Below are positions 1 to 64,000 of a stretch of 64,000 nt of DNA, one piece after another (within the stretch, counting starts at the first letter, position 1; each line of letters begins with the position of its first letter). This stretch comes from Dicyema japonicum (taxonomy: Eukaryota > Animalia > Dicyemida), in the NCBI GenBank assembly GCA_011109175.1, contig RDEW01000019.1, positions 779,823 through 843,822 of the forward strand, given 5' to 3'. The position numbers and the translations under genes were made by a program. Under the pieces are notes generated by a model, which did no database searches, was not told the DNA's origin, and saw only the letters and a list, made by a program, of their open reading frames with translations.

Positions 1-400
1 ATTTTAAACTCAAAAGGAAAAAAGCCAACCATGCGTTATTGTTTATGAGGAATTGAGACTCGAAACGGATATGTTTTTATTTATTTTTTCACATACGATC
101 ATTTTATCACTCCTTTGTGGACTGAAAGGATGGTATTACACTGCATACAAAAAGCGTTTTATCTTGCTTCTTGAAAAATCGAAAAGAGCAGGGATCAAGA
201 TTGCCATACACAAAAAGCTCGACGAGAAGCTAGATGAAGATGAAAATTTGCTAGTAGTGTCGATAAGAGATGCAGCAGAAAAAAGGATGGAAAACTACCT
301 GAAAAGAGATGCCATCATTGACTCGTATGTTGCAGCACAGAATAAACGATAAGAGGGGTCTGAGAGCGAGAGAAGAGTCCAAGTGTTTGCAGGACTTGCG
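1..400 (+). mobile_element. 3' remnant of a non-LTR retrotransposon (region after the RT core)
   Basis: The longer copy at 17380-18040 reads PLKYLGTAF...IIPSFLYGLEGW, matching the YLG and LYGxExW motifs of LINE RT C-termini; it has stops and frameshifts. Confidence 0.55.
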
Positions 401-2479
401 GCATGAGGCCAAATAACTCCCTCTTTAATTTTTCCTTGCTAATAAAGTTGTTAAAGTTAAAAAAGGCGATTTAATAATTTTAGTTGAGTCTTTTCTTCTT
501 TATATTTGAATGAATCTTTTTTTTCTAAGAATGAATTTTGAATTTAGAACCTAACTTTATTTTTTAATTTTCTTTATTTGATTATGTCCGTTAATTTATT
601 TAGGCATTTACGCTGTCATAGGACATGACATAGCATGTGAAACATGAAAAAACCGTCGGTAGTGTCGAGTCACCCTCGGTCGACCAAGAAACGCGGAGCG
701 TCCAAAACAAAGTAATCCTTCATGGTCACGTTTTCAGAGGTCCCTAGGTTGATACAAATATTTCCAGATTCAGTTACGTAGTGGTATTTATAGGAGACAT
801 CAACCTTCTCGAAGAAAATTATAGAGTGCAAAATCGTCACCTGTTGCTACTACGTTCGAGATAATCGTTGTATGTTAGTTAGTTTCTCGAAAGCTCTTTT
901 GCCATGAGCATATGACTGCTTAGTCTTTCGTTGGTGCTGTACTCCTTATCCGTTTTATTTTTTCTATTCACGTTTCCTTTCCGCACTACCCCTACTCCAT
1001 TCGAAGGATCCCCAAAATTGGATGTTTCCTTCCCTTTCCATTTGTTTTGGATGGACTTGTATGGGACATTTGATGTATGTCTCTGCAACCATGGAAACTG
1101 GATTATTTTATTCATTTGGAACTCTGGGGTCAAAGAAAACGAAATAAACTCAACGGTTAAGTGATTCCAGTCATCTTCCCCAATTAGCAGTCCCATCTTA
1201 TGTCTATATCCCTTCATCGTACCCATTGTAGTCCGGAAACGCCTTCTCCCATACTTGCACAATAGAACTTATGGGTCAACCGACTTTCCTTAGTCTGGGA
1301 CAGAAATATACTGCTTTCTTCACAAGAGTTGAGGAATCCGATTCCGCATCTACGATGGCAGCTTCCGTGGGTAGGACAATCCATAATTTTGTATTGCCAA
1401 CCATGCGAAATTTCGACCAGTAGTTGATTCAGTGGAGCATTGCATCTGACAGCGCAAATTTCCACGTGGTAAAACATATTCCACATCCGATGTTTCTCGG
1501 TACTGTGTCATAGGCTTTGTTTATAATGACAGAAACGACTGCATTGAAGGAGTCGACCATATACTACGACATCGTGTAATTGTCCTCTGTATGGGTATTG
1601 ATCAGGGGTTTCTATCCAAGTGTCTGAACACTTTTAAAATTAGATTCTAAGTTTTTTCTCACCGAACTCTGATGTTATCCTAGTGGGAGATCTAAGCTTA
1701 AACATACTAGCTTTGGATACTGGAAGTGGTCTTCTAAGAGCTCTCTAATACCACTGAATTTGCTTTTTTAATTCATGCTGAGCCAAACTATTTTTCTCCG
1801 AACTTCTAGTTTACGGATACAAACTTCCAAGTTTCACGCAACTTCCGACATTCGTGAAACGTCCGATGGTTATTAGTGATGTGTGTAGAGATCACACTCT
1901 GGATTATGTACGTTACTCAAGAGTTCTGATTTGACAAATGTGACTTAATGGATGACATCGTGGTTAGAAGAAAGCATTCCAGGAACTATTACGCCTGAAA
2001 AAAGTTGTAGACTAAGGTTGCACTAATTCATTACATTCAAATAGGTGATTTGCTGTCAACTCGTAGAGATGGCAAAATGAACAGAGGACATAGTACGTCG
2101 GTAGAGAAGGGTGGTGCCCACCATCATAAACAAGCCAGATTTACCTGGATGTCCCTCAGAAGAGATAATTCTGATTGGTCTATTGGAGGAGGGTACCAGT
2201 GTAGTATTTTACTATCCTCGAATCTTCTGATGGTTCTCGTAGAAACTGTCGTGTCCCATGCTGGTTACACATCACCTGTCAATCACTGTCAGATGTCATG
2301 TTTAATGTGGCTTTAATCATTTTTACTCATAAATATTCAACATGTGCTTATAAAATGTTTATCACTTTATATGATAATAATAGGCTTTGTTAAAAATATT
2401 ATGGAATATCAATCCATAGTGAGCATTCTAAATGATGAACCTGTACAGACACATCTTCAAGACAGATGAATTACAAATT

Positions 2480-2740
2480 AATGAAAAAATCCGAGAAATT
2501 TATTGTTATTGATGAATCGATTATACTTCAAAGACAAAAAATTTGAAAAGCACAGAATAGTTTTTTGCATGGATAACGAGTCAAAAAATGAGAACTACTG
2601 CGGAGTCTATCGATAGAAATGGCCATTCGAATATTTTATTTGTTTAGGGGATCATAGAAAGGTTTAACCAAACTTTGACAAGAAATCTTTCAAGAATCAA
2701 CTAAAAACTGGAAAAAATTCATTAAAAGAAGTACGTTTAC
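2480..2740 (+). mobile_element. Degraded retroviral-type integrase fragment
   Basis: GIIERFNQTL at ~2648-2677 and an upstream IVFCMDNES resemble the DDE integrase core; the frames are broken. Confidence 0.4.
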
Positions 2741-2772
2741 ACCACGTTTCATTTTTCTACAAATGAAACTCC

Positions 2773-3047
2773 TTATTTATTTATTAACCCCGGATACACA
2801 GAGAACGAAGTTAAAGTAAACAACTAATTAAGTGTTAAAATTTTTTTGCTAATTGTTAGCCGCGTAGCACCATGTGGTGATTCGTGGCTAATTGGTCGAA
2901 GTTTCTGTTTGTTCTTCTGTTCCTCCTCTCTTTTCCTATTAGAGTGGCGTCATGTGATCCACCTGTCTAGGTGTCGCCCAGTGCTAGGCCGGCACAAAAA
3001 AGGATCATTTGCTCTCCCCCACTCCATTGGAGGGGTTTCCACATTTT
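2773..3047 (-). mobile_element. SINE-like family A element with inverted 5' part (twin-priming structure)
   Basis: The 3' tail is on the minus strand (2773-2835) and the head and core on the plus strand (~2850-3045). Flanked by an 11-bp direct repeat AATGAAACTCC (2762-2772, 3048-3058). Confidence 0.85.
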
Positions 3048-3469
3048 AATGAAACTCCATATATAAAACTGAGAGGATTTTCTGGATTAAACACACTCAT
3101 TCGTGAGTAAAAATTTTATTATGTTTTAATTTCATAGAAAATGTTTTTCAACGATCATAAGAGGATATTGACGTGGAACATATTTCAGATGTTTCAGGTA
3201 ATTATTGTATAAAGTCTGTTAGAAAACTTAGATGCAGATAATTTTGATCTGATTTTTTTCCATCAAACTTAAATCCAGACTATTTTGAACTGATGAACAA
3301 AAGAATGACCTTTCGTCAGTCAGAAAATGATTTTCAATTGGAAATGAGGTATTTTTAATAATTTTAGATACGAGTTTTAAAGGATTATGGGACAATCCAT
3401 CGATATAGTTGTGCAGATTTGAATCTTCATATGAAGAACCAAGTGAAGTTATTCAAATTTCAGTTATGT

Positions 3470-3740
3470 CCACTAATTCTTCAGCTTATTTCTTGTTTGG
3501 ATTAGATCTCGCCTTTCAGCATCAATTAGGTGTGATGGACGTTGAGGACGACCCATCGTAATGTATCTTTTGCAAGCTCGGAGTATAATCTCGTTAAGGT
3601 CGATAGATCCGACAGCAGCGTTGATAGATCCGAAGTTCTCTATCCAGAAAGGCCTGAAGGTGTTGTTCGATAAAATGTGTGAAGGCCATATTGCCTTTGA
3701 GAAGTTCACATTGGTTCTCGGAGTGTTCATTAACTTATGT
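3470..3740 (-). mobile_element. LINE remnant (APE-RT linker); second copy at ~19570-19830
   Basis: NVNFSKAIWPSH...IILRACKRYI resembles the linker of the LINE at 49620-49800. Confidence 0.4.
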
Positions 3741-3821
3741 TTTTGTGGGATCGGGTTATGTTCGGTATGTATTTATGATAAAAATTTTAAATTTAAATAA
3801 TAAAAAATTAAATATATTTTT

Positions 3822-4463
3822 ATGGATTCGAGTGTAAGTGGTTACGTGGCGAACACAATGTCACAAACTAAAGTACAAATGTACATTGCTGGATCTTCCA
3901 TTATTATTTCTTTATTAGTCATGATAATAACAAGAAGTAATAAACTCACAAAATTTGAAACATTCAAATCTATTTGGTTTGCTTTATCGGCACCCAGTCA
4001 TCTTATTCTCGAACGGTTTTACATAAAAAATTATTCCACAATAAAAGCAAAGTCAGACTTTTTATCACAACTCTGTAAGTCAATGATTTAACTATATAGG
4101 GAAAGAATACTCACTCTCTGATTCTAGATTTTTAGAGTAATTTGAATTATGTAATTTAGACATGACAGTACGACTGTGGCGATGGAAATGTTCACAGTTT
4201 ATGTGATTGGTCCCTTAGCCTTATTCACTTTCATTACAGTGATCATACGGAGTAACAAAGCGTATATTTTGCAATTAATAACTTGCATCTTTTACATTTA
4301 CGGAGTTTTTATATATTTCTACACTGAATATCTACAAGACTTTAAACATTGTAACCAATTTGGGGATTTCATGTATTTCTGGGTTTTATTTGTATTTGTC
4401 AATTCACTCTGGCTGTTCATTCCTCTTTTAATAATTTTTGAGTCCTTCTATGTTCTAATTTAA
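3822..4463 (+). CDS. EBP: Emopamil-binding protein / sterol delta8-delta7 isomerase family, copy 1 (2 introns)
   Basis: Removing 25-nt (gtaagt...tatag) and 23-nt (gtaatt...tttag) introns gives ...HLILER...SQLWKEYSLSDSRF...VAME...YFWVLFVFVNSLW, which are EBP hallmark motifs. Confidence 0.85.
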
Positions 4464-4624
4464 AGTTTTACTTTTTTATTTTAATGTCTTTGTTTTCTGA
4501 GCATAGACTGGTTTTCATGTTGATTACCTGCACGTGAGAAACTGTCTATTTGTAGCAAACAGACAAACCTTTTTTCCCTATATTTTGCTTGGTACTGGTA
4601 CCATCACTAAGCTACCGTTCCCAG

Positions 4625-4830
4625 ATTTTTTTGATCAAATGTGGTGACATTTAACAATAGTTCGAAATCAACCCAAAGTTAATGTTGACCCAATTGAGCA
4701 TCAATGGACTTTCCAAAAAATGTATTTATTCATGCAATTTAATGCGGAATTGCTCTAATCCAAGAGACAAAGCTTACAACAAAGTCAAAAACTCCACATT
4801 TAGGAACACTTTTGTAGTTCGCTCAGATCT
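4625..4830 (+). mobile_element. 5' remnant of the 2A-APE LINE family; second copy at ~20745-20950
   Basis: FLIKCGDI[12-nt insert]EINP, then QLSINGLSKK and IALIQETKL (APE endonuclease motifs). Confidence 0.6.
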
Positions 4831-5469
4831 AATGAATATATGCTAGTCATACGAGTTCGTTAGTCTCCTCCATTCAATGATTCTTATACCATCTTCGCGG
4901 TTAACCATCGTCAGTTTAACCTGGAACTCTTCTGGAATCAAAAGCTCTTTAATAAATGGTCTGATACTTGTTTATCTTTTGCAGAACATTTTAAATATGA
5001 ATGCTAAAATCTCAAAAGTTCAACTTTGAGTTGTTACGGTGTATCATCTGGTCAGGGAAACAATTCTACAGACATATCGTTTTTGAAAGAAATTGGTTTT
5101 TTTACTTAAAGGGACTGGAAGTAAATAGATGAGGGTATTTTTTAGAAAAGAGTACGCTCTATATCTAATGCGAGGACTACGTTATATAGCTTCATTAACG
5201 AAGAGATGTTTATTATTTAGAGATCAAGGATATTTGCTATTGGTTGGACACGAAGAATTACATTAGGATAGTTTGGAAGTTAAATAAGAGTTGAGTTAAG
5301 AAATGGCTCAATCCCATAGTTGGAAAAATAAAAAGTCGTCTTCAGATAAATTTTAGTAAACGTTGCTGGGGCAATAAGTCCTTGATTTCCCTCAATAAAC
5401 TGGGCCGTATTTCCGCAGAAGCCATGATGACCACCAAACGCGATGGCTTATTCAGTAGGTCTCCATAGC

Positions 5470-5610
5470 AATCATTATTATTATTGAACCAGAAAACCAG
5501 TGTCATATCCAAAATAAACAAAATTCAGGTGACCCAGCTTCCCTCAACAGTCTTCGTATCTTTTCTCGGTATTCCGACTGCGTTCCTGCGCATCGACAAC
5601 ACATCTCAAT
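5470..5610 (-). mobile_element. (TAA)n-terminated 3' end of a retroelement; other copies at ~21595-21735 (-) and ~60130-60300 (+)
   Basis: About 130 bp clearly align to 60180-60300 in reverse; each copy ends ...GGTTCAATAATAATAAT. Confidence 0.65.
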
Positions 5611-5669
5611 CAGATCGGCAGAAATAAAATAATGTTTTTTTTTATTTTATAAATTATTTTATTTAACAA

Positions 5670-7595
5670 TAAAATATTATTTATTGACAATTGGGAAGAG
5701 CGCCTGCTGACATTACGGAGTAAGCGTTTCCGTGGACAACTGCAATTTTAATTTGTTGCCTCCAGCCAGACCGCTTTCCGCACGTCTTTCTTACGGTGGG
5801 CCAATTTCCTTTCGATTTCCTTCTGTGATACTTACCGCAGAAACAGACATCTCGATTACCGCTAGTATAAAACGGAAGCGGTCTCCAATTTCACCATATT
5901 TTTAATCTTGATTTTCCCGGCCAGATCGGCTGCCGATCCAGCAGACTTCGCTGAGCTGAGCATCATCGAGTTCGAGAAAGAATCCACAACAGTGCAGTCC
6001 TATACGAGCGATTTTCCTTCAGTGAACGGAAAGATAGTTAACCCATCCGGTCTTTTCCCGTCTCCGCAGTCCGATCACGGGCTCGAGCACTGCCGGGAAG
6101 CCTGCAGCTTCAAGATCACGCATGACAATGTTGTTCATAACAGCGTGGCTGGGTGCTCTGCCCGCACTCCTTTTGCACGAAAGCAGATGCAGCCCTTTGG
6201 CATCGACGATCCCTCCACGACGACGAGGGTGTTCGACGCAAACATCGACTCCCAGGTGATGTGCGATCCCAATCCGAATACAATCATCGTCCAAAAAGGT
6301 CCCCAGTGAGGAACACGGGAATGCATCCAACCACACCGCTCCCATGGTTGGCACAAGGCATGCAAGGTGATGCTGGTTGGCCTCAGACTTTAGCACGTCG
6401 AAGATATTCTTAGATTAGATCTCATCCCAGTCTCGTTGCCTCGAATGATCGTTCGGCGTATCTAAACCAGTTTCACACCATTCCCGACGAGCTTCGTCGA
6501 AGACTCTTTCCCGAGAAAGTCCGGTTGTAAAACGTAGGATTTCTTGGACCAAAAGGCTTCCACTTGAAAGCGATGACACATATGCTGGATAGGCGATCTC
6601 CAGCGCCGACCTGAGACCCGTTCCTCCGAGGCGTGTAAAAAGCCTGCATTGACACCAACTCGGCATGTCAAATTGGATGTTTAGAAGCAATTCGGCTGAT
6701 TTTTTCAATGTCCTATCCAATGACACGAGGATGTCACGACGTTGAAGCAGGGAAAAGAACAGAGAGCGTATAGGAGTTTGGGCAAGCCAATACTATTCTT
6801 CAAAAGGAAAAACGCTGTATGAGCATTGAGTAAAAAGAGTTTCTCAGTAACTCTAGAGAGTTCATCCTCTTTTGTTAGTAGATGGCTCTGCAGTTCTTTT
6901 TCGTCAAGTAGACACCCAAGAAAGTATGTCTGCTCCCTGGGTACGACAGTAATTCCACGTAGTACCGAGTTGAAAGACTCCACCATGTTGATAAAATCAC
7001 TCTCTAAGTATGTGATATTTATTAGCTCCGATTTCTTTATGTTTATATCAAGTTCGAGGTTTCGTACTGCCGGCACGGCATGTGATAGAACGTCATTAAC
7101 TTATCTCCACGGCCCTCCAATCATGACGTCATCAAGATACCAGAGGTTTAGTTCTGTGTTGATAGAGCGGACAATTTCATCGATGGCCAGTGCGAAGAAT
7201 AGTGGACTAAGTAGGTCTCCTTGTTGGACTCCAGTCTCCGAACAGATATTCTTGTCCCCGAAAACCAGTGAAGAATTGGTTCCGCAAGCGAGGTAGACGA
7301 GTGGAATAAGTTCCGGGGCTCGTTTGCTTGTAGTTTCGAAAATTTGATCCCTCCTCAATGAATTGAAGGCATTGCAGATGTCCAGCTTGACCCCAATGTG
7401 TGGGTTTTGTTCGTCTTTTTGTCCAAAAAAACACCTCGCAGCATGCACTGCAGCCTCGCATCTGTTCCTTACACCAACCCCCAGTTGGAGGAAGAAAATT
7501 CTTCAGATATTCTCGGACAGACAATGCTGCATGCGATTTTCGCTGTCAGTCTTCTTCGACTAACAGCCGGTTTCTTGTCTTTAAAGACAACAATT
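5670..7595 (-). mobile_element. 5'-truncated CRE-clade non-LTR retrotransposon (RT + restriction-like endonuclease), frameshifted
   Basis: VKLDICNAFNSL, GVQQGDLLSPLFF, WYLDDV, GxRSA, a (K)RPDG-like endonuclease region and a terminal VVHGNA motif. Confidence 0.85.
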
Positions 7596-7614
7596 AATAA
7601 TTAATTAACTCAAC

Positions 7615-7800
7615 CATCAATCCAAAGTGGTCCCCGCCGACATTATCGTCTTTGCGTTGCCTCTTACGATTGCAACAGAGATCAACTGGAGAAGCCACCG
7701 GGTCTCACGTGCGTCGTGGCTTTTTAGTGTAGCTTGGAGTCCAAGTTTCTATAGGAAGCGAAGTGATTTTCAACTTATTCCTCCAGTTGTCAGACCACAA
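7615..7800 (-). mobile_element. Second CRE 3'-terminal fragment abutting the first; second copy at ~23740-23925
   Basis: Minus frame reads ...DARETRWLLQLISVAIVRGNAKTIMSAG, the CRE C-terminal motif. Confidence 0.7.
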
Positions 7801-7922
7801 TGAGATAATTATTTAACGAATTAATGAAACAAATGATTGTAATGTGTCATAGTATAAATTTACTAAAATTTAACCCCAAAAAGTGCAATGACAATGATTA
7901 GTTTTATTAGCAGAATAATGTG

Positions 7923-8679
7923 TTAAACTGTTAGTTTTGTTAAAATTAGTTGACTAGTATTGGTCAATTTGTGCTTTTTTCTTTAATAAAATATAATATT
8001 TGACTTGTAGAAGTAAGCAATACAAACTCCTCCAACAATCAATCCAACCAAAACCAATGGAATAACGATTTTTAAAGTATTCGAACCTTCTTTAATTTTA
8101 TACAAATAATGTTTACTTTTTTGACTTGCTTTTGAGTTTACTTCTTCACCTGGGTTTATTTTAGGAAGATCTGTTAAATTAAAAAAAATACCCTTTTCGC
8201 AAATATAAGGTTCTGCGCCACGTGATGAGGTGGACCATTTTCCTGTAAATTTCGATATCTTGGCCAAAAATCCAAATATTATTTTAATTTTATCCCAATT
8301 TGTGTATGTCTAAAGTAAATTATAATTTATAACAGAATTTTTATTGTTTTTTAACAAAATATTTTCATTTTTACTATTTTTATAAATTCCAATGAGATAA
8401 TCACTGTTTATTTGACCTAAAATTTTATATTAAATTTACTTTGTAGAAAATCATTTTCTGCTTTGTCATTTACTTCCGCTGGGTATGCCCCGATTTCATT
8501 ACATTTCAGAATATAATCATGGCTATTAAGGTGTTCAACTGAGAAGTAATATTCGTGGTTGTTGTATTTTGCCACCGTATAGTTGTCTTGATAAAAATAG
8601 CCAAAATACCTGACTGAATATACTCGAAATTAATAAATATTATTAGAAATGTCATTATGGTTTGAAGTACTATTCTCAT
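7923..8679 (-). CDS. Type I membrane protein with signal peptide, C-type lectin-like domain, TM helix and short tail; copy 1 (5 micro-introns)
   Basis: Splicing out 21-24-nt GT-AG introns gives MRIVLQTIMTFLIIF...KCNEIGAYPAEVNDKAENDFLQ...YLIGI...TYTNW...GKWSTSSRGAEPYICEK...IVIPLVLVGLIVGGVCIAYFY-KKKHK. Confidence 0.7.
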
Positions 8680-9859
8680 TTTATTAATTTACGCTGCAGT
8701 TATTTTATACTTTAAAATTTCGTACTTTTTTAAATTTACAATGTACTTTTCAATTGACGAATATCGAAGAAAATTGTGTTTAGAGGAAGGGTTCTTAGAG
8801 GGTCTGTTCCTATTCCACTTGTATTTAATTGTGATAAACCAAATATCAATTTGGAGCAGTCAATACAAAAAGGATTATACACATGACCCCAGTTAGAGCA
8901 CCAATTAAAAAATTCCCAAAAAACGAGGGCAAATATTTTTCATGTTTTTATTGTGAAAAATGTTTCTCGGATAGTCAACAAAAGCAAGAAAAGTAACGAC
9001 TACTAAATGAGGACTAAATTAAGACCTTGGAAAATCTAAAGTATCTTTGAGTTTGTATAGATTAAAAAAGATATTTCAAAGGTTATATCAGTAGAAAATA
9101 AAGACGTTATCTTAAGTTCATTCTACTCTTCATTTAAATCAGCAGTCTTTTCTGTTTATGCATTGAACTATTACCGATTTATTTTTCAGGGTGGTATGAA
9201 AAGGAAAAGCAAATTTGTTGGGCTTTTCGATAGATCGAGTAGATATGCTATCAAATTGACTTAAAGATTGAAAATCCAAAATATCATCAAAATATGAGTG
9301 TGATATAAGAACAATTGACAATTTTTATACAACAAATTATTCATTTTTTACGTGAAGATGTGAAGTAGGTTATTCAACGGAGAAGAGATATATAGTTAAC
9401 CCCATCAGCCTCCATTCAAACTCTTAAGACGATTTTTAGTTAAAGGAACTTTCTCGTTTCTCAAAATCATATGTATACTTAAGGTTTCGCTCCCTACTAT
9501 TCCTCTAATAGTTTTTTCCATCCAGCTTTCCTCCTTGCACGCTTCCGTGATCCACGTCTTCCGCTGTTTTCATTTCCTCCCCAATTTTGGTGCTATTGAC
9601 ATAGAAGAAGCGTAATTCTCTGCCGTCCACGAAAGCCCTCAATTCTATTTTGGTTGAAGATGTTTTCCACAATAAGGTAGCACGTAGAATATGAAAAAAG
9701 TCGCCAGCGAGATTTTACCACTTACTCGTTTATAGCCCCCACATTTTCATATTTAGTAAAGAGTCTCGTTTTTATATTTTTGGCCATAAATACGAGGCTA
9801 TGGTAACTTCACTACTTGAATAATTGAAGGTGTGGATACCAGCGAAATTCTAGTTGCAG

Positions 9860-9985
9860 GACTGGGGAAGGGTGAACCTAGAATGACGCGATGACTATTT
9901 CATAATATTCATGATCACGGCGAGTAACTCCCATTACGTGTTCATGCCAGCAGGTCTTCATGGATACCTTGTCATGACAACTAAA
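9860..9985 (+). repeat. Dispersed repeat family C (copy at ~25990-26115; a third copy is split by the LINE at 48657-48711/51650-51715)
   Basis: Shared blocks CTAGAATGAC, GATCA, GTAACTC, ATT.CGTG and TGCC.GCAG in the same order. Confidence 0.5.
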
Positions 9986-10409
9986 TACGATCGAAATACG
10001 TCATTAGATTAAAGAATTATTATTATGTAGAAAAATTATGGTAAAAATCAATACTGACAGTAAAATTTAGAATTTAATAATAAAATTAGTGATTCTAATA
10101 GCACTACCTATTTGGAAGAGGACCATTTTCAAGCGTTCAACCTTCACTATTTTTTAACGTGGGTCATCTTATGTCAGGACCAGATGTTGCATCATAGTCA
10201 GGAACGTTTGAGAATTAAAAATCTAAAAATAATCCTGTTGTTTTTCCTCAAGATGGGCCTGTCCAAATACCTCATAATTTTGTGCCAAATTCAGAAATAC
10301 TGTATCCAATACTTCCGCGTTCAAAAAGATCGTGTATCAAGAGTCTCTGGAATCAATCGCTTTTTATATTCACAGAGATGAAGACATTTGATTAAATAGA
10401 GGTACATCA

Positions 10410-10990
10410 TCCATTATCCAGGCATTTAGCATGTCAAGGTTAATTTGTATTCTTTCTGTGGCCTTCTGGATGTCCTGATCCCGCGAAGCTAACACAATAT
10501 CATCCGCATAGGAAAATAGAACATCATTATCAGATTTAAGAGTCGGAAGATCAGCCAGAAAGAGGTTAAATAGAGCAAAGGATAAAGGAGATCCTTGAGG
10601 GACTCCGTTGGGGAGGAGCCGTGAGATTGATTTCAGTCCTCCAAGGCAAACACGTCCCCTTCTTCCACTTAGGAAGTTAGTGATCCAAAGCTTTAGCTTC
10701 CCTGGGATCTCCGATTGAAATATTTTTCTCGATAGAATCTTCCTCGAGAATGAGTCAAAAGCTTTATGTATGTCGATCTAGCAGCATTGTTTTTAAGTTT
10801 CTCGGCTTGGTTGTGAATCCGACTCGAATGAAGTCGCCAATGTTTGCAAGTATGTAGACGTGGATCTCTAATTTTTTAATCCATGTTGAAAAGGCCTCTC
10901 TGGTAAAAATTCTTTTATTCTCCCGAGCACAAGTTTTCCAGGATTTTTGACACCTCACAAACTTTCAATTTATTTCCCTCACTTTTCAAT
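10410..10990 (-). mobile_element. LINE RT-core fragment (I/Jockey-group-like); second copy at ~26540-27120
   Basis: KILEKLVL, FQHGF, IDIHKAFDS, GVPQGSPLS and SYADD motifs. Confidence 0.85.
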
Positions 10991-11014
10991 AAATAATTGA
11001 GTGAGATCTTCTTT

Positions 11015-11835
11015 CAAAAGATATTTATTTTATTATCCCAGAAATCACGAGAAAGAGGATAAAAACGAATTGTCTTATTAAGTGATCCCAGTGTCCATAC
11101 CGTCCTCCTTTTCCTGCAGTTAGTTTTGGAGTCCTGGATTAATCTCCACAGCGGGGAGGGTTTCTTCTCATATCTCGGGCAGGCGTCCATATATAATTTG
11201 ATGTCCGACCCGAGGGGATAGTCAGAGGACTTTGCCATTTTAAGGAAGTCCCGGTGACATTCCGTAAGGTATTCCATGATTGGGGAACGTTTAGTGTTCT
11301 CCGTAGAAACGAAGTGGAAGTCATTTTCGACGATCTCAATAGTATTGAGACATCGATTTTGTAAAACTTCCAGCTTGCTCTGTGCTGATAGTGATAAAGG
11401 GCAATCCATGCAGCACAGGCGTACTCGATACTCGGCAGAACAAATTGTTTGTGAAGAAGCTCTAACGGTGGGCGAGAAGATATTGGAGAGCGAGTAAAAG
11501 CCTTGAGACTTTCAATTTTCTTTTGGATCCTCGCGGTTACTAGGTCCACTTGATGAGTAAATGTGAGGAGGGGATCCAGGATGACTCCAAGGATTGAAAG
11601 CGTCTTTTTAATGGGAAACGGGGAGTCATACAATTTTATTCGTGGTGTTACCCGTATATCTTTTCGTGCTGAGGTGAACGTCATTACATGTGACTTTCCT
11701 GGTGATATATTCAGACGGTTCTCAGGAACCAAAGACCCATCAGGTTTAGTAGATCTTGCACGGACCGTGTCGCCTCCTCGATTCTTCGATGTTTCACTGC
11801 GACCACGAGATCATCCGCATACGATAAAAGAATTG
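11015..11835 (-). mobile_element. LINE 3' fragment from SYADD to the 3' end; second copy at ~27145-27965
   Basis: LLSYADD...NRLNISPGKS...LGVILDPLLTF...IEYACAAW. Its 3' end TTCTCGTGATTTCTGGGATAATAAAATAAATATC resembles the end of the 48712-51649 LINE. Confidence 0.85.
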
Positions 11836-12789
11836 TGTTTTTGGTGGTTCAAAGATATGAAGTGGGAAAGTACAAGATTATCTGAGATTTCGAGTTCCAC
11901 AGTTGGAAAGTACAAGATTATCTTTAATCTTTGAATTCTGCCAAAACTGAGAAATTGAGGTATTCTGAAAGTTAATTTCATAAAATGTATTATTTTTGAG
12001 ATCTATTCATTCCTCTCTTAATTCGGAATCGGAGTTTAAAATTTTGGATTTGAATGAATCGACCATTCACTGAGGAATATTAAAGTTTAGCAAATCCTGA
12101 AAACTAAAAAGAAGTTCAGATTTGGGGGACTTAGAATAAACCCAAATGATAAGAATCTGCTTTAATAATTAGGGACTCAACTTATCACGAAGAAATTTAT
12201 TTCACGCTACACAAACTAACTAATCACTTGATCCTAGCACGATCGATCAGGGACATCATCTTGGCCCGATGCTTCTCCTTGATCCCACACAAGCACGTAT
12301 CCGTCGCGTGACTGGACCTTCGCAGTCACGACGGCGCGTTCCATGATTCATTCATATCATGGCTTCAAGAGGCATTGGTGGCTAAAACTCTCCAGAAATC
12401 CAGCGTTCCGTGATTTTGGAGGCTTTTTTTCGGCTAGCCTCGATCTTCAAGACATTTATCCAAGAGATGAACGGGCCCGAGATATCACATACGTAAGAGA
12501 TGCATGGTTCAATGTATTGTTTGTATATATCTTTGATTTGTCTATGATATTTTATTTTTTGTAAGGTGGTGACGTGCCTCGGTTCTTGATTAAATAACAA
12601 TTTAGTATAATGTCTAGAAACAAAAATATTAGATATTTCCCGTCTGAAGCTCTTTACAGTTAGAGGTATATCAAATGCCTGATCGAGGAAGATACTTTAT
12701 GGTGACCTTGAGATATTATGTTTCTATTTGATATCTATAAATTTTCATGTAGCCTCGAAGAGAACCACAGAAAATGTAGAATAATATGT

Positions 12790-13150
12790 CTACCAAATGA
12801 TTCGAAGCATTATGAACTCGGATTCGCTATTCATTCAAGATTGTCTCCTTGAATGTTCTCATTTGTCGTATGAGTGACAGCATTGGTGTCACCCAAACAC
12901 GTCTAAACGATAAATATCACTCTTAAAGTTACATGACAACAATAATTTTTTATGCACCACACCGCGGAAGGGTGACGAGAGATCATCCAACTGGACAACT
13001 TTAACTCGGAGATATCGAAAACATACAATGAATACGACTCGCCCTTTATGCTAGTTGTCCTAGGAAACTACCTGAAAACACTTAAAAGTAGTTGAAATCC
13101 GCAGATTAGTTAGACTTATTGAGACTGGTAGCTAACAATCGGGGAGCTTG
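12790..13150 (+). mobile_element. Degraded APE endonuclease remnant (RTE-like)
   Basis: LGFAIHSRL, FYAP and LDNFNSE...VVLGNY motifs in broken frames. Confidence 0.4.
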
Positions 13151-13559
13151 AAGGAAATTGACATCTAAAATTGTGTCTTTCGTTCACATAAGGAGCTACA
13201 AGCATTATGGCTCTCGTGAATATTGTATATTGACTTTAGTATTAAGCTAGCGTTTGTTGATTAAGCACTATAACGATTATTTAGTGCTGAGGATTGAAAA
13301 ATTTGTTCAAGTTTATTAGAAATTTAGTTAATTTATAAATTTGAATAAAAAAATAAAATGTTTCATTAAATTTAAACATCAATTAATGAAAATTTTGTCA
13401 TTAAATCATCAGGAAAATGGAATAATTATAGTGCGTGTTGTTGCTTCTTGTTGTTAGTCACTTTTTTTCTTTTCTTAAAAACTAATCAATTCCCGCTTAA
13501 AATGCCATTTTTATTTACTAAAATATTTATACTAAATTATTACAATAATGCTACAATAG

Positions 13560-16759
<3,200 letters not shown>

Positions 16760-16959
16760 TCTGTTAATACATTTATGTGATTTATTAATTTGTTTCCTTT
16801 AATTTGGTCATTTTGTTATCTATTTCTTTTCTGATGAGTAATCAAGTGAGAGTGTCTCAGGCCGACGATCACAGTTTTTCCAATTTATGACTTAGGAAGT
16901 GAATTTTAGATAACTTATGCACACAAAAAAATCCAAAAATAATTTATTTTTAAAAATTA

Positions 16960-17175
16960 ACTAAAATGAGTCTGGCTCGTTTGTTTCTTCTTTGAGTCTG
17001 GCTCTCCGTAGTAAATAGTTTGGACCAGTCATTAATAGTAAAAGGAAAGCAGATTCAATTCTCACATTATTTTTAGTTAATAAAGTTTAATTTTCTTAAA
17101 AAAAAATTTGCGGTCCGCGAACCAATTTTTAATTGTTGATCTGGCCTGCAGACCAAAAAAAGTTGAGAACCACTA
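16960..17175. mobile_element. hAT (Charlie-like) non-autonomous element end
   Basis: GTTGAGAACCACTA at 17162-17175 (reverse complement TAGTGGTTCTCAAC, hAT-type TIR) with a subterminal TGAGTCTGGCTC repeated twice; no partner TIR found. Confidence 0.45.
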
Positions 17176-19942
17176 ATTTGGACCATCACGGGCTGAGTTC
17201 AACCGAGTTGAGATTGTTGTATTGACACGCATTTCATAAGAAGTAATATTTTGAATGGAGTTAGTTTTCAATTTTTAATTTTTTCATTTCAAATCTTCGG
17301 CATAAACTATGTGGGTGCACGATCTCATTATGTCGTTTGGTATATTCTGAATTATGGATTTTATAAAATCTATTTTCTTAGTAATCCACAGTTTTATTTG
17401 TGGCTTTACAGAAGACATTTTAAATTAGGATCTCAAGGCATAGCTTCAGATTTAGGGAGATATTCCCTTTCTTAAACAACGTATCAAAAGTATACTGTCA
17501 GAAGAAAAATCTAGTGCAATAATGTTCCTCGGTCGGAATGGTAAAGGAAACCAGAAAGACTCCATATGCGAAATCAACATTGTGAGCCCCTGAAGTATCT
17601 CGGAACAGCTTTTGAGAAATCTGGGAACACACTGTGCAATTTTAAACTCAAAAGGAAAAAAGCCAACCATGCGTTATTGTTTATGAGGAATTGAGACTCG
17701 AAACAAATATGTTTTTATTTATTTTTTTCAAATTCGATCATTCCATCATTCCTTTATGGACTGGAAGGATGGTATTACACTGCATACAAAGAGCGTTTTA
17801 TCTTACTTTTGAAAAATCGAGGAGAGCAGGATCAAGATTGCCCTACAAAAAAAACTCAACGAGAAGCTAGATGAAGATGAAAATTTGCTAGTATGTCTAT
17901 CAGAGATGCAGCAGAAAAAAGGATGGAAAACTACCTGAAAAGAGATGCCATCATTGACTTATATGTTGCAGCACAGAATGAACGATAAGAAGGATCTGAG
18001 AGCGAGAGAAGAGTCGAAGCGTTTGCAGGACTAGCGGCATGTGGGCAAATAACTCCTTCTTTAATTTTTCCTTGTTAATAAAGTTGTTAAAGTTAAAAAA
18101 GGCGATTTTAATAATTTTAGTTGAGTCTTTTCTTTTTATATTTAAATGAATCTTTTTTTTCTAAGAATGAATTTTGAATTTAGAACCTAACTTTATTTTT
18201 TAATTTTCTTTATTTGATTATGTCCGTTAATTTATTTAGGCATTTACGCTGTCATAGGTGATGACATAGCATGTGAAACATGAAAAAACCGTCGGTAGTG
18301 TCGAGTCACCCTCGGTCGACCAAGAAACGCGGAGCGTCCAAAACAAAGTAATCCTTCATGGTCACGTTTTCAGAGGTCCCTAGGTTGATACAAATATTTC
18401 CAGATTCAGTTACGTAGTGGTATTTATAGGAGACATCAACCTTCTCGAAGAAAATTATAGAGTGCAAAATCGTCACCTGTTGCTACTACGTTCGAGATAA
18501 TCGTTGTATGTTAGTGAGTTTCTCGAAAGCTCTTTTGCCATGAGCATATGACTGCTTAGTCTTTCGTTGGTGCTGTACTCCTTATCCGTTTTATTTTTTC
18601 TATTCACGTTTCCTTTCCCACTACCCCTACTCCATTCGAAGGATCCCCAAAATTGGATGTTTCCTTTCCTTCCCTTTCCGTTTGTTTCGGATGGACTTGT
18701 ATGGGACATTGATGTATGTCTCTGCAACCATGGAAACTGGATTATTTTATTCATTTGGAACTCTGGGGTCAAAGAAAATGAAATAAACTCAACGGTTAAG
18801 TGATTCCAGTCATCTTCCTCAATTAGCAGTCCCATCTTATGTCTATATCCCTTCATCGTACCCATTGTAGTCCGGAAACGCCTTCTCCCATACTTGCACA
18901 ATAGAACTTATGGGTCAACCGACTTTCCTTAGTCTGGGACTAAAATATACTGCTTTCTTCACAAAAGTTGAGGAATCCGATTCCGCATCTACGATGGCAG
19001 CTTCCGTGGGTAGGACAATCCATAATTTTGTATTGCCAACCATGCGAAATTTCGACCAGTAGTTGATTCAGTGGAGCATTGCATCTGACAGCGCAAATTT
19101 CCACGTGGTAAAATATATTCCACATCCGATGTTTCTCGGTACTGTGTCATAGGCTTTGTTTATAATGACAGAAAACGACTGCATTGAAGAGTCGTGAGTA
19201 AAAATAAAAAAAGAAAAATGAGTAAAAATTTTATTATGTTTTAATTTCATAGAAAATGTTTTTCAACGATCATAAGAGGATATTGACGTGGAACATATTT
19301 CAGATGTTTCAGGTAATTATTGTATAAAGTCTGCTAGAAAACTTAGATGCAGATAATTTTGATCTGATTTTTTTCCACCAAACTTAAATTCAGACTATTT
19401 GAACGGATGAACAAAAGAATGACCTTTCATCAGTCAGAAAATGATTTTCAATTGGAAAAGAGGTATTTTTATAAAGAATTTTAGATACGAGTTTTAAAAG
19501 ATTATGGGACAATCCATCAATATAGTTGAGCATATTTGAATCTTCATATGAAGAACCAAGTGAAGTTATTCAAATTTCAGTTATGTCCACTAATTTTTCA
19601 GCTTATTTCTTGTTTGGATTAGATCTCGCGTTTCAGCATCAATTAGGTGTGATGGACGTTGAGGACGACCCATCGAATGTATCTTTTGCGAGCTCGGAGT
19701 ATAATCTCGTTAAGGTATTCGACAGCAGCGTCGATAGATCCGAAGTTCTCTATCCGAAAGGCCTGAAGGTGTTGTTCGATAAAATGTGTGAAGGCCATAT
19801 TGCCTTTGAGAAGTTCACATTGGTTCTCGGAGTGTTCATTAACTTATGTTTTTGTGGAATCCTCATGAAGATCGGGTTATGTTCGGTATGTATTTATGAT
19901 AAAAATTTTAAATTTAAATAATAAAAAATTAAATATATTTTT

Positions 19943-20584
19943 ATGGATTCGAGTGTAAGTGGTTACGTGGCGAACACAATGTCACAAACTAAAGTACAAA
20001 TGTACATTGCTGGATCCTCCATTATTATTTCTTTATTAGTCATGATAATAACAAGAAGTAATAAACTCACAAAATTTGAAACATTCAAATCTATTTGGTT
20101 TGCTTTATCGGCATCCAGTCATCTTATTCTCGAACGGTTTTACATAAAAAATTATTCCACATTAAAAGCAAAGTCAGACTTTTTATCACAACTCTGTAAG
20201 TCAATGATTTAACTATATAGGGAAAGAGTACTCACTCTCTGATTCTAGATTTTTAGAGTAATTTGAATTATGTAATTTAGACATGACAGTACGACTGTGG
20301 CGATGGAAATGTTCACAGTTTATGTGATTGGTCCCTTAGCCTTATTCACTTTCATTACAGTGATCATACGGAGTAACAAAGCGTATATTTTGCAATTAAT
20401 AACTTGCATCTTTTACATTTACGGAGTTTTTATATATTTCTACACTGAATATCTACAAGACTTTAAACATTGTAACCAATTTGGGGATTTCATGTATTTC
20501 TGGGTTTTATTTGTATTTGTCAATTCACTCTGGCTGTTCATTCCTCTTTTAATAATTTTTGAGTCCTTCTATGTTCTAATTTAA
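19943..20584 (+). CDS. EBP: EBP-family sterol isomerase, copy 2
   Basis: Intact duplicate of copy 1; I see two amino-acid changes (P>S, I>L) and two synonymous changes. Confidence 0.85.
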
Positions 20585-21799
20585 AGTTTTACTTTTTAAT
20601 ATTAATGTCTTTGTTTTCTGAGCATAGACTGGTTTTCATGTTGATTACCTGCACGTGAGAAACTGTCTGGATTTGTAGCAAACAGACAAACCTTTTTTCC
20701 CTATATTTTGCTTGGTACTGGTACCATCACTAAGCTACCGTTCCCAGATTTTTTTGATCAAATGTGGTGACATTTAACAATAGTTCGAAATCAACCCAAA
20801 GTTAATGTTGACCCAATTGAGCATCAATGGACTTTCCAAAAAATGTATTTATTCATGCAATTTAATGCGGAATTGCTCTAATCCAAGAGACAAAGCTTAC
20901 AACAAAGTCAAAAACTCCACATTTAGGAACACTTTTGTAGTTCGCTCAGATCTAATGAATATATGCTAGTCATACGAGTTCGTTAGTCTCCTCCATTCAA
21001 TGATTCTTATACCATCTTCGCGGTTAACCATCGTCAGTTTAACCTGGAACTCTTCTGGAATCAAAAGCTCTTTAATAAATGGTCTGATACTTGTTTATCT
21101 TTTGCAGAACATTTTAAATATGAATGCTAAAATCTCAAAAGTTCAACTTTGAGTTGTTACGGTGTATCATCTGGTCAGGGAAACAATTCTACAGACATAT
21201 CGTTTTTAAAAGAAACTGGGGTTTTTTTTACTTAAAGGGACTGGAAGTAAATAGATGAGGGTATTTTTTAGAGAAGAGTACACTCAATATTTAATGCGAG
21301 GACTACGTTATATAGCTTCATTAACGAAGAGATGTTTATTATTTAGAGATCAAGGATATTTGCTATTGGTTGGACACGAAGAATTACATTAGGATAGTTT
21401 GGAAGTCAAATAAGAGTTGAGTTAAGAAATGGCTCAATCCCATAGTTGGAAAAATAAAAAGTCGTCTTCAGATAAATTTTAGTAAACGTTGCTGGGGCAA
21501 TAAGTCCTTGATTTCCCTCAATAAACTGGGCCGTATTTCCGCAGAAGCCATGATGACCACCAAACGCGATGGCTTATTCAGTAGGTCTCCATAGCAATCA
21601 TTATTATTATTGAACCAGAAAACCAGTGTCATATCCAAAATAAACAAAATTCAGGTGACCCAGCTTCCCTCAACAGTCTTCGTATCTTTTCTCGGTATTC
21701 CGACTGCGTTCCTGCGCATCGACAACACATCTCAATCAGATCGGCAGAAATAAAATAATTTTTTTTTTATTTTATAAATTATTTTATTTAACAATAAAA

Positions 21800-23720
21800 T
21801 ATTATTTATTGACAATTGGGAAGAGCGCCTGCTGACATTACGGAGTAAGCGTTTCCGTGGACAACTGCAATTTTAATTTGTTGCCTCAGCCAGACCGCTT
21901 TCCGCACGTCTTTCTTACGGTGGGCCAATTTCCTTTCGATTTCCTTCTGTGATACTTACCGCAGAAACAGACATCTCGATTACCGCTAGTATAAAACGGA
22001 AGCGGTCTCCAATTTCACCATATTTTTAATCTTGATTTTCCCGGCCAGATCGGCTGCCGATCCAGCAGACTTCGCTGAGCTGAGCATCATCGAGTTCGAG
22101 AAAGAATCCACAACAGTGCAGTCCTATACGAGCGATTTTCCTTCAGTGAACGGAAAGATAGTTAACCCATCCGGTCTTTTCCCGTCTCCGCAGTCCGATC
22201 ACGGGCTCGAGCACTGCCGGGAAGCCTGCAGCTTCAAGATCACGCATGACAATGTTGTTCATAACAGCGTGGCTGGGTGCTCTGCCCGCACTCCTTTTGC
22301 ACGAAAGCAGATGCAGCCCTTTGGCATCGACGATCCCTCCACGACGACGAGGGTGTTCGACGCAAACATCGACTCCCAGGTGATGTGCGATCCCAATCCG
22401 AATACAATCATCGTCCAAAAAGGTCCCCAGTGAGGAACACGGGAATGCATCCAACCACACCGCTCCCATGGTTGGCACAAGGCATGCAAGGTGATGCTGG
22501 TTGGCCTCAGACTTTAGCACGTCGAAGATATTCTTAGATTAGATCTCATCCCAGTCTCGTTGCCTCGAATGATCGTTCGGCGTATCTAAACCAGTTTCAC
22601 ACCATTCCCGACGAGCTTCGTCGAAGACTCTTTCCCAAGAAAGTCCGGTTGTAAAACGTAGGATTTCTTGGACCAAAAGGCTTCCACTTGAAAGCGATGA
22701 CACATATGCTGGATAGGCGATCTCCAGCGCCGACCTGAGACCCGTTCCTCCGAGGCGTGTAAAAAGCCTGCATTGACACCAACTCGGCATGTCAAATTGG
22801 ATGTTTAGAAGCAATTCGGCTGATTTTTTCAATGTCCTATCCAATGACACGAGGATGTCACGACGTTGAAGCAGGGAGAAGAACGGAGAGCGTATAGGAG
22901 TTTGGGCAAGCCGATGCTATTCTTCAAAAGGAAAAACGCTGTATGAGCATTGAGTAAAAAGAGTTTCTCAGTAACTCTAGAGAGTTCATCCTCTTTTGTT
23001 AGTAGATGGCTCTGCAGTTCTTTTTCGTAAAGTGGACACCCAAGAAAGTATGTCTGCTCCCTGGGTACGACAGTAATTCCACGTAGTACCGAGTTGAAAG
23101 ACTCCACCATGTTGATAAAATCACTCTCTAAGTATGTGATATTTATTAGCTCCGATTTCTTTATGTTTATATCAAGTTCGAGGTTTCGTACTGCCGGCAC
23201 GGCATGTGATAGAACGTCATTAACTTATCTCCACGGCCCTCCAATCATGACGTCATCAAGATACCAGAGGTTTAGTTCTGTGTTGATAGAGCGGACAATT
23301 TCATCGATGGCCAGTGCGAAGAATAGTGGACTAAGTAGGTCTCCTTGTTGGACTCCAGTCTCCGAACAGATATTCTTGTCCCCGAAAACCAGTGAAGAAT
23401 TGGTTCCGCAAGCGAGGTAGACGAGTGGAATAAGTTCCGGGGCTTGTTTGCTTGTAGTTTCGAAAATTTGATCCCTCCTCAATGAATTGAAGGCATTGCA
23501 GATGTCCAGCTTGACCCCAATGTGTGGGTTTTGTTCGTCTTTTTGTCCAAAAAAACACCTCGCAGCATGCACTGCCGCCTCGCATCTGTTCCTTACACCA
23601 ACCCCCAGTTGGAGGAAGAAAATTCTTCAGATATTCTCGGACAGACAATGCTGCATGCGATTTTTGCTGTCAGTCTTCTTCGACTAACAGCCGGTTTCTT
23701 GTCTTTAAAGACAACAATTA
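21800..23720 (-). mobile_element. CRE-clade retrotransposon, duplicate copy
   Basis: Near-identical to 5670-7595. Confidence 0.85.
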
Positions 23721-24046
23721 ATAATTAATTAACTCAACCATCAATCCAAAGTGGTCCCCGCCGACATTATCGTCTTTGCGTTGCCTCTTACGATTGCAAC
23801 AGAGATCAACTGGAGAAGCCACCGGGTCTCACGTGCGTCGTGGCTTTTTAGTGTAGCTTGGAGTCCAAGTTTCTATAAAAAGCGAAGTGATTTTCAACTT
23901 ATTCCTCCAGTTGTCAGACCACAATGAGATAATTATTTAACGAATAAATGAAACAAATGATTGAAATGCGTCATAGTATAAATTTACTAAAATTTAACCC
24001 CAAAAAGTGCAATGACAATGATTAGTTTTATTAGCAGAATAATGTG

Positions 24047-24809
24047 TTAAACTGTTAGTTTTGTTAAAATTAGTTGACTAGTATTGGTCAATTTGTGCTG
24101 AATTTCTTTTTCTACCAAATAATATAATATTTGACTTGTAGAAGTAAGCAATACAAACTCCTCAACAATCAATCCAACCAAAACCAATGGAATAACGATT
24201 TTTAAAGTATTCGAACCTTCTTTAATTTTATACAAATAATGTTTACTTTTTTGACTTGCTTTTGAGTTTACTTCTTCACCTGGGTTTATTTTAGGAAGAT
24301 CTGTTAAATTAAAAAAAATACCCTTTTCGCAAATATAAGGTTCTGCGCCACGTGATGAGGTGGACCATTTTCCTGTAAATTTCGATATCTTGGCCAAAAA
24401 TCCAAATATTATTTTAATTTTATCCCAATTTGTGTATGTCTAAAGTAAATTATAATTTATAACAGAATTTTTATTGTTTTTTAACAAAATATTTTCATTT
24501 TTACTATTTTTATAAATTCCAATGAGATAATCACTGTTTATTTGACCTAAAATTTTATATTAAATTTACTTTGTAGAAAATCATTTTCTGCTTTGTCATT
24601 TACTTCCGCTGGGTATGCCCCGATTTCATTACATTTCAGAATATAATCATGGCTATTAAGGTGTTCAACTGAGAAGTAATATTCGTGGTTGTTGTATTTT
24701 GCCACCGTATAGTTGTCTTGATAAAAATAGCCAAAATACCTGACTGAATATACTCGAAATTAATAAATATTATTAGAAATGTCATTATGGTTTGAAGTAC
24801 TATTCTCAT
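24047..24809 (-). CDS. C-type lectin membrane protein, copy 2 (altered TM segment)
   Basis: Duplicate of copy 1 with a -1 indel in the TM exon and a +7 change after the last intron; together they restore the original C-terminus. Confidence 0.6.
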
Positions 24810-27800
24810 TTTATTAATTTACGCTGCAGTTATTTTATACTTTAAAATTTCGTACTTTTTTAAATTTACAATGTACTTTTCAATTGACGAATATCGAAGA
24901 AAATTGTGTTTAGAGGAAGGGTTCTTAGAGGGTCTGTTCCTATTCCACTTGTATTTAATTGTGATAAACCAAATATCAATTTGGAGCAGTCAATACAAAA
25001 AGGATTATACACATGACCCCAGTTAGAGCACCAATTAAAAAATTCCCAAAAAACGAGGGCAAATATTTTTCATGTTTTTATTGTGAAAAATGTTTCTCGG
25101 ATAGTCAACAAAAGCAAGAAAAGTAACGACTACTAAATGAGGACTAAATTAAGACCTTGGAAAATCTAAAGTATCTTTGAGTTTGTATAGATTAAAAAAG
25201 ATATTTCAAAGGTTATATCAGTAGAAAATAAAGACGTTATCTTAAGTTCATTCTACTCTTCATTTAAATCAGCAGTCTTTTCTGTTTATGCATTGAACTA
25301 TTACCGATTTATTTTTCAGGGTGGTATGAAAAGGAAAAGCAAATTTGTTGGGCTTTTCGATAGATCGAGTAGATATGCTATCAAATTGACTTAAAGATTG
25401 AAAATCCAAAATATCATCAAAATATGAGTGTGATATAAGAACAATTGACAATTTTTATACAACAAATTATTCATTTTTTACGTGAAGATGTGAAGTAGGT
25501 TATTCAACGGAGAAGAGATATATAGTTAACCCCATCAGCCTCCATTCAAACTCTTAAGACGATTTTTAGTTAAAGGAACTTTCTCGTTTCTCAAAATCAT
25601 ATGTATACTTAAGGTTTCGCTCCCTACTATTCCTCTAATAGTTTTTTCCATCCAGCTTTCCTCCTTGCACGCTTCCGTGATCCACGTCTTCCGCTGTTTT
25701 CATTTCCTCCCCAATTTTGGTGCTATTGACATAGAAGAAGCGTAATTCTCTGCCGTCCACGAAAGCCCTCAATTCTATTTTGGTTGAAGATGTTTTCCAC
25801 AATAAGGTAGCACGTAGAATATGAAAAAAGTCGCCAGCGAGATTTTACCACTTACTCGTTTATAGCCCCCACATTTTCATATTTAGTAAAGAGTCTCGTT
25901 TTTATATTTTTGGCCATAAATACGAGGCTATGGTAACTTCACTACTTGAATAATTGAAGGTGTGGATACCAGCGAAATTCTAGTTGCAGGACTGGGGAAG
26001 GGTGAACCTAGAATGACGCGATGACTATTTCATAATATTCATGATCACGGCGAGTAACTCCCATTACGTGTTCATGCCAGCAGGTCTTCATGGATACCTT
26101 GTCATGACAACTAAATACGATCGAAATACGTCATTAGATTAAAGAATTATTATTATGTAGAAAAATTATGGTAAAAATCAATACTGACAGTAAAATTTAG
26201 AATTTAATAATAAAATTAGTGATTCTAATAGCACTACCTATTTGGAAGAGGACCATTTTCAAGCGTTCAACCTTCACTATTTTTTAACGTGGGTCATCTT
26301 ATGTCAGGACCAGATGTTGCATCATAGTCAGGAACGTTTGAGAATTAAAAATCTAAAAATAATCCTGTTGTTTTTCCTCAAGATGGGCCTGTCCAAATAC
26401 CTCATAATTTTGTGCCAAATTCAGAAATACTGTATCCAATACTTCCGCGTTCAAAAAGATCGTGTATCAAGAGTCTCTGGAATCAATCGCTTTTTATATT
26501 CACAGAGATGAAGACATTTGATTAAATAGAGGTACATCATCCATTATCCAGGCATTTAGCATGTCAAGGTTAATTTGTATTCTTTCTGTGGCCTTCTGGA
26601 TGTCCTGATCCCGCGAAGCTAACACAATATCATCCGCATAGGAAAATAGAACATCATTATCAGATTTAAGAGTCGGAAGATCAGCCAGAAAGAGGTTAAA
26701 TAGAGCAAAGGATAAAGGAGATCCTTGAGGGACTCCGTTGGGGAGGAGCCGTGAGATTGATTTCAGTCCTCCAAGGCAAACACGTCCCCTTCTTCCACTT
26801 AGGAAGTTAGTGATCTAAAGCTTTAGCTTCCCTGGGATCTCCGATTGAAATATTTTTCTCGATAGAATTTTCCTCGAGACTGAGTCAAAAGCTTTATGTA
26901 TGTCGATCTAGCAGCATTGTTTTAAAGTGTCTCGGCTTGGTTGTGAATCCGACTCGAATGAAGTCGCCAATGTTTGCAAGTATGTAGACGTGGATCTCTC
27001 ATTTTTGAATCCATGTTGAAAAGGCCTCTCTGGTAAAAATTCTTTTATTCTCCCGAGCACAAGTTTTTCCAGGATTTTTGATACCTCACAAACTTTCAAT
27101 TTATTTCCCTCACTTTTCAATAAATAATTGAGTGAGATCCTCTTTCAAAAGATATTTATTTTATTATCCCAAAAATCACGAGAAAGAGGATAAAAACGAA
27201 TTGTCTTATTAAGTGATCCCAGTGTCCATACCGTCCTTTTCTTGCAGTTAGTTTTGGATTCCTGGGTTAATCTCCACAGCGGGGAGGGTTTCTTCTCATA
27301 TCTCGGGCAGGCGTCCATATATAATTTGATGTCCGACCCGAGGGGATAGTCAGAGGACTTTGCCATTTTAAGGAAGTCCCGGTGACATTCCGTAAGGTAT
27401 TCCATGATTGGGGAACGTTTAGTGTTCTCCGTAGAAACGAAGTGGAAGTCATTTTCGACGATCTCAATAGTATTGAGACATCGATTTTGTAAAACTTCCA
27501 GCTTGCTCTGTGCTGATAGTGATAAAGGGCAATCCATGCAGCACAGGCGTACTCGATACTCGGCAGAACAAATTGTTTGTGAAGAAGCTCTAACGGTGGG
27601 CGAGAAGATATTGGAGAGCGAGTAAAAGCCTTGAGACTTTCAATTTTCTTTTGGATCCTCGCGGTTACTAGGTCCACTTGATGAGTAAATGTGAGGAGGG
27701 GATCCAGGATGACTCCAAGGATTGAAAGCGTCTTCTTAATGGGAAGCGAGGAGTCATACAATTTTATTCTTGGTGTTGCCCGTATATCTTTTCGTCCTGA

Positions 27801-28812
27801 GGTGAGCGTCATTACATGTGACTTTCCTGGTGATATATTCGAACAGTTCTCAGGAACGAAAAAACCATTAGGTTTAATAAATCTTGCACGGTCCGTGTCT
27901 CCTCCTCTATTCTTCGATGTTTCACTGCGACCACGAGATCATCCGCATACGATAAAAGAATTGTGTTTTTGGTGGTTCAAAGATATGAAGTGGGAAAGTA
28001 CAAGATTATCTGAGATTTCGAGTTCCACAGTTGGAAAGTACAAGATTATCTTTAATCTTTGAATTCTGCCAAAACTGAGAAATTGAGGTATTCTGAAAGT
28101 TAATTTCATAAGATGTATTATTTTTGAGATCTATTCATTCCTCTCTTAATTCGGAATCGGAGTTTAAAATTTTGGATTTGAATGAATCGACCATTCACTG
28201 AGGAATATTAAAGTTTAGCAAATCCTGAAAACTAAAAAGAAGTTCAGATTTGGGGACTTAGAATAAACCCAAATAATAAGAATCTGCTTTAATAATTAGG
28301 GACTCAACTTATCACGAAGAAATTTATTTCACGCTACACAAACTAACTAATCACTTGATCCTAGCACGATCGATCAGGGACCTCATCTTGTCCGATGCTC
28401 CTCCCTCAACCCTACGCAAGCACGTATTGGTCGCATGACTGGACCTTCGCAGTCACGACGGTGTGTTCCATGATTCATTCATATCATGGCTTCAAGAGGC
28501 ATTGGTGGCTAAAACTCTCCAGAAATCCAGCGTTCCGTGATTTTGGAGGCTTTTTTTTCGGCTAGCCTCGATCTTCAAGACATTTATCCAAGAGATGAAC
28601 GGGCCCGAGATATCACATACGTAAGAGATGCATGGTTCAATGTATTGTTTGTATATATCACTCAAAATAGGATGATATCCATATTTCCATAAGCCTGACA
28701 TTTCAAGACATAATTAAATTTATGGTAGTCTTCTAAAAATGTTAGATATTGAATTTTTATTAATTAAATAATAATTTTTTAATCTATTTTTATTTTCCAT
28801 TATTTGTTCTTT

Positions 28813-31800
28813 GGCGAATTTCATATAGTTTGTTGTGGTGTTGACATGTCCGTTTCTAATCATACCGAGAAATCGAATCCTATGGGCCTTCCTGCAAAAT
28901 CAAATAAAGAAGATAGTTTAGTAGAAGCAGGACCGTCGTCTGTGGGGCTGGATAATGTCACAAGAACTAATATCAACATCGCTGGGAATATTGGTGCCAA
29001 TACTAACTTGCATTCATTATCTGCCATTATTGAAGAGGTCCACTGTGTCTCTGAAGCTGAGCGGGTATCTCAGATTTTTCTTGCCACGAAACAAAGATTT
29101 GGAAGGATACCTAGAGGTGGCTGGAACCTCGTACTCAAAAAGTTCAATGAAAAGTACTCCAAGAGTTCCAGTCTATGTCAACTAAAAAAGATGCTGAAAC
29201 CTGAAAATCGGAATAACAATGTAAAAGGAGCGAATGTTTCAAAGTGCAAAATAATACTAATGTGGAAATTTCCACCTTCAGAAATTGCCTTGAGGAACTA
29301 AAAGTACAAATTGAGAAAATTAAGTCAATTCCGAGGGATACTCGAAAACCAACACCCAAAATTCAGAGAAAGTATGTCAGAGTTAATGTTTTGTCGGGAC
29401 TAAATTCTGCAATATATTATATTACGAAAGATAATCCGCCTCAAGATATCAATCAAATTACTGATATTCTATATGCTGCACAGTGTGCTTATATGACTTT
29501 AACTGCGAAGGTTAAACCGCAAAGTACGTGGTTGGAGAACACTGAAAAGAAAATCTCAAAGCTGATGGCAGAACTAGAACTTGTCAATCGCTTTTCCAGA
29601 CAAGCTCTCCCTGTGTATGAAAAACAAAAGGTTATGGATGTTCTTTGTGCCTATGGATACAAAAGGGCCAAAAAGGGGAGGTTGCCAGGATTGAGGCTCT
29701 ACTATGTGACCTTGTAAGAATTAAGAAGAAGCAAATAGCTGTACATCATTCGAGGAAGAACTTTCGCAAGGACAACTGTTGTTTTGAATTAAATCGAAGA
29801 AGATTTTATCGGAACCTATCAGCAAGCAATGAAGTGACGTTATTTCGATGATGAGGATTGTATGTCGTTTTGGGAAAAAGTGTGGTCTAAAAGAAAAGAG
29901 ATGAACGTGCCATATGACAGTGTGGGTAAAGTAAATACTGGTATTGAAGGCATGTTGCCAGAGTTCACAAATGAGTTTATCCTGGATGTTATTAAATGGC
30001 TCCCTGATTGGAAGGCGTGTGGATGCGATGGCTCATATAACTTCTTCATTAAGAAAATGGAATCTTTACATGGCTTTTTATGTACTGAGATTAACCGAAT
30101 TATTAATGGGGAATATATGCCTGAAAGTTGGTTTTATACTGGAATAACCTATTTAATTCCTAAAAAGGATGATTGTGAGACTCCTAATGACTTACGTCCT
30201 ATCACGTGTATGCCAACTTTATATAAACTTATTACCAAATGTGTTAATTCCAAACTCTCAGATTTTGTGGATTCGTTTGGGCTATTATCTGACAATCAGC
30301 TGGGAACGAGGAAACATTGTCAGGGCGCTAAGGAACAGGCCCTTATTAATCAATGCTTAAATAAGGAGTATGGAAACGCCCTTTATTCTGCTTGGGTGGA
30401 TGTGAAGAAGGCCTTTGATTCTGTTGACCATGAATTTTTATTTCATGTATTGGACTGCTCAGGAATACCCCGTTGGATTGTAAACTTTGTAAAGACCATA
30501 GTCAAGAAGTGGACTGTAAATCTCCACTTAGATGGAAGAAGAATTGGTTCTGTAAAACTGGGACGGGGAATTTTGCAAGGAGATTCATTATCCCCTCAAC
30601 TATTTGTTATGGTAATGGAACCCTTGAGCAGGACCCTTAACTTTATGTTCCCAAGACTCCAAATTAATCAGGAGGATCCTAATACACTGACTTATTCTAC
30701 AAATCATTTGTTATTCATTGATGACCTAAAGATATTTGGGCTAAAAGAAGATACTGTTATTAAAATGATGGAAGTTGTTCGCGATTTCTTTCATGTTGCC
30801 GGCTTGGAGATGAATTCGGAAAAGTCACTGTCTAATGTTAAATCGTTATCATGTTGTGAGAATCTGGAAGGAGTCAGTGGATATCGATATTTGGGTGTTT
30901 TTGAAGATGAGGGAAGTAATGTTCTTAAAAGCAAAGTTATGGAGTCCATACTTGAAAATGTTAAGAAGAGAATAACCATGCTTTCAAAAACAAAGTTAAA
31001 TTCTGTGAACTTATTTCGCGCAATAAATGAATACGCAATGTCCCATATAACTATTATATAGGATTAATTAATATTGAACCATACGAATTTGATGATATTG
31101 ACCAACAAATACGGCAACTGCTTACGTCACTCAAGTTGCACCTCAAACCTGCAAATAAAGAGAGGCTGTATTTGGACAGGAAGACTTTTGGAAGAGGACT
31201 TTCCTCGATTTCATTAAAGAGCGAATTAATACTTTTCCAGTTTTTTAAAAGTTTGGAAAAACAGTCGACTGTGTGTTTGCGAAGGTCGGGGATTCTGCGA
31301 GTAATAAAAACAAAAAAATGGCACTTGGCTACAATCGCAGGATTTCTTGCCTCTAAATATGCAATTGCCGACAGGGAAAGCATGGATATTAAGTCCCTCA
31401 AGGACACTCAGAAAAAATATTTATTAAATAAAATTTATTGCAGAACACTACACTCAATTATGTTCAAATGTATTGATGAAACAAATGTCGACCTATATAC
31501 TTCCTCAGAATGGTTATCCAAAGGAAATAACGGCCCACGGAGCGAAGCATTGTACTGTCTTTTGCAAGATAGGAATTTGTTTTTTGCACACACGGGGTCA
31601 TTATGCAACCATTGTAAAAAAAGCAAGAAAACTGTTGATCATTTGGCCACTCAGTGTGGAAAAATGCTAAATAGTGATTATCTCCGAAGACATAATGAAG
31701 TGGTAAAGTGCATCCATCTTCATCTTTGTCGAATTTATGGAATCAAAAGAAGCAGGAAATTGAAAGGACATTCGGTTCAGTCAATATTGACGAATCAAAA

Positions 31801-32405
31801 TGTCGAAATTAGAGTTGACTCGTCGATTTTGACAGAAACAAAAGTCCAATACAATAAACCTGATATTTTCGTGTATGACAAAATAAAGAAGGAAGTAACG
31901 TTAATTGAAGTGGGGATTACCTCACAAGATCGACTAAAGCAAGTTGAAGTTGAGAAACTTCACAAATATGACTTGCTTGCAAATGAACTTTGGTTGCTCT
32001 ATGAATGCCAAGTGAAGATTATTCCAGTGGTTTTGACATGGGATGGAGTTGTTCAAGATGCTTCAAGAATCATATGGATAAATTATCTATTGAAGAATCA
32101 ACGAGGACTTACATCCAATCGGTTGTACTGAAGAGAACGCTCGAAAGTATGCTCATTGAACATAAGCATGGGATGAAGGTATACGATGAAGAGTACGCCT
32201 CTGCTACCTCCCAACTTGTGGAACTGGCATGCCGTGAAGACAGCCCACTGGACTCAAACGGAGATATTTTGACTGAATCTGATGTGGAGATGCGGAGTAA
32301 CAGGGAGGTTATGGCACACTCTTCTTCTAAGAGAAGAAGAGGGATTACCAACAATCTGGATCAAAATACGCTTAATTAATTAATTAGTTAATTTATTCGT
32401 TATTA
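28813..32405 (+). mobile_element. RLE-type non-LTR retrotransposon (R4/Dong-like), apparently full length, with ~5 frameshifts
   Basis: RT motifs LRPITCMPTLYK, VDVKKAFDSVDH, GILQGDSLSP, LFIDDLK and YRYLG; CCHC finger CNHC..TVDHLATQC followed by RHNEV; KPDI..IEVG..EK..KY endonuclease. Flanked by an 11-bp direct repeat ATTTGTTCTTT (28802-28812, 32406-32416). Confidence 0.9.
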
Positions 32406-32439
32406 ATTTGTTCTTTCCATAAAAATTAAAAAAATCAAT

Positions 32440-32498
32440 AATTAAAAATCCCACTGCCCAAAAGTAAAAAAACCAATCGTTTAGGTTGAGAACCACTG
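32440..32498. mobile_element. hAT-type terminal inverted repeat
   Basis: GGTTGAGAACCACTG at 32484-32498 (reverse complement CAGTGGTTCTCAACC). Confidence 0.45.
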
Positions 32499-32649
32499 AT
32501 ATAGACCAATCTTAATCCTAATAATCGAGTTGAGGTAGTTCTAGAAATGCTAAATTAATAGATGAAGATTCTAAGGGCAAAATATGGACTGTGGGAGGGA
32601 AAGACATAAAAATAGATAATAAAGTTATTATTTGAACTTGATAAATTAG

Positions 32650-32900
32650 AGTTTCGCTTCAGTCTCGGACCCAGATCATGCTTCTAAGCAAGCTAAGGAT
32701 CAGAAGAGAAGGAAATACCGAAGCATTTAGGATCACTTAGTTGCCCTATTTGGTGTTGAGACGTCAGGAATCCGTGACCCTATGCACACGATCTAGTCCG
32801 TCAGATTGACTTAATGATCCAAAGAGTCACCATAGATCAACGTGAGACTGGATGGCTTCGAGAGTGTATCTCGATAGGGGAAACACCATGGCGATTTAAA
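32650..32900 (+). mobile_element. CRE 3' fragment
   Basis: KRRKY...FGVETSG...DQRETGWLRECIS motifs. Confidence 0.6.
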
Positions 32901-33049
32901 TTCCCTAGATTAAGTGCTCTTTTGACTTTAATTTTAATAAATTAATAAATACTGAGAAATTAAAATTACTTGAAAGTTCAAGGTTAGGAAATCACAGATA
33001 TGTAACCAGAGGCCCATGCGTAGCTGGTGAGTCGTGACATATTCGAGAC

Positions 33050-34000
33050 TGTTTTCCAATGTCTTCTTTTTAACAAAGGTTCCGGGTTAACCATTCAACT
33101 TCTACAATCTTGACGACCCTCTCTCAGTTCATTCCATAAGGATTCAACGCGACAGAACAACATTTACGGACTGTTCTTGGTTCTCTGGCAATACCGAAAC
33201 ATTTGATTCAGTTTCAAGAAAGCCTTTAACGAAAAAATATTTGAAACGGATATCCGCCTAACCTAAAAAGATGGCTCTGAAACTTTTTGAGCGGAAGGTA
33301 TGGATTTTGCAACAACGTGAAATCAAGGACACACTTTGAATGGGGTGCTCCAAAGATCTCCACTATCACCAACACTGTTTAATTTATATACAAATACACG
33401 ACATGTCACTATCCAAAAAAAAAAACTTTTCTTTCATAGCGGACGACATCGTCATCGCTGCAAGGTATAGGGACTACGAAGTTGCCGCTCAAATGAGTCA
33501 GGAAATGCTTAACTCCTTAATCAAATGGTTGGAATGACTATGCTAGAGGTATCACCTACAAAGTCATTTGTGACCTTTTTTAAATCTTGCTGACTACAAG
33601 ACTGCCTAAGACCACGATTAACGACGTGGTAATTTTTTTGGCTACGCCGGTCATCCTGGGAGTGATATTTGACCAAGGATATACATTCACAAAACATGTT
33701 GAGAATCGGCTTACTGCGGTACTTACGAGAATGAGGATCTTGAAGATAATCTCTAAATCCCTCGGAGGAAACGCTGGGCACCTTTCCGCAGTCTACCGGA
33801 AATTTGTACAACCTGCATTGATTTACAAAAGTGAGTCGTGGTTAATGGCCATCTCCCGCTTTTCTCTCTCCTGAAACTGTTCGCCATTTAGGAAGCTACC
33901 AAAAGAGTCATTGGCACAGCTTTCTGTCCGCCCCCTTTGGAAACAGTTCTTGTTGGACTTCAACGGAAGTTGGTGGGCAGCTACTTTACCTAACAGCCCC
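33050..34000 (+). mobile_element. Degenerate LINE RT (same broad group as the 48712 element)
   Basis: NFLSGR, FIADDIVIAAR, ILGVIFDQGYTFTKHV and FVQPALIY motifs with many stops. Confidence 0.75.
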
Positions 34001-34522
34001 CTCTACAAAGCCATGACCAAACACCTTATAAACAACCCAAGATAAAAAAATAACTACATGTCCTTTCTGGAGAGCCATCCAGGATTCTCGTCGTTGGTTC
34101 AATGCACTTCTCGGATAGTGTATAATAATTACTGGTGATTGCATTAACCGCTGTAATTTATCATTTGTCCCTAAATTTTGTTGGTTTATAGGTTTCAACA
34201 CGAAAATTTAATCGTAACAATTGATTATTCCATATCGCCCGTCAACTTCCGCTTCCTGACCCTATGAAAGTTAACCCGTGATTCAACTTTACACGTAATC
34301 AAACAAAATGAGACAAGCCGATTGATATAATCTGATTTGATTCTTACATTATACCTTACTTGGAATGATCAAAAACGCGCGCTCATTTTATTTTATTTAA
34401 TTTTTCAAAAATTTTAACGACTTTACGAATTTTTGTTTTATTTCTGTTTATTGGTAATAAAATAAAAATTATTTTAAATTTTTTGAGTGAAAATATAAGA
34501 TTATTAATACTTATTAGTATTC

Positions 34523-35235
34523 ATGTTCGGACTGTAGGCTTATTATTTTAAAAATATTCGCAGAGGCAAAAATAAGACATTTAAACCACGAAAGGACATC
34601 AAAGAGGACAATCGACATTTCGAACTCAAGCAGATAATGGACAAAACTTTGGGGGCGACGAACATCAGATCTGCTGTCAAAGTCCCTTTAAACAGTAACA
34701 CTAACGAATGGATTGCTGTTAACAGTATTTCTAAATTTATTTTGCAGCTGTCGACTTTTATAATCAAATTTCCTTGCTTTATGACACTTTCTCGGACTTT
34801 TGCACTGAAGCGAGTTGTCCCACCATGTCCGCTGGACCGAAATATGAGTACCACTGGGCCAGTAAGAACCAGAGAAAGCCAATAAAGTTATCAGCCCCCG
34901 AGTACATCGCCAATATGATGGAGTGGGTCTATGACATCCTCAATGATGAAGCTGTATTTCCTACGCATATGGGTACCCAAATTTACCATATTTTAGATAG
35001 TCCTTACCCTAAAAACTACATGAGCATTGTCCGCAAAATCCACTGCCGTTTATTTCGTGTGTATGCCCACATCTACCACAGCCACCTAGAACAAGTGAAA
35101 GAACTAGATGAAGACGCCCACCTAAACACGTCATTTAAGCACTTTACGTGTTTCAACGGAGAATTTGACCTAATCCCCACCAAGGAGCTAGCCCCAATGG
35201 AGTCAGTAATAGAAAAAATAATGAAAAATAGCTAA
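34523..35235 (+). CDS. MOB1: MOB kinase activator (MOB1 family), 3 introns (31, 23 and 24 nt)
   Basis: Spliced product MFGLGKNKTFKP...NEWIAVNTVDFYNQI...CPTMSAGPKYEYHW...RLFRVYAHIYHSH...HLNTSFKHF. Confidence 0.93.
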
Positions 35236-35246
35236 CATTAGTATTA

Positions 35247-36121
35247 TTAACTTTTACTAATAAAACTGGCGTAGTCCCCTCCTAAAAGAGACCCAGCATC
35301 CTTATCTATGAACCAAAGAACTGAGTGTCCACCAACCATTGATGAAGGAATAGACGGGTTCTGAGTCTCTTCGAATATTTTCTAAAAGAGATCCCTTAGA
35401 TGTATACCTTTACTGCGGTAGCCTTTGAAGAACCCATTACGGAAAATATTATCACGTGAGCTTGGTTGAGGAGCTTGAGAGAGAAGGTGATCCTCTTTAA
35501 TGGTTTTTTGGGAGAATCAAAAATAGGGACCACAAGGGATTGACTCTAAAAGATACCCAGTCTTAGAATAGAACCGAAAGGGCAGCGTGATTAGGGAACA
35601 GAGAGCACGTGTGTCCATCGGGGCCCATTCCTAGAACAATCAAGTCAAAAGAAGGAGGTCTATTAGAAAATACAGAGGTGATTGAATTTTGGTAGGCTTG
35701 AGCTGATTGGTCCACTGAATTATAAATAATAAATACGGTGGATATTGAGCGAAATAGGAAATGTCGACCCCTCTGGAACTCCAGCAGGTTCAAAAAGGAG
35801 ACTTTGATAGACTCGGAAGGTAGAATCGGGGTCATTCAAGGAGACAAATCTCTCGTCAGCCAAGAATATCCGCCAATTATTCCATTCTATCTGAGAGGAT
35901 GCTTCCAAAAGTACAGGGCACAAAATATTAGCCACACTGCCTCCTAAGAGTAACAAAGCACGTGTGTACCGGATAGAGCTATAGTAAATATTCCATGTTT
36001 GTCTATTGCTTTCTTAGCGGAGTCTAATATAACGCTGCATAACTTTTGTCCCATTTCATTATCATCGTTAAGAATGGTTAGTTCCTTCTAATATTATCAA
36101 ATGCATAGAAATAACCGTCAT
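35247..36121 (-). CDS. PGLS: 6-phosphogluconolactonase, 5 micro-introns
   Basis: FTIALSGGS, WRIFLADER, FDLIVLGMGPDGHTCSLFP, DSPKKPLKRIT and VLWFIDKDAG join in frame after intron removal. Confidence 0.92.
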
Positions 36122-36213
36122 TCTGACTATTAAATTATTATTTAAATTTTATTTTTTTGAATAAAAATGATAATATTTAATCGTTATATTTAGAACACAA
36201 GAATTCGGATATT

Positions 36214-36390
36214 CGTATGCTTCCCGGTTGGAATCTCATGGCTGTCCATTCCGACCGAAATTTCACGTGTCTACAATGCTTCCTGGTTTGAAGCCGTCAT
36301 CAGTAACACCTCACTGCGAAACCGAATTACCTACAGGGAAACACGCAACAAAAATAAAGAAGTTTAGAACATGCCTCGGCCTTCCAACAA
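36214..36390 (+). mobile_element. SINE-like family B (tRNA B-box-like head)
   Basis: CCCGGTTGGAATCTC head; the body aligns with the reverse complements of 57440-57630 and 43752-44290. Confidence 0.6.
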
Positions 36391-36665
36391 TTAATTAACA
36401 TAACTTTTCTTTACTCTTAATATCAGGTGTGTCTTGCATGTGCTAGTTGCAAGTATCTTGTAAAAATGCTACTGAAAAAATTCGGATATTAAGAATTGAT
36501 TCCAGCCAATAATGAGGACATTATGTTTGACCTCAGTCGAGAGGAAGTGAGCACACAAAGACAGGCAAAAAAGAATAAAAATAAAAAAATCATTTTTTAT
36601 TTTTTAATTATAATAAAATTATGACTGTCGCTAAGAAAATTTAAAATTGATTTTTAATGAAATTA

Positions 36666-39600
36666 TCAGATAATATTCATTTGCTAAGACTAAGTATTAC
36701 TAAAACCATTTGTCGTTGTTCAAGATGCCTCAATCTGTTCCTCAATGTTTCATTTTCATGCTCCAGTCGTATTAATTTGATTTTATTCTCGTCGGGAGAT
36801 AATCCCCAGTTTTCCTCACTTTCTGTTTCTCTCACAAATTTCTATCAAAATTATTTTTTCTTATAAACCACGTGGTCCTTTTGGAGATTTTCAAATGAAA
36901 CTTGCACTGGAACCTGGCAATACTAATACAAAACGTACCTCCACTTTTGTGGGCTCTTTTTTCAGATACTCGTTTTCTTTTTAACTTGTATCAGGATTTT
37001 CTTGAGTTTGGCTAGGGATTAAAGGTGGTGATACAAATGTTTTCCACGTGGTCTTCTTTATCTTTTTCCAATCCCTTTATGGACATTTCATAGTTTTTAT
37101 TCTGTTGCTTAGCATTGCCGAGTTGCCGAGTGACTACTTTAAGTTTGTCCTAGTAAATTAAGGAATAATCCTCAGAACTTGGAGTTCCTGGCGGTCTTGG
37201 AGACTTTGAGGCTTCCTGGTTCCTTTATCAGATGACAAGACCACCAAATTTTGCTTCAATCCGCTGATTGTGTTTGTGTGTTCCTGAAATAGAAAAATAC
37301 AAACTAAGTTTTCTTCTGTTTTTAATGACAGCTGTAATTGGAGGTCCTTCATTTCCTGTTTAAGTGAAGATTCCTTGTCTTGTGCAGTGTGCTGTTCCAC
37401 CTTTAGTTTACTGATTGTATCGTTCTTCTCCTTCACGTCGATTTTCACTTTATGCAAAATATTTTTCACTTTTTTCATTTCAGTACTGCGTTTTTCTCTC
37501 AATCTATAAAATTGAAGGAAAGTGAGTACTCTAAGATCTCCCGCTGTGATTCTTTTATTCGACCCTCGTAGCTGTCCCTTATCTTATCGATTTGATTTCT
37601 AGTTTCCTTGATCTGATCATTTAGCGAGCCAATCATTTTTTTCTGATAAGTGATAGTTTCTTGGAGTTCTTCCCTGATCATGTCTTCTTGGATCTTATCT
37701 TTCGAATAATCGACTGGTGGGTTGAATAATTTTGTCTCAGAGACTTTCATATTCAGCTTCGTTAGCATCTCCTGGTATTCTTCATGTCGCTTATCAGCCA
37801 CTTTGTTGGATTCTGAGAGTAGATCTCTCAGCTGATTGATTGTCACGTCTTTTGATTCCAAACACCTTTTAAGAGACTCAATGTTCATCAGAGCAGCGTC
37901 CAATGCCTCAAATACACGTGGAAAGTACTTTCTTTGAATTCTCAGATTTGATTTCTTCACCAAACGGTACCTCGATCTCCAAAAGCTTGATTCTCAGTTG
38001 TGAAATCAACTCATCCCTTGATAGGACTTCTCGCTCACTTTTTTCCAGCAAATTTTGAGATTCCAGTAGTTTCTAAAATTTGAATATATCTATCACTTTC
38101 TCAATCTTTCGAATGGTCTTTTCCGTCTCAGCCTCTACATCCTTCATAGGCTCCTCCTTTCTCGGAATCTCCCCGATTATCTGGAAGTCCTAAATTGATT
38201 TATTTTATTCTCACGTGGTTAAAATTAAAAAATCTTTTGATAACAACATCAAAGGTTTCCACCGAATATTTATTCATTAAGGAATTCTATATTTCATTTT
38301 CTCAGAAAACTTTAATTAGCTTTGCGTTTTCCTCCTCCAATTCCCTTAGAATTTGTTCTTTCGCTGAAAAATCTTCCATCATATTTTGCATTTGTCTCTC
38401 AAGGTGATCAACTTTTCGTTTTCTTCTCGTATTCTCGAGTTTCATCGAATCGAAATCTTCAAACTTATCCTTGTAAACTTGGTCTCCGATATTTTTTTCA
38501 AACAAACACAACTTTTCCCTAGATTTCTCCAATTCTTCTTGAATATCCGACATTTCTTCAAAAAACTGGATTATTTACATTAAATCACTTTATTTAGCTC
38601 ATTTCTTAGTTTTTCTTTTTCCTGACATGAAAACTGCAAAAGTAACGCCGACTTTTCGTGAATAATAAAAGGGACCGAACTGGCGTAATTTGAACGAATA
38701 TCCTAACAAATGACTCCCGCCGAATTACGGAAATTATTGACTGAAGTTGCCTGATCTTCTCAGCCGCATCGATTTGATGACAAAATGAATTATTGTCACA
38801 AAAATCGAAATATTTTATCAGCTTTAAGTTCTCAGTTTCAATTTTCTTCAGTTTCTGATTTGCCGTGACCATCGTTTGATTTGCGTTTGTTTCCGCGATG
38901 CTGTGCTTTACAATTCTTCGTATAACTTCCCTTCAAGTAAAACACAATCTCCACCAAAGACTTCCTTTTCTGGAGTCTGCAGCTCATAATCGCGGATATA
39001 TTCGTTTAAAACTTTGATTTCCTCGTTTAAATTCGTGTTTTTGCTATTCAACACTCCCATCTGAGATGTTAGAACATCAGAAGATTCCTACATTGCCTTT
39101 CTACGATTGTACCTTCAGTCGTCTAATTTCATTGTTTACCAACATTTGGTCCTTCTCTGCTACAGTGAGCTCTTCGACCATTTGTCGTACTCTTTTCTTG
39201 AAACAGAATCAAAAATTTACAAAACTAATTACCGGATAGCTGGGACAGTAAAGAAGTCTCTGAAGACTGCAACTCAAAGTTTGTTTCCGTCAGCTGAGAA
39301 GGTAGATGGTAAATAATACCTGAGTGATATTCTTTTCCAGTTGAGAGTTTCGCTCTTCGGCTAGTTCGAGAGACTTTTTCAGTTCCTGTTGTACCTTTTT
39401 CCCGTAATCAATTCTCTGCCTGTCCTCGACTTCTTTCATTTCGAAAAATCTCAGACGCATTCTCAAGCTATTATCACTTTCAACTGAAATACTAATATAT
39501 CTGACATACTCGTCTCCCCCGACTGTTTTTGTGATTCCAAAAGGCATATTTTGGCTTGAGCTACCTTGACCTCTTCTTCCAAGGAGTTTTTGTCATTAGA

Positions 39601-42600
39601 GAGTCGTTTGATTTCAATCTGGAAATAACTTAAATATTACTCTTAGTTTGTCCATTGAACTTTTTCGAATAAATTTGTGTTAGTTTTTTGCAGGAGTTGG
39701 TTATATTTTTGCTTTAGCTTTATATTTTCCTCAAAAATTTTGCTGTACAAAGTCTTAGAGACAGAATCCTCCAATCTTCTTAGTAAATATTTTATCTTGA
39801 ACGAAGCCTTATCCTAAATGTGACAAGACTGAGAATTACTTTTATCTCTTCGAGAATTGAGATCCGTTTATTTCTTTCAGTTTCCAAAGAGGATATAAAT
39901 TCCGTCAGTTTGTCGATTTTCTGTTAATTTTACTTTACGGAAAACCTTATTGGCTTCATTCTCAGCCTCAGACACCATGGAATAGCGGTTTATCAACGCT
40001 TTCTCATTGACCGACAAAAACACGACCTTTCTCGTCAACTCAGCCAAATTTTTTTTGACTTGGTCGTCGTTTTTGACAGTATTGACGAATTTCTATTGGT
40101 TTGTAATACAAGACAACTTCGTATTCCAAAATTGCTACTTCGTCCTCGCTCCGTTTATTTTCCAACTTTTGAATTTTACTTTTAAACAGTTCTCGCTCGT
40201 TTTCCCATTCCTGGTAATAAATTAGAAATTACATTTTTATGAGCTTTGTAGTCTTTGTAAACAAGTCCAACCCGTTCTTTCAAAACCGCGTAGTTGGAGT
40301 TCACGTGGGTCAATTTTTCAGTCGCCAAAGTCAAATCATTTTCCAAAACCTCATTTCTCTATACGACTCAGTCAAAATTAGACCTTAAGTGTTTCGGCAA
40401 GGTATTCTTCCATACTAACCAAAAACTCCGCTCCAAAATTGGTAGAATTCTCCAGAAACGTAATTTTTAATTTATCTGCACGTGGAAACTCATAAAAGTC
40501 TGCCGAAACCCGCATTTCATTGCTTCGAGGAATATTTGATCCCCCAACAGCACCGATTGTCTATCTCATAAATTAGAATCACATTACAGCTTCTTCTATG
40601 GCAGTTAGTAGAATATGATCTGGCTCGTGGCTTTCTGTCTATGATTAAGTCCCTTAACTTATTTTAGAAGCCAAGTCAGTTAACAAATTCTTCAGTCTCT
40701 TGTTATCCGCCTTAATTGTTCTATTCTGGAGTGTAATTTCGTCTTTAACTTCTCTTGTATTCGACAACTCAGAAACAATGTGGTTCAGATTAGCGATCTA
40801 CGTTTAAATCTGTCAGTTACCTCGGTTATTAATGCAGACGGTCTGTGACCCTCGTTATGTTTGAAATTCTTTTCAAGTTCTCTTGAAATAGCCAATTCGG
40901 AGTCTTTTCCCAGTCTTACATATTTTAAGCAAAATAAACTTCTGGGCCACGAGTTTTCCCAAATTTCGAACGTGCTCCTTTAATTCTTCTCGCTCCTTTT
41001 CTAACAATCGAATCTAATTCCTGTTTTTTACCCCCGTACCTCATTTTGAAGTATCACCAAAGAAGCCTTTAGCTCTTCTTGCTGGAACCGTCTGGAAGTC
41101 ATAAATCTATCCAATTCTTTGTCCTTTATTGGAAGAGCCAATTTGCTCCTGTAAAACTCTTCCTGGTCAAGCAATTGGTCCACTTTGAGTTCCATGTGGC
41201 TCAGAAGCTCCAATGTTTCTTTTTGCTGTTTTTCCAACTTTTTAACTTGAGCCTTTTGATCATTCATTTCTGCTATTGCATCTGAAAGTCCGTAGATTCC
41301 CTTTCATTGAATTACTCATTAAACCTTTTCTATTCTCTGTCCTCTGTTAACGCTGTTCTCCAATTCGATCTCTAATTCCATGATTCGTTTCTCGGCCTTA
41401 GTTCTAGAACTCAAAAATACCAATTCCAAGTTTTCCTGGGCTTTATTGAACTTTTGTTGACTTTCTGATAGCTCTTTCTCTAGTTTGGAAACTTTTGATA
41501 GGGTTTCGGCTATTTGTGATAAAATCTGTTTACATGAGGAAATTCGTGATTTTATTGCTTCGAAATTTTCAATCTCATGCTCAATCTCACCTGCGGCCTT
41601 TTTAAGCTCTTCTTGTAGACTGATCACTTGAATTTCCTTTTCTTCGAGGGCCTTAATGATCAAAATATGGAAATACGGCTGTGAGCTTCGTGATTGTATT
41701 TTTATCGGAATCAAGCTTAAGCAAATTATTTTCCTTCTTATTTTCCTCAATTTTTCGTGTTAACTTTGATATTTCCAGTTCTTTCGATTCGATCAGTTCC
41801 TTAGATCGTTAATATTTCGATACCCCCCACTCCTTCACTTTCTGACTAATCAGGACCATCATCTCATCGTTGACATCATCATCGGTTCGAAGGATCCCTT
41901 TAAATTCATTGTTCTCTATTGATAGAATTATTTACTTGTGTCTTTAAGGAAATATTCTCTTTTCGTAGCTCCTCGATGATGTTGTCGCTATATTTTAATA
42001 CTCCTTTAAGTTTTAGGTTTTCTTCGAGACATTTTTCGATTTCGACCTTTCCTTCTTGGAGTTCTTCCTTTGCTTGATCAGTTGCCTCCTTCAGCTTTTT
42101 GTTCACTTGAATTAAAGCCTAGTTAGAATAGACAATACTGAGTTCTCATCCAAAGCATCAATTAATTTTTCTTTAAATTTTTTGCTTTTTCTTCAGCTTC
42201 TGCAGTTCCGAGTCCTTTGGCCAACATGGTCTCCCTCTGGAAATTGACCTGATGCTTATATTCTCTCAAATCTTCTATCAATTGTCGATTCTATAATACA
42301 CCTTGTAATTAGATACCCTTGTTTCTAATTCTTTAGCTTTTTTTGTGGCGCTTTCTGCCTGAGCGATAGCGGCAGTTTCATTGGCTACCACACTTTCATA
42401 GTCCCTTGTAAGTGAGGAATGTGCTGCTTGTAATTCTTCAAACTCCTGTTCAACCTCAGTCAGCCTTGACCTTATTGTAGCCTCAGATTCTGGGAGAGCT
42501 TCAATCGACTTGAATGTTATTTATTATTCTTACCTCCTGAGTTTTAACCTTTCGTTTTAGAAAACTGACTAAAATATAAATAACTGGGAATACTCTTCTT

Positions 42601-42862
42601 TTCCTTCGTTGTGAGTTGGTTGTCATATTCTTCAATAAGTTCGGCTAAACTCTCGTTATTCTCTTTTTTAATTTTTGCAATGGTAATAAGAACTTGGATG
42701 ACCTTAGACGCCTTCTCCATATTTTCCAGAGATTTCAGATCTGCCTATAACAGTTAGTGCTAGTGTTACAGTCTCTAGTTGATCGAGCCAGTAGTCACTA
42801 TCAAACTTATCAGTCGGATTGACAGCAATTTCTTCAATTTTATTCCAATCCAAAGTAGCCAT
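36666..42862 (-). CDS. CEP290: CEP290-like ciliary transition-zone coiled-coil protein, many micro-introns, one apparent frameshift near 42180
   Basis: Segments LKGVLKYSDNIIEELRKEN, DEMMVLISQKVKEW, MELKVDQLLDQEEFYRSKL and the N-terminal LDWNKI resemble CEP290 as I recall it. Exon structure was checked only at the two ends. Confidence 0.8.
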
Positions 42863-43751
42863 CAGTTGCTTGGAGACTGAAAATATTTAATTTCAATTAA
42901 TTATTACTATTTTTCGTAAATCTAAATTTATTAAACATTAAATAACCAGGCACCAACTTAACATACGTGTGACGGAAATGGAGGTGGGCGACTAACTTCA
43001 CCTTTTGGAGGATGGATTTGGTCGGCACAAGGAGACGTTCTCCCTGGGTTCCTTCATTGTATTAATTAGTTGTGAATGTTTGTGCTGGGCTTACAAAATA
43101 TTGTAACCCTTGGTTGGGTTGATAAATAAATCAGGTGGCAGCTATCAAGAGACAGTGAGCCGCGACGGTGGAGGTTCCAAGGCGCTAAAGAATTATCTCG
43201 GAAGAATCCGGGAAAGGGCTATCCATGCGGAAGAATCCGAATCAGTCCTGAAGCTGAACATCCTCCGTAGAAGAAGACATTTCCAGAAGACGGTGGGATC
43301 CCTGGCTAATTTACTCGAGGAGATTCCGGAGTTACTAGAGGTTGGGATCATTTAATTAATTCTTTGACATATTCTTTCTTGATGAAGTTTCTAAATATCA
43401 TGTTCTCCAGAAATATGGAACAATCTCTTACAATTGGAATTCGACAAAAATATTCCATATTTAAAAAAATCTATCACGGTATCCACCATTAGTTGAACAA
43501 AGTTCTTGTGATGTTTCGTAAAGTTAATATTGCACCACAGACGTTCCTCTTTCAATAAGATTCAGAGACTGGGATTATTGTTGTAGTAGTTCCGATGCCA
43601 ACCAGTATAATCAATGTCCACGGAAATTGAAAATTTCTGCACTACGCAATGGTAATACTGCACTTTACGAAGAACCACATTAGCTATAGCTCTTCTCATG
43701 CAGGACACACACTTTATTTTAAGTAAAAAAGTTATCATAGCTAATCGATGG

Positions 43752-44290
43752 TGGAGAACCAGGGAATGCTCTTCACTTTTTTTCTTCGTGTTGGGTGAGA
43801 GTTTTTTTGTAGACGATCCGGTTCTGCGGTAAGATGTTCACTGATGACGCCTTCACTCGTCAAGCCAAAGCATCGTAGAGATTAATGTTGTGGCCGCGTG
43901 GCGCCATGTGGTGATGCGTGGTTAATTGGTTGAAGATTCCTGCTTGCTTGTCTGTTCCTTCTCTCTCTTCCTAATAGAGTGGCGTCATGTAATCCACCTG
44001 TCTAGGTGACGCCCAGTGCCAGGCCGGCATGAAAAAGGATCATTTGCTCTTCCCCACTCCACTGGAGGGGTTTTCACAACTGCATGTAATGGACGTCTTA
44101 CCCTTTATGCTGATTCCGGATGGACTCTGTTTCTGTAGAAGTGGAAACTGGATACACTTAATTAGTTGTTTACTTTAACTTTTTTCTCGGTGTATCCGGG
44201 GTTAATAAATAAATAAATCGTAGATGCATGGAACCTTCAACCAGAGTGTACAGCAATAAGATTTGAACTAGGGGTTATCAGGCCTTTTGC
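43752..44290 (-). mobile_element. SINE-like family B copy interrupted by a family A insertion
   Basis: Removing 43880-44216 and one ATCGTAGA copy restores continuous alignment to 57440-57630. Confidence 0.75.
43880..44216 (+). mobile_element. SINE-like family A, complete copy with LINE-like termini
   Basis: 8-bp TSD ATCGTAGA (43872-43879, 44217-44224); conserved core; tail CTCGGTGTATCCGGGGTTAATAAATAAATAA. Confidence 0.85.
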
Positions 44291-44329
44291 TCGACTCTTG
44301 TTACATGTCTGGATCGTAACTCGTCATTT

Positions 44330-45020
44330 TTTACCTATGACAAGATTCCAAATTTGCGTCAGTAATTTGACTCGTCACATTGCAGGAAATCTTGTTAGTT
44401 CTATTCGCAATTGATAACGATGTATTCTTAATTTGATTTAAAATCTCTGTTTTATTCGTAAATTTTGTAATAGTTGTTGTGAACACAGGATTTGAGTATT
44501 CACACTGTGAATGGTTTACCATTTTAGCAATCTCATGACTGACGATGAAGCTACCGATATTATAAGTCCTGGAGACTGTTTCCAATAATTAAATGTTGAA
44601 GTTTCAATTTTATATTTTTTGGAGTTCTTCCTCAGATAGTTTTCGTGCATCGCCAATTGGATATTTTCTTGAAAAGTTACCTGCTTTGAATTAAAGTGTC
44701 TCTCCAGATTTGACTTTTTGTTATGGTTAGATGTTTTGTGGCAGAGGAGACATTATTTATAGACAAATTGAGGCCACAAACAGAATTTATAATTAAGGAG
44801 TAAGATTTTAAAATTAAAATATGCAAAAATATGTAATAATTTAAATAAAAATAACAATTTAATATAAAATATCATCTAAATATTACATAGTCTAAAATAT
44901 ACATAAAAAAAATTTTTGGAAGAACACTATTTTGAAAATGTTTTTATTGGAGATTTAAGTAATCATTTGCGATAATTGAAAAAGCCATAAAAAATTTAAA
45001 GAGCCACGGTTGCACCCCTG
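44330..45020 (-). mobile_element. hAT (Buster/Charlie-like) transposon 5' remnant
   Basis: TIR-like CAGGGGTGCAACCGTGGCTC at 45001-45020 (minus); BED-like KCLLCHKT...KKSNLERHFNSK and SFIVSHEIAK...IKNTSLS; frameshifted. Confidence 0.65.
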
Positions 45021-45249
45021 GGCTAGTACAACCCCTTCAAGAAATGATTTGTTAAATGATCCACATTACATTTACTTTACAGAAAATTAAATTGCTGGTG
45101 ATTATTTGGGGGACAATTCTGATAGATACGAAATCTGTTAATTATTTTCCCGGGATCACCGGATTAGAGAAAAGAAAATAGTCCTCAACTAAGTTTCACG
45201 ACCAAAATAGTCCTCAACTTTCCAAACATCACATCCACTCATATCCGCC

Positions 45250-45350
45250 ATTATAGAAATCCCTTCAGAGGAGTAGGGAGAAGCCGACCAGGTAGTGGAT
45301 GTCTCTTTGGATAGGTGGATCAAAAATAGAATGCAAGGAGCAGAAAGGAA
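45250..45350 (-). mobile_element. Family A core fragment
   Basis: GATCCACCTATCC..GAGACATCC..CCCTACTCC..GAAGGGATTTC on the minus strand. Confidence 0.5.
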
Positions 45351-45362
45351 TAAAAATCAATA

Positions 45363-45850
45363 TTAGTGAGAATAAAACACATAAACTAGTGCATAAACTA
45401 AGAATGTTTCTCCTTCGTATGTGCTGGACAATTCTACATCAACTTCGAGATCTCTAAGCATTTTGGAAGAGATCATGAGGCTCTGGAGGCTTTTTTGAGA
45501 AACAAACAGCATCACAACAATTTTGTAGTTATCATGAGTGATTCGTCTTATGGCTTTTTTGATTTCATCCGCGGATTCTTCGACCACAATTGGCATGAAA
45601 GAGGATCATAGGATTTATTCCCATAAATTGATTCAAGTTCTGATTCCAAAATTTTATAACCCAATTTTATATCGAACGAATCCTCTTCGTCGGGGATAAC
45701 CTTGTACGTATTCTTCATTTTTTGAACTTTTTTCAAGGCTTTTGGGGAGAGAGTGTTCTGTGTTTTCATTCTCATGGTGAACAGTATGTTTTTCACTGTT
45801 GATTTCAAAAAAGCTGGCATCCGTGATTAACTTGGCAACGAAATGTAAAA
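45363..45850 (-). mobile_element. LINE remnant (region just before the RT)
   Basis: EIKKAIRRI...KSLQSLMISSKML resembles the EIxxAI..KAPGxDxI..xML motif; frameshifted. Confidence 0.4.
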
Positions 45851-46119
45851 AATACAATTTTATTAAAATTGAAGATAGTTGTCACGAACATTGCTTAATT
45901 TGACACAATCAATTATCGATATCAATCAACGGTTAATTGGTCGAGAGGTAGAGGTGGGACTAACTGTAGTGTTACTCAGTTTCATATTGCATGGACGGAG
46001 GAACTGTCGATACACGTAGGATCCAGGTTCAAATCTGTTCAGCCTAAAATTGATAGAACTTGGATGATATCTGTCATAAGTTATTATTCTTTGTCGATAA
46101 CCTCTGGCAGCTGAAATAA

Positions 46120-46380
46120 GTTTTATCAAGTTTCCTTTGCACAGCATTGCGTCCTTTTCATGTGTCCACCGTTATGGGAACTTTGCTGGAGTTGAGAAGT
46201 GAGGGATCCTTTTTGATCCCGGCCAGGAATCTGGTGTTTCCTGAGTTAGGTAGATCCAATGACTCATCTAGGAATTGAAGAAGGCAAATAGCGGAGAGAA
46301 AATTCTTCGACCACACAGGTAGTGGTGTGGGAATCGACCTCATAGCTAAATGAGACACGAGCAACACAATAACCACTTCT
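46120..46380 (-). mobile_element. Family A member with tRNA-like head
   Basis: AGTGGTT..GAGGTCGATTCCCAC (A/B-box-like), then core GGCCGG..AAAAAGGATCC and tail AACTTGATAAAACTTATTTCAG. Confidence 0.6.
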
Positions 46381-46569
46381 GGTCAGTCTATGTAGCACAA
46401 AATTACACTTAAAATTCAAAGATTTTTTATGAATGCTGTCCCAGGAACGAGTTTTTACATTTTTTCAATAAGTCATTTTTAATGTTGAATTAGCACTGAC
46501 GTAGGTGTATTTCAATTTTTTTAAAACTAGGGTGTTACTGATTTCAAGATCAACTGGTCTATGGCCTAT

Positions 46570-46900
46570 GAAGATCTCTAATGCAAACCTTTATAATAAA
46601 TGAAAATCCGGCGTGCTGTCAGATGATCTTTTCAATTCAAGATAGAGTCTCTTGGCCACGTCTTACGTCTAAATGACCAGGTCCCCGCAAATGTCGCAAT
46701 GGACAACTACTTCGCACACACAGGAGCCGGATTCCGTGGAAGGCCAAGAACGACACCTCCGACTATCTTGAATGAAAAACCTATGGGCTGTTGGTATGAG
46801 ACTAACTTCGACGGACGACCTGGACTACCTAAGAGAACTAGCGCGCAACAGAGGATCATGGTTGAGGCTGACGGAGAGGATGATTAGAAATACGGCACAA
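46570..46900 (+). mobile_element. RTE-like LINE 3' fragment
   Basis: LGHVLRL..PANVAMDNYF..GFRGRPRTT..DDLDYLRELARNRGSW. Confidence 0.7.
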
Positions 46901-47049
46901 AAGAAACTTAAAACGGGATACTTGGAGCACCAGAAATTTCATTTATTCAAAGCATCTGGTTTCTGATGTCTTCTGAGTCCGTCACATCGTCCATACTCGT
47001 AAAAAAAAAAAAAACGCGAGTTTCCGTCCTTCATGCCAAAGCGTGCTTT

Positions 47050-47095
47050 TTGACCAGGAAAAATTTTACAAAAACAAATTGGCTCTTCCAATAAA
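47050..47095 (+). pseudogene. 46-bp inverted copy of a CEP290 exon segment
   Basis: 41/46 identical to the reverse complement of 41125-41170. Confidence 0.75.
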
Positions 47096-47994
47096 AAGAG
47101 TGAGGTGTACCATTATTTCGTTTGTTGTTTCTTCACCCACATGTAAACATCCTCTGATAGCATTCTGCTTCTCTGAGCCTTTTCTTAAGGCTATTTTGAG
47201 CCCTGCTGGTTTTTATTCGCTTCATTTGACGGATCAAATTAGAGGAAATCAATTATTATTAAAAATGTCCGCGGAACCAGAAAAGTTAATTAATTTGAGA
47301 TTCCAATTTTGCCATGCATCTCTGGATACGAGAGGAAATCAATACACACAAGAAATCAAAACAGAAGAATACACACAAGAATCAAACTGTAGCAAGGGAA
47401 ACAATCGTCTTGTCGACAATAATCATTGGGCTGGGTCTAAAAATTCCGGTAACCAAGGCATAATACTCTTCGCACGCAAGCTGCGAATGCGTGACACCGT
47501 CGTTATAACAAGTAGAACGTCACTGACCGTGCTTCATCACGAAGAGCTGCAAAGGAATTCACAACCCACCTGCAATCGATTAAAACCCGTGCGCTCGAAG
47601 TCTTCAGTTCTGCCAATAGAACACGATGATCGCTATCAGCCGATCTTGTCTATGATAAAAAAAACATCGAGAAGAAAGCGAATATAGCTTAATAACGTGA
47701 ACTCTATGGCTTGTATCTGCTCCCCCTACAGCATGCTGCCCAAGACGGCTCCCCTTATGACTTCCCTCTAGGATAAATAGACATTTCACGAGGTACGCCC
47801 CACCTCAATCTTGGCCAAATTAACTTCTTAATAAAAACTTTATTTAAAACATAACAGAACTCCACCCAACAATTATTGGTTACCATTATCTTAAAATATG
47901 TGATAATATTGACTAGTAATGACATTTTGATTAAAAAGAATAAAGGATTATGAATTATTCCACAAATAGACTAACTGAACTGAAGATGAGATCT

Positions 47995-48150
47995 AGTTTG
48001 CGTCATGGGATCAATCTATCTCAGGAGAGTAGTCTGGTCGACATCCAAAAATGATTCCTCCATTCCCTACTCCAATGGAGGGGTTTCAACAATGGGGGAT
48101 ATGGAGGACGCAATGGTTTTTCCGACTGGGGGAACTGGATAAAACCTCTT
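47995..48150 (+). mobile_element. Family A core plus alternative tail
   Basis: GCGTCATGGGATC..CCCTACTCCAATGGAGGGGTTTC..CCGACTGGGGGAACTGGATAAAACCT; the tail matches the reverse complement of 58190-58220. Confidence 0.65.
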
Positions 48151-48711
48151 TCATGTATATCCGTTGTTGATAAAAAACAGAATTGAAAATGTTTAAAATA
48201 CTTTTACAAAAAGTTAATTAGGAAACCACAATGTTCTATTTACTAGTAGATCTATTATCATTGATTTTAATTTTAAAGATTATGAGGTAAATTCAAATAT
48301 TCTTAGAACCAACATGTTACGATAAGCAAATCATTAGAATTAAAGAATAAATTCAGTGACTAAATAATTAAAATCTGTCCAAGTATTTTAGTTCTCTGTT
48401 GTTGGCGGGTTTGTTAGTAAAAGGTTTATTTTTTTCTTGTAAATGACTAGTATTAATAGAATTGTTGTACTTTGAATTATCTATGTGTGGGTTTCTCTTT
48501 TGATCAGAGTCTTTGCTTTCATGGTGATACTTTCTTTTTGTCATTATTACATTTTTTAAATCATAAGTAATTTATTTAATATGGTTGGACATTAAATAAA
48601 ATAAAATAATTAATTTTACAAAAAAATATTTTAATTAATTCTAATCATTAATTTTCTCGGGCGAGGCTAGAATGACTTTTCCCGAACATTGGGCTCGCGA
48701 TCATGAGAGGT

Positions 48712-51649
48712 GAAATTTGAAAATGTTGTTAGCGTGGTGTCATGTGGCTCACCAGAAATGGTGTCACCCATTCCAAAATGGAACGAAAAGAGCCAACAGC
48801 TTCTCCCCACCGTCCGGTGGTCCTTTCATCTCCTGTGTCTTCGACCCTGTCTGGTGTCCCCATTTATCCAGACTTTTGATTCTTCTATGTGGAGACGTCG
48901 AAACCAATCCTGGTCCATGGAGAGGTTTTACAATTATACAACTGAATACGAATGGGATCAGGAAGAAAATCTTTGAACTCCGGGCACTCCTCCGCGAAAA
49001 TGAGGCTGACCTCGCTTTAATACAGGAGTCCAAGCTATCTCCCTCCATACCAACACCCTCTTTTCCCGGATACACAGTGATCCGTAAAGATCGTCAGGGA
49101 GGACGCGGAGGAGGACTACTTACTATTATAAAGAACGATATTCCTTTTATGGATACAACTCAACGAACCTCAGAGCTTCTTGGCTCCGACAAGACTTTGG
49201 AGCAGATTACTGTCAAAATCGAGTTATTCCCGTCCTTTTGGATCCATTTGGCTAATTTATATATTCCTCCACAAGGATCGTGTCCGTCATCTTACACCCC
49301 TGATTTATCACGCATTTCAACATTGAAAAATCTACTGTTATGTGGGGATCTTAATGCACGACATCCAGTTTGGCTCACTTCCCAATCCTCTGATAACCGA
49401 GGAGAACTCATTGCAAATTATCTTCCTGACCTGATTATACTGAACAACCCTAACTCACATACGAGGACCCCATTAAGGATAACTGATAGCTGCACATCTC
49501 CCGACTTAACATATGCTCACCTTCTCTGGCTGGACTCATTTCCTGGAACGGGCTTCTCCAGTGACCACAATCCAATCCTTCTAAAACTGAGAGGTCTTCG
49601 ATGATACAGGAGACGACCGGCGGAATCAAAAAGATTCAAGGATTATACGAAGGTTGACTGGTCTGGTTTCAGTAACCTTGTGGATAAATTCTTGGCCCGG
49701 AGATTATCCTCCCAATACGCTCTATTGATGAGGCCGCAGAAATTATCAGCGCTGCCATTCAGAAAGCTGACCATATTTTTATTCCGTCATACAAGAAGTT
49801 TATTCCTACCCTCAGTTCTTATACAATAAGTCTTATAAAACAAAGAGACCGGCTGAAGAGATGCCATCTGTTGGACATGAAGTCTTTGACAGCCCTCAGA
49901 CAACTGAATAAAAGCATCTGTCAGAGCATAAAAGAACACAAGGACAAGATATATCAGCATCTAGTTAACCACCTAGATAAGAAAAGTTTATCCCGACATT
50001 TCTGGAAAACACTTGAACAAGTCGAGTCGAAGCAGGATGATGTAGAAGGAACCGGAAAGTCTTCTCCTGAACACTTATGCCACTTACATCCTATCACCCT
50101 TATGAAACATTACGCTGGAATTAGCTTCAAAACCTTCTCGAAACACCTGGACATTAGGGTGCGTGCCCATAAACTGAAGAAGGAACCTTACCACCAACTA
50201 TTTTCAGATGACTAAGTCTTGGATGTGATCACCAGATTAAAGAGCTAACGGGCGTGCGGGCCTGACAAAGTATCTTCTATTCACCTAAAACACCTAAGCC
50301 ACTACGCAATTGGATATTATATACCGATATTGAAGGCTGGGAAACCAGAGACAGAACCTGCCTCCTACAGGCCTATTCCAGTTACCATCACACTGTCAAA
50401 AATTATGGAGAAACTTGTATTATCAGTCATTATTCCGTATCTTCCACGTCCTATATTTCAGCATGGTTTCCTCCGCGGTAGGTCCACCGCTACATACTTG
50501 GCAACCCTATCGCAGTTCATTGTCGACGGTTTTAACACCCATCCCCCACCTCACAAACGCACAATCTTGGTTTCTATTGACATCAACAAAGCCTTTGACA
50601 CTGTTTCGAGGAAAATCCTGGTTGGAAAAATATTTTCTACTAATATTCGTCCGAATGTGAAATTATGGCTGGCCAACTTTTGGTCTGGAAGACGTGGAAG
50701 AGTAGTCAGTGGTGATCTCAGATCTAGATCACGATTACTACCGAACGAGGTACCCCAGGGGTCTCCACTTTCACCAATTCTATTCAACCTATTCCTACAC
50801 GACCTACCTAATGATCGAGACGAAGATTCCCTGCTATTATCCTACGCAGACGATGTAATCATTGCAATACGGAACCGCTCGACGCAAGTCGCATCCCTTA
50901 AAACTCAGACAAAATTGAACACTCTCCACGATTGGATTGTTGGCAATCGACTTACGATTTCTGCAACCAAGGCATCTGTTCCACCTTCACTTCGGACCGT
51001 CGTTCCAAGGATGAACCGAGTATCTTTATTAATTCCACTCGGATTCCAGTGACAAGGTCCCCCACTGTCCTTGGAGTCAAGTACGACAGTCTCTCAATTC
51101 GACTCCCACGCAACAGACATGATTACCAGGGGCCTCCAGAAAGTTAACGTTATACGCGCCCTTGTTCGGAGGACCACGAGGAACATGGACTTTTCCGTTT
51201 CTACCTCTACCAACAAACAATCGCGCCTGCCATTGAGTATGCCTCCGTTGCATGGAGATTCGGCTATCGGAGTCTTGGTCCAAAGAATCAACTCGATACA
51301 CCGGAAAACAATCAGTATGCTTTGCCCACGTAATGGATCAACAGTCGACCCACTACTCATGGAAGCTAAGATACGTAGTCGTGGCTCCGGATTTCTTCGC
51401 GTCTGTGAGGAAGATAGAAATCCGCTTCGCCTGATCCTTCCATGGCAAAAGAAAACCGATTGGATAAGAAATTCCCCTCCCCGATCGGATTCCTCTGCAA
51501 GACCGAGAGAAGGCTCTTCCGGAAAGTAGTGGGGACGATGGAGATCACAGACGTCGAATGGCACAATGATTGCGAGGACTGGGATCACCTAATTGTTGAC
51601 TCTTTTGTCTTTCTTTCTCGGTGTTCCCGGGGTTATTAAAATAAAATAA
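48712..51649 (+). mobile_element. TSD-bounded single-ORF APE-RT LINE with an N-terminal 2A-like motif (I-group; Ingi/Vingi-like architecture), frameshifted after the APE
   Basis: 12-bp TSD ATCATGAGAGGT (48700-48711, 51650-51661); LLILLCGDVETNPGP; QLNTNGIR, IQESKL, GDLNARH and SDHNPI (APE); SYRPI, QHGF, IDINKAFDTV, PQGSPLSP and YADD (RT). No ORF1 or RNase H seen. Confidence 0.9.
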
Positions 51650-52899
51650 ATCATGAGAGGTAACTCAGATTGCGTGCCCAATGCCTGCAGTCATAATGAA
51701 ACCTCGTCTTAACTAACTTTTCTGATTATTAAAATAAAATTTCATTCCTAGTAATTCGAATTTTTAAATAATTTTAAAATCCATGACTGGACATAATGGT
51801 AATCTTAACGAGGGATTCTGTTAAGAAGGTAGGAAGATCCGTTTCAACTACTGTGTCGTGCCAGAAGGACTCGTCATCTTACAGGTGGGATCTGTTTGAC
51901 GTTCTCGGCAGAAAACTCGTCAGCTTTTTTCTGTTACTTCACTAATAAGTCCCATTTGGAACATTGGTAATATTATGGTTATTGGATGTCGATCGATACG
52001 AGAGAGTTTTTCGATCGAACGATGTTGGGATTACGTCATCATAAGTTTTGAGAAAATAATCGATGAAAGTAACAAGGAACATAAAGTGAGATCAAGGAAG
52101 GTGTTGAAATACCCTGTTATGAAAGTTGTTCGAGTTGTAATAGGATGAGCTCCTCTTTTATAGCTTTTTGGTCAGTCAGCTAAAACTTATTTAGGATTCC
52201 ATATAAATTTTTAACCTTTTTTAGTTTAGCCAGTTTGGGGGAATGTTGTTTTATAACGGCAACGGAGAGTCAGCTAAGTTAGTTAAGTTAATGCACGTCC
52301 GTGTTGCTAATAAACAGTTTTTATGGATTTGCTTGTGCCATGTTTTTGACTATTCTTGGCGTTAGCCTTCTCCATCCCATTCGTCGTGGTGCTCGCCTCC
52401 TGATCTCGTCCAGATCGTCTGCATCAATCAATCCTCCGCAAGTGTCTTGGCTAACGGAGAGTGAAAGATAAATAATTATTAAGTTGTTTAATTTAAATAT
52501 TTATCTTTTTCACAAAGACGGGACGAAATAATTAATTTATTAAAATAATTAATTAATAACATTGAAAAATAAGCTAATTATTATTGGTTAACCAAATATG
52601 ATTGGCGCAATAGAAATAAAACATGTCTGACATCCGGCGACTCATGTGGTCGTTAACCCTAACCCTCTACTTTTTCTTCCCTTTTTATGCCATTTGGGGA
52701 TGATTTACTAAATTTAAATGGCGTAGGATGTCCACAATGTATTACTAATAACAAATATTGCAATTATTATTTGTGATACAACATTATAGCAATTGTACAC
52801 GAGACTTAAAACTCTCTAATATCAGTTGCTACATTTATGACCAATCATTTTAAGTTTTCGATGTCAGTGTAATTTTTATATGAACTATTTTAGAGTTTT

Positions 52900-53150
52900 A
52901 CGCGGGTAGCTTAGTGTAGACCTGTCTCCCGAGTTGCGATTAGCTATGGTTCTTATTCCCAGTGCTACCTACTTGGTAGAAGGATTCCTTTCTGCCCTTT
53001 GTGCGTTTAATTACATGGAGGCGTCATAGGATCCGTTTAATTAAGGAGACACCCATTGCCAACATCCAAAAAAGACACTTTTTATTTCAGTTGAGGGGTT
53101 CCTACACTGGTGGATGGGCGTGATGCTCGCAAAGCTGCGTTCCAGTCATA
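52900..53150 (+). mobile_element. Family A member with tRNA-like head
   Basis: GCGGGTAGCTTAGTG..GGTTCTTATTCCCAG, then TACCTACTTGGTAGAAGGA, GGCGTCATAGGATCC..GGAGACACCCA..GAGGGGTTCC. Confidence 0.6.
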
Positions 53151-53389
53151 ACTTTATTGTAGCGAATAAAAGGAACATTATTACTAGGGACACTCATGTC
53201 TCATTTATTGTGATAAAATTTAGAGGAATGATTTCTCTTACAGTTGTTAATGGTTTGAACTGATGTCGCAAGTTTCCGCGTGACATAAGTTATTTGATGG
53301 GTAATTAAGTTTTTAAACCACTTAAAGATAATCTCATAATGTCGATTGAAATGGGTTAATCGATAACTGAATTGGATAATACTACGGCT

Positions 53390-53800
53390 TAACCCCTTGA
53401 ATTTGATTGCACACACAAATGGCCTGGGAAGACTCTTTTCCCTGGAAGGGTGGGAAATCTTATGATTAGAATGCCATTGCTTCTCCATTTCCGACCTTAC
53501 TATGGAGACACTTATCTAGGATCGGTCTCAGCGAGAGCCAAAAAATGTAAAAATACCTTAAGAGTCGTTTCAAGCCATTTTAAGACCTCGGGGATTATGA
53601 TTCTGATCACTTTCCTTTCAACATGCCATCAAAAAGAATATTTGATAACAAAAAAAGATCGGTGGTTGATGGAGCGCATTTCTACAAAAATCCTGAGGGA
53701 ATTTTGCGAACGATTGCGATCCTCAGACGCCACTCACGAGCGTCTCCAAGCCTTCATTTTTATAAACTGCACATCAAAGAGGGATTATCAAATTAATACA
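53390..53800 (+). mobile_element. CRE endonuclease/3' fragment
   Basis: FPWKGGKS (PWxxGKxL-like) and a terminal AHQRG motif; degraded. Confidence 0.5.
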
Positions 53801-53929
53801 ACATTTCAAGGTTTTTAATAATTTTAGAAATTATCCCCCATAAAAAGTACAGAGGCTTGATGTGTCCCTATTTCACCCAGTGCGACCAACAAATTCACAC
53901 AAATTGACTGGATCTTCGACAGCGGGGCG

Positions 53930-54130
53930 TATCTTCAATGTCCGGTTTGAGGAATACTCATGGAACAGACCACACTGCCTTTCAGACTTGGAGAGCTTGG
54001 AATTCGCAGCTCTGTAGATATTTATCTCCCTGCATATCTCTCATCGCTAATGGCTAGTAGTTCAGGAGGATTCTACACTCCCGGTCAGGACCTCGCCCAT
54101 GCATGTGAGGTCTGGAGACATACCTACCTG
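53930..54130 (+). mobile_element. CRE internal fragment
   Basis: EQTTLPFRLGELGIRSSVDIYLPAYLSSL matches the LPxRxGGLGIR..A.PAYxSS motif also present at ~6600. Confidence 0.7.
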
Positions 54131-54399
54131 TTTTCCCACCTCCATTGAACTCTCAATGGGTTTGTACTATGCCATATATAGAAAGTCATTTGATGATCTA
54201 TAGGTGTCATCTAACCAACACCGATGTACTTGCTTGTTTTCGAGGCGTCTAGCTAGAAATGTGCTATCCTGTCTTAGTAGTCTTTAATAACTTTGAAGAT
54301 GATTATTTACTTGACTCCATAAGAAAAGACTTTCTATGATGGTATTACTATTTTAGCTTGAATCTTTTCTGTGGTTTCTTCACGTTTTGTATGGCATCT

Positions 54400-54560
54400 T
54401 TGCGTCCTAACTATCCAGTGCTACAAATGTCAATGTTTCACTAGCTCATACTCCACTTATAAAAATAAGTGTTTTTCTTGTGGTGGCACATATTCACGGA
54501 AAGCTTTCTACTCAAAAGAAAATTCTTTCAAGTTTATTAACTATATCTGCGAGGAATACA
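54400..54560 (+). mobile_element. LINE ORF1 (gag-like zinc knuckle) remnant
   Basis: IQCYKCQ..KNKCFSCGG spacing resembles LINE ORF1 knuckles; the His residues are lost. Confidence 0.4.
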
Positions 54561-54562
54561 AA

Positions 54563-54630
54563 GACCATTTCTCCAGACTTTAACGGGTATACTGGCGACC
54601 ACTTCTCCAGACTTTAACGGGTATACTGGT
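54563..54630. repeat. 34-bp tandem duplication (2 units, 2 mismatches)
   Basis: GACCA(T/C)TTCTCCAGACTTTAACGGGTATACTGG(C/T) x2. Confidence 0.9.
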
Positions 54631-54799
54631 TTAAATCTCTTGAGAATTGATCACTTTTATTAAAAGACTAGTCTCTCAGGAGCCGTCCAAGGTAATTCAT
54701 CCTTTTTCTATTGACAATTAATTTTAAAATTGCCTATGGATACTTTGGTTTATTTGACATCAATTTAATTAATTAAAACTTATTACGGAAAAAGTGAGA

Positions 54800-54990
54800 A
54801 AATGGTCATATAGCGGACGCCCTGACTGCTTGGCTATTCCCTCTTAGTATGGAGAGCGAGATTCGTTTAAATAATCAGCAACAATCACGGGGATCTCCTG
54901 ATCGTGTAGAAATCCGATTCCCTAGACGACTCAAGAATTTTAGCGTCACAGGCGCAAGGGAGCCAGACGTCTTCACGGCGAGTGGAACAG
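54800..54990 (-). mobile_element. CRE 3' fragment
   Basis: VPLAVKTSG..KFLSRLGNRISTRSGDPR..LFKRISLSILRGN; DNA aligns with 61820-61960. Confidence 0.75.
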
Positions 54991-56759
54991 ACAAATTAGT
55001 CTTTAATTCGCAGAACATATTCATCTTGATTTGTTATATATTGATTTAGTGTTCTTTGACATGAAAGTAAATCAAACACGTTTATGTTAATTAATTGATT
55101 ATGGTTGAAAGAAATTATAGCATTTTTTCAAGCCTGTCTGAGACTATACAGTGCTTTCATAATCAGATTTACGTACAACGCTCCCAACTGTGAATTTGAC
55201 TAAACAATGTGTTCCAAGGAGGCTGCAAACCCTTATTGGAGATCTTTAACCAAGAAGGTCTACGATTGTATTCCTATTATAAGAATAGGAAATTATCATA
55301 GAAATTCGAGATCGGGAACCTTTGGTGGGTTCTACGTCTGAATTTTCAACCCCGACAACTATGCAACGGAAAATTACTCCACGCCAGCAATTTTTGGAAA
55401 ATATCTAGGAAGATAAGAATAACCCCACGGACTGTCTTCAACGATGATCTATCACAGATAGAAATTATTAACCCCTGAAGATCTGTTAAATCTCGTAAGA
55501 AACCGCATAACAGGTGACATGATGAATATTAGTCTGAACTGTGACAGGTAGGGAATATTGATTACTATTATTTCTCGAATAGTCCTTGCAAAATTTTTCA
55601 CGTGTTGCTTTGCGGTTATGTTGTATGCTCCATTTAAATTTAAAAAGACTGACAACCGCAAATTAGTCACATCGTACGATAACATAGGTGCTGCCCAGTA
55701 ACCTGGTCCACAAAGAGGTCCTAACCAAATGGCGGATGCTGCCCTAACGTTAACCAACTCTAATTAAGTACCGTCATGGCCATGATCCAGGTAATTAACG
55801 GAAAGGGACTAGACAGTAAAGTGTGTGAAAACAAAACCTTTTCCCTGATAATGGCCCCATATGCACCGAAACCGATGGCCAACAGTTGAAGTACTATAAC
55901 TCCAATATGGAGTGCATGTGAAAGCATCTAGTAAATTGTTAACGACTGTTTCTAATGTTTCTCGATGTGCTATAGCTCACTGCATCAAAATTGCGAGCTG
56001 TTGTTGTCATTTAGGGTAAACGAGATAGTGAGTAGGCACATTCTTGAAATACCAAAGTTCCCCTGGAAAGTTGTAGGATATCATGAAAGATTCATGCATT
56101 ACTTTGGTCATAACTGATATTGTGAGGTATGAGACTACTGTTGATATGAACAGGATTTTCTTAATTCTTTATAGTACGCAGACTATTCATGATGAAATGG
56201 CTTTTAAACTGCGAAAGTTAAGTGGTTAGCAAGGTAACATTATGGCTAGGATCCAAGACACTGAGCTTAAAACCCTTGATGAATACATCCCAAATGTGAA
56301 ATTTTGGTTAAAAGGGAAACCATTGACTTCGATGCGGTCTACGTTAAAACGTCACAGGGCGTCACACTTAGACGTTAACGAGCTCATTAGAATAAATTTG
56401 GATTAAAACAAGTCTAGATCGATATTCAGGGACAACTGTTAACTTATGAGGACACGTGCTCATACAGAATGCAGAACAATCAGTTTAAATTCAATCGTGA
56501 CTCTTCCGTGGAGAAAAAATTGTGTGCACATTCCGAGTAAGAAATGATTGCCGCTTGAGTATGTAGATGGTCTGTGCTCATGAGGGGGTTATTCTTCATA
56601 TAATTAAACAGAGTAATCAGTATATGACTGAGTCGTGTGGCATTGGTTGGATCCATAGTGCGATGACAGGTAACATTGCACGCTTTCGAATTGGAAAACC
56701 CTGGAGTTGTGAAGTGTTTAATTTCTTTAACAAAAAATCTTGTAGTAATATTTTGAGGG

Positions 56760-57200
56760 TTATGTGTCTAATTCAGGTATCATTCCTCAATGGATATGTG
56801 CTTATATCTCGTACCTGATTCCTAAAGTAGACAACCCGTAATGGTCAAATGAATATAGGCGCATGCCCATGCTATACAAATTAATGACCAAATTGGTAGA
56901 GAATGAGGTCAGAAAATTTGAATATAAATAGGTTCACTAATCAACTTGGTAATATGCGCTAATGTCAGGGAGCAAAGGAACAAGCACTTATTAACAGTGC
57001 CTGAGCTACCAATATGACAACGGATTAAAGGCTATGTGGGTAGAAGTGAAAGACCTTTGACTCAGTTGATCGCGGGTACTTGAATTCTTGTCTGGTTTAT
57101 AAGCTTTTTAAATATTTTTATGATATGTGGAAAAAAACATCGGGGAACTCAACCTGAGAAGGTTTTTTTCTATGGAGATACTATGTCTCCGATACTTTTT
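56760..57200 (+). mobile_element. Degraded relative of the 28813-32405 element (RT part)
   Basis: YLIPK, MPMLYKLMTK, CQGAKEQALIN, FDSVD and GDTMSPILF remnants. Confidence 0.7.
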
Positions 57201-57439
57201 TGATAATAAAAGTTTTTTTTCTCGACTATTGCTTTATTAATAACTCTCAGAGAAATGGGGACACGTTAAACAAAAAAATTCGGTGCTAAATCATATCTTC
57301 CGTTCTATATCGCCGGATCATGTCCTCCACAGCCTGTGAATAATGCACAAATAACGGGAGGATCATACCACCTTCTTAGCAAAATTCATATTTTTAGTCT
57401 TTTTTGAAGTAAAGAATAGTAATGATAACTAATCGTTGA

Positions 57440-57630
57440 GGGAGAACCAAGGAATGCTCTTCACTTCTTGTTGTTGCGTGAGTCCCTTATAGACGATCCA
57501 GCTCCACAGTGAAGTGTTACTGATGACGTCACTCGTCAATATAAATCATCGTAGGTGCGTGGACCTTCATCCGGAATGTACAGCAGCGAGATTCGAACCA
57601 GGAGCCATCAGTCTTGTTACACACCATAAT
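57440..57630 (-). mobile_element. SINE-like family B
   Basis: Canonical B-box CCTGGTTCGAATCTC on the minus strand (~57590-57604), followed by the family B body. Confidence 0.7.
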
Positions 57631-58179
57631 GAATTTAAATTTATTTTCCCATATCGAATAAAATTATTGATCTCCTTATTATTTATTCCATTCCACCTTC
57701 GTTGATTAGTCTATTGACTAACTTTGGTTTAACCAATTGTTAATTAAAGTAATAATCGAGTAGAAAACTAAAAACCGAATAACGGAAACTGAGAATAACC
57801 CGCTTCTATTGCGTAAAATATCCCTTCATGCTCAATTAAGGACCTCATCTTGTGTCAGATTGAACAAAGAAAGTGTCAGATTGACAAAGTATGCTGGTTT
57901 AAATTATTTCCGCCTTAAAAGTGACGATCTTGAACGCTCATCTGTCTGTGAGGCGCGAATGTTATAAGATAAATTTTCCTTACTATATTTTCACTATTAG
58001 AATGACTTTATTTTGTGTTTAATTTCTCTAATTATTTTTGAAAAATGAACTTTAGATGGACATGGGTTGAATATACGAAATTTCAGAACAAAGAAGCGTC
58101 GCATTAACTCTGAGTTTGAATCTCGTCTGGCACAAAATTTGGAGATCTTTGGAAAACCCATTTTTAATAACTCCAGATA

Positions 58180-58425
58180 TATACCTGAAATAGGTTTTAT
58201 CCAGTTCCCCCGGTCGGACTATAGATCCTCATTAAGTATCTCTTATTATGGGAACCCCTTGATGAAACAGAAAAGAGAGACGGATGCCGGCCAAGTATTG
58301 GGCGTCTTCTGAGTTTGGTGGATCCAATGATGCCCTTAGAAAAAAGGCAATCCTTCGACTACGTAGGTACGTGTGGGAATTGAGCTTACAGCTAAATTGG
58401 CAACATCACTAACCACTACTTTATT
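58180..58425 (-). mobile_element. Family A member with tRNA-like head
   Basis: AGTAGTGGTTAG..AGCTCAATTCCCAC, then GACGCCCAATACTTGGCCGGCATC and tail CCGACCGGGGGAACTGGATAAAACC. Confidence 0.6.
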
Positions 58426-58502
58426 TGGTCACAAAGTCACAAACTCCCCCCGTTTTAGAAATATTACAAGAAATTGAGAATTTAAAAAAGAGTCCAAATT
58501 AA

Positions 58503-60015
58503 TTAGAATTTCATTTTGAAGAACTTCATTTTGATTCCAGTCAGCTTCTTAATTGATGAAATAAGGGCAGATAAGAAGACAATCTTCAAAATTGAAAGAA
58601 TGTGGGGGTTGAGGTCTAAAAAGTCAATATTGAAACTGTCGTCAAAGTTCTGAAATATCACAAGCATTATACTTTGATGACTTCACTAACATGCGATAGA
58701 AATTCTATAATTTCTAGGTTTGGTTTCTCACATTCAGGATCAGTTTCAATATTTTGGTACAAATCAATCTTCAATAAAAAAGCCACGGACCTGTTCGACC
58801 GTCAAAATGTTGTCATTTTTCATAATTTGGTTAAATCTTCTCATATTGACGATAATTTTGGACAAATATAACCCCAGAACGACTGACCAGCCGACAATCA
58901 GCCATCCATAAATGTTAAGTTCAATATGATGTTGGAACTAAATGTTATATTCGTGCTAACCTGATATATTATGAGTGAGGACAACAGAAGTAGAGTGAAT
59001 AATGAAGATTTTATGATCCCCCCAGGAATGTCTGAAAATGAATACGTTTTGATGTAATATCTCAAGTAAAGCCAAACGTGAATATTTCTCAGAGAGTTCA
59101 GTTTCAGAAAAAATATATTTTCTGGCTTTCTTGAAGTAATAATCGAAAAATGCTGAGAATGCAAAAATTTCTAAGATTCAAACAATAGAACCTTTCGAAT
59201 AACCTGTTCAGCCAAGCCGAGTAAATACACAATAAATGAGTTCATAAACAGCATTTGAAGAAATAAATATGTGTTGATCATTTTTTCGCTGTAATAGAAT
59301 AAACAGTTACTGAATTGAATTCCCCAGCAAGTAATTTAAAAAAGGGAGACCAATCACTCCCTGTTCAGCCCACTCAACGTAAATGAAGAGAGGGCAGACC
59401 ACCGAAAGGAAATGAACAGAAAGAATGCGCTGGTGCGGTCGAATTCACCAGATGGTGATGTCTCCACTTGGTTGACTATCATTTTGGTAACGTGTCCAGC
59501 GACTGTGTTAATTAAACAAAATTAGACTTTTTCTAGTTTTCATATATTCCTTAGTCCACTTATTTTGTGGAAGGTCAGAATCATCCTCATCCTTAACAAC
59601 TTCCCTTTATAAGTATAAAACAAATACAGTGATTCGTTTAACGTTGTAATTAGCCCAATGATAACGTATAATGTGGTATTTACGTAGAAAAGGTAGGTAA
59701 TCTAAAATGAGAAATAAAATACTTGATAGTCGTAGGAAATCTTTAAAACGGTTAAGAAAATGTTTCCCGTGTAAAAAACAGGAAATAAACCGCGAAACGG
59801 TTGTCTGTCAGAAATGCCGTAAAGAGGAGTAAACAATATTTTTATGACAGTCAACATGAAAATCTTAAAATTTGACTTTGTCTTTTTGTAGTTTATTTTG
59901 GCTCAAGTAAACTTACAACAAACCCCTAATAATGTCAATGTCTACGCATTTGGGACTCTTTTTGGTTGAGTTGTTCTAATTCTATTAAATTTGTTACCTT
60001 TCTGTTTCTAGTCAT
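58503..60015 (-). CDS. PHTF: PHTF-family multipass membrane protein with about 8-9 micro-introns; one central junction (~59400-59460) is ambiguous
   Basis: Spliced VDIDIIR, LNSLRNIHVWLYLRYYIK, ILTVEQ and LNPHILSILKIVFLSALISSIKKLTGIKMKFFKMKF* resemble PHTF1/2 as I recall them. Confidence 0.75.
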
Positions 60016-60479
60016 TTTGGGGAATTAATAATTTATTATTTTATATTATCAACTGAATAATGCAATTAAATATTGATTATTTCAATTAATCAAAATTTAA
60101 TTTATTATTATTACGTAAACCACATATTAATAGATTATAGTGGGACTCCTCGAGTATGCGGACCCCGTCCATATCGGAAATGCGCAGGAACGCAGTCGGA
60201 ACACCTAAAAAAATGCGAAGACTGTTGAGGGAGGCCGGGATCACCTGAATTTTGTTTATTTGGATATGATGGTGGTTTTCTGGTTCAATAATAATAATAG
60301 TAATTACACCTCTATTGTCTATATCTAAATTTTCAGGCACATATTATTAATCTTCAGCCAAATTTGGTAGAATAAGGGTGTATTTTCTACAAAGACATCT
60401 CAGTTTCTCTATTAATCTGAGCATACTAAGAAATTACAAAGCCTTTAATGAGATTGTTTCCAGTCGAATGAATATTTGG

Positions 60480-61110
60480 TTTTGTGCTATACTGTCTGCT
60501 ATCCTTTCTACCAGTTTTTCCGTCCATTTTTACTCCTTGAAAGTTTGCGTATTTCATTAGTCATTCGCTGTATTCAGTGCCCCCCATTCTGGTATAGTCA
60601 TGATCCAGACAGAGAGGATTTGTAATTCTCGGGTATCCCCAATTTCATCTTGCTTTAAAAAGGCCCTCCATAATAAGATTACATGGTGTCACCTCATCCG
60701 TACGTAGAATAAGTTAAGAGTCGCCACCGTGATTTTGTCACTTCCTCGTTTATCTGCCCGCATTTGAATAGCTTGTAAGGAGTCTTGCTTTTTATATCCT
60801 TGAGCCAGTGAAAGCCTAAGATTTTTTCTACTAATTTCTGCGATATCCGTCGAGTCTCTCAAGATCTGTTTTTGACTTTCCCTAATTCCCGAGTTATAGA
60901 GTAGGATTGGTTTTGCGAAAGCGTTATATAAAACCATCCAGAGATTCAGAGATTTGTTTTCTACGCGTTCAATTGCTCCATGTTTTTCACTGCACAAGAT
61001 GGCAGCATTTTCTACTAGCAGTCCTCATCGTCTCTCAAAAACGAACCGAGTTTTTTTAAATGAAACTTCGCCTTCCATCAACCTGCGCTCAACTGACGTT
61101 AACTCAGTTT
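60480..61110 (-). mobile_element. RTE-like LINE 3' half, degraded
   Basis: KKLGSFLRDDED, LYNAFAKPILLYNSG and a terminal IRKL..LVERIA; same type as 46570-46900. Confidence 0.6.
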
Positions 61111-61269
61111 TCTTAATTAATTTTAATGACCATCTCCCAAAAATACATGTTTTATACTGAATTAAGCAACTCCACATCATCGAACACAAAATCATTGTCG
61201 TCCGTTCTACCAGACGTTCGTTTAGGTAACTCCTTAAGTCTAATATCCCACGATTGTGGTCATCAGTGT

Positions 61270-61555
61270 ATTTATTAACCCCGGATACACCGAGAGAGAA
61301 GTTAACAAAACTAATTAAGTGTGTCCAGTTTCCACTATTACATAAACGGAATCCGTCACACAAGTCCACCAGAACCAGCATAAAGGGTAGAAGACGTCGT
61401 TTCCTTGTAATTGTGAGAACTCCTCCAGTGGAGTGCCACCTTAGCACTGGGCGTCACCTGAGACAAGTGGATCACATGACGCCACTCTATTAAAAGTGAA
61501 GAGGAGAAACAGAAGAAACAAACAGAAATCTTCAATCAAGTAGCCACATGAAACC
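61270..61555 (-). mobile_element. Family A copy with LINE-like tail
   Basis: Reverse complement aligns with 43905-44216, with an internal deletion of the AAAAAGGATC segment. Confidence 0.8.
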
Positions 61556-61759
61556 AAACGATATATATTCATAAAAAATTGAGATATTTTTAAGCGTCTT
61601 TATTGCCCTTCCTACACAATACGAAGTTGACTGACAGTTGGCAAACATAATCATCAATTGAATCATTTTCCATGTTCATGTCAACCGAAATGTCATTTTT
61701 TGACAATTTTGTTCAATATTTCCTTTTAAGTTTTTCGCCCCTTGCAACCTACATCAGAG

Positions 61760-62000
61760 TACCCCTGGAGCCTGCTCTCCCGCTGAGAAGGCCGAGAGAT
61801 CAAAATACACGGTCCTACCCGAGGATGTTTGTTTGTTCCGTTCGCAGTTAAAACGTCCAGTTCCTTTGGGTCTTTGACGCTAGAATTCATGAGTCGTCTA
61901 GGGAATCGGATTTCCAATGCACAGGAGATCTCCGTGAGCGCTGATGGCAATTCGAACGATCTCGCTCGACATACTTAGAGGGAATAATCACTCAGTCAGG
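61760..62000 (+). mobile_element. CRE 3' fragment
   Basis: AEKAERSKY..FVPFAVKTS..EFMSRLGNRIS..GDLRER. Confidence 0.7.
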
Positions 62001-62469
62001 GAGGACACTGTATGACACACTGTTGGTTGTTTTTTTAATAAATTGAGAGATTGCGCTTCCAATTGGAAAAATAATAGTGTGTGGCCTTAAGGTAACTCCC
62101 TCAATTTCAAATACAAAAAAGTCAGACAAACCTATTGATGGTTAATATGGTGAATGACCAATGCCAATAAAAAATATTTCCTCGAGATTTTTCTCATTAT
62201 TGGTAAATAAAGAAAATATTTTCCTGACTGTATTACGATGTTAAATAATTTGGCAAATAACACCCGCAGTTGGAGAAGAGCCGAGTTGTTTGAAGTCAAG
62301 AAGATACGTCTAGGATAGTTCAGAATACTCCCAACAAGACCGAAAACATGACCAGTCGATAACATCGGAGTCATCAATAATAATAAACGTCTTTTCAGTT
62401 TTGAATACGCTCTTCAATTTTTTGAGTTGCAACTGACTCAACAGCCATCCTACACAAGAACTCTGAAGG

Positions 62470-62690
62470 GATCAGGACGTTCAGACAGGCGTAAAATTTT
62501 ACAACAAGGCATATTCAATCAGCATAGATGGATGTTGGGCCTGAAGCACACTTTAATGCTATCCTAAGGATCATTGTAAGAGTCGATGAACGACCTTGAT
62601 AAACTACGGAAGCGTGTGAGAAGTTAGGTTTCATGGAGAAACTGGGAGAACGGATAGCAAAGAGTACGCCACAATCGGGACCCTAAGTAT
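62470..62690 (+). mobile_element. RTE-like 3' end fragment
   Basis: NDLDKLRK..VSWR parallels DDLDYLRELARNRGSW at ~46810. Confidence 0.4.
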
Positions 62691-62999
62691 TCATATGCTT
62701 ATGGGTAACACAAGAGTGGTTCTAACTAACTATTGTAAAATCACGTCATTTTTAATAATTGACCTTCGCTGAAAAGTCAGTATTTAGAAGTCTTCACCTC
62801 TTTCCCCGGAGAGAATCGTATTCCGGGATTTTTCTACGCTCACTAATCATATTAAGTGTAGAAAAGGTTTAGACATCGTATTGGAATGACCATCGGAAGT
62901 TCACCTTTCAGTTTTTATTGACAAATAACCAATTCCTTACTTGATGCTTTATTATTTTTTAATAACCCCTAAAATAGCTAAGACAGACTTTGTTCAATT

Positions 63000-63230
63000 C
63001 TCCCGTCGAAATGGGACGCACCCTTTCAAAGAATCACGTCCATTCATATCTGCATTGTGGAAACCCCTCCATTGAGTAGGGGAGAGAGGGATCCTTTTTA
63101 GATGACAGGGAGGCATTAGACGTCTCCTATGACATGTAGATCACCTCTTTTAAGCTGAAAAGGGAAAGTCCTCCGACCAAGTAGGTAACTGCGTAGTATT
63201 CGAACTCACATCACCACTACCACTACCTGA
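63000..63230 (-). mobile_element. Family A member with tRNA-like head
   Basis: GAGTTCGAATAC B-box, TACCTACTTGGTCGGAGG, GGAGACGTC, AAAAAGGATCC and CCCCTACTCAATGGAGGGGTTTCCACAA. Confidence 0.7.
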
Positions 63231-63699
63231 TCGTCTTTATTTTCCAACGTAGAATGAAACAGTGAATTGTAGGGTAGTACCAAACATAACAAAGTATCAA
63301 AAATTAGTTTACAGTAAATTATTATAAAATAAATAGTCAACCAAGTTTTTTGTTCATAATTTCCAGATCTCTTTGTTTAATGAAATATTTCACCTAAAAT
63401 AAAATGCAAGTTAAACCCACGACTTTGAACAATTTGATTTAAAATTATCAAATAATTTTTCACATTTATTTTTGTCTTCATTATTTTCCGTTAAACAAGT
63501 AAAGTAAGAGTCACGATGTTTCCAACAATTCTCCCGTGTTTCTTTACTACTCATTGATGGCCACGAGAAAATAAACGTTTTATATAATAATTTAAATTTT
63601 TTAATTTAATATAATTTTTATTTTAAGATTTCAGGATATCTGCAAGTCAAACTTTTCAGACCAGTTAGTTTGATCCACGATCAGCTGTGTACGGATGGA

Positions 63700-64000
63700 C
63701 GTGATACCTGGACTTCTATCTTGAGAACTGGACTGGTGACATCAAACCTAACCCGGGTCCTGATTCCACGCTGGTCATTCTCCAACTCAATATCAATGCA
63801 ATCCGTAATAAAGTGCTGGAGCTACGTTCCCTCTTAGCCCGCTTGAAAGTGGACATTGCCATTATTCAGGAGTCTAAACTCTCCAGGTCATCCGCCACCC
63901 CACGCTTCCCTGGCTACAATATACTCCGAAAGGACCGCACAAGAAGTCTCGGTGAAGGATTATTGACGTTTGTTAGGGAGGGTCTTTTGTTCACCCCGTT
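63700..64000 (+). mobile_element. 5' part of another 2A-APE LINE, running off the window
   Basis: GDIKPNPGP..ILQLNINAIRNK..IAIIQESKL..FPGYNILRKDR..GEGLL. Confidence 0.8.

Follow-up and report, generated by a model that had tools for sequence, protein, structure and literature searches.

A high-copy retroposon with a probable chimeric, LINE-derived architecture and a core shared with the 5' end of a 2A-bearing LINE

We analyzed a window of 64,000 nucleotides (the whole stretch of DNA under study), which is eukaryotic with a G+C content of about 37%, and focused on a 337-bp retroposon, named copy A, with the exact limits 43880–44216 on the plus strand. Our analysis showed that its conserved core is homologous to the 5' end of a LINE located in the same window, and that this LINE also resembles copy A at both ends. 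A chimeric, LINE-derived architecture is the probable explanation of copy A. The element would be a four-part recombinant, composed of a head from the extreme 5' end of the LINE, a linker shared with SINEs, a LINE-derived module of about 100 nt, and a LINE 3' recognition tail of about 65–85 nt. Its family, which is very abundant and non-autonomous, would be copied by the reverse transcriptase of this 2.9-kb 2A/APE/RT LINE. The coordinates of all features are listed in Table 1.

The limits proposed earlier for copy A from the letters of the DNA proved to be exact. An 8-bp target-site duplication (TSD), ATCGTAGA, was found on both sides, and copy A is absent from a paralogue of the flanking repeat near 57400–57620, where ...ATCGTAGGTGCGTGG... 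reads straight through. Because this paralogue is uninterrupted, it is an empty site for copy A. The empty form, with the joint 43875->44222, was also present in Logan contigs from DNA runs of the same organism. Copy A has both a TSD and a precise empty site, which characterize a non-autonomous retroposon mobilized by a LINE, and it has a 3' tail in common with an autonomous LINE, as is expected for the same class of retroposons (SINEs in the broad sense). It is not a purely bipartite LINE derivative of the RIME, NARTc, or Vingi-N type, in which nothing but the two ends of the parent LINE is present, because the linker of other SINEs and a second 5' module lie between its LINE-like ends.

The host site of copy A is itself another repeat (43714–43878 and 44217–~44300), with paralogues at 57400–57620 and 36222–36415. 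On its minus strand we noted GGTTCGAATC, which is box-B-like, together with the linker TGGTTGAAGGTTCC and the motif GGCGTCAT; this repeat probably represents a further SINE family that belongs to the same superfamily and differs in its body. A candidate hammerhead in it (CTGATGA, ~43843) was dropped, as the GAAA core is lacking.

Table 1. Positions of the retroposon copies, the LINEs, and the module helices. Positions refer to the window unless a contig is named.
Feature	Position	Strand	Basis or remark
Left TSD of copy A, 8 bp	43872–43879	+	direct repeat; empty-site contigs
Copy A head, like LINE 5' nt ~11–36 (AATGTTGT..GCGTGG.G.CATGTGG)	43880–43915	+	alignment, shuffles
Copy A pyrimidine-rich linker, TTGGTTGAAGATTCC...	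43926–43974	+	alignment
Copy A core module, ~100 nt	43975–44079	+	alignment, covariance model
P1 of copy A, GGCGUCA/UGACGCC	43981–43987/44007–44013	+	
P2 of copy A, UAAUCC/GGAUCA	43990–43995/44037–44042	+	
P3 of copy A, CCU/AGG	43997–43999/44004–44006	+	
P4 of copy A, GUGCC/GGCAU	44016–44020/44026–44030	+	
J4/2 of copy A	44031–44036	+	
Extra downstream hairpin of copy A	44052–44070	+	
Copy A variable spacer with conserved GGACGYC box	44080–44149	+	alignment
Copy A tail, LINE 3'-end homologue, terminating in (TAAA)n-like repeats	44150–44216	+	homology search
Right TSD of copy A, 8 bp	44217–44224	+	direct repeat
Copy B: inverted tail piece 2773–2835 (−), head and core 2859–3043 (+)	2773–3047	.	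TSD, alignment
Copy C: LINE-like head, core with internal deletion, LINE-type tail, 72% to A	61269–61560	−	
Copy D: box-B-like head remnant, core without P1 5' strand, second tail type	62950–63245	−	
Copy E: no recognizable head, core, second tail type	47993–48165	+	
Copy F: box-A/B-like head, core, second tail type	46060–46400	−	
Copy H: box-A/B-like head, core with deletion, second tail type	58150–58450	−	
Copy I: box-A/B-like head, decayed core, another tail	52895–53190	+	
Copy J: 5'-truncated, core without P1 5' and P2 3', LINE-type tail	45110–45340	−	
Partner-type LINE (2A + APE + RT, decayed), 2,938 bp	48712–51649	+	TSD, ORFs, domains
LINE's own 5' module, SINE-core homologue	48730–48831	+	nhmmer, profiles, covariance model
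Octopus LINE	L002 (VCDQ01001009.1) 5983–~8870		(AAT)n tail

The partner LINE has a 12-bp TSD, ATCATGAGAGGT, at 48700–48711 and 51650–51661. Its ORFs contain the 2A motif GDVETNPGP, an APE endonuclease, and a reverse transcriptase, and the 2A motif directly adjoins the APE domain on its upstream side. No RNase H or further domain was detected in its 3' ORFs; Ingi elements have an RNase H, whereas Vingi elements lack it. We regard this LINE as a decayed copy because of its frameshifts.

Both ends of copy A were compared with those of the LINE. The local alignment between the copy A head and the first 55–60 nt of the LINE had a score of 15, which was reached by 0 of 5000 shuffles. In a second test, the heads of copies A, B, and C were each found to match the LINE 5' end (p = 0.002, 0.017, and 0.001, respectively). 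At the other end, element positions 271–334 of copy A matched LINE positions 51582–51645 (79% over 64–66 nt, E = 2.7 × 10−6), and the tail motif TTTCTCGGTGTNNCCGGGGTTA occurs three times in the window versus 0 expected. These results bear out the earlier suggestion that copy A starts and ends like the LINE; the likeness covers about 35 nt at its start and about 65 nt at its end.

SINE2 elements have a tRNA-derived head with a Pol III promoter, and it could be supposed that the head of copy A is a diverged head of this kind, whose likeness to the LINE 5' end is coincidental. A box-A-like TGGCGCCATGTGG does lie within the copy A head, and a 9-nt string, GTGGTGATG, is common to copies A and D; moreover, many contigs diverge upstream of 43893, and the first 13 nt are perhaps atypical of the family. 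However, no tRNA match for copy A was obtained with ARAGORN (default settings) or with Rfam at E ≤ 10, and the heads of A, B, and C, which match the LINE 5' end, did not match the heads of SINE copies D, F, H, and I (p > 0.1), which are mutually alike. In copy C the match to the LINE extends on into GGCT(C)AC, and TTGTTAGC is identical in copy B and the LINE. Thus, a tRNA-derived head seems quite unlikely for copy A, and its head is better compared with the LINE 5' end. There is also what we take to be a likeness of this head to the 5' part of a tRNA-Arg; a tRNA-Arg origin was dropped, as no tool backs it.

The heads of several other copies had been called tRNA-like. We found that they carry box-A- and box-B-like motifs only, which were detected neither by ARAGORN with default settings nor by the Rfam tRNA model. 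With a very relaxed threshold, ARAGORN called tRNAs almost everywhere, and therefore this run is no evidence. At 43893, 65 contigs of run X1 part from copy A upstream, and the preceding letters are mostly TTA, which also precedes this point in copy B and in the LINE (GTTAGC). It follows from this divergence that the extreme 5' end of the family is heterogeneous, or unlike that of copy A.

The middle of copy A had been described as not LINE-derived, and this description was wrong. When the core of copy A was used as a single-sequence query, nhmmer matched the LINE 5' end at 48729–48812 (E = 5.6 × 10−4), and the profile of all copies matched L002:5996–6088, the corresponding part of a LINE from Octopus sinensis (E = 1 × 10−8). 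The profile built from two LINE 5' ends only, those of the window and of O. sinensis, matched core B with E = 1.9 × 10−8 and core A with E = 5.3 × 10−8. In the opposite direction, the profile of SINE cores only matched the octopus LINE 5' end (E = 3.5 × 10−4), but the LINE of the window itself was missed by this profile at E ≤ 1. The stretch in common covers about LINE nt 17–117, which is nearly the extreme 5' end. Furthermore, a covariance model found 10 copies in the window, at 2940, 43975, 45251, 46172, 47993, 48730, 53014, 58246, 61411, and 63055, and the match at 48730 is the LINE's own 5' end. The LINE scored 58.5 bits and the octopus sequence 62 bits with this model, both being members of its training set. 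Copy A thus has a LINE-5'-homologous middle, like the SINEs with LINE-5'-derived bodies described by Kojima (2018, PMC5786205).

According to the sequence-only reading, the core would have no relation to the LINE; it would be a deeply conserved SINE domain of its own that was later captured between LINE termini. It is true that cores A and B are nearer to the cores of other SINE copies (48–52 bits) than to the LINE (30–31 bits). In the alignment, the linker upstream of the core (~50 nt in copy A) is likewise common to the box-A/B-headed SINE copies and missing in the LINE. However, the matches of the LINE-only profile to the SINE cores overturn this reading, the SINE-only profile reaches the octopus LINE, and LINEs and SINEs show covariation in the same helices. 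The module also has the same position in two LINEs whose endonucleases are only 42–49% identical. An independent core is accordingly very unlikely. That the core is part of the autonomous LINE had been named beforehand as an outcome against this reading, and it is what we found, as the core is homologous to 48730–48831. The interpretation is thus only partly supported, because its key premise, a non-LINE core, was refuted.

The homology could also have arisen in the reverse direction, if the module was born in a SINE and gained by the LINE through recombination. Kojima has discussed such a possibility for another element, the Ceph-like piece in Ingi-3_AC (2018, PMC5786205), and SINE copies are far more numerous than LINE copies. 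Nevertheless, both LINEs translate the module in the frame of 2A, and no more than ~17 nt separate its start from the LINE 5' end. The octopus LINE also has it, and within 13 kb of octopus sequence no SINE-type copy was detected with the covariance model. We consider an origin in SINEs improbable. The octopus copy suggests that the module may be ancestral in the partner LINE lineage. As a comparison with named SINE core domains, two Ceph/CORE strings quoted in PMC5786205, the Ceph/RTE 23-mer and CCTTGGGAAAG, were sought, and both were absent from the copies.

For the LINE endonuclease ORF, the closest relative among proteins is encoded by O. sinensis contig VCDQ01001009.1 (L002), with 42–49% identity. 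This single entry was the sole close relative of the LINE among 5.8 billion proteins, and a search with the octopus protein gave no further close relatives in the protein collection. In the octopus LINE, the module (L002:5996–6088) lies exactly at the ORF start, upstream of GDVEQNPGP; in the window LINE it lies within the ORF, upstream of the 2A motif. In both LINEs (48723–48920; L002:5983–6180), the ORF is opened by an ATG within the conserved 5' motif AATGTT and crosses the RNA module before it enters the 2A motif. The leader peptides of the two LINEs (~60 aa) are unrelated and partly in different phases. Because the homologous nucleotides of P1–P3 are read in different codon phases in the window LINE and the octopus LINE, protein coding cannot account for their conservation. 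Our results suggest that the role of 2A is to dispose of a peptide that the RNA element forces on the LINE.

The module was not found in the related or 2A-bearing LINE contigs L001 and L003–L008, four of which are noted as 2A-bearing; a match in L005 (E = 0.21) was judged spurious. Neither of two metagenome pattern scans, one directed at the LINE module and one at the SINE core, gave a match. Within the LINE contigs and metagenome scans, the reach of the module is the window's copies and the single octopus LINE. The octopus relative, together with the micro-intron genes of the window, is compatible with an old shared or transferred LINE lineage in a cephalopod-associated organism. If the window genome belongs to a cephalopod parasite, the octopus-only relative would suggest that host and parasite exchanged a LINE long ago.

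The earlier claim that the core recurs with swapped heads and tails was confirmed. Nine further copies were found, with at least two head classes and at least two tail types around one conserved core of ~100 nt. The heads are LINE-5'-like in copies A, B, and C, and box-A/B-like in copies F, H, and I. In copy B, a single 11-bp TSD, AATGAAACTCC, at 2762–2772 and 3048–3058 encloses both orientations, and element positions 200–274 are missing, which is a deletion of 75 nt. An inverted piece within one TSD is the product of twin priming in LINE-1 insertions. Copy B is a twin-priming-type inversion, which is a signature of target-primed reverse transcription.

We also estimated the abundance of these elements from contigs. 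Over copy A, the summed contig word depth, which is not a calibrated copy number, was ~2.5–2.6 million versus ~400–600 for the unique flank in run X1. The ratio of element to flank is several thousand-fold, and it was similar in runs X2 and X5. The LINE 5' part had a summed contig word depth of ~0.2–0.4 million. These depths show that the copy A family is very high-copy and that the LINE is high-copy. The older box-A/B-headed copies at 46064–46457 and 48034–48230 were few-fold above background at ≥85% likeness. High-copy repeats were also observed at 46458–47048 and 47246–47442, with a summed depth of 70,000–260,000 versus ~400 for unique sequence; an ORF at 47043–47687 had no Pfam match.

The module was aligned with MAFFT in 11 sequences, on which both the helices and the descriptor were defined post hoc. 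The helices follow the order P1-P2-P3-P3'-P1'-P4-P4'-P2', which corresponds to a nested double pseudoknot. Over the 11 sequences, 79.4% of the helix cells were paired, versus 39–47% when the partners were slid by 1–3 columns, and 10 pairs of the five named helices were changed on both sides. P2, the helix that makes the pseudoknot, was 86% paired, with double-sided changes in five of its six pairs. A covariation analysis, which the sequence-only reading had put forward as a check, gave a score of 0.195 versus 0.143 in shuffles for these 11 sequences and post hoc helices, and the score was reached by 1 of 500 shuffles.

The sequences of the helices differ among lineages. P2 is UGGCUC/GAGCCA in the LINE, UGGUUC/GAACCA in the octopus LINE, UGAUCC/GGAUCA in copy B, and GGGAUCA/UGAUUCC in copy E. 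P4 is complementary with lineage-specific sequences (UUCC/GGAA, GAUAC/GUAUC, GUGCU/GGCAC, and GAUUCC/GGGAUC). With the HDV-order descriptor, the dinucleotide shuffles that were equal or better numbered 1 of 300 for copy A, 1 of 300 for copy B, 0 of 300 for the LINE, and 8 of 300 for octopus. An A-rich J4/2 that follows a C, C(N)AAAAA, was found in eight of the nine copies retaining this segment (B, D, E, F, H, I, LINE, and octopus). The LINE has CGAAAA at this place and octopus has CUAAAAA, and copy A has U instead of C; its UG, where CG is expected, looks like a deaminated CpG. An alternative pairing between the leader and J4/2 was dropped, being present in octopus and not in the window LINE.

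The conservation may alternatively reflect a DNA-level internal promoter, like Pr77 of L1Tc, or recent common descent, with an HDV-like order that was over-read from few sequences. In L1Tc, Pr77 is both promoter and ribozyme (PMC3383444). RNAalifold predicted no consensus structure for the full set of 11 sequences, the single-sequence folding energies were no better than those of shuffles (z = −0.4 to −1.3), and the post hoc definition of the helices also speaks for this explanation. However, compensatory changes between lineages were observed in P2, P4, and P1, and the descriptor beats shuffles in four sequences. In addition, the roles of promoter and RNA fold are not mutually exclusive. Taken together, a promoter or recent descent without an RNA fold is rather unlikely, and a conserved RNA element remains our preferred explanation of the module.

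The possibility that this RNA element is a ribozyme was also considered. In the whole window, Rfam found no ribozyme, tRNA, or SINE-related family at the gathering score and at E ≤ 1, and a local search at E ≤ 10 gave no ribozyme family, including those of HDV type, and no tRNA or SINE-related family. A G·U wobble at the cleavage-site end of P1 was not found, the first pair being G–C in six sequences, and no consistent partner for P1.1 (1–2 bp) could be placed in L3. Upstream of P1, a leader of 22–24 nt is conserved in the window LINE, in the octopus LINE, and in the heads of A and B, and the start codon of the 2A ORF lies within it in both LINEs. Because the leader is present in TSD-bounded copies, their RNA templates were uncut at that point. 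In the contigs, the 5' discontinuity with the best support in the SINE family falls at 43893, and no pile-up of ends occurs at the core. The retention of the leader and the contig ends at 43893 are indirect evidence against efficient self-cleavage. Kojima has pointed out that a ribozyme within a headed SINE would cut off the head that bears the promoter (2018, PMC5786205).

Real self-cleavage by the module thus appears doubtful. A better-supported reading than a ribozyme is that the LINE 5' end contains a conserved RNA element with a double pseudoknot, and this element may be a weak or ancestral ribozyme. A further scenario, in which a competent HDV-like ribozyme would have turned into the core of a SINE superfamily, working downstream of a head in a regulated and not constitutive manner and explaining the need for 2A, is tentative and on balance unlikely.

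The principle of this architecture has been published. Kojima has shown that 5' regions of RTE and Vingi elements serve as the middles of SINEs, whose tails are subject to exchange, and that SINEs can be seeded by bipartite LINE derivatives (2018, PMC5786205). For example, SINE2-1_AMi contains Vingi-2_Gav nt 2–74 behind a tRNA head, and WALLSI, CoeSINE4/5, and SINE2_Gav contain 5' and 3' parts of RTE (PMC5786205). Copy A is therefore not the undescribed system that it had been thought to be. Like the SINEs of Kojima, the present elements combine a head of small-RNA type, a LINE 5' body, and a LINE 3' tail, exchange heads and tails among families, and have a bipartite LINE derivative as the likely intermediate (PMC5786205). 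In contrast to those SINEs, the small-RNA head of A, B, and C is replaced by the extreme 5' end of the LINE, so that LINE 5' sequence occurs twice, and the borrowed region begins almost at the LINE 5' end and comprises a complete ribozyme-like fold. Kojima expected that ribozyme-bearing 5' ends would be excluded from headed SINEs (2018, PMC5786205).

The organization also recalls the trypanosomatid pairs L1Tc/NARTc and ingi/RIME. L1Tc and NARTc have in common the 77-nt Pr77 hallmark, an active HDV-like ribozyme (PMC3185411, PMC3383444), and in L1Tc it is followed by a 2A sequence directly before the endonuclease (PMC3185411, PMC3383444, PMC3708506). As in these pairs, the LINE has a single ORF, a structured hallmark of ~80–100 nt at its 5' end, and a 2A directly upstream of the endonuclease (PMC3185411, PMC3383444, PMC4035085), and the 5' hallmark and the 3' end are common to the non-autonomous partners. 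However, L1TcRz, the HDV-like ribozyme of Pr77, cleaves at element +1, whereas 22–24 conserved nucleotides precede P1 here and any activity is putative. Moreover, the hallmark is also found here in the middle of headed SINEs, and the likeness to Pr77 that we describe is one of organization.

The module was also compared with the HDV-like ribozymes at the 5' ends of R2, RTE, Baggins, and other LINEs (PMC6765202). The predicted helix order P1-P2-P3-P1'-P4-P2', a C in an A-rich J4/2, which is U in copy A, and a site at the LINE 5' end that overlaps translation initiation are shared (PMC6765202). The differences are that the module has no HDV-type match in Rfam, that the pair at the cleavage site is G–C, that L3 and P1.1 are atypical, and that J4/2 is longer (C-N-AAAAA). 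Odon et al. have reported 2A peptides in LINEs of the Ingi clade, which are of APE type (2013, PMC3708506), and the partner LINE resembles these elements in having 2A directly before APE. No ribozyme is mentioned in that report, whereas the peptide before 2A is encoded here by the RNA module, and its phase is not conserved.

What is new here is the module with its LINE lineage, and the use of LINE 5' sequence twice in one element. A complete ribozyme-like fold that is predicted within headed SINEs, and that overlaps the coding region before 2A, is new as well.

A mechanism for the family may be proposed. In the LINE, the module overlaps the beginning of the ORF; it encodes a junk leader peptide, which would be parted from the enzyme by 2A. 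For R2, 5' RNA has been described to act in translation entry or in the binding of LINE proteins, and such a role has been proposed for L1Tc (PMC6765202, PMC3185411). The module could likewise be a 5' RNA element of the LINE for translation entry, for binding of the LINE protein, or for both, and SINEs bearing it would gain the same LINE machinery. As to the history, the LINE 5' module may have entered a headed SINE through bipartite LINE derivatives, which is the route of Kojima. Tails may then have been exchanged among related LINE lineages, and finally the small-RNA head may have been replaced in A, B, and C by the LINE 5' end, for example by template switching as reverse transcription came to its end.

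How the conserved core domains of SINEs arose has long been a puzzle, and in the present case the core was traced to the structured 5' module of the partner LINE, which is also conserved in the LINE of another animal. Kojima's idea that SINE bodies come from LINE 5' regions, based on RTE and one Vingi example, would thereby be extended to a 2A-bearing LINE lineage. The case also runs counter to the expectation that 5' ends of ribozyme type are excluded from headed SINEs. As a function of the SINE core, our analysis suggests a double-pseudoknot RNA that possibly recruits the LINE machinery or cleaves itself, and the same module hints at why such LINEs carry a 2A at the N-terminus.

Several other features were observed in the window. 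A second LINE, unrelated to the first, is located at 28802–32416, with an RT ORF at 29862–31061 (RVT_1, E = 3.8 × 10−29). Matches resembling C/D-box snoRNAs were below threshold at 56271–56338 and 28106–28175 (SNORD50, E = 0.37; snoJ33, E = 0.32). A segmental duplication of ~11 kb relates 1–1555 and 3104–12531 to 17639–19194 and 19219–28659 with 96–98.5% identity, and its first copy has an extra 1.5 kb (1556–3103) that holds SINE copy B. At 13560–16759 lies an ISWI/SNF2-like gene with many short exons and very short introns.
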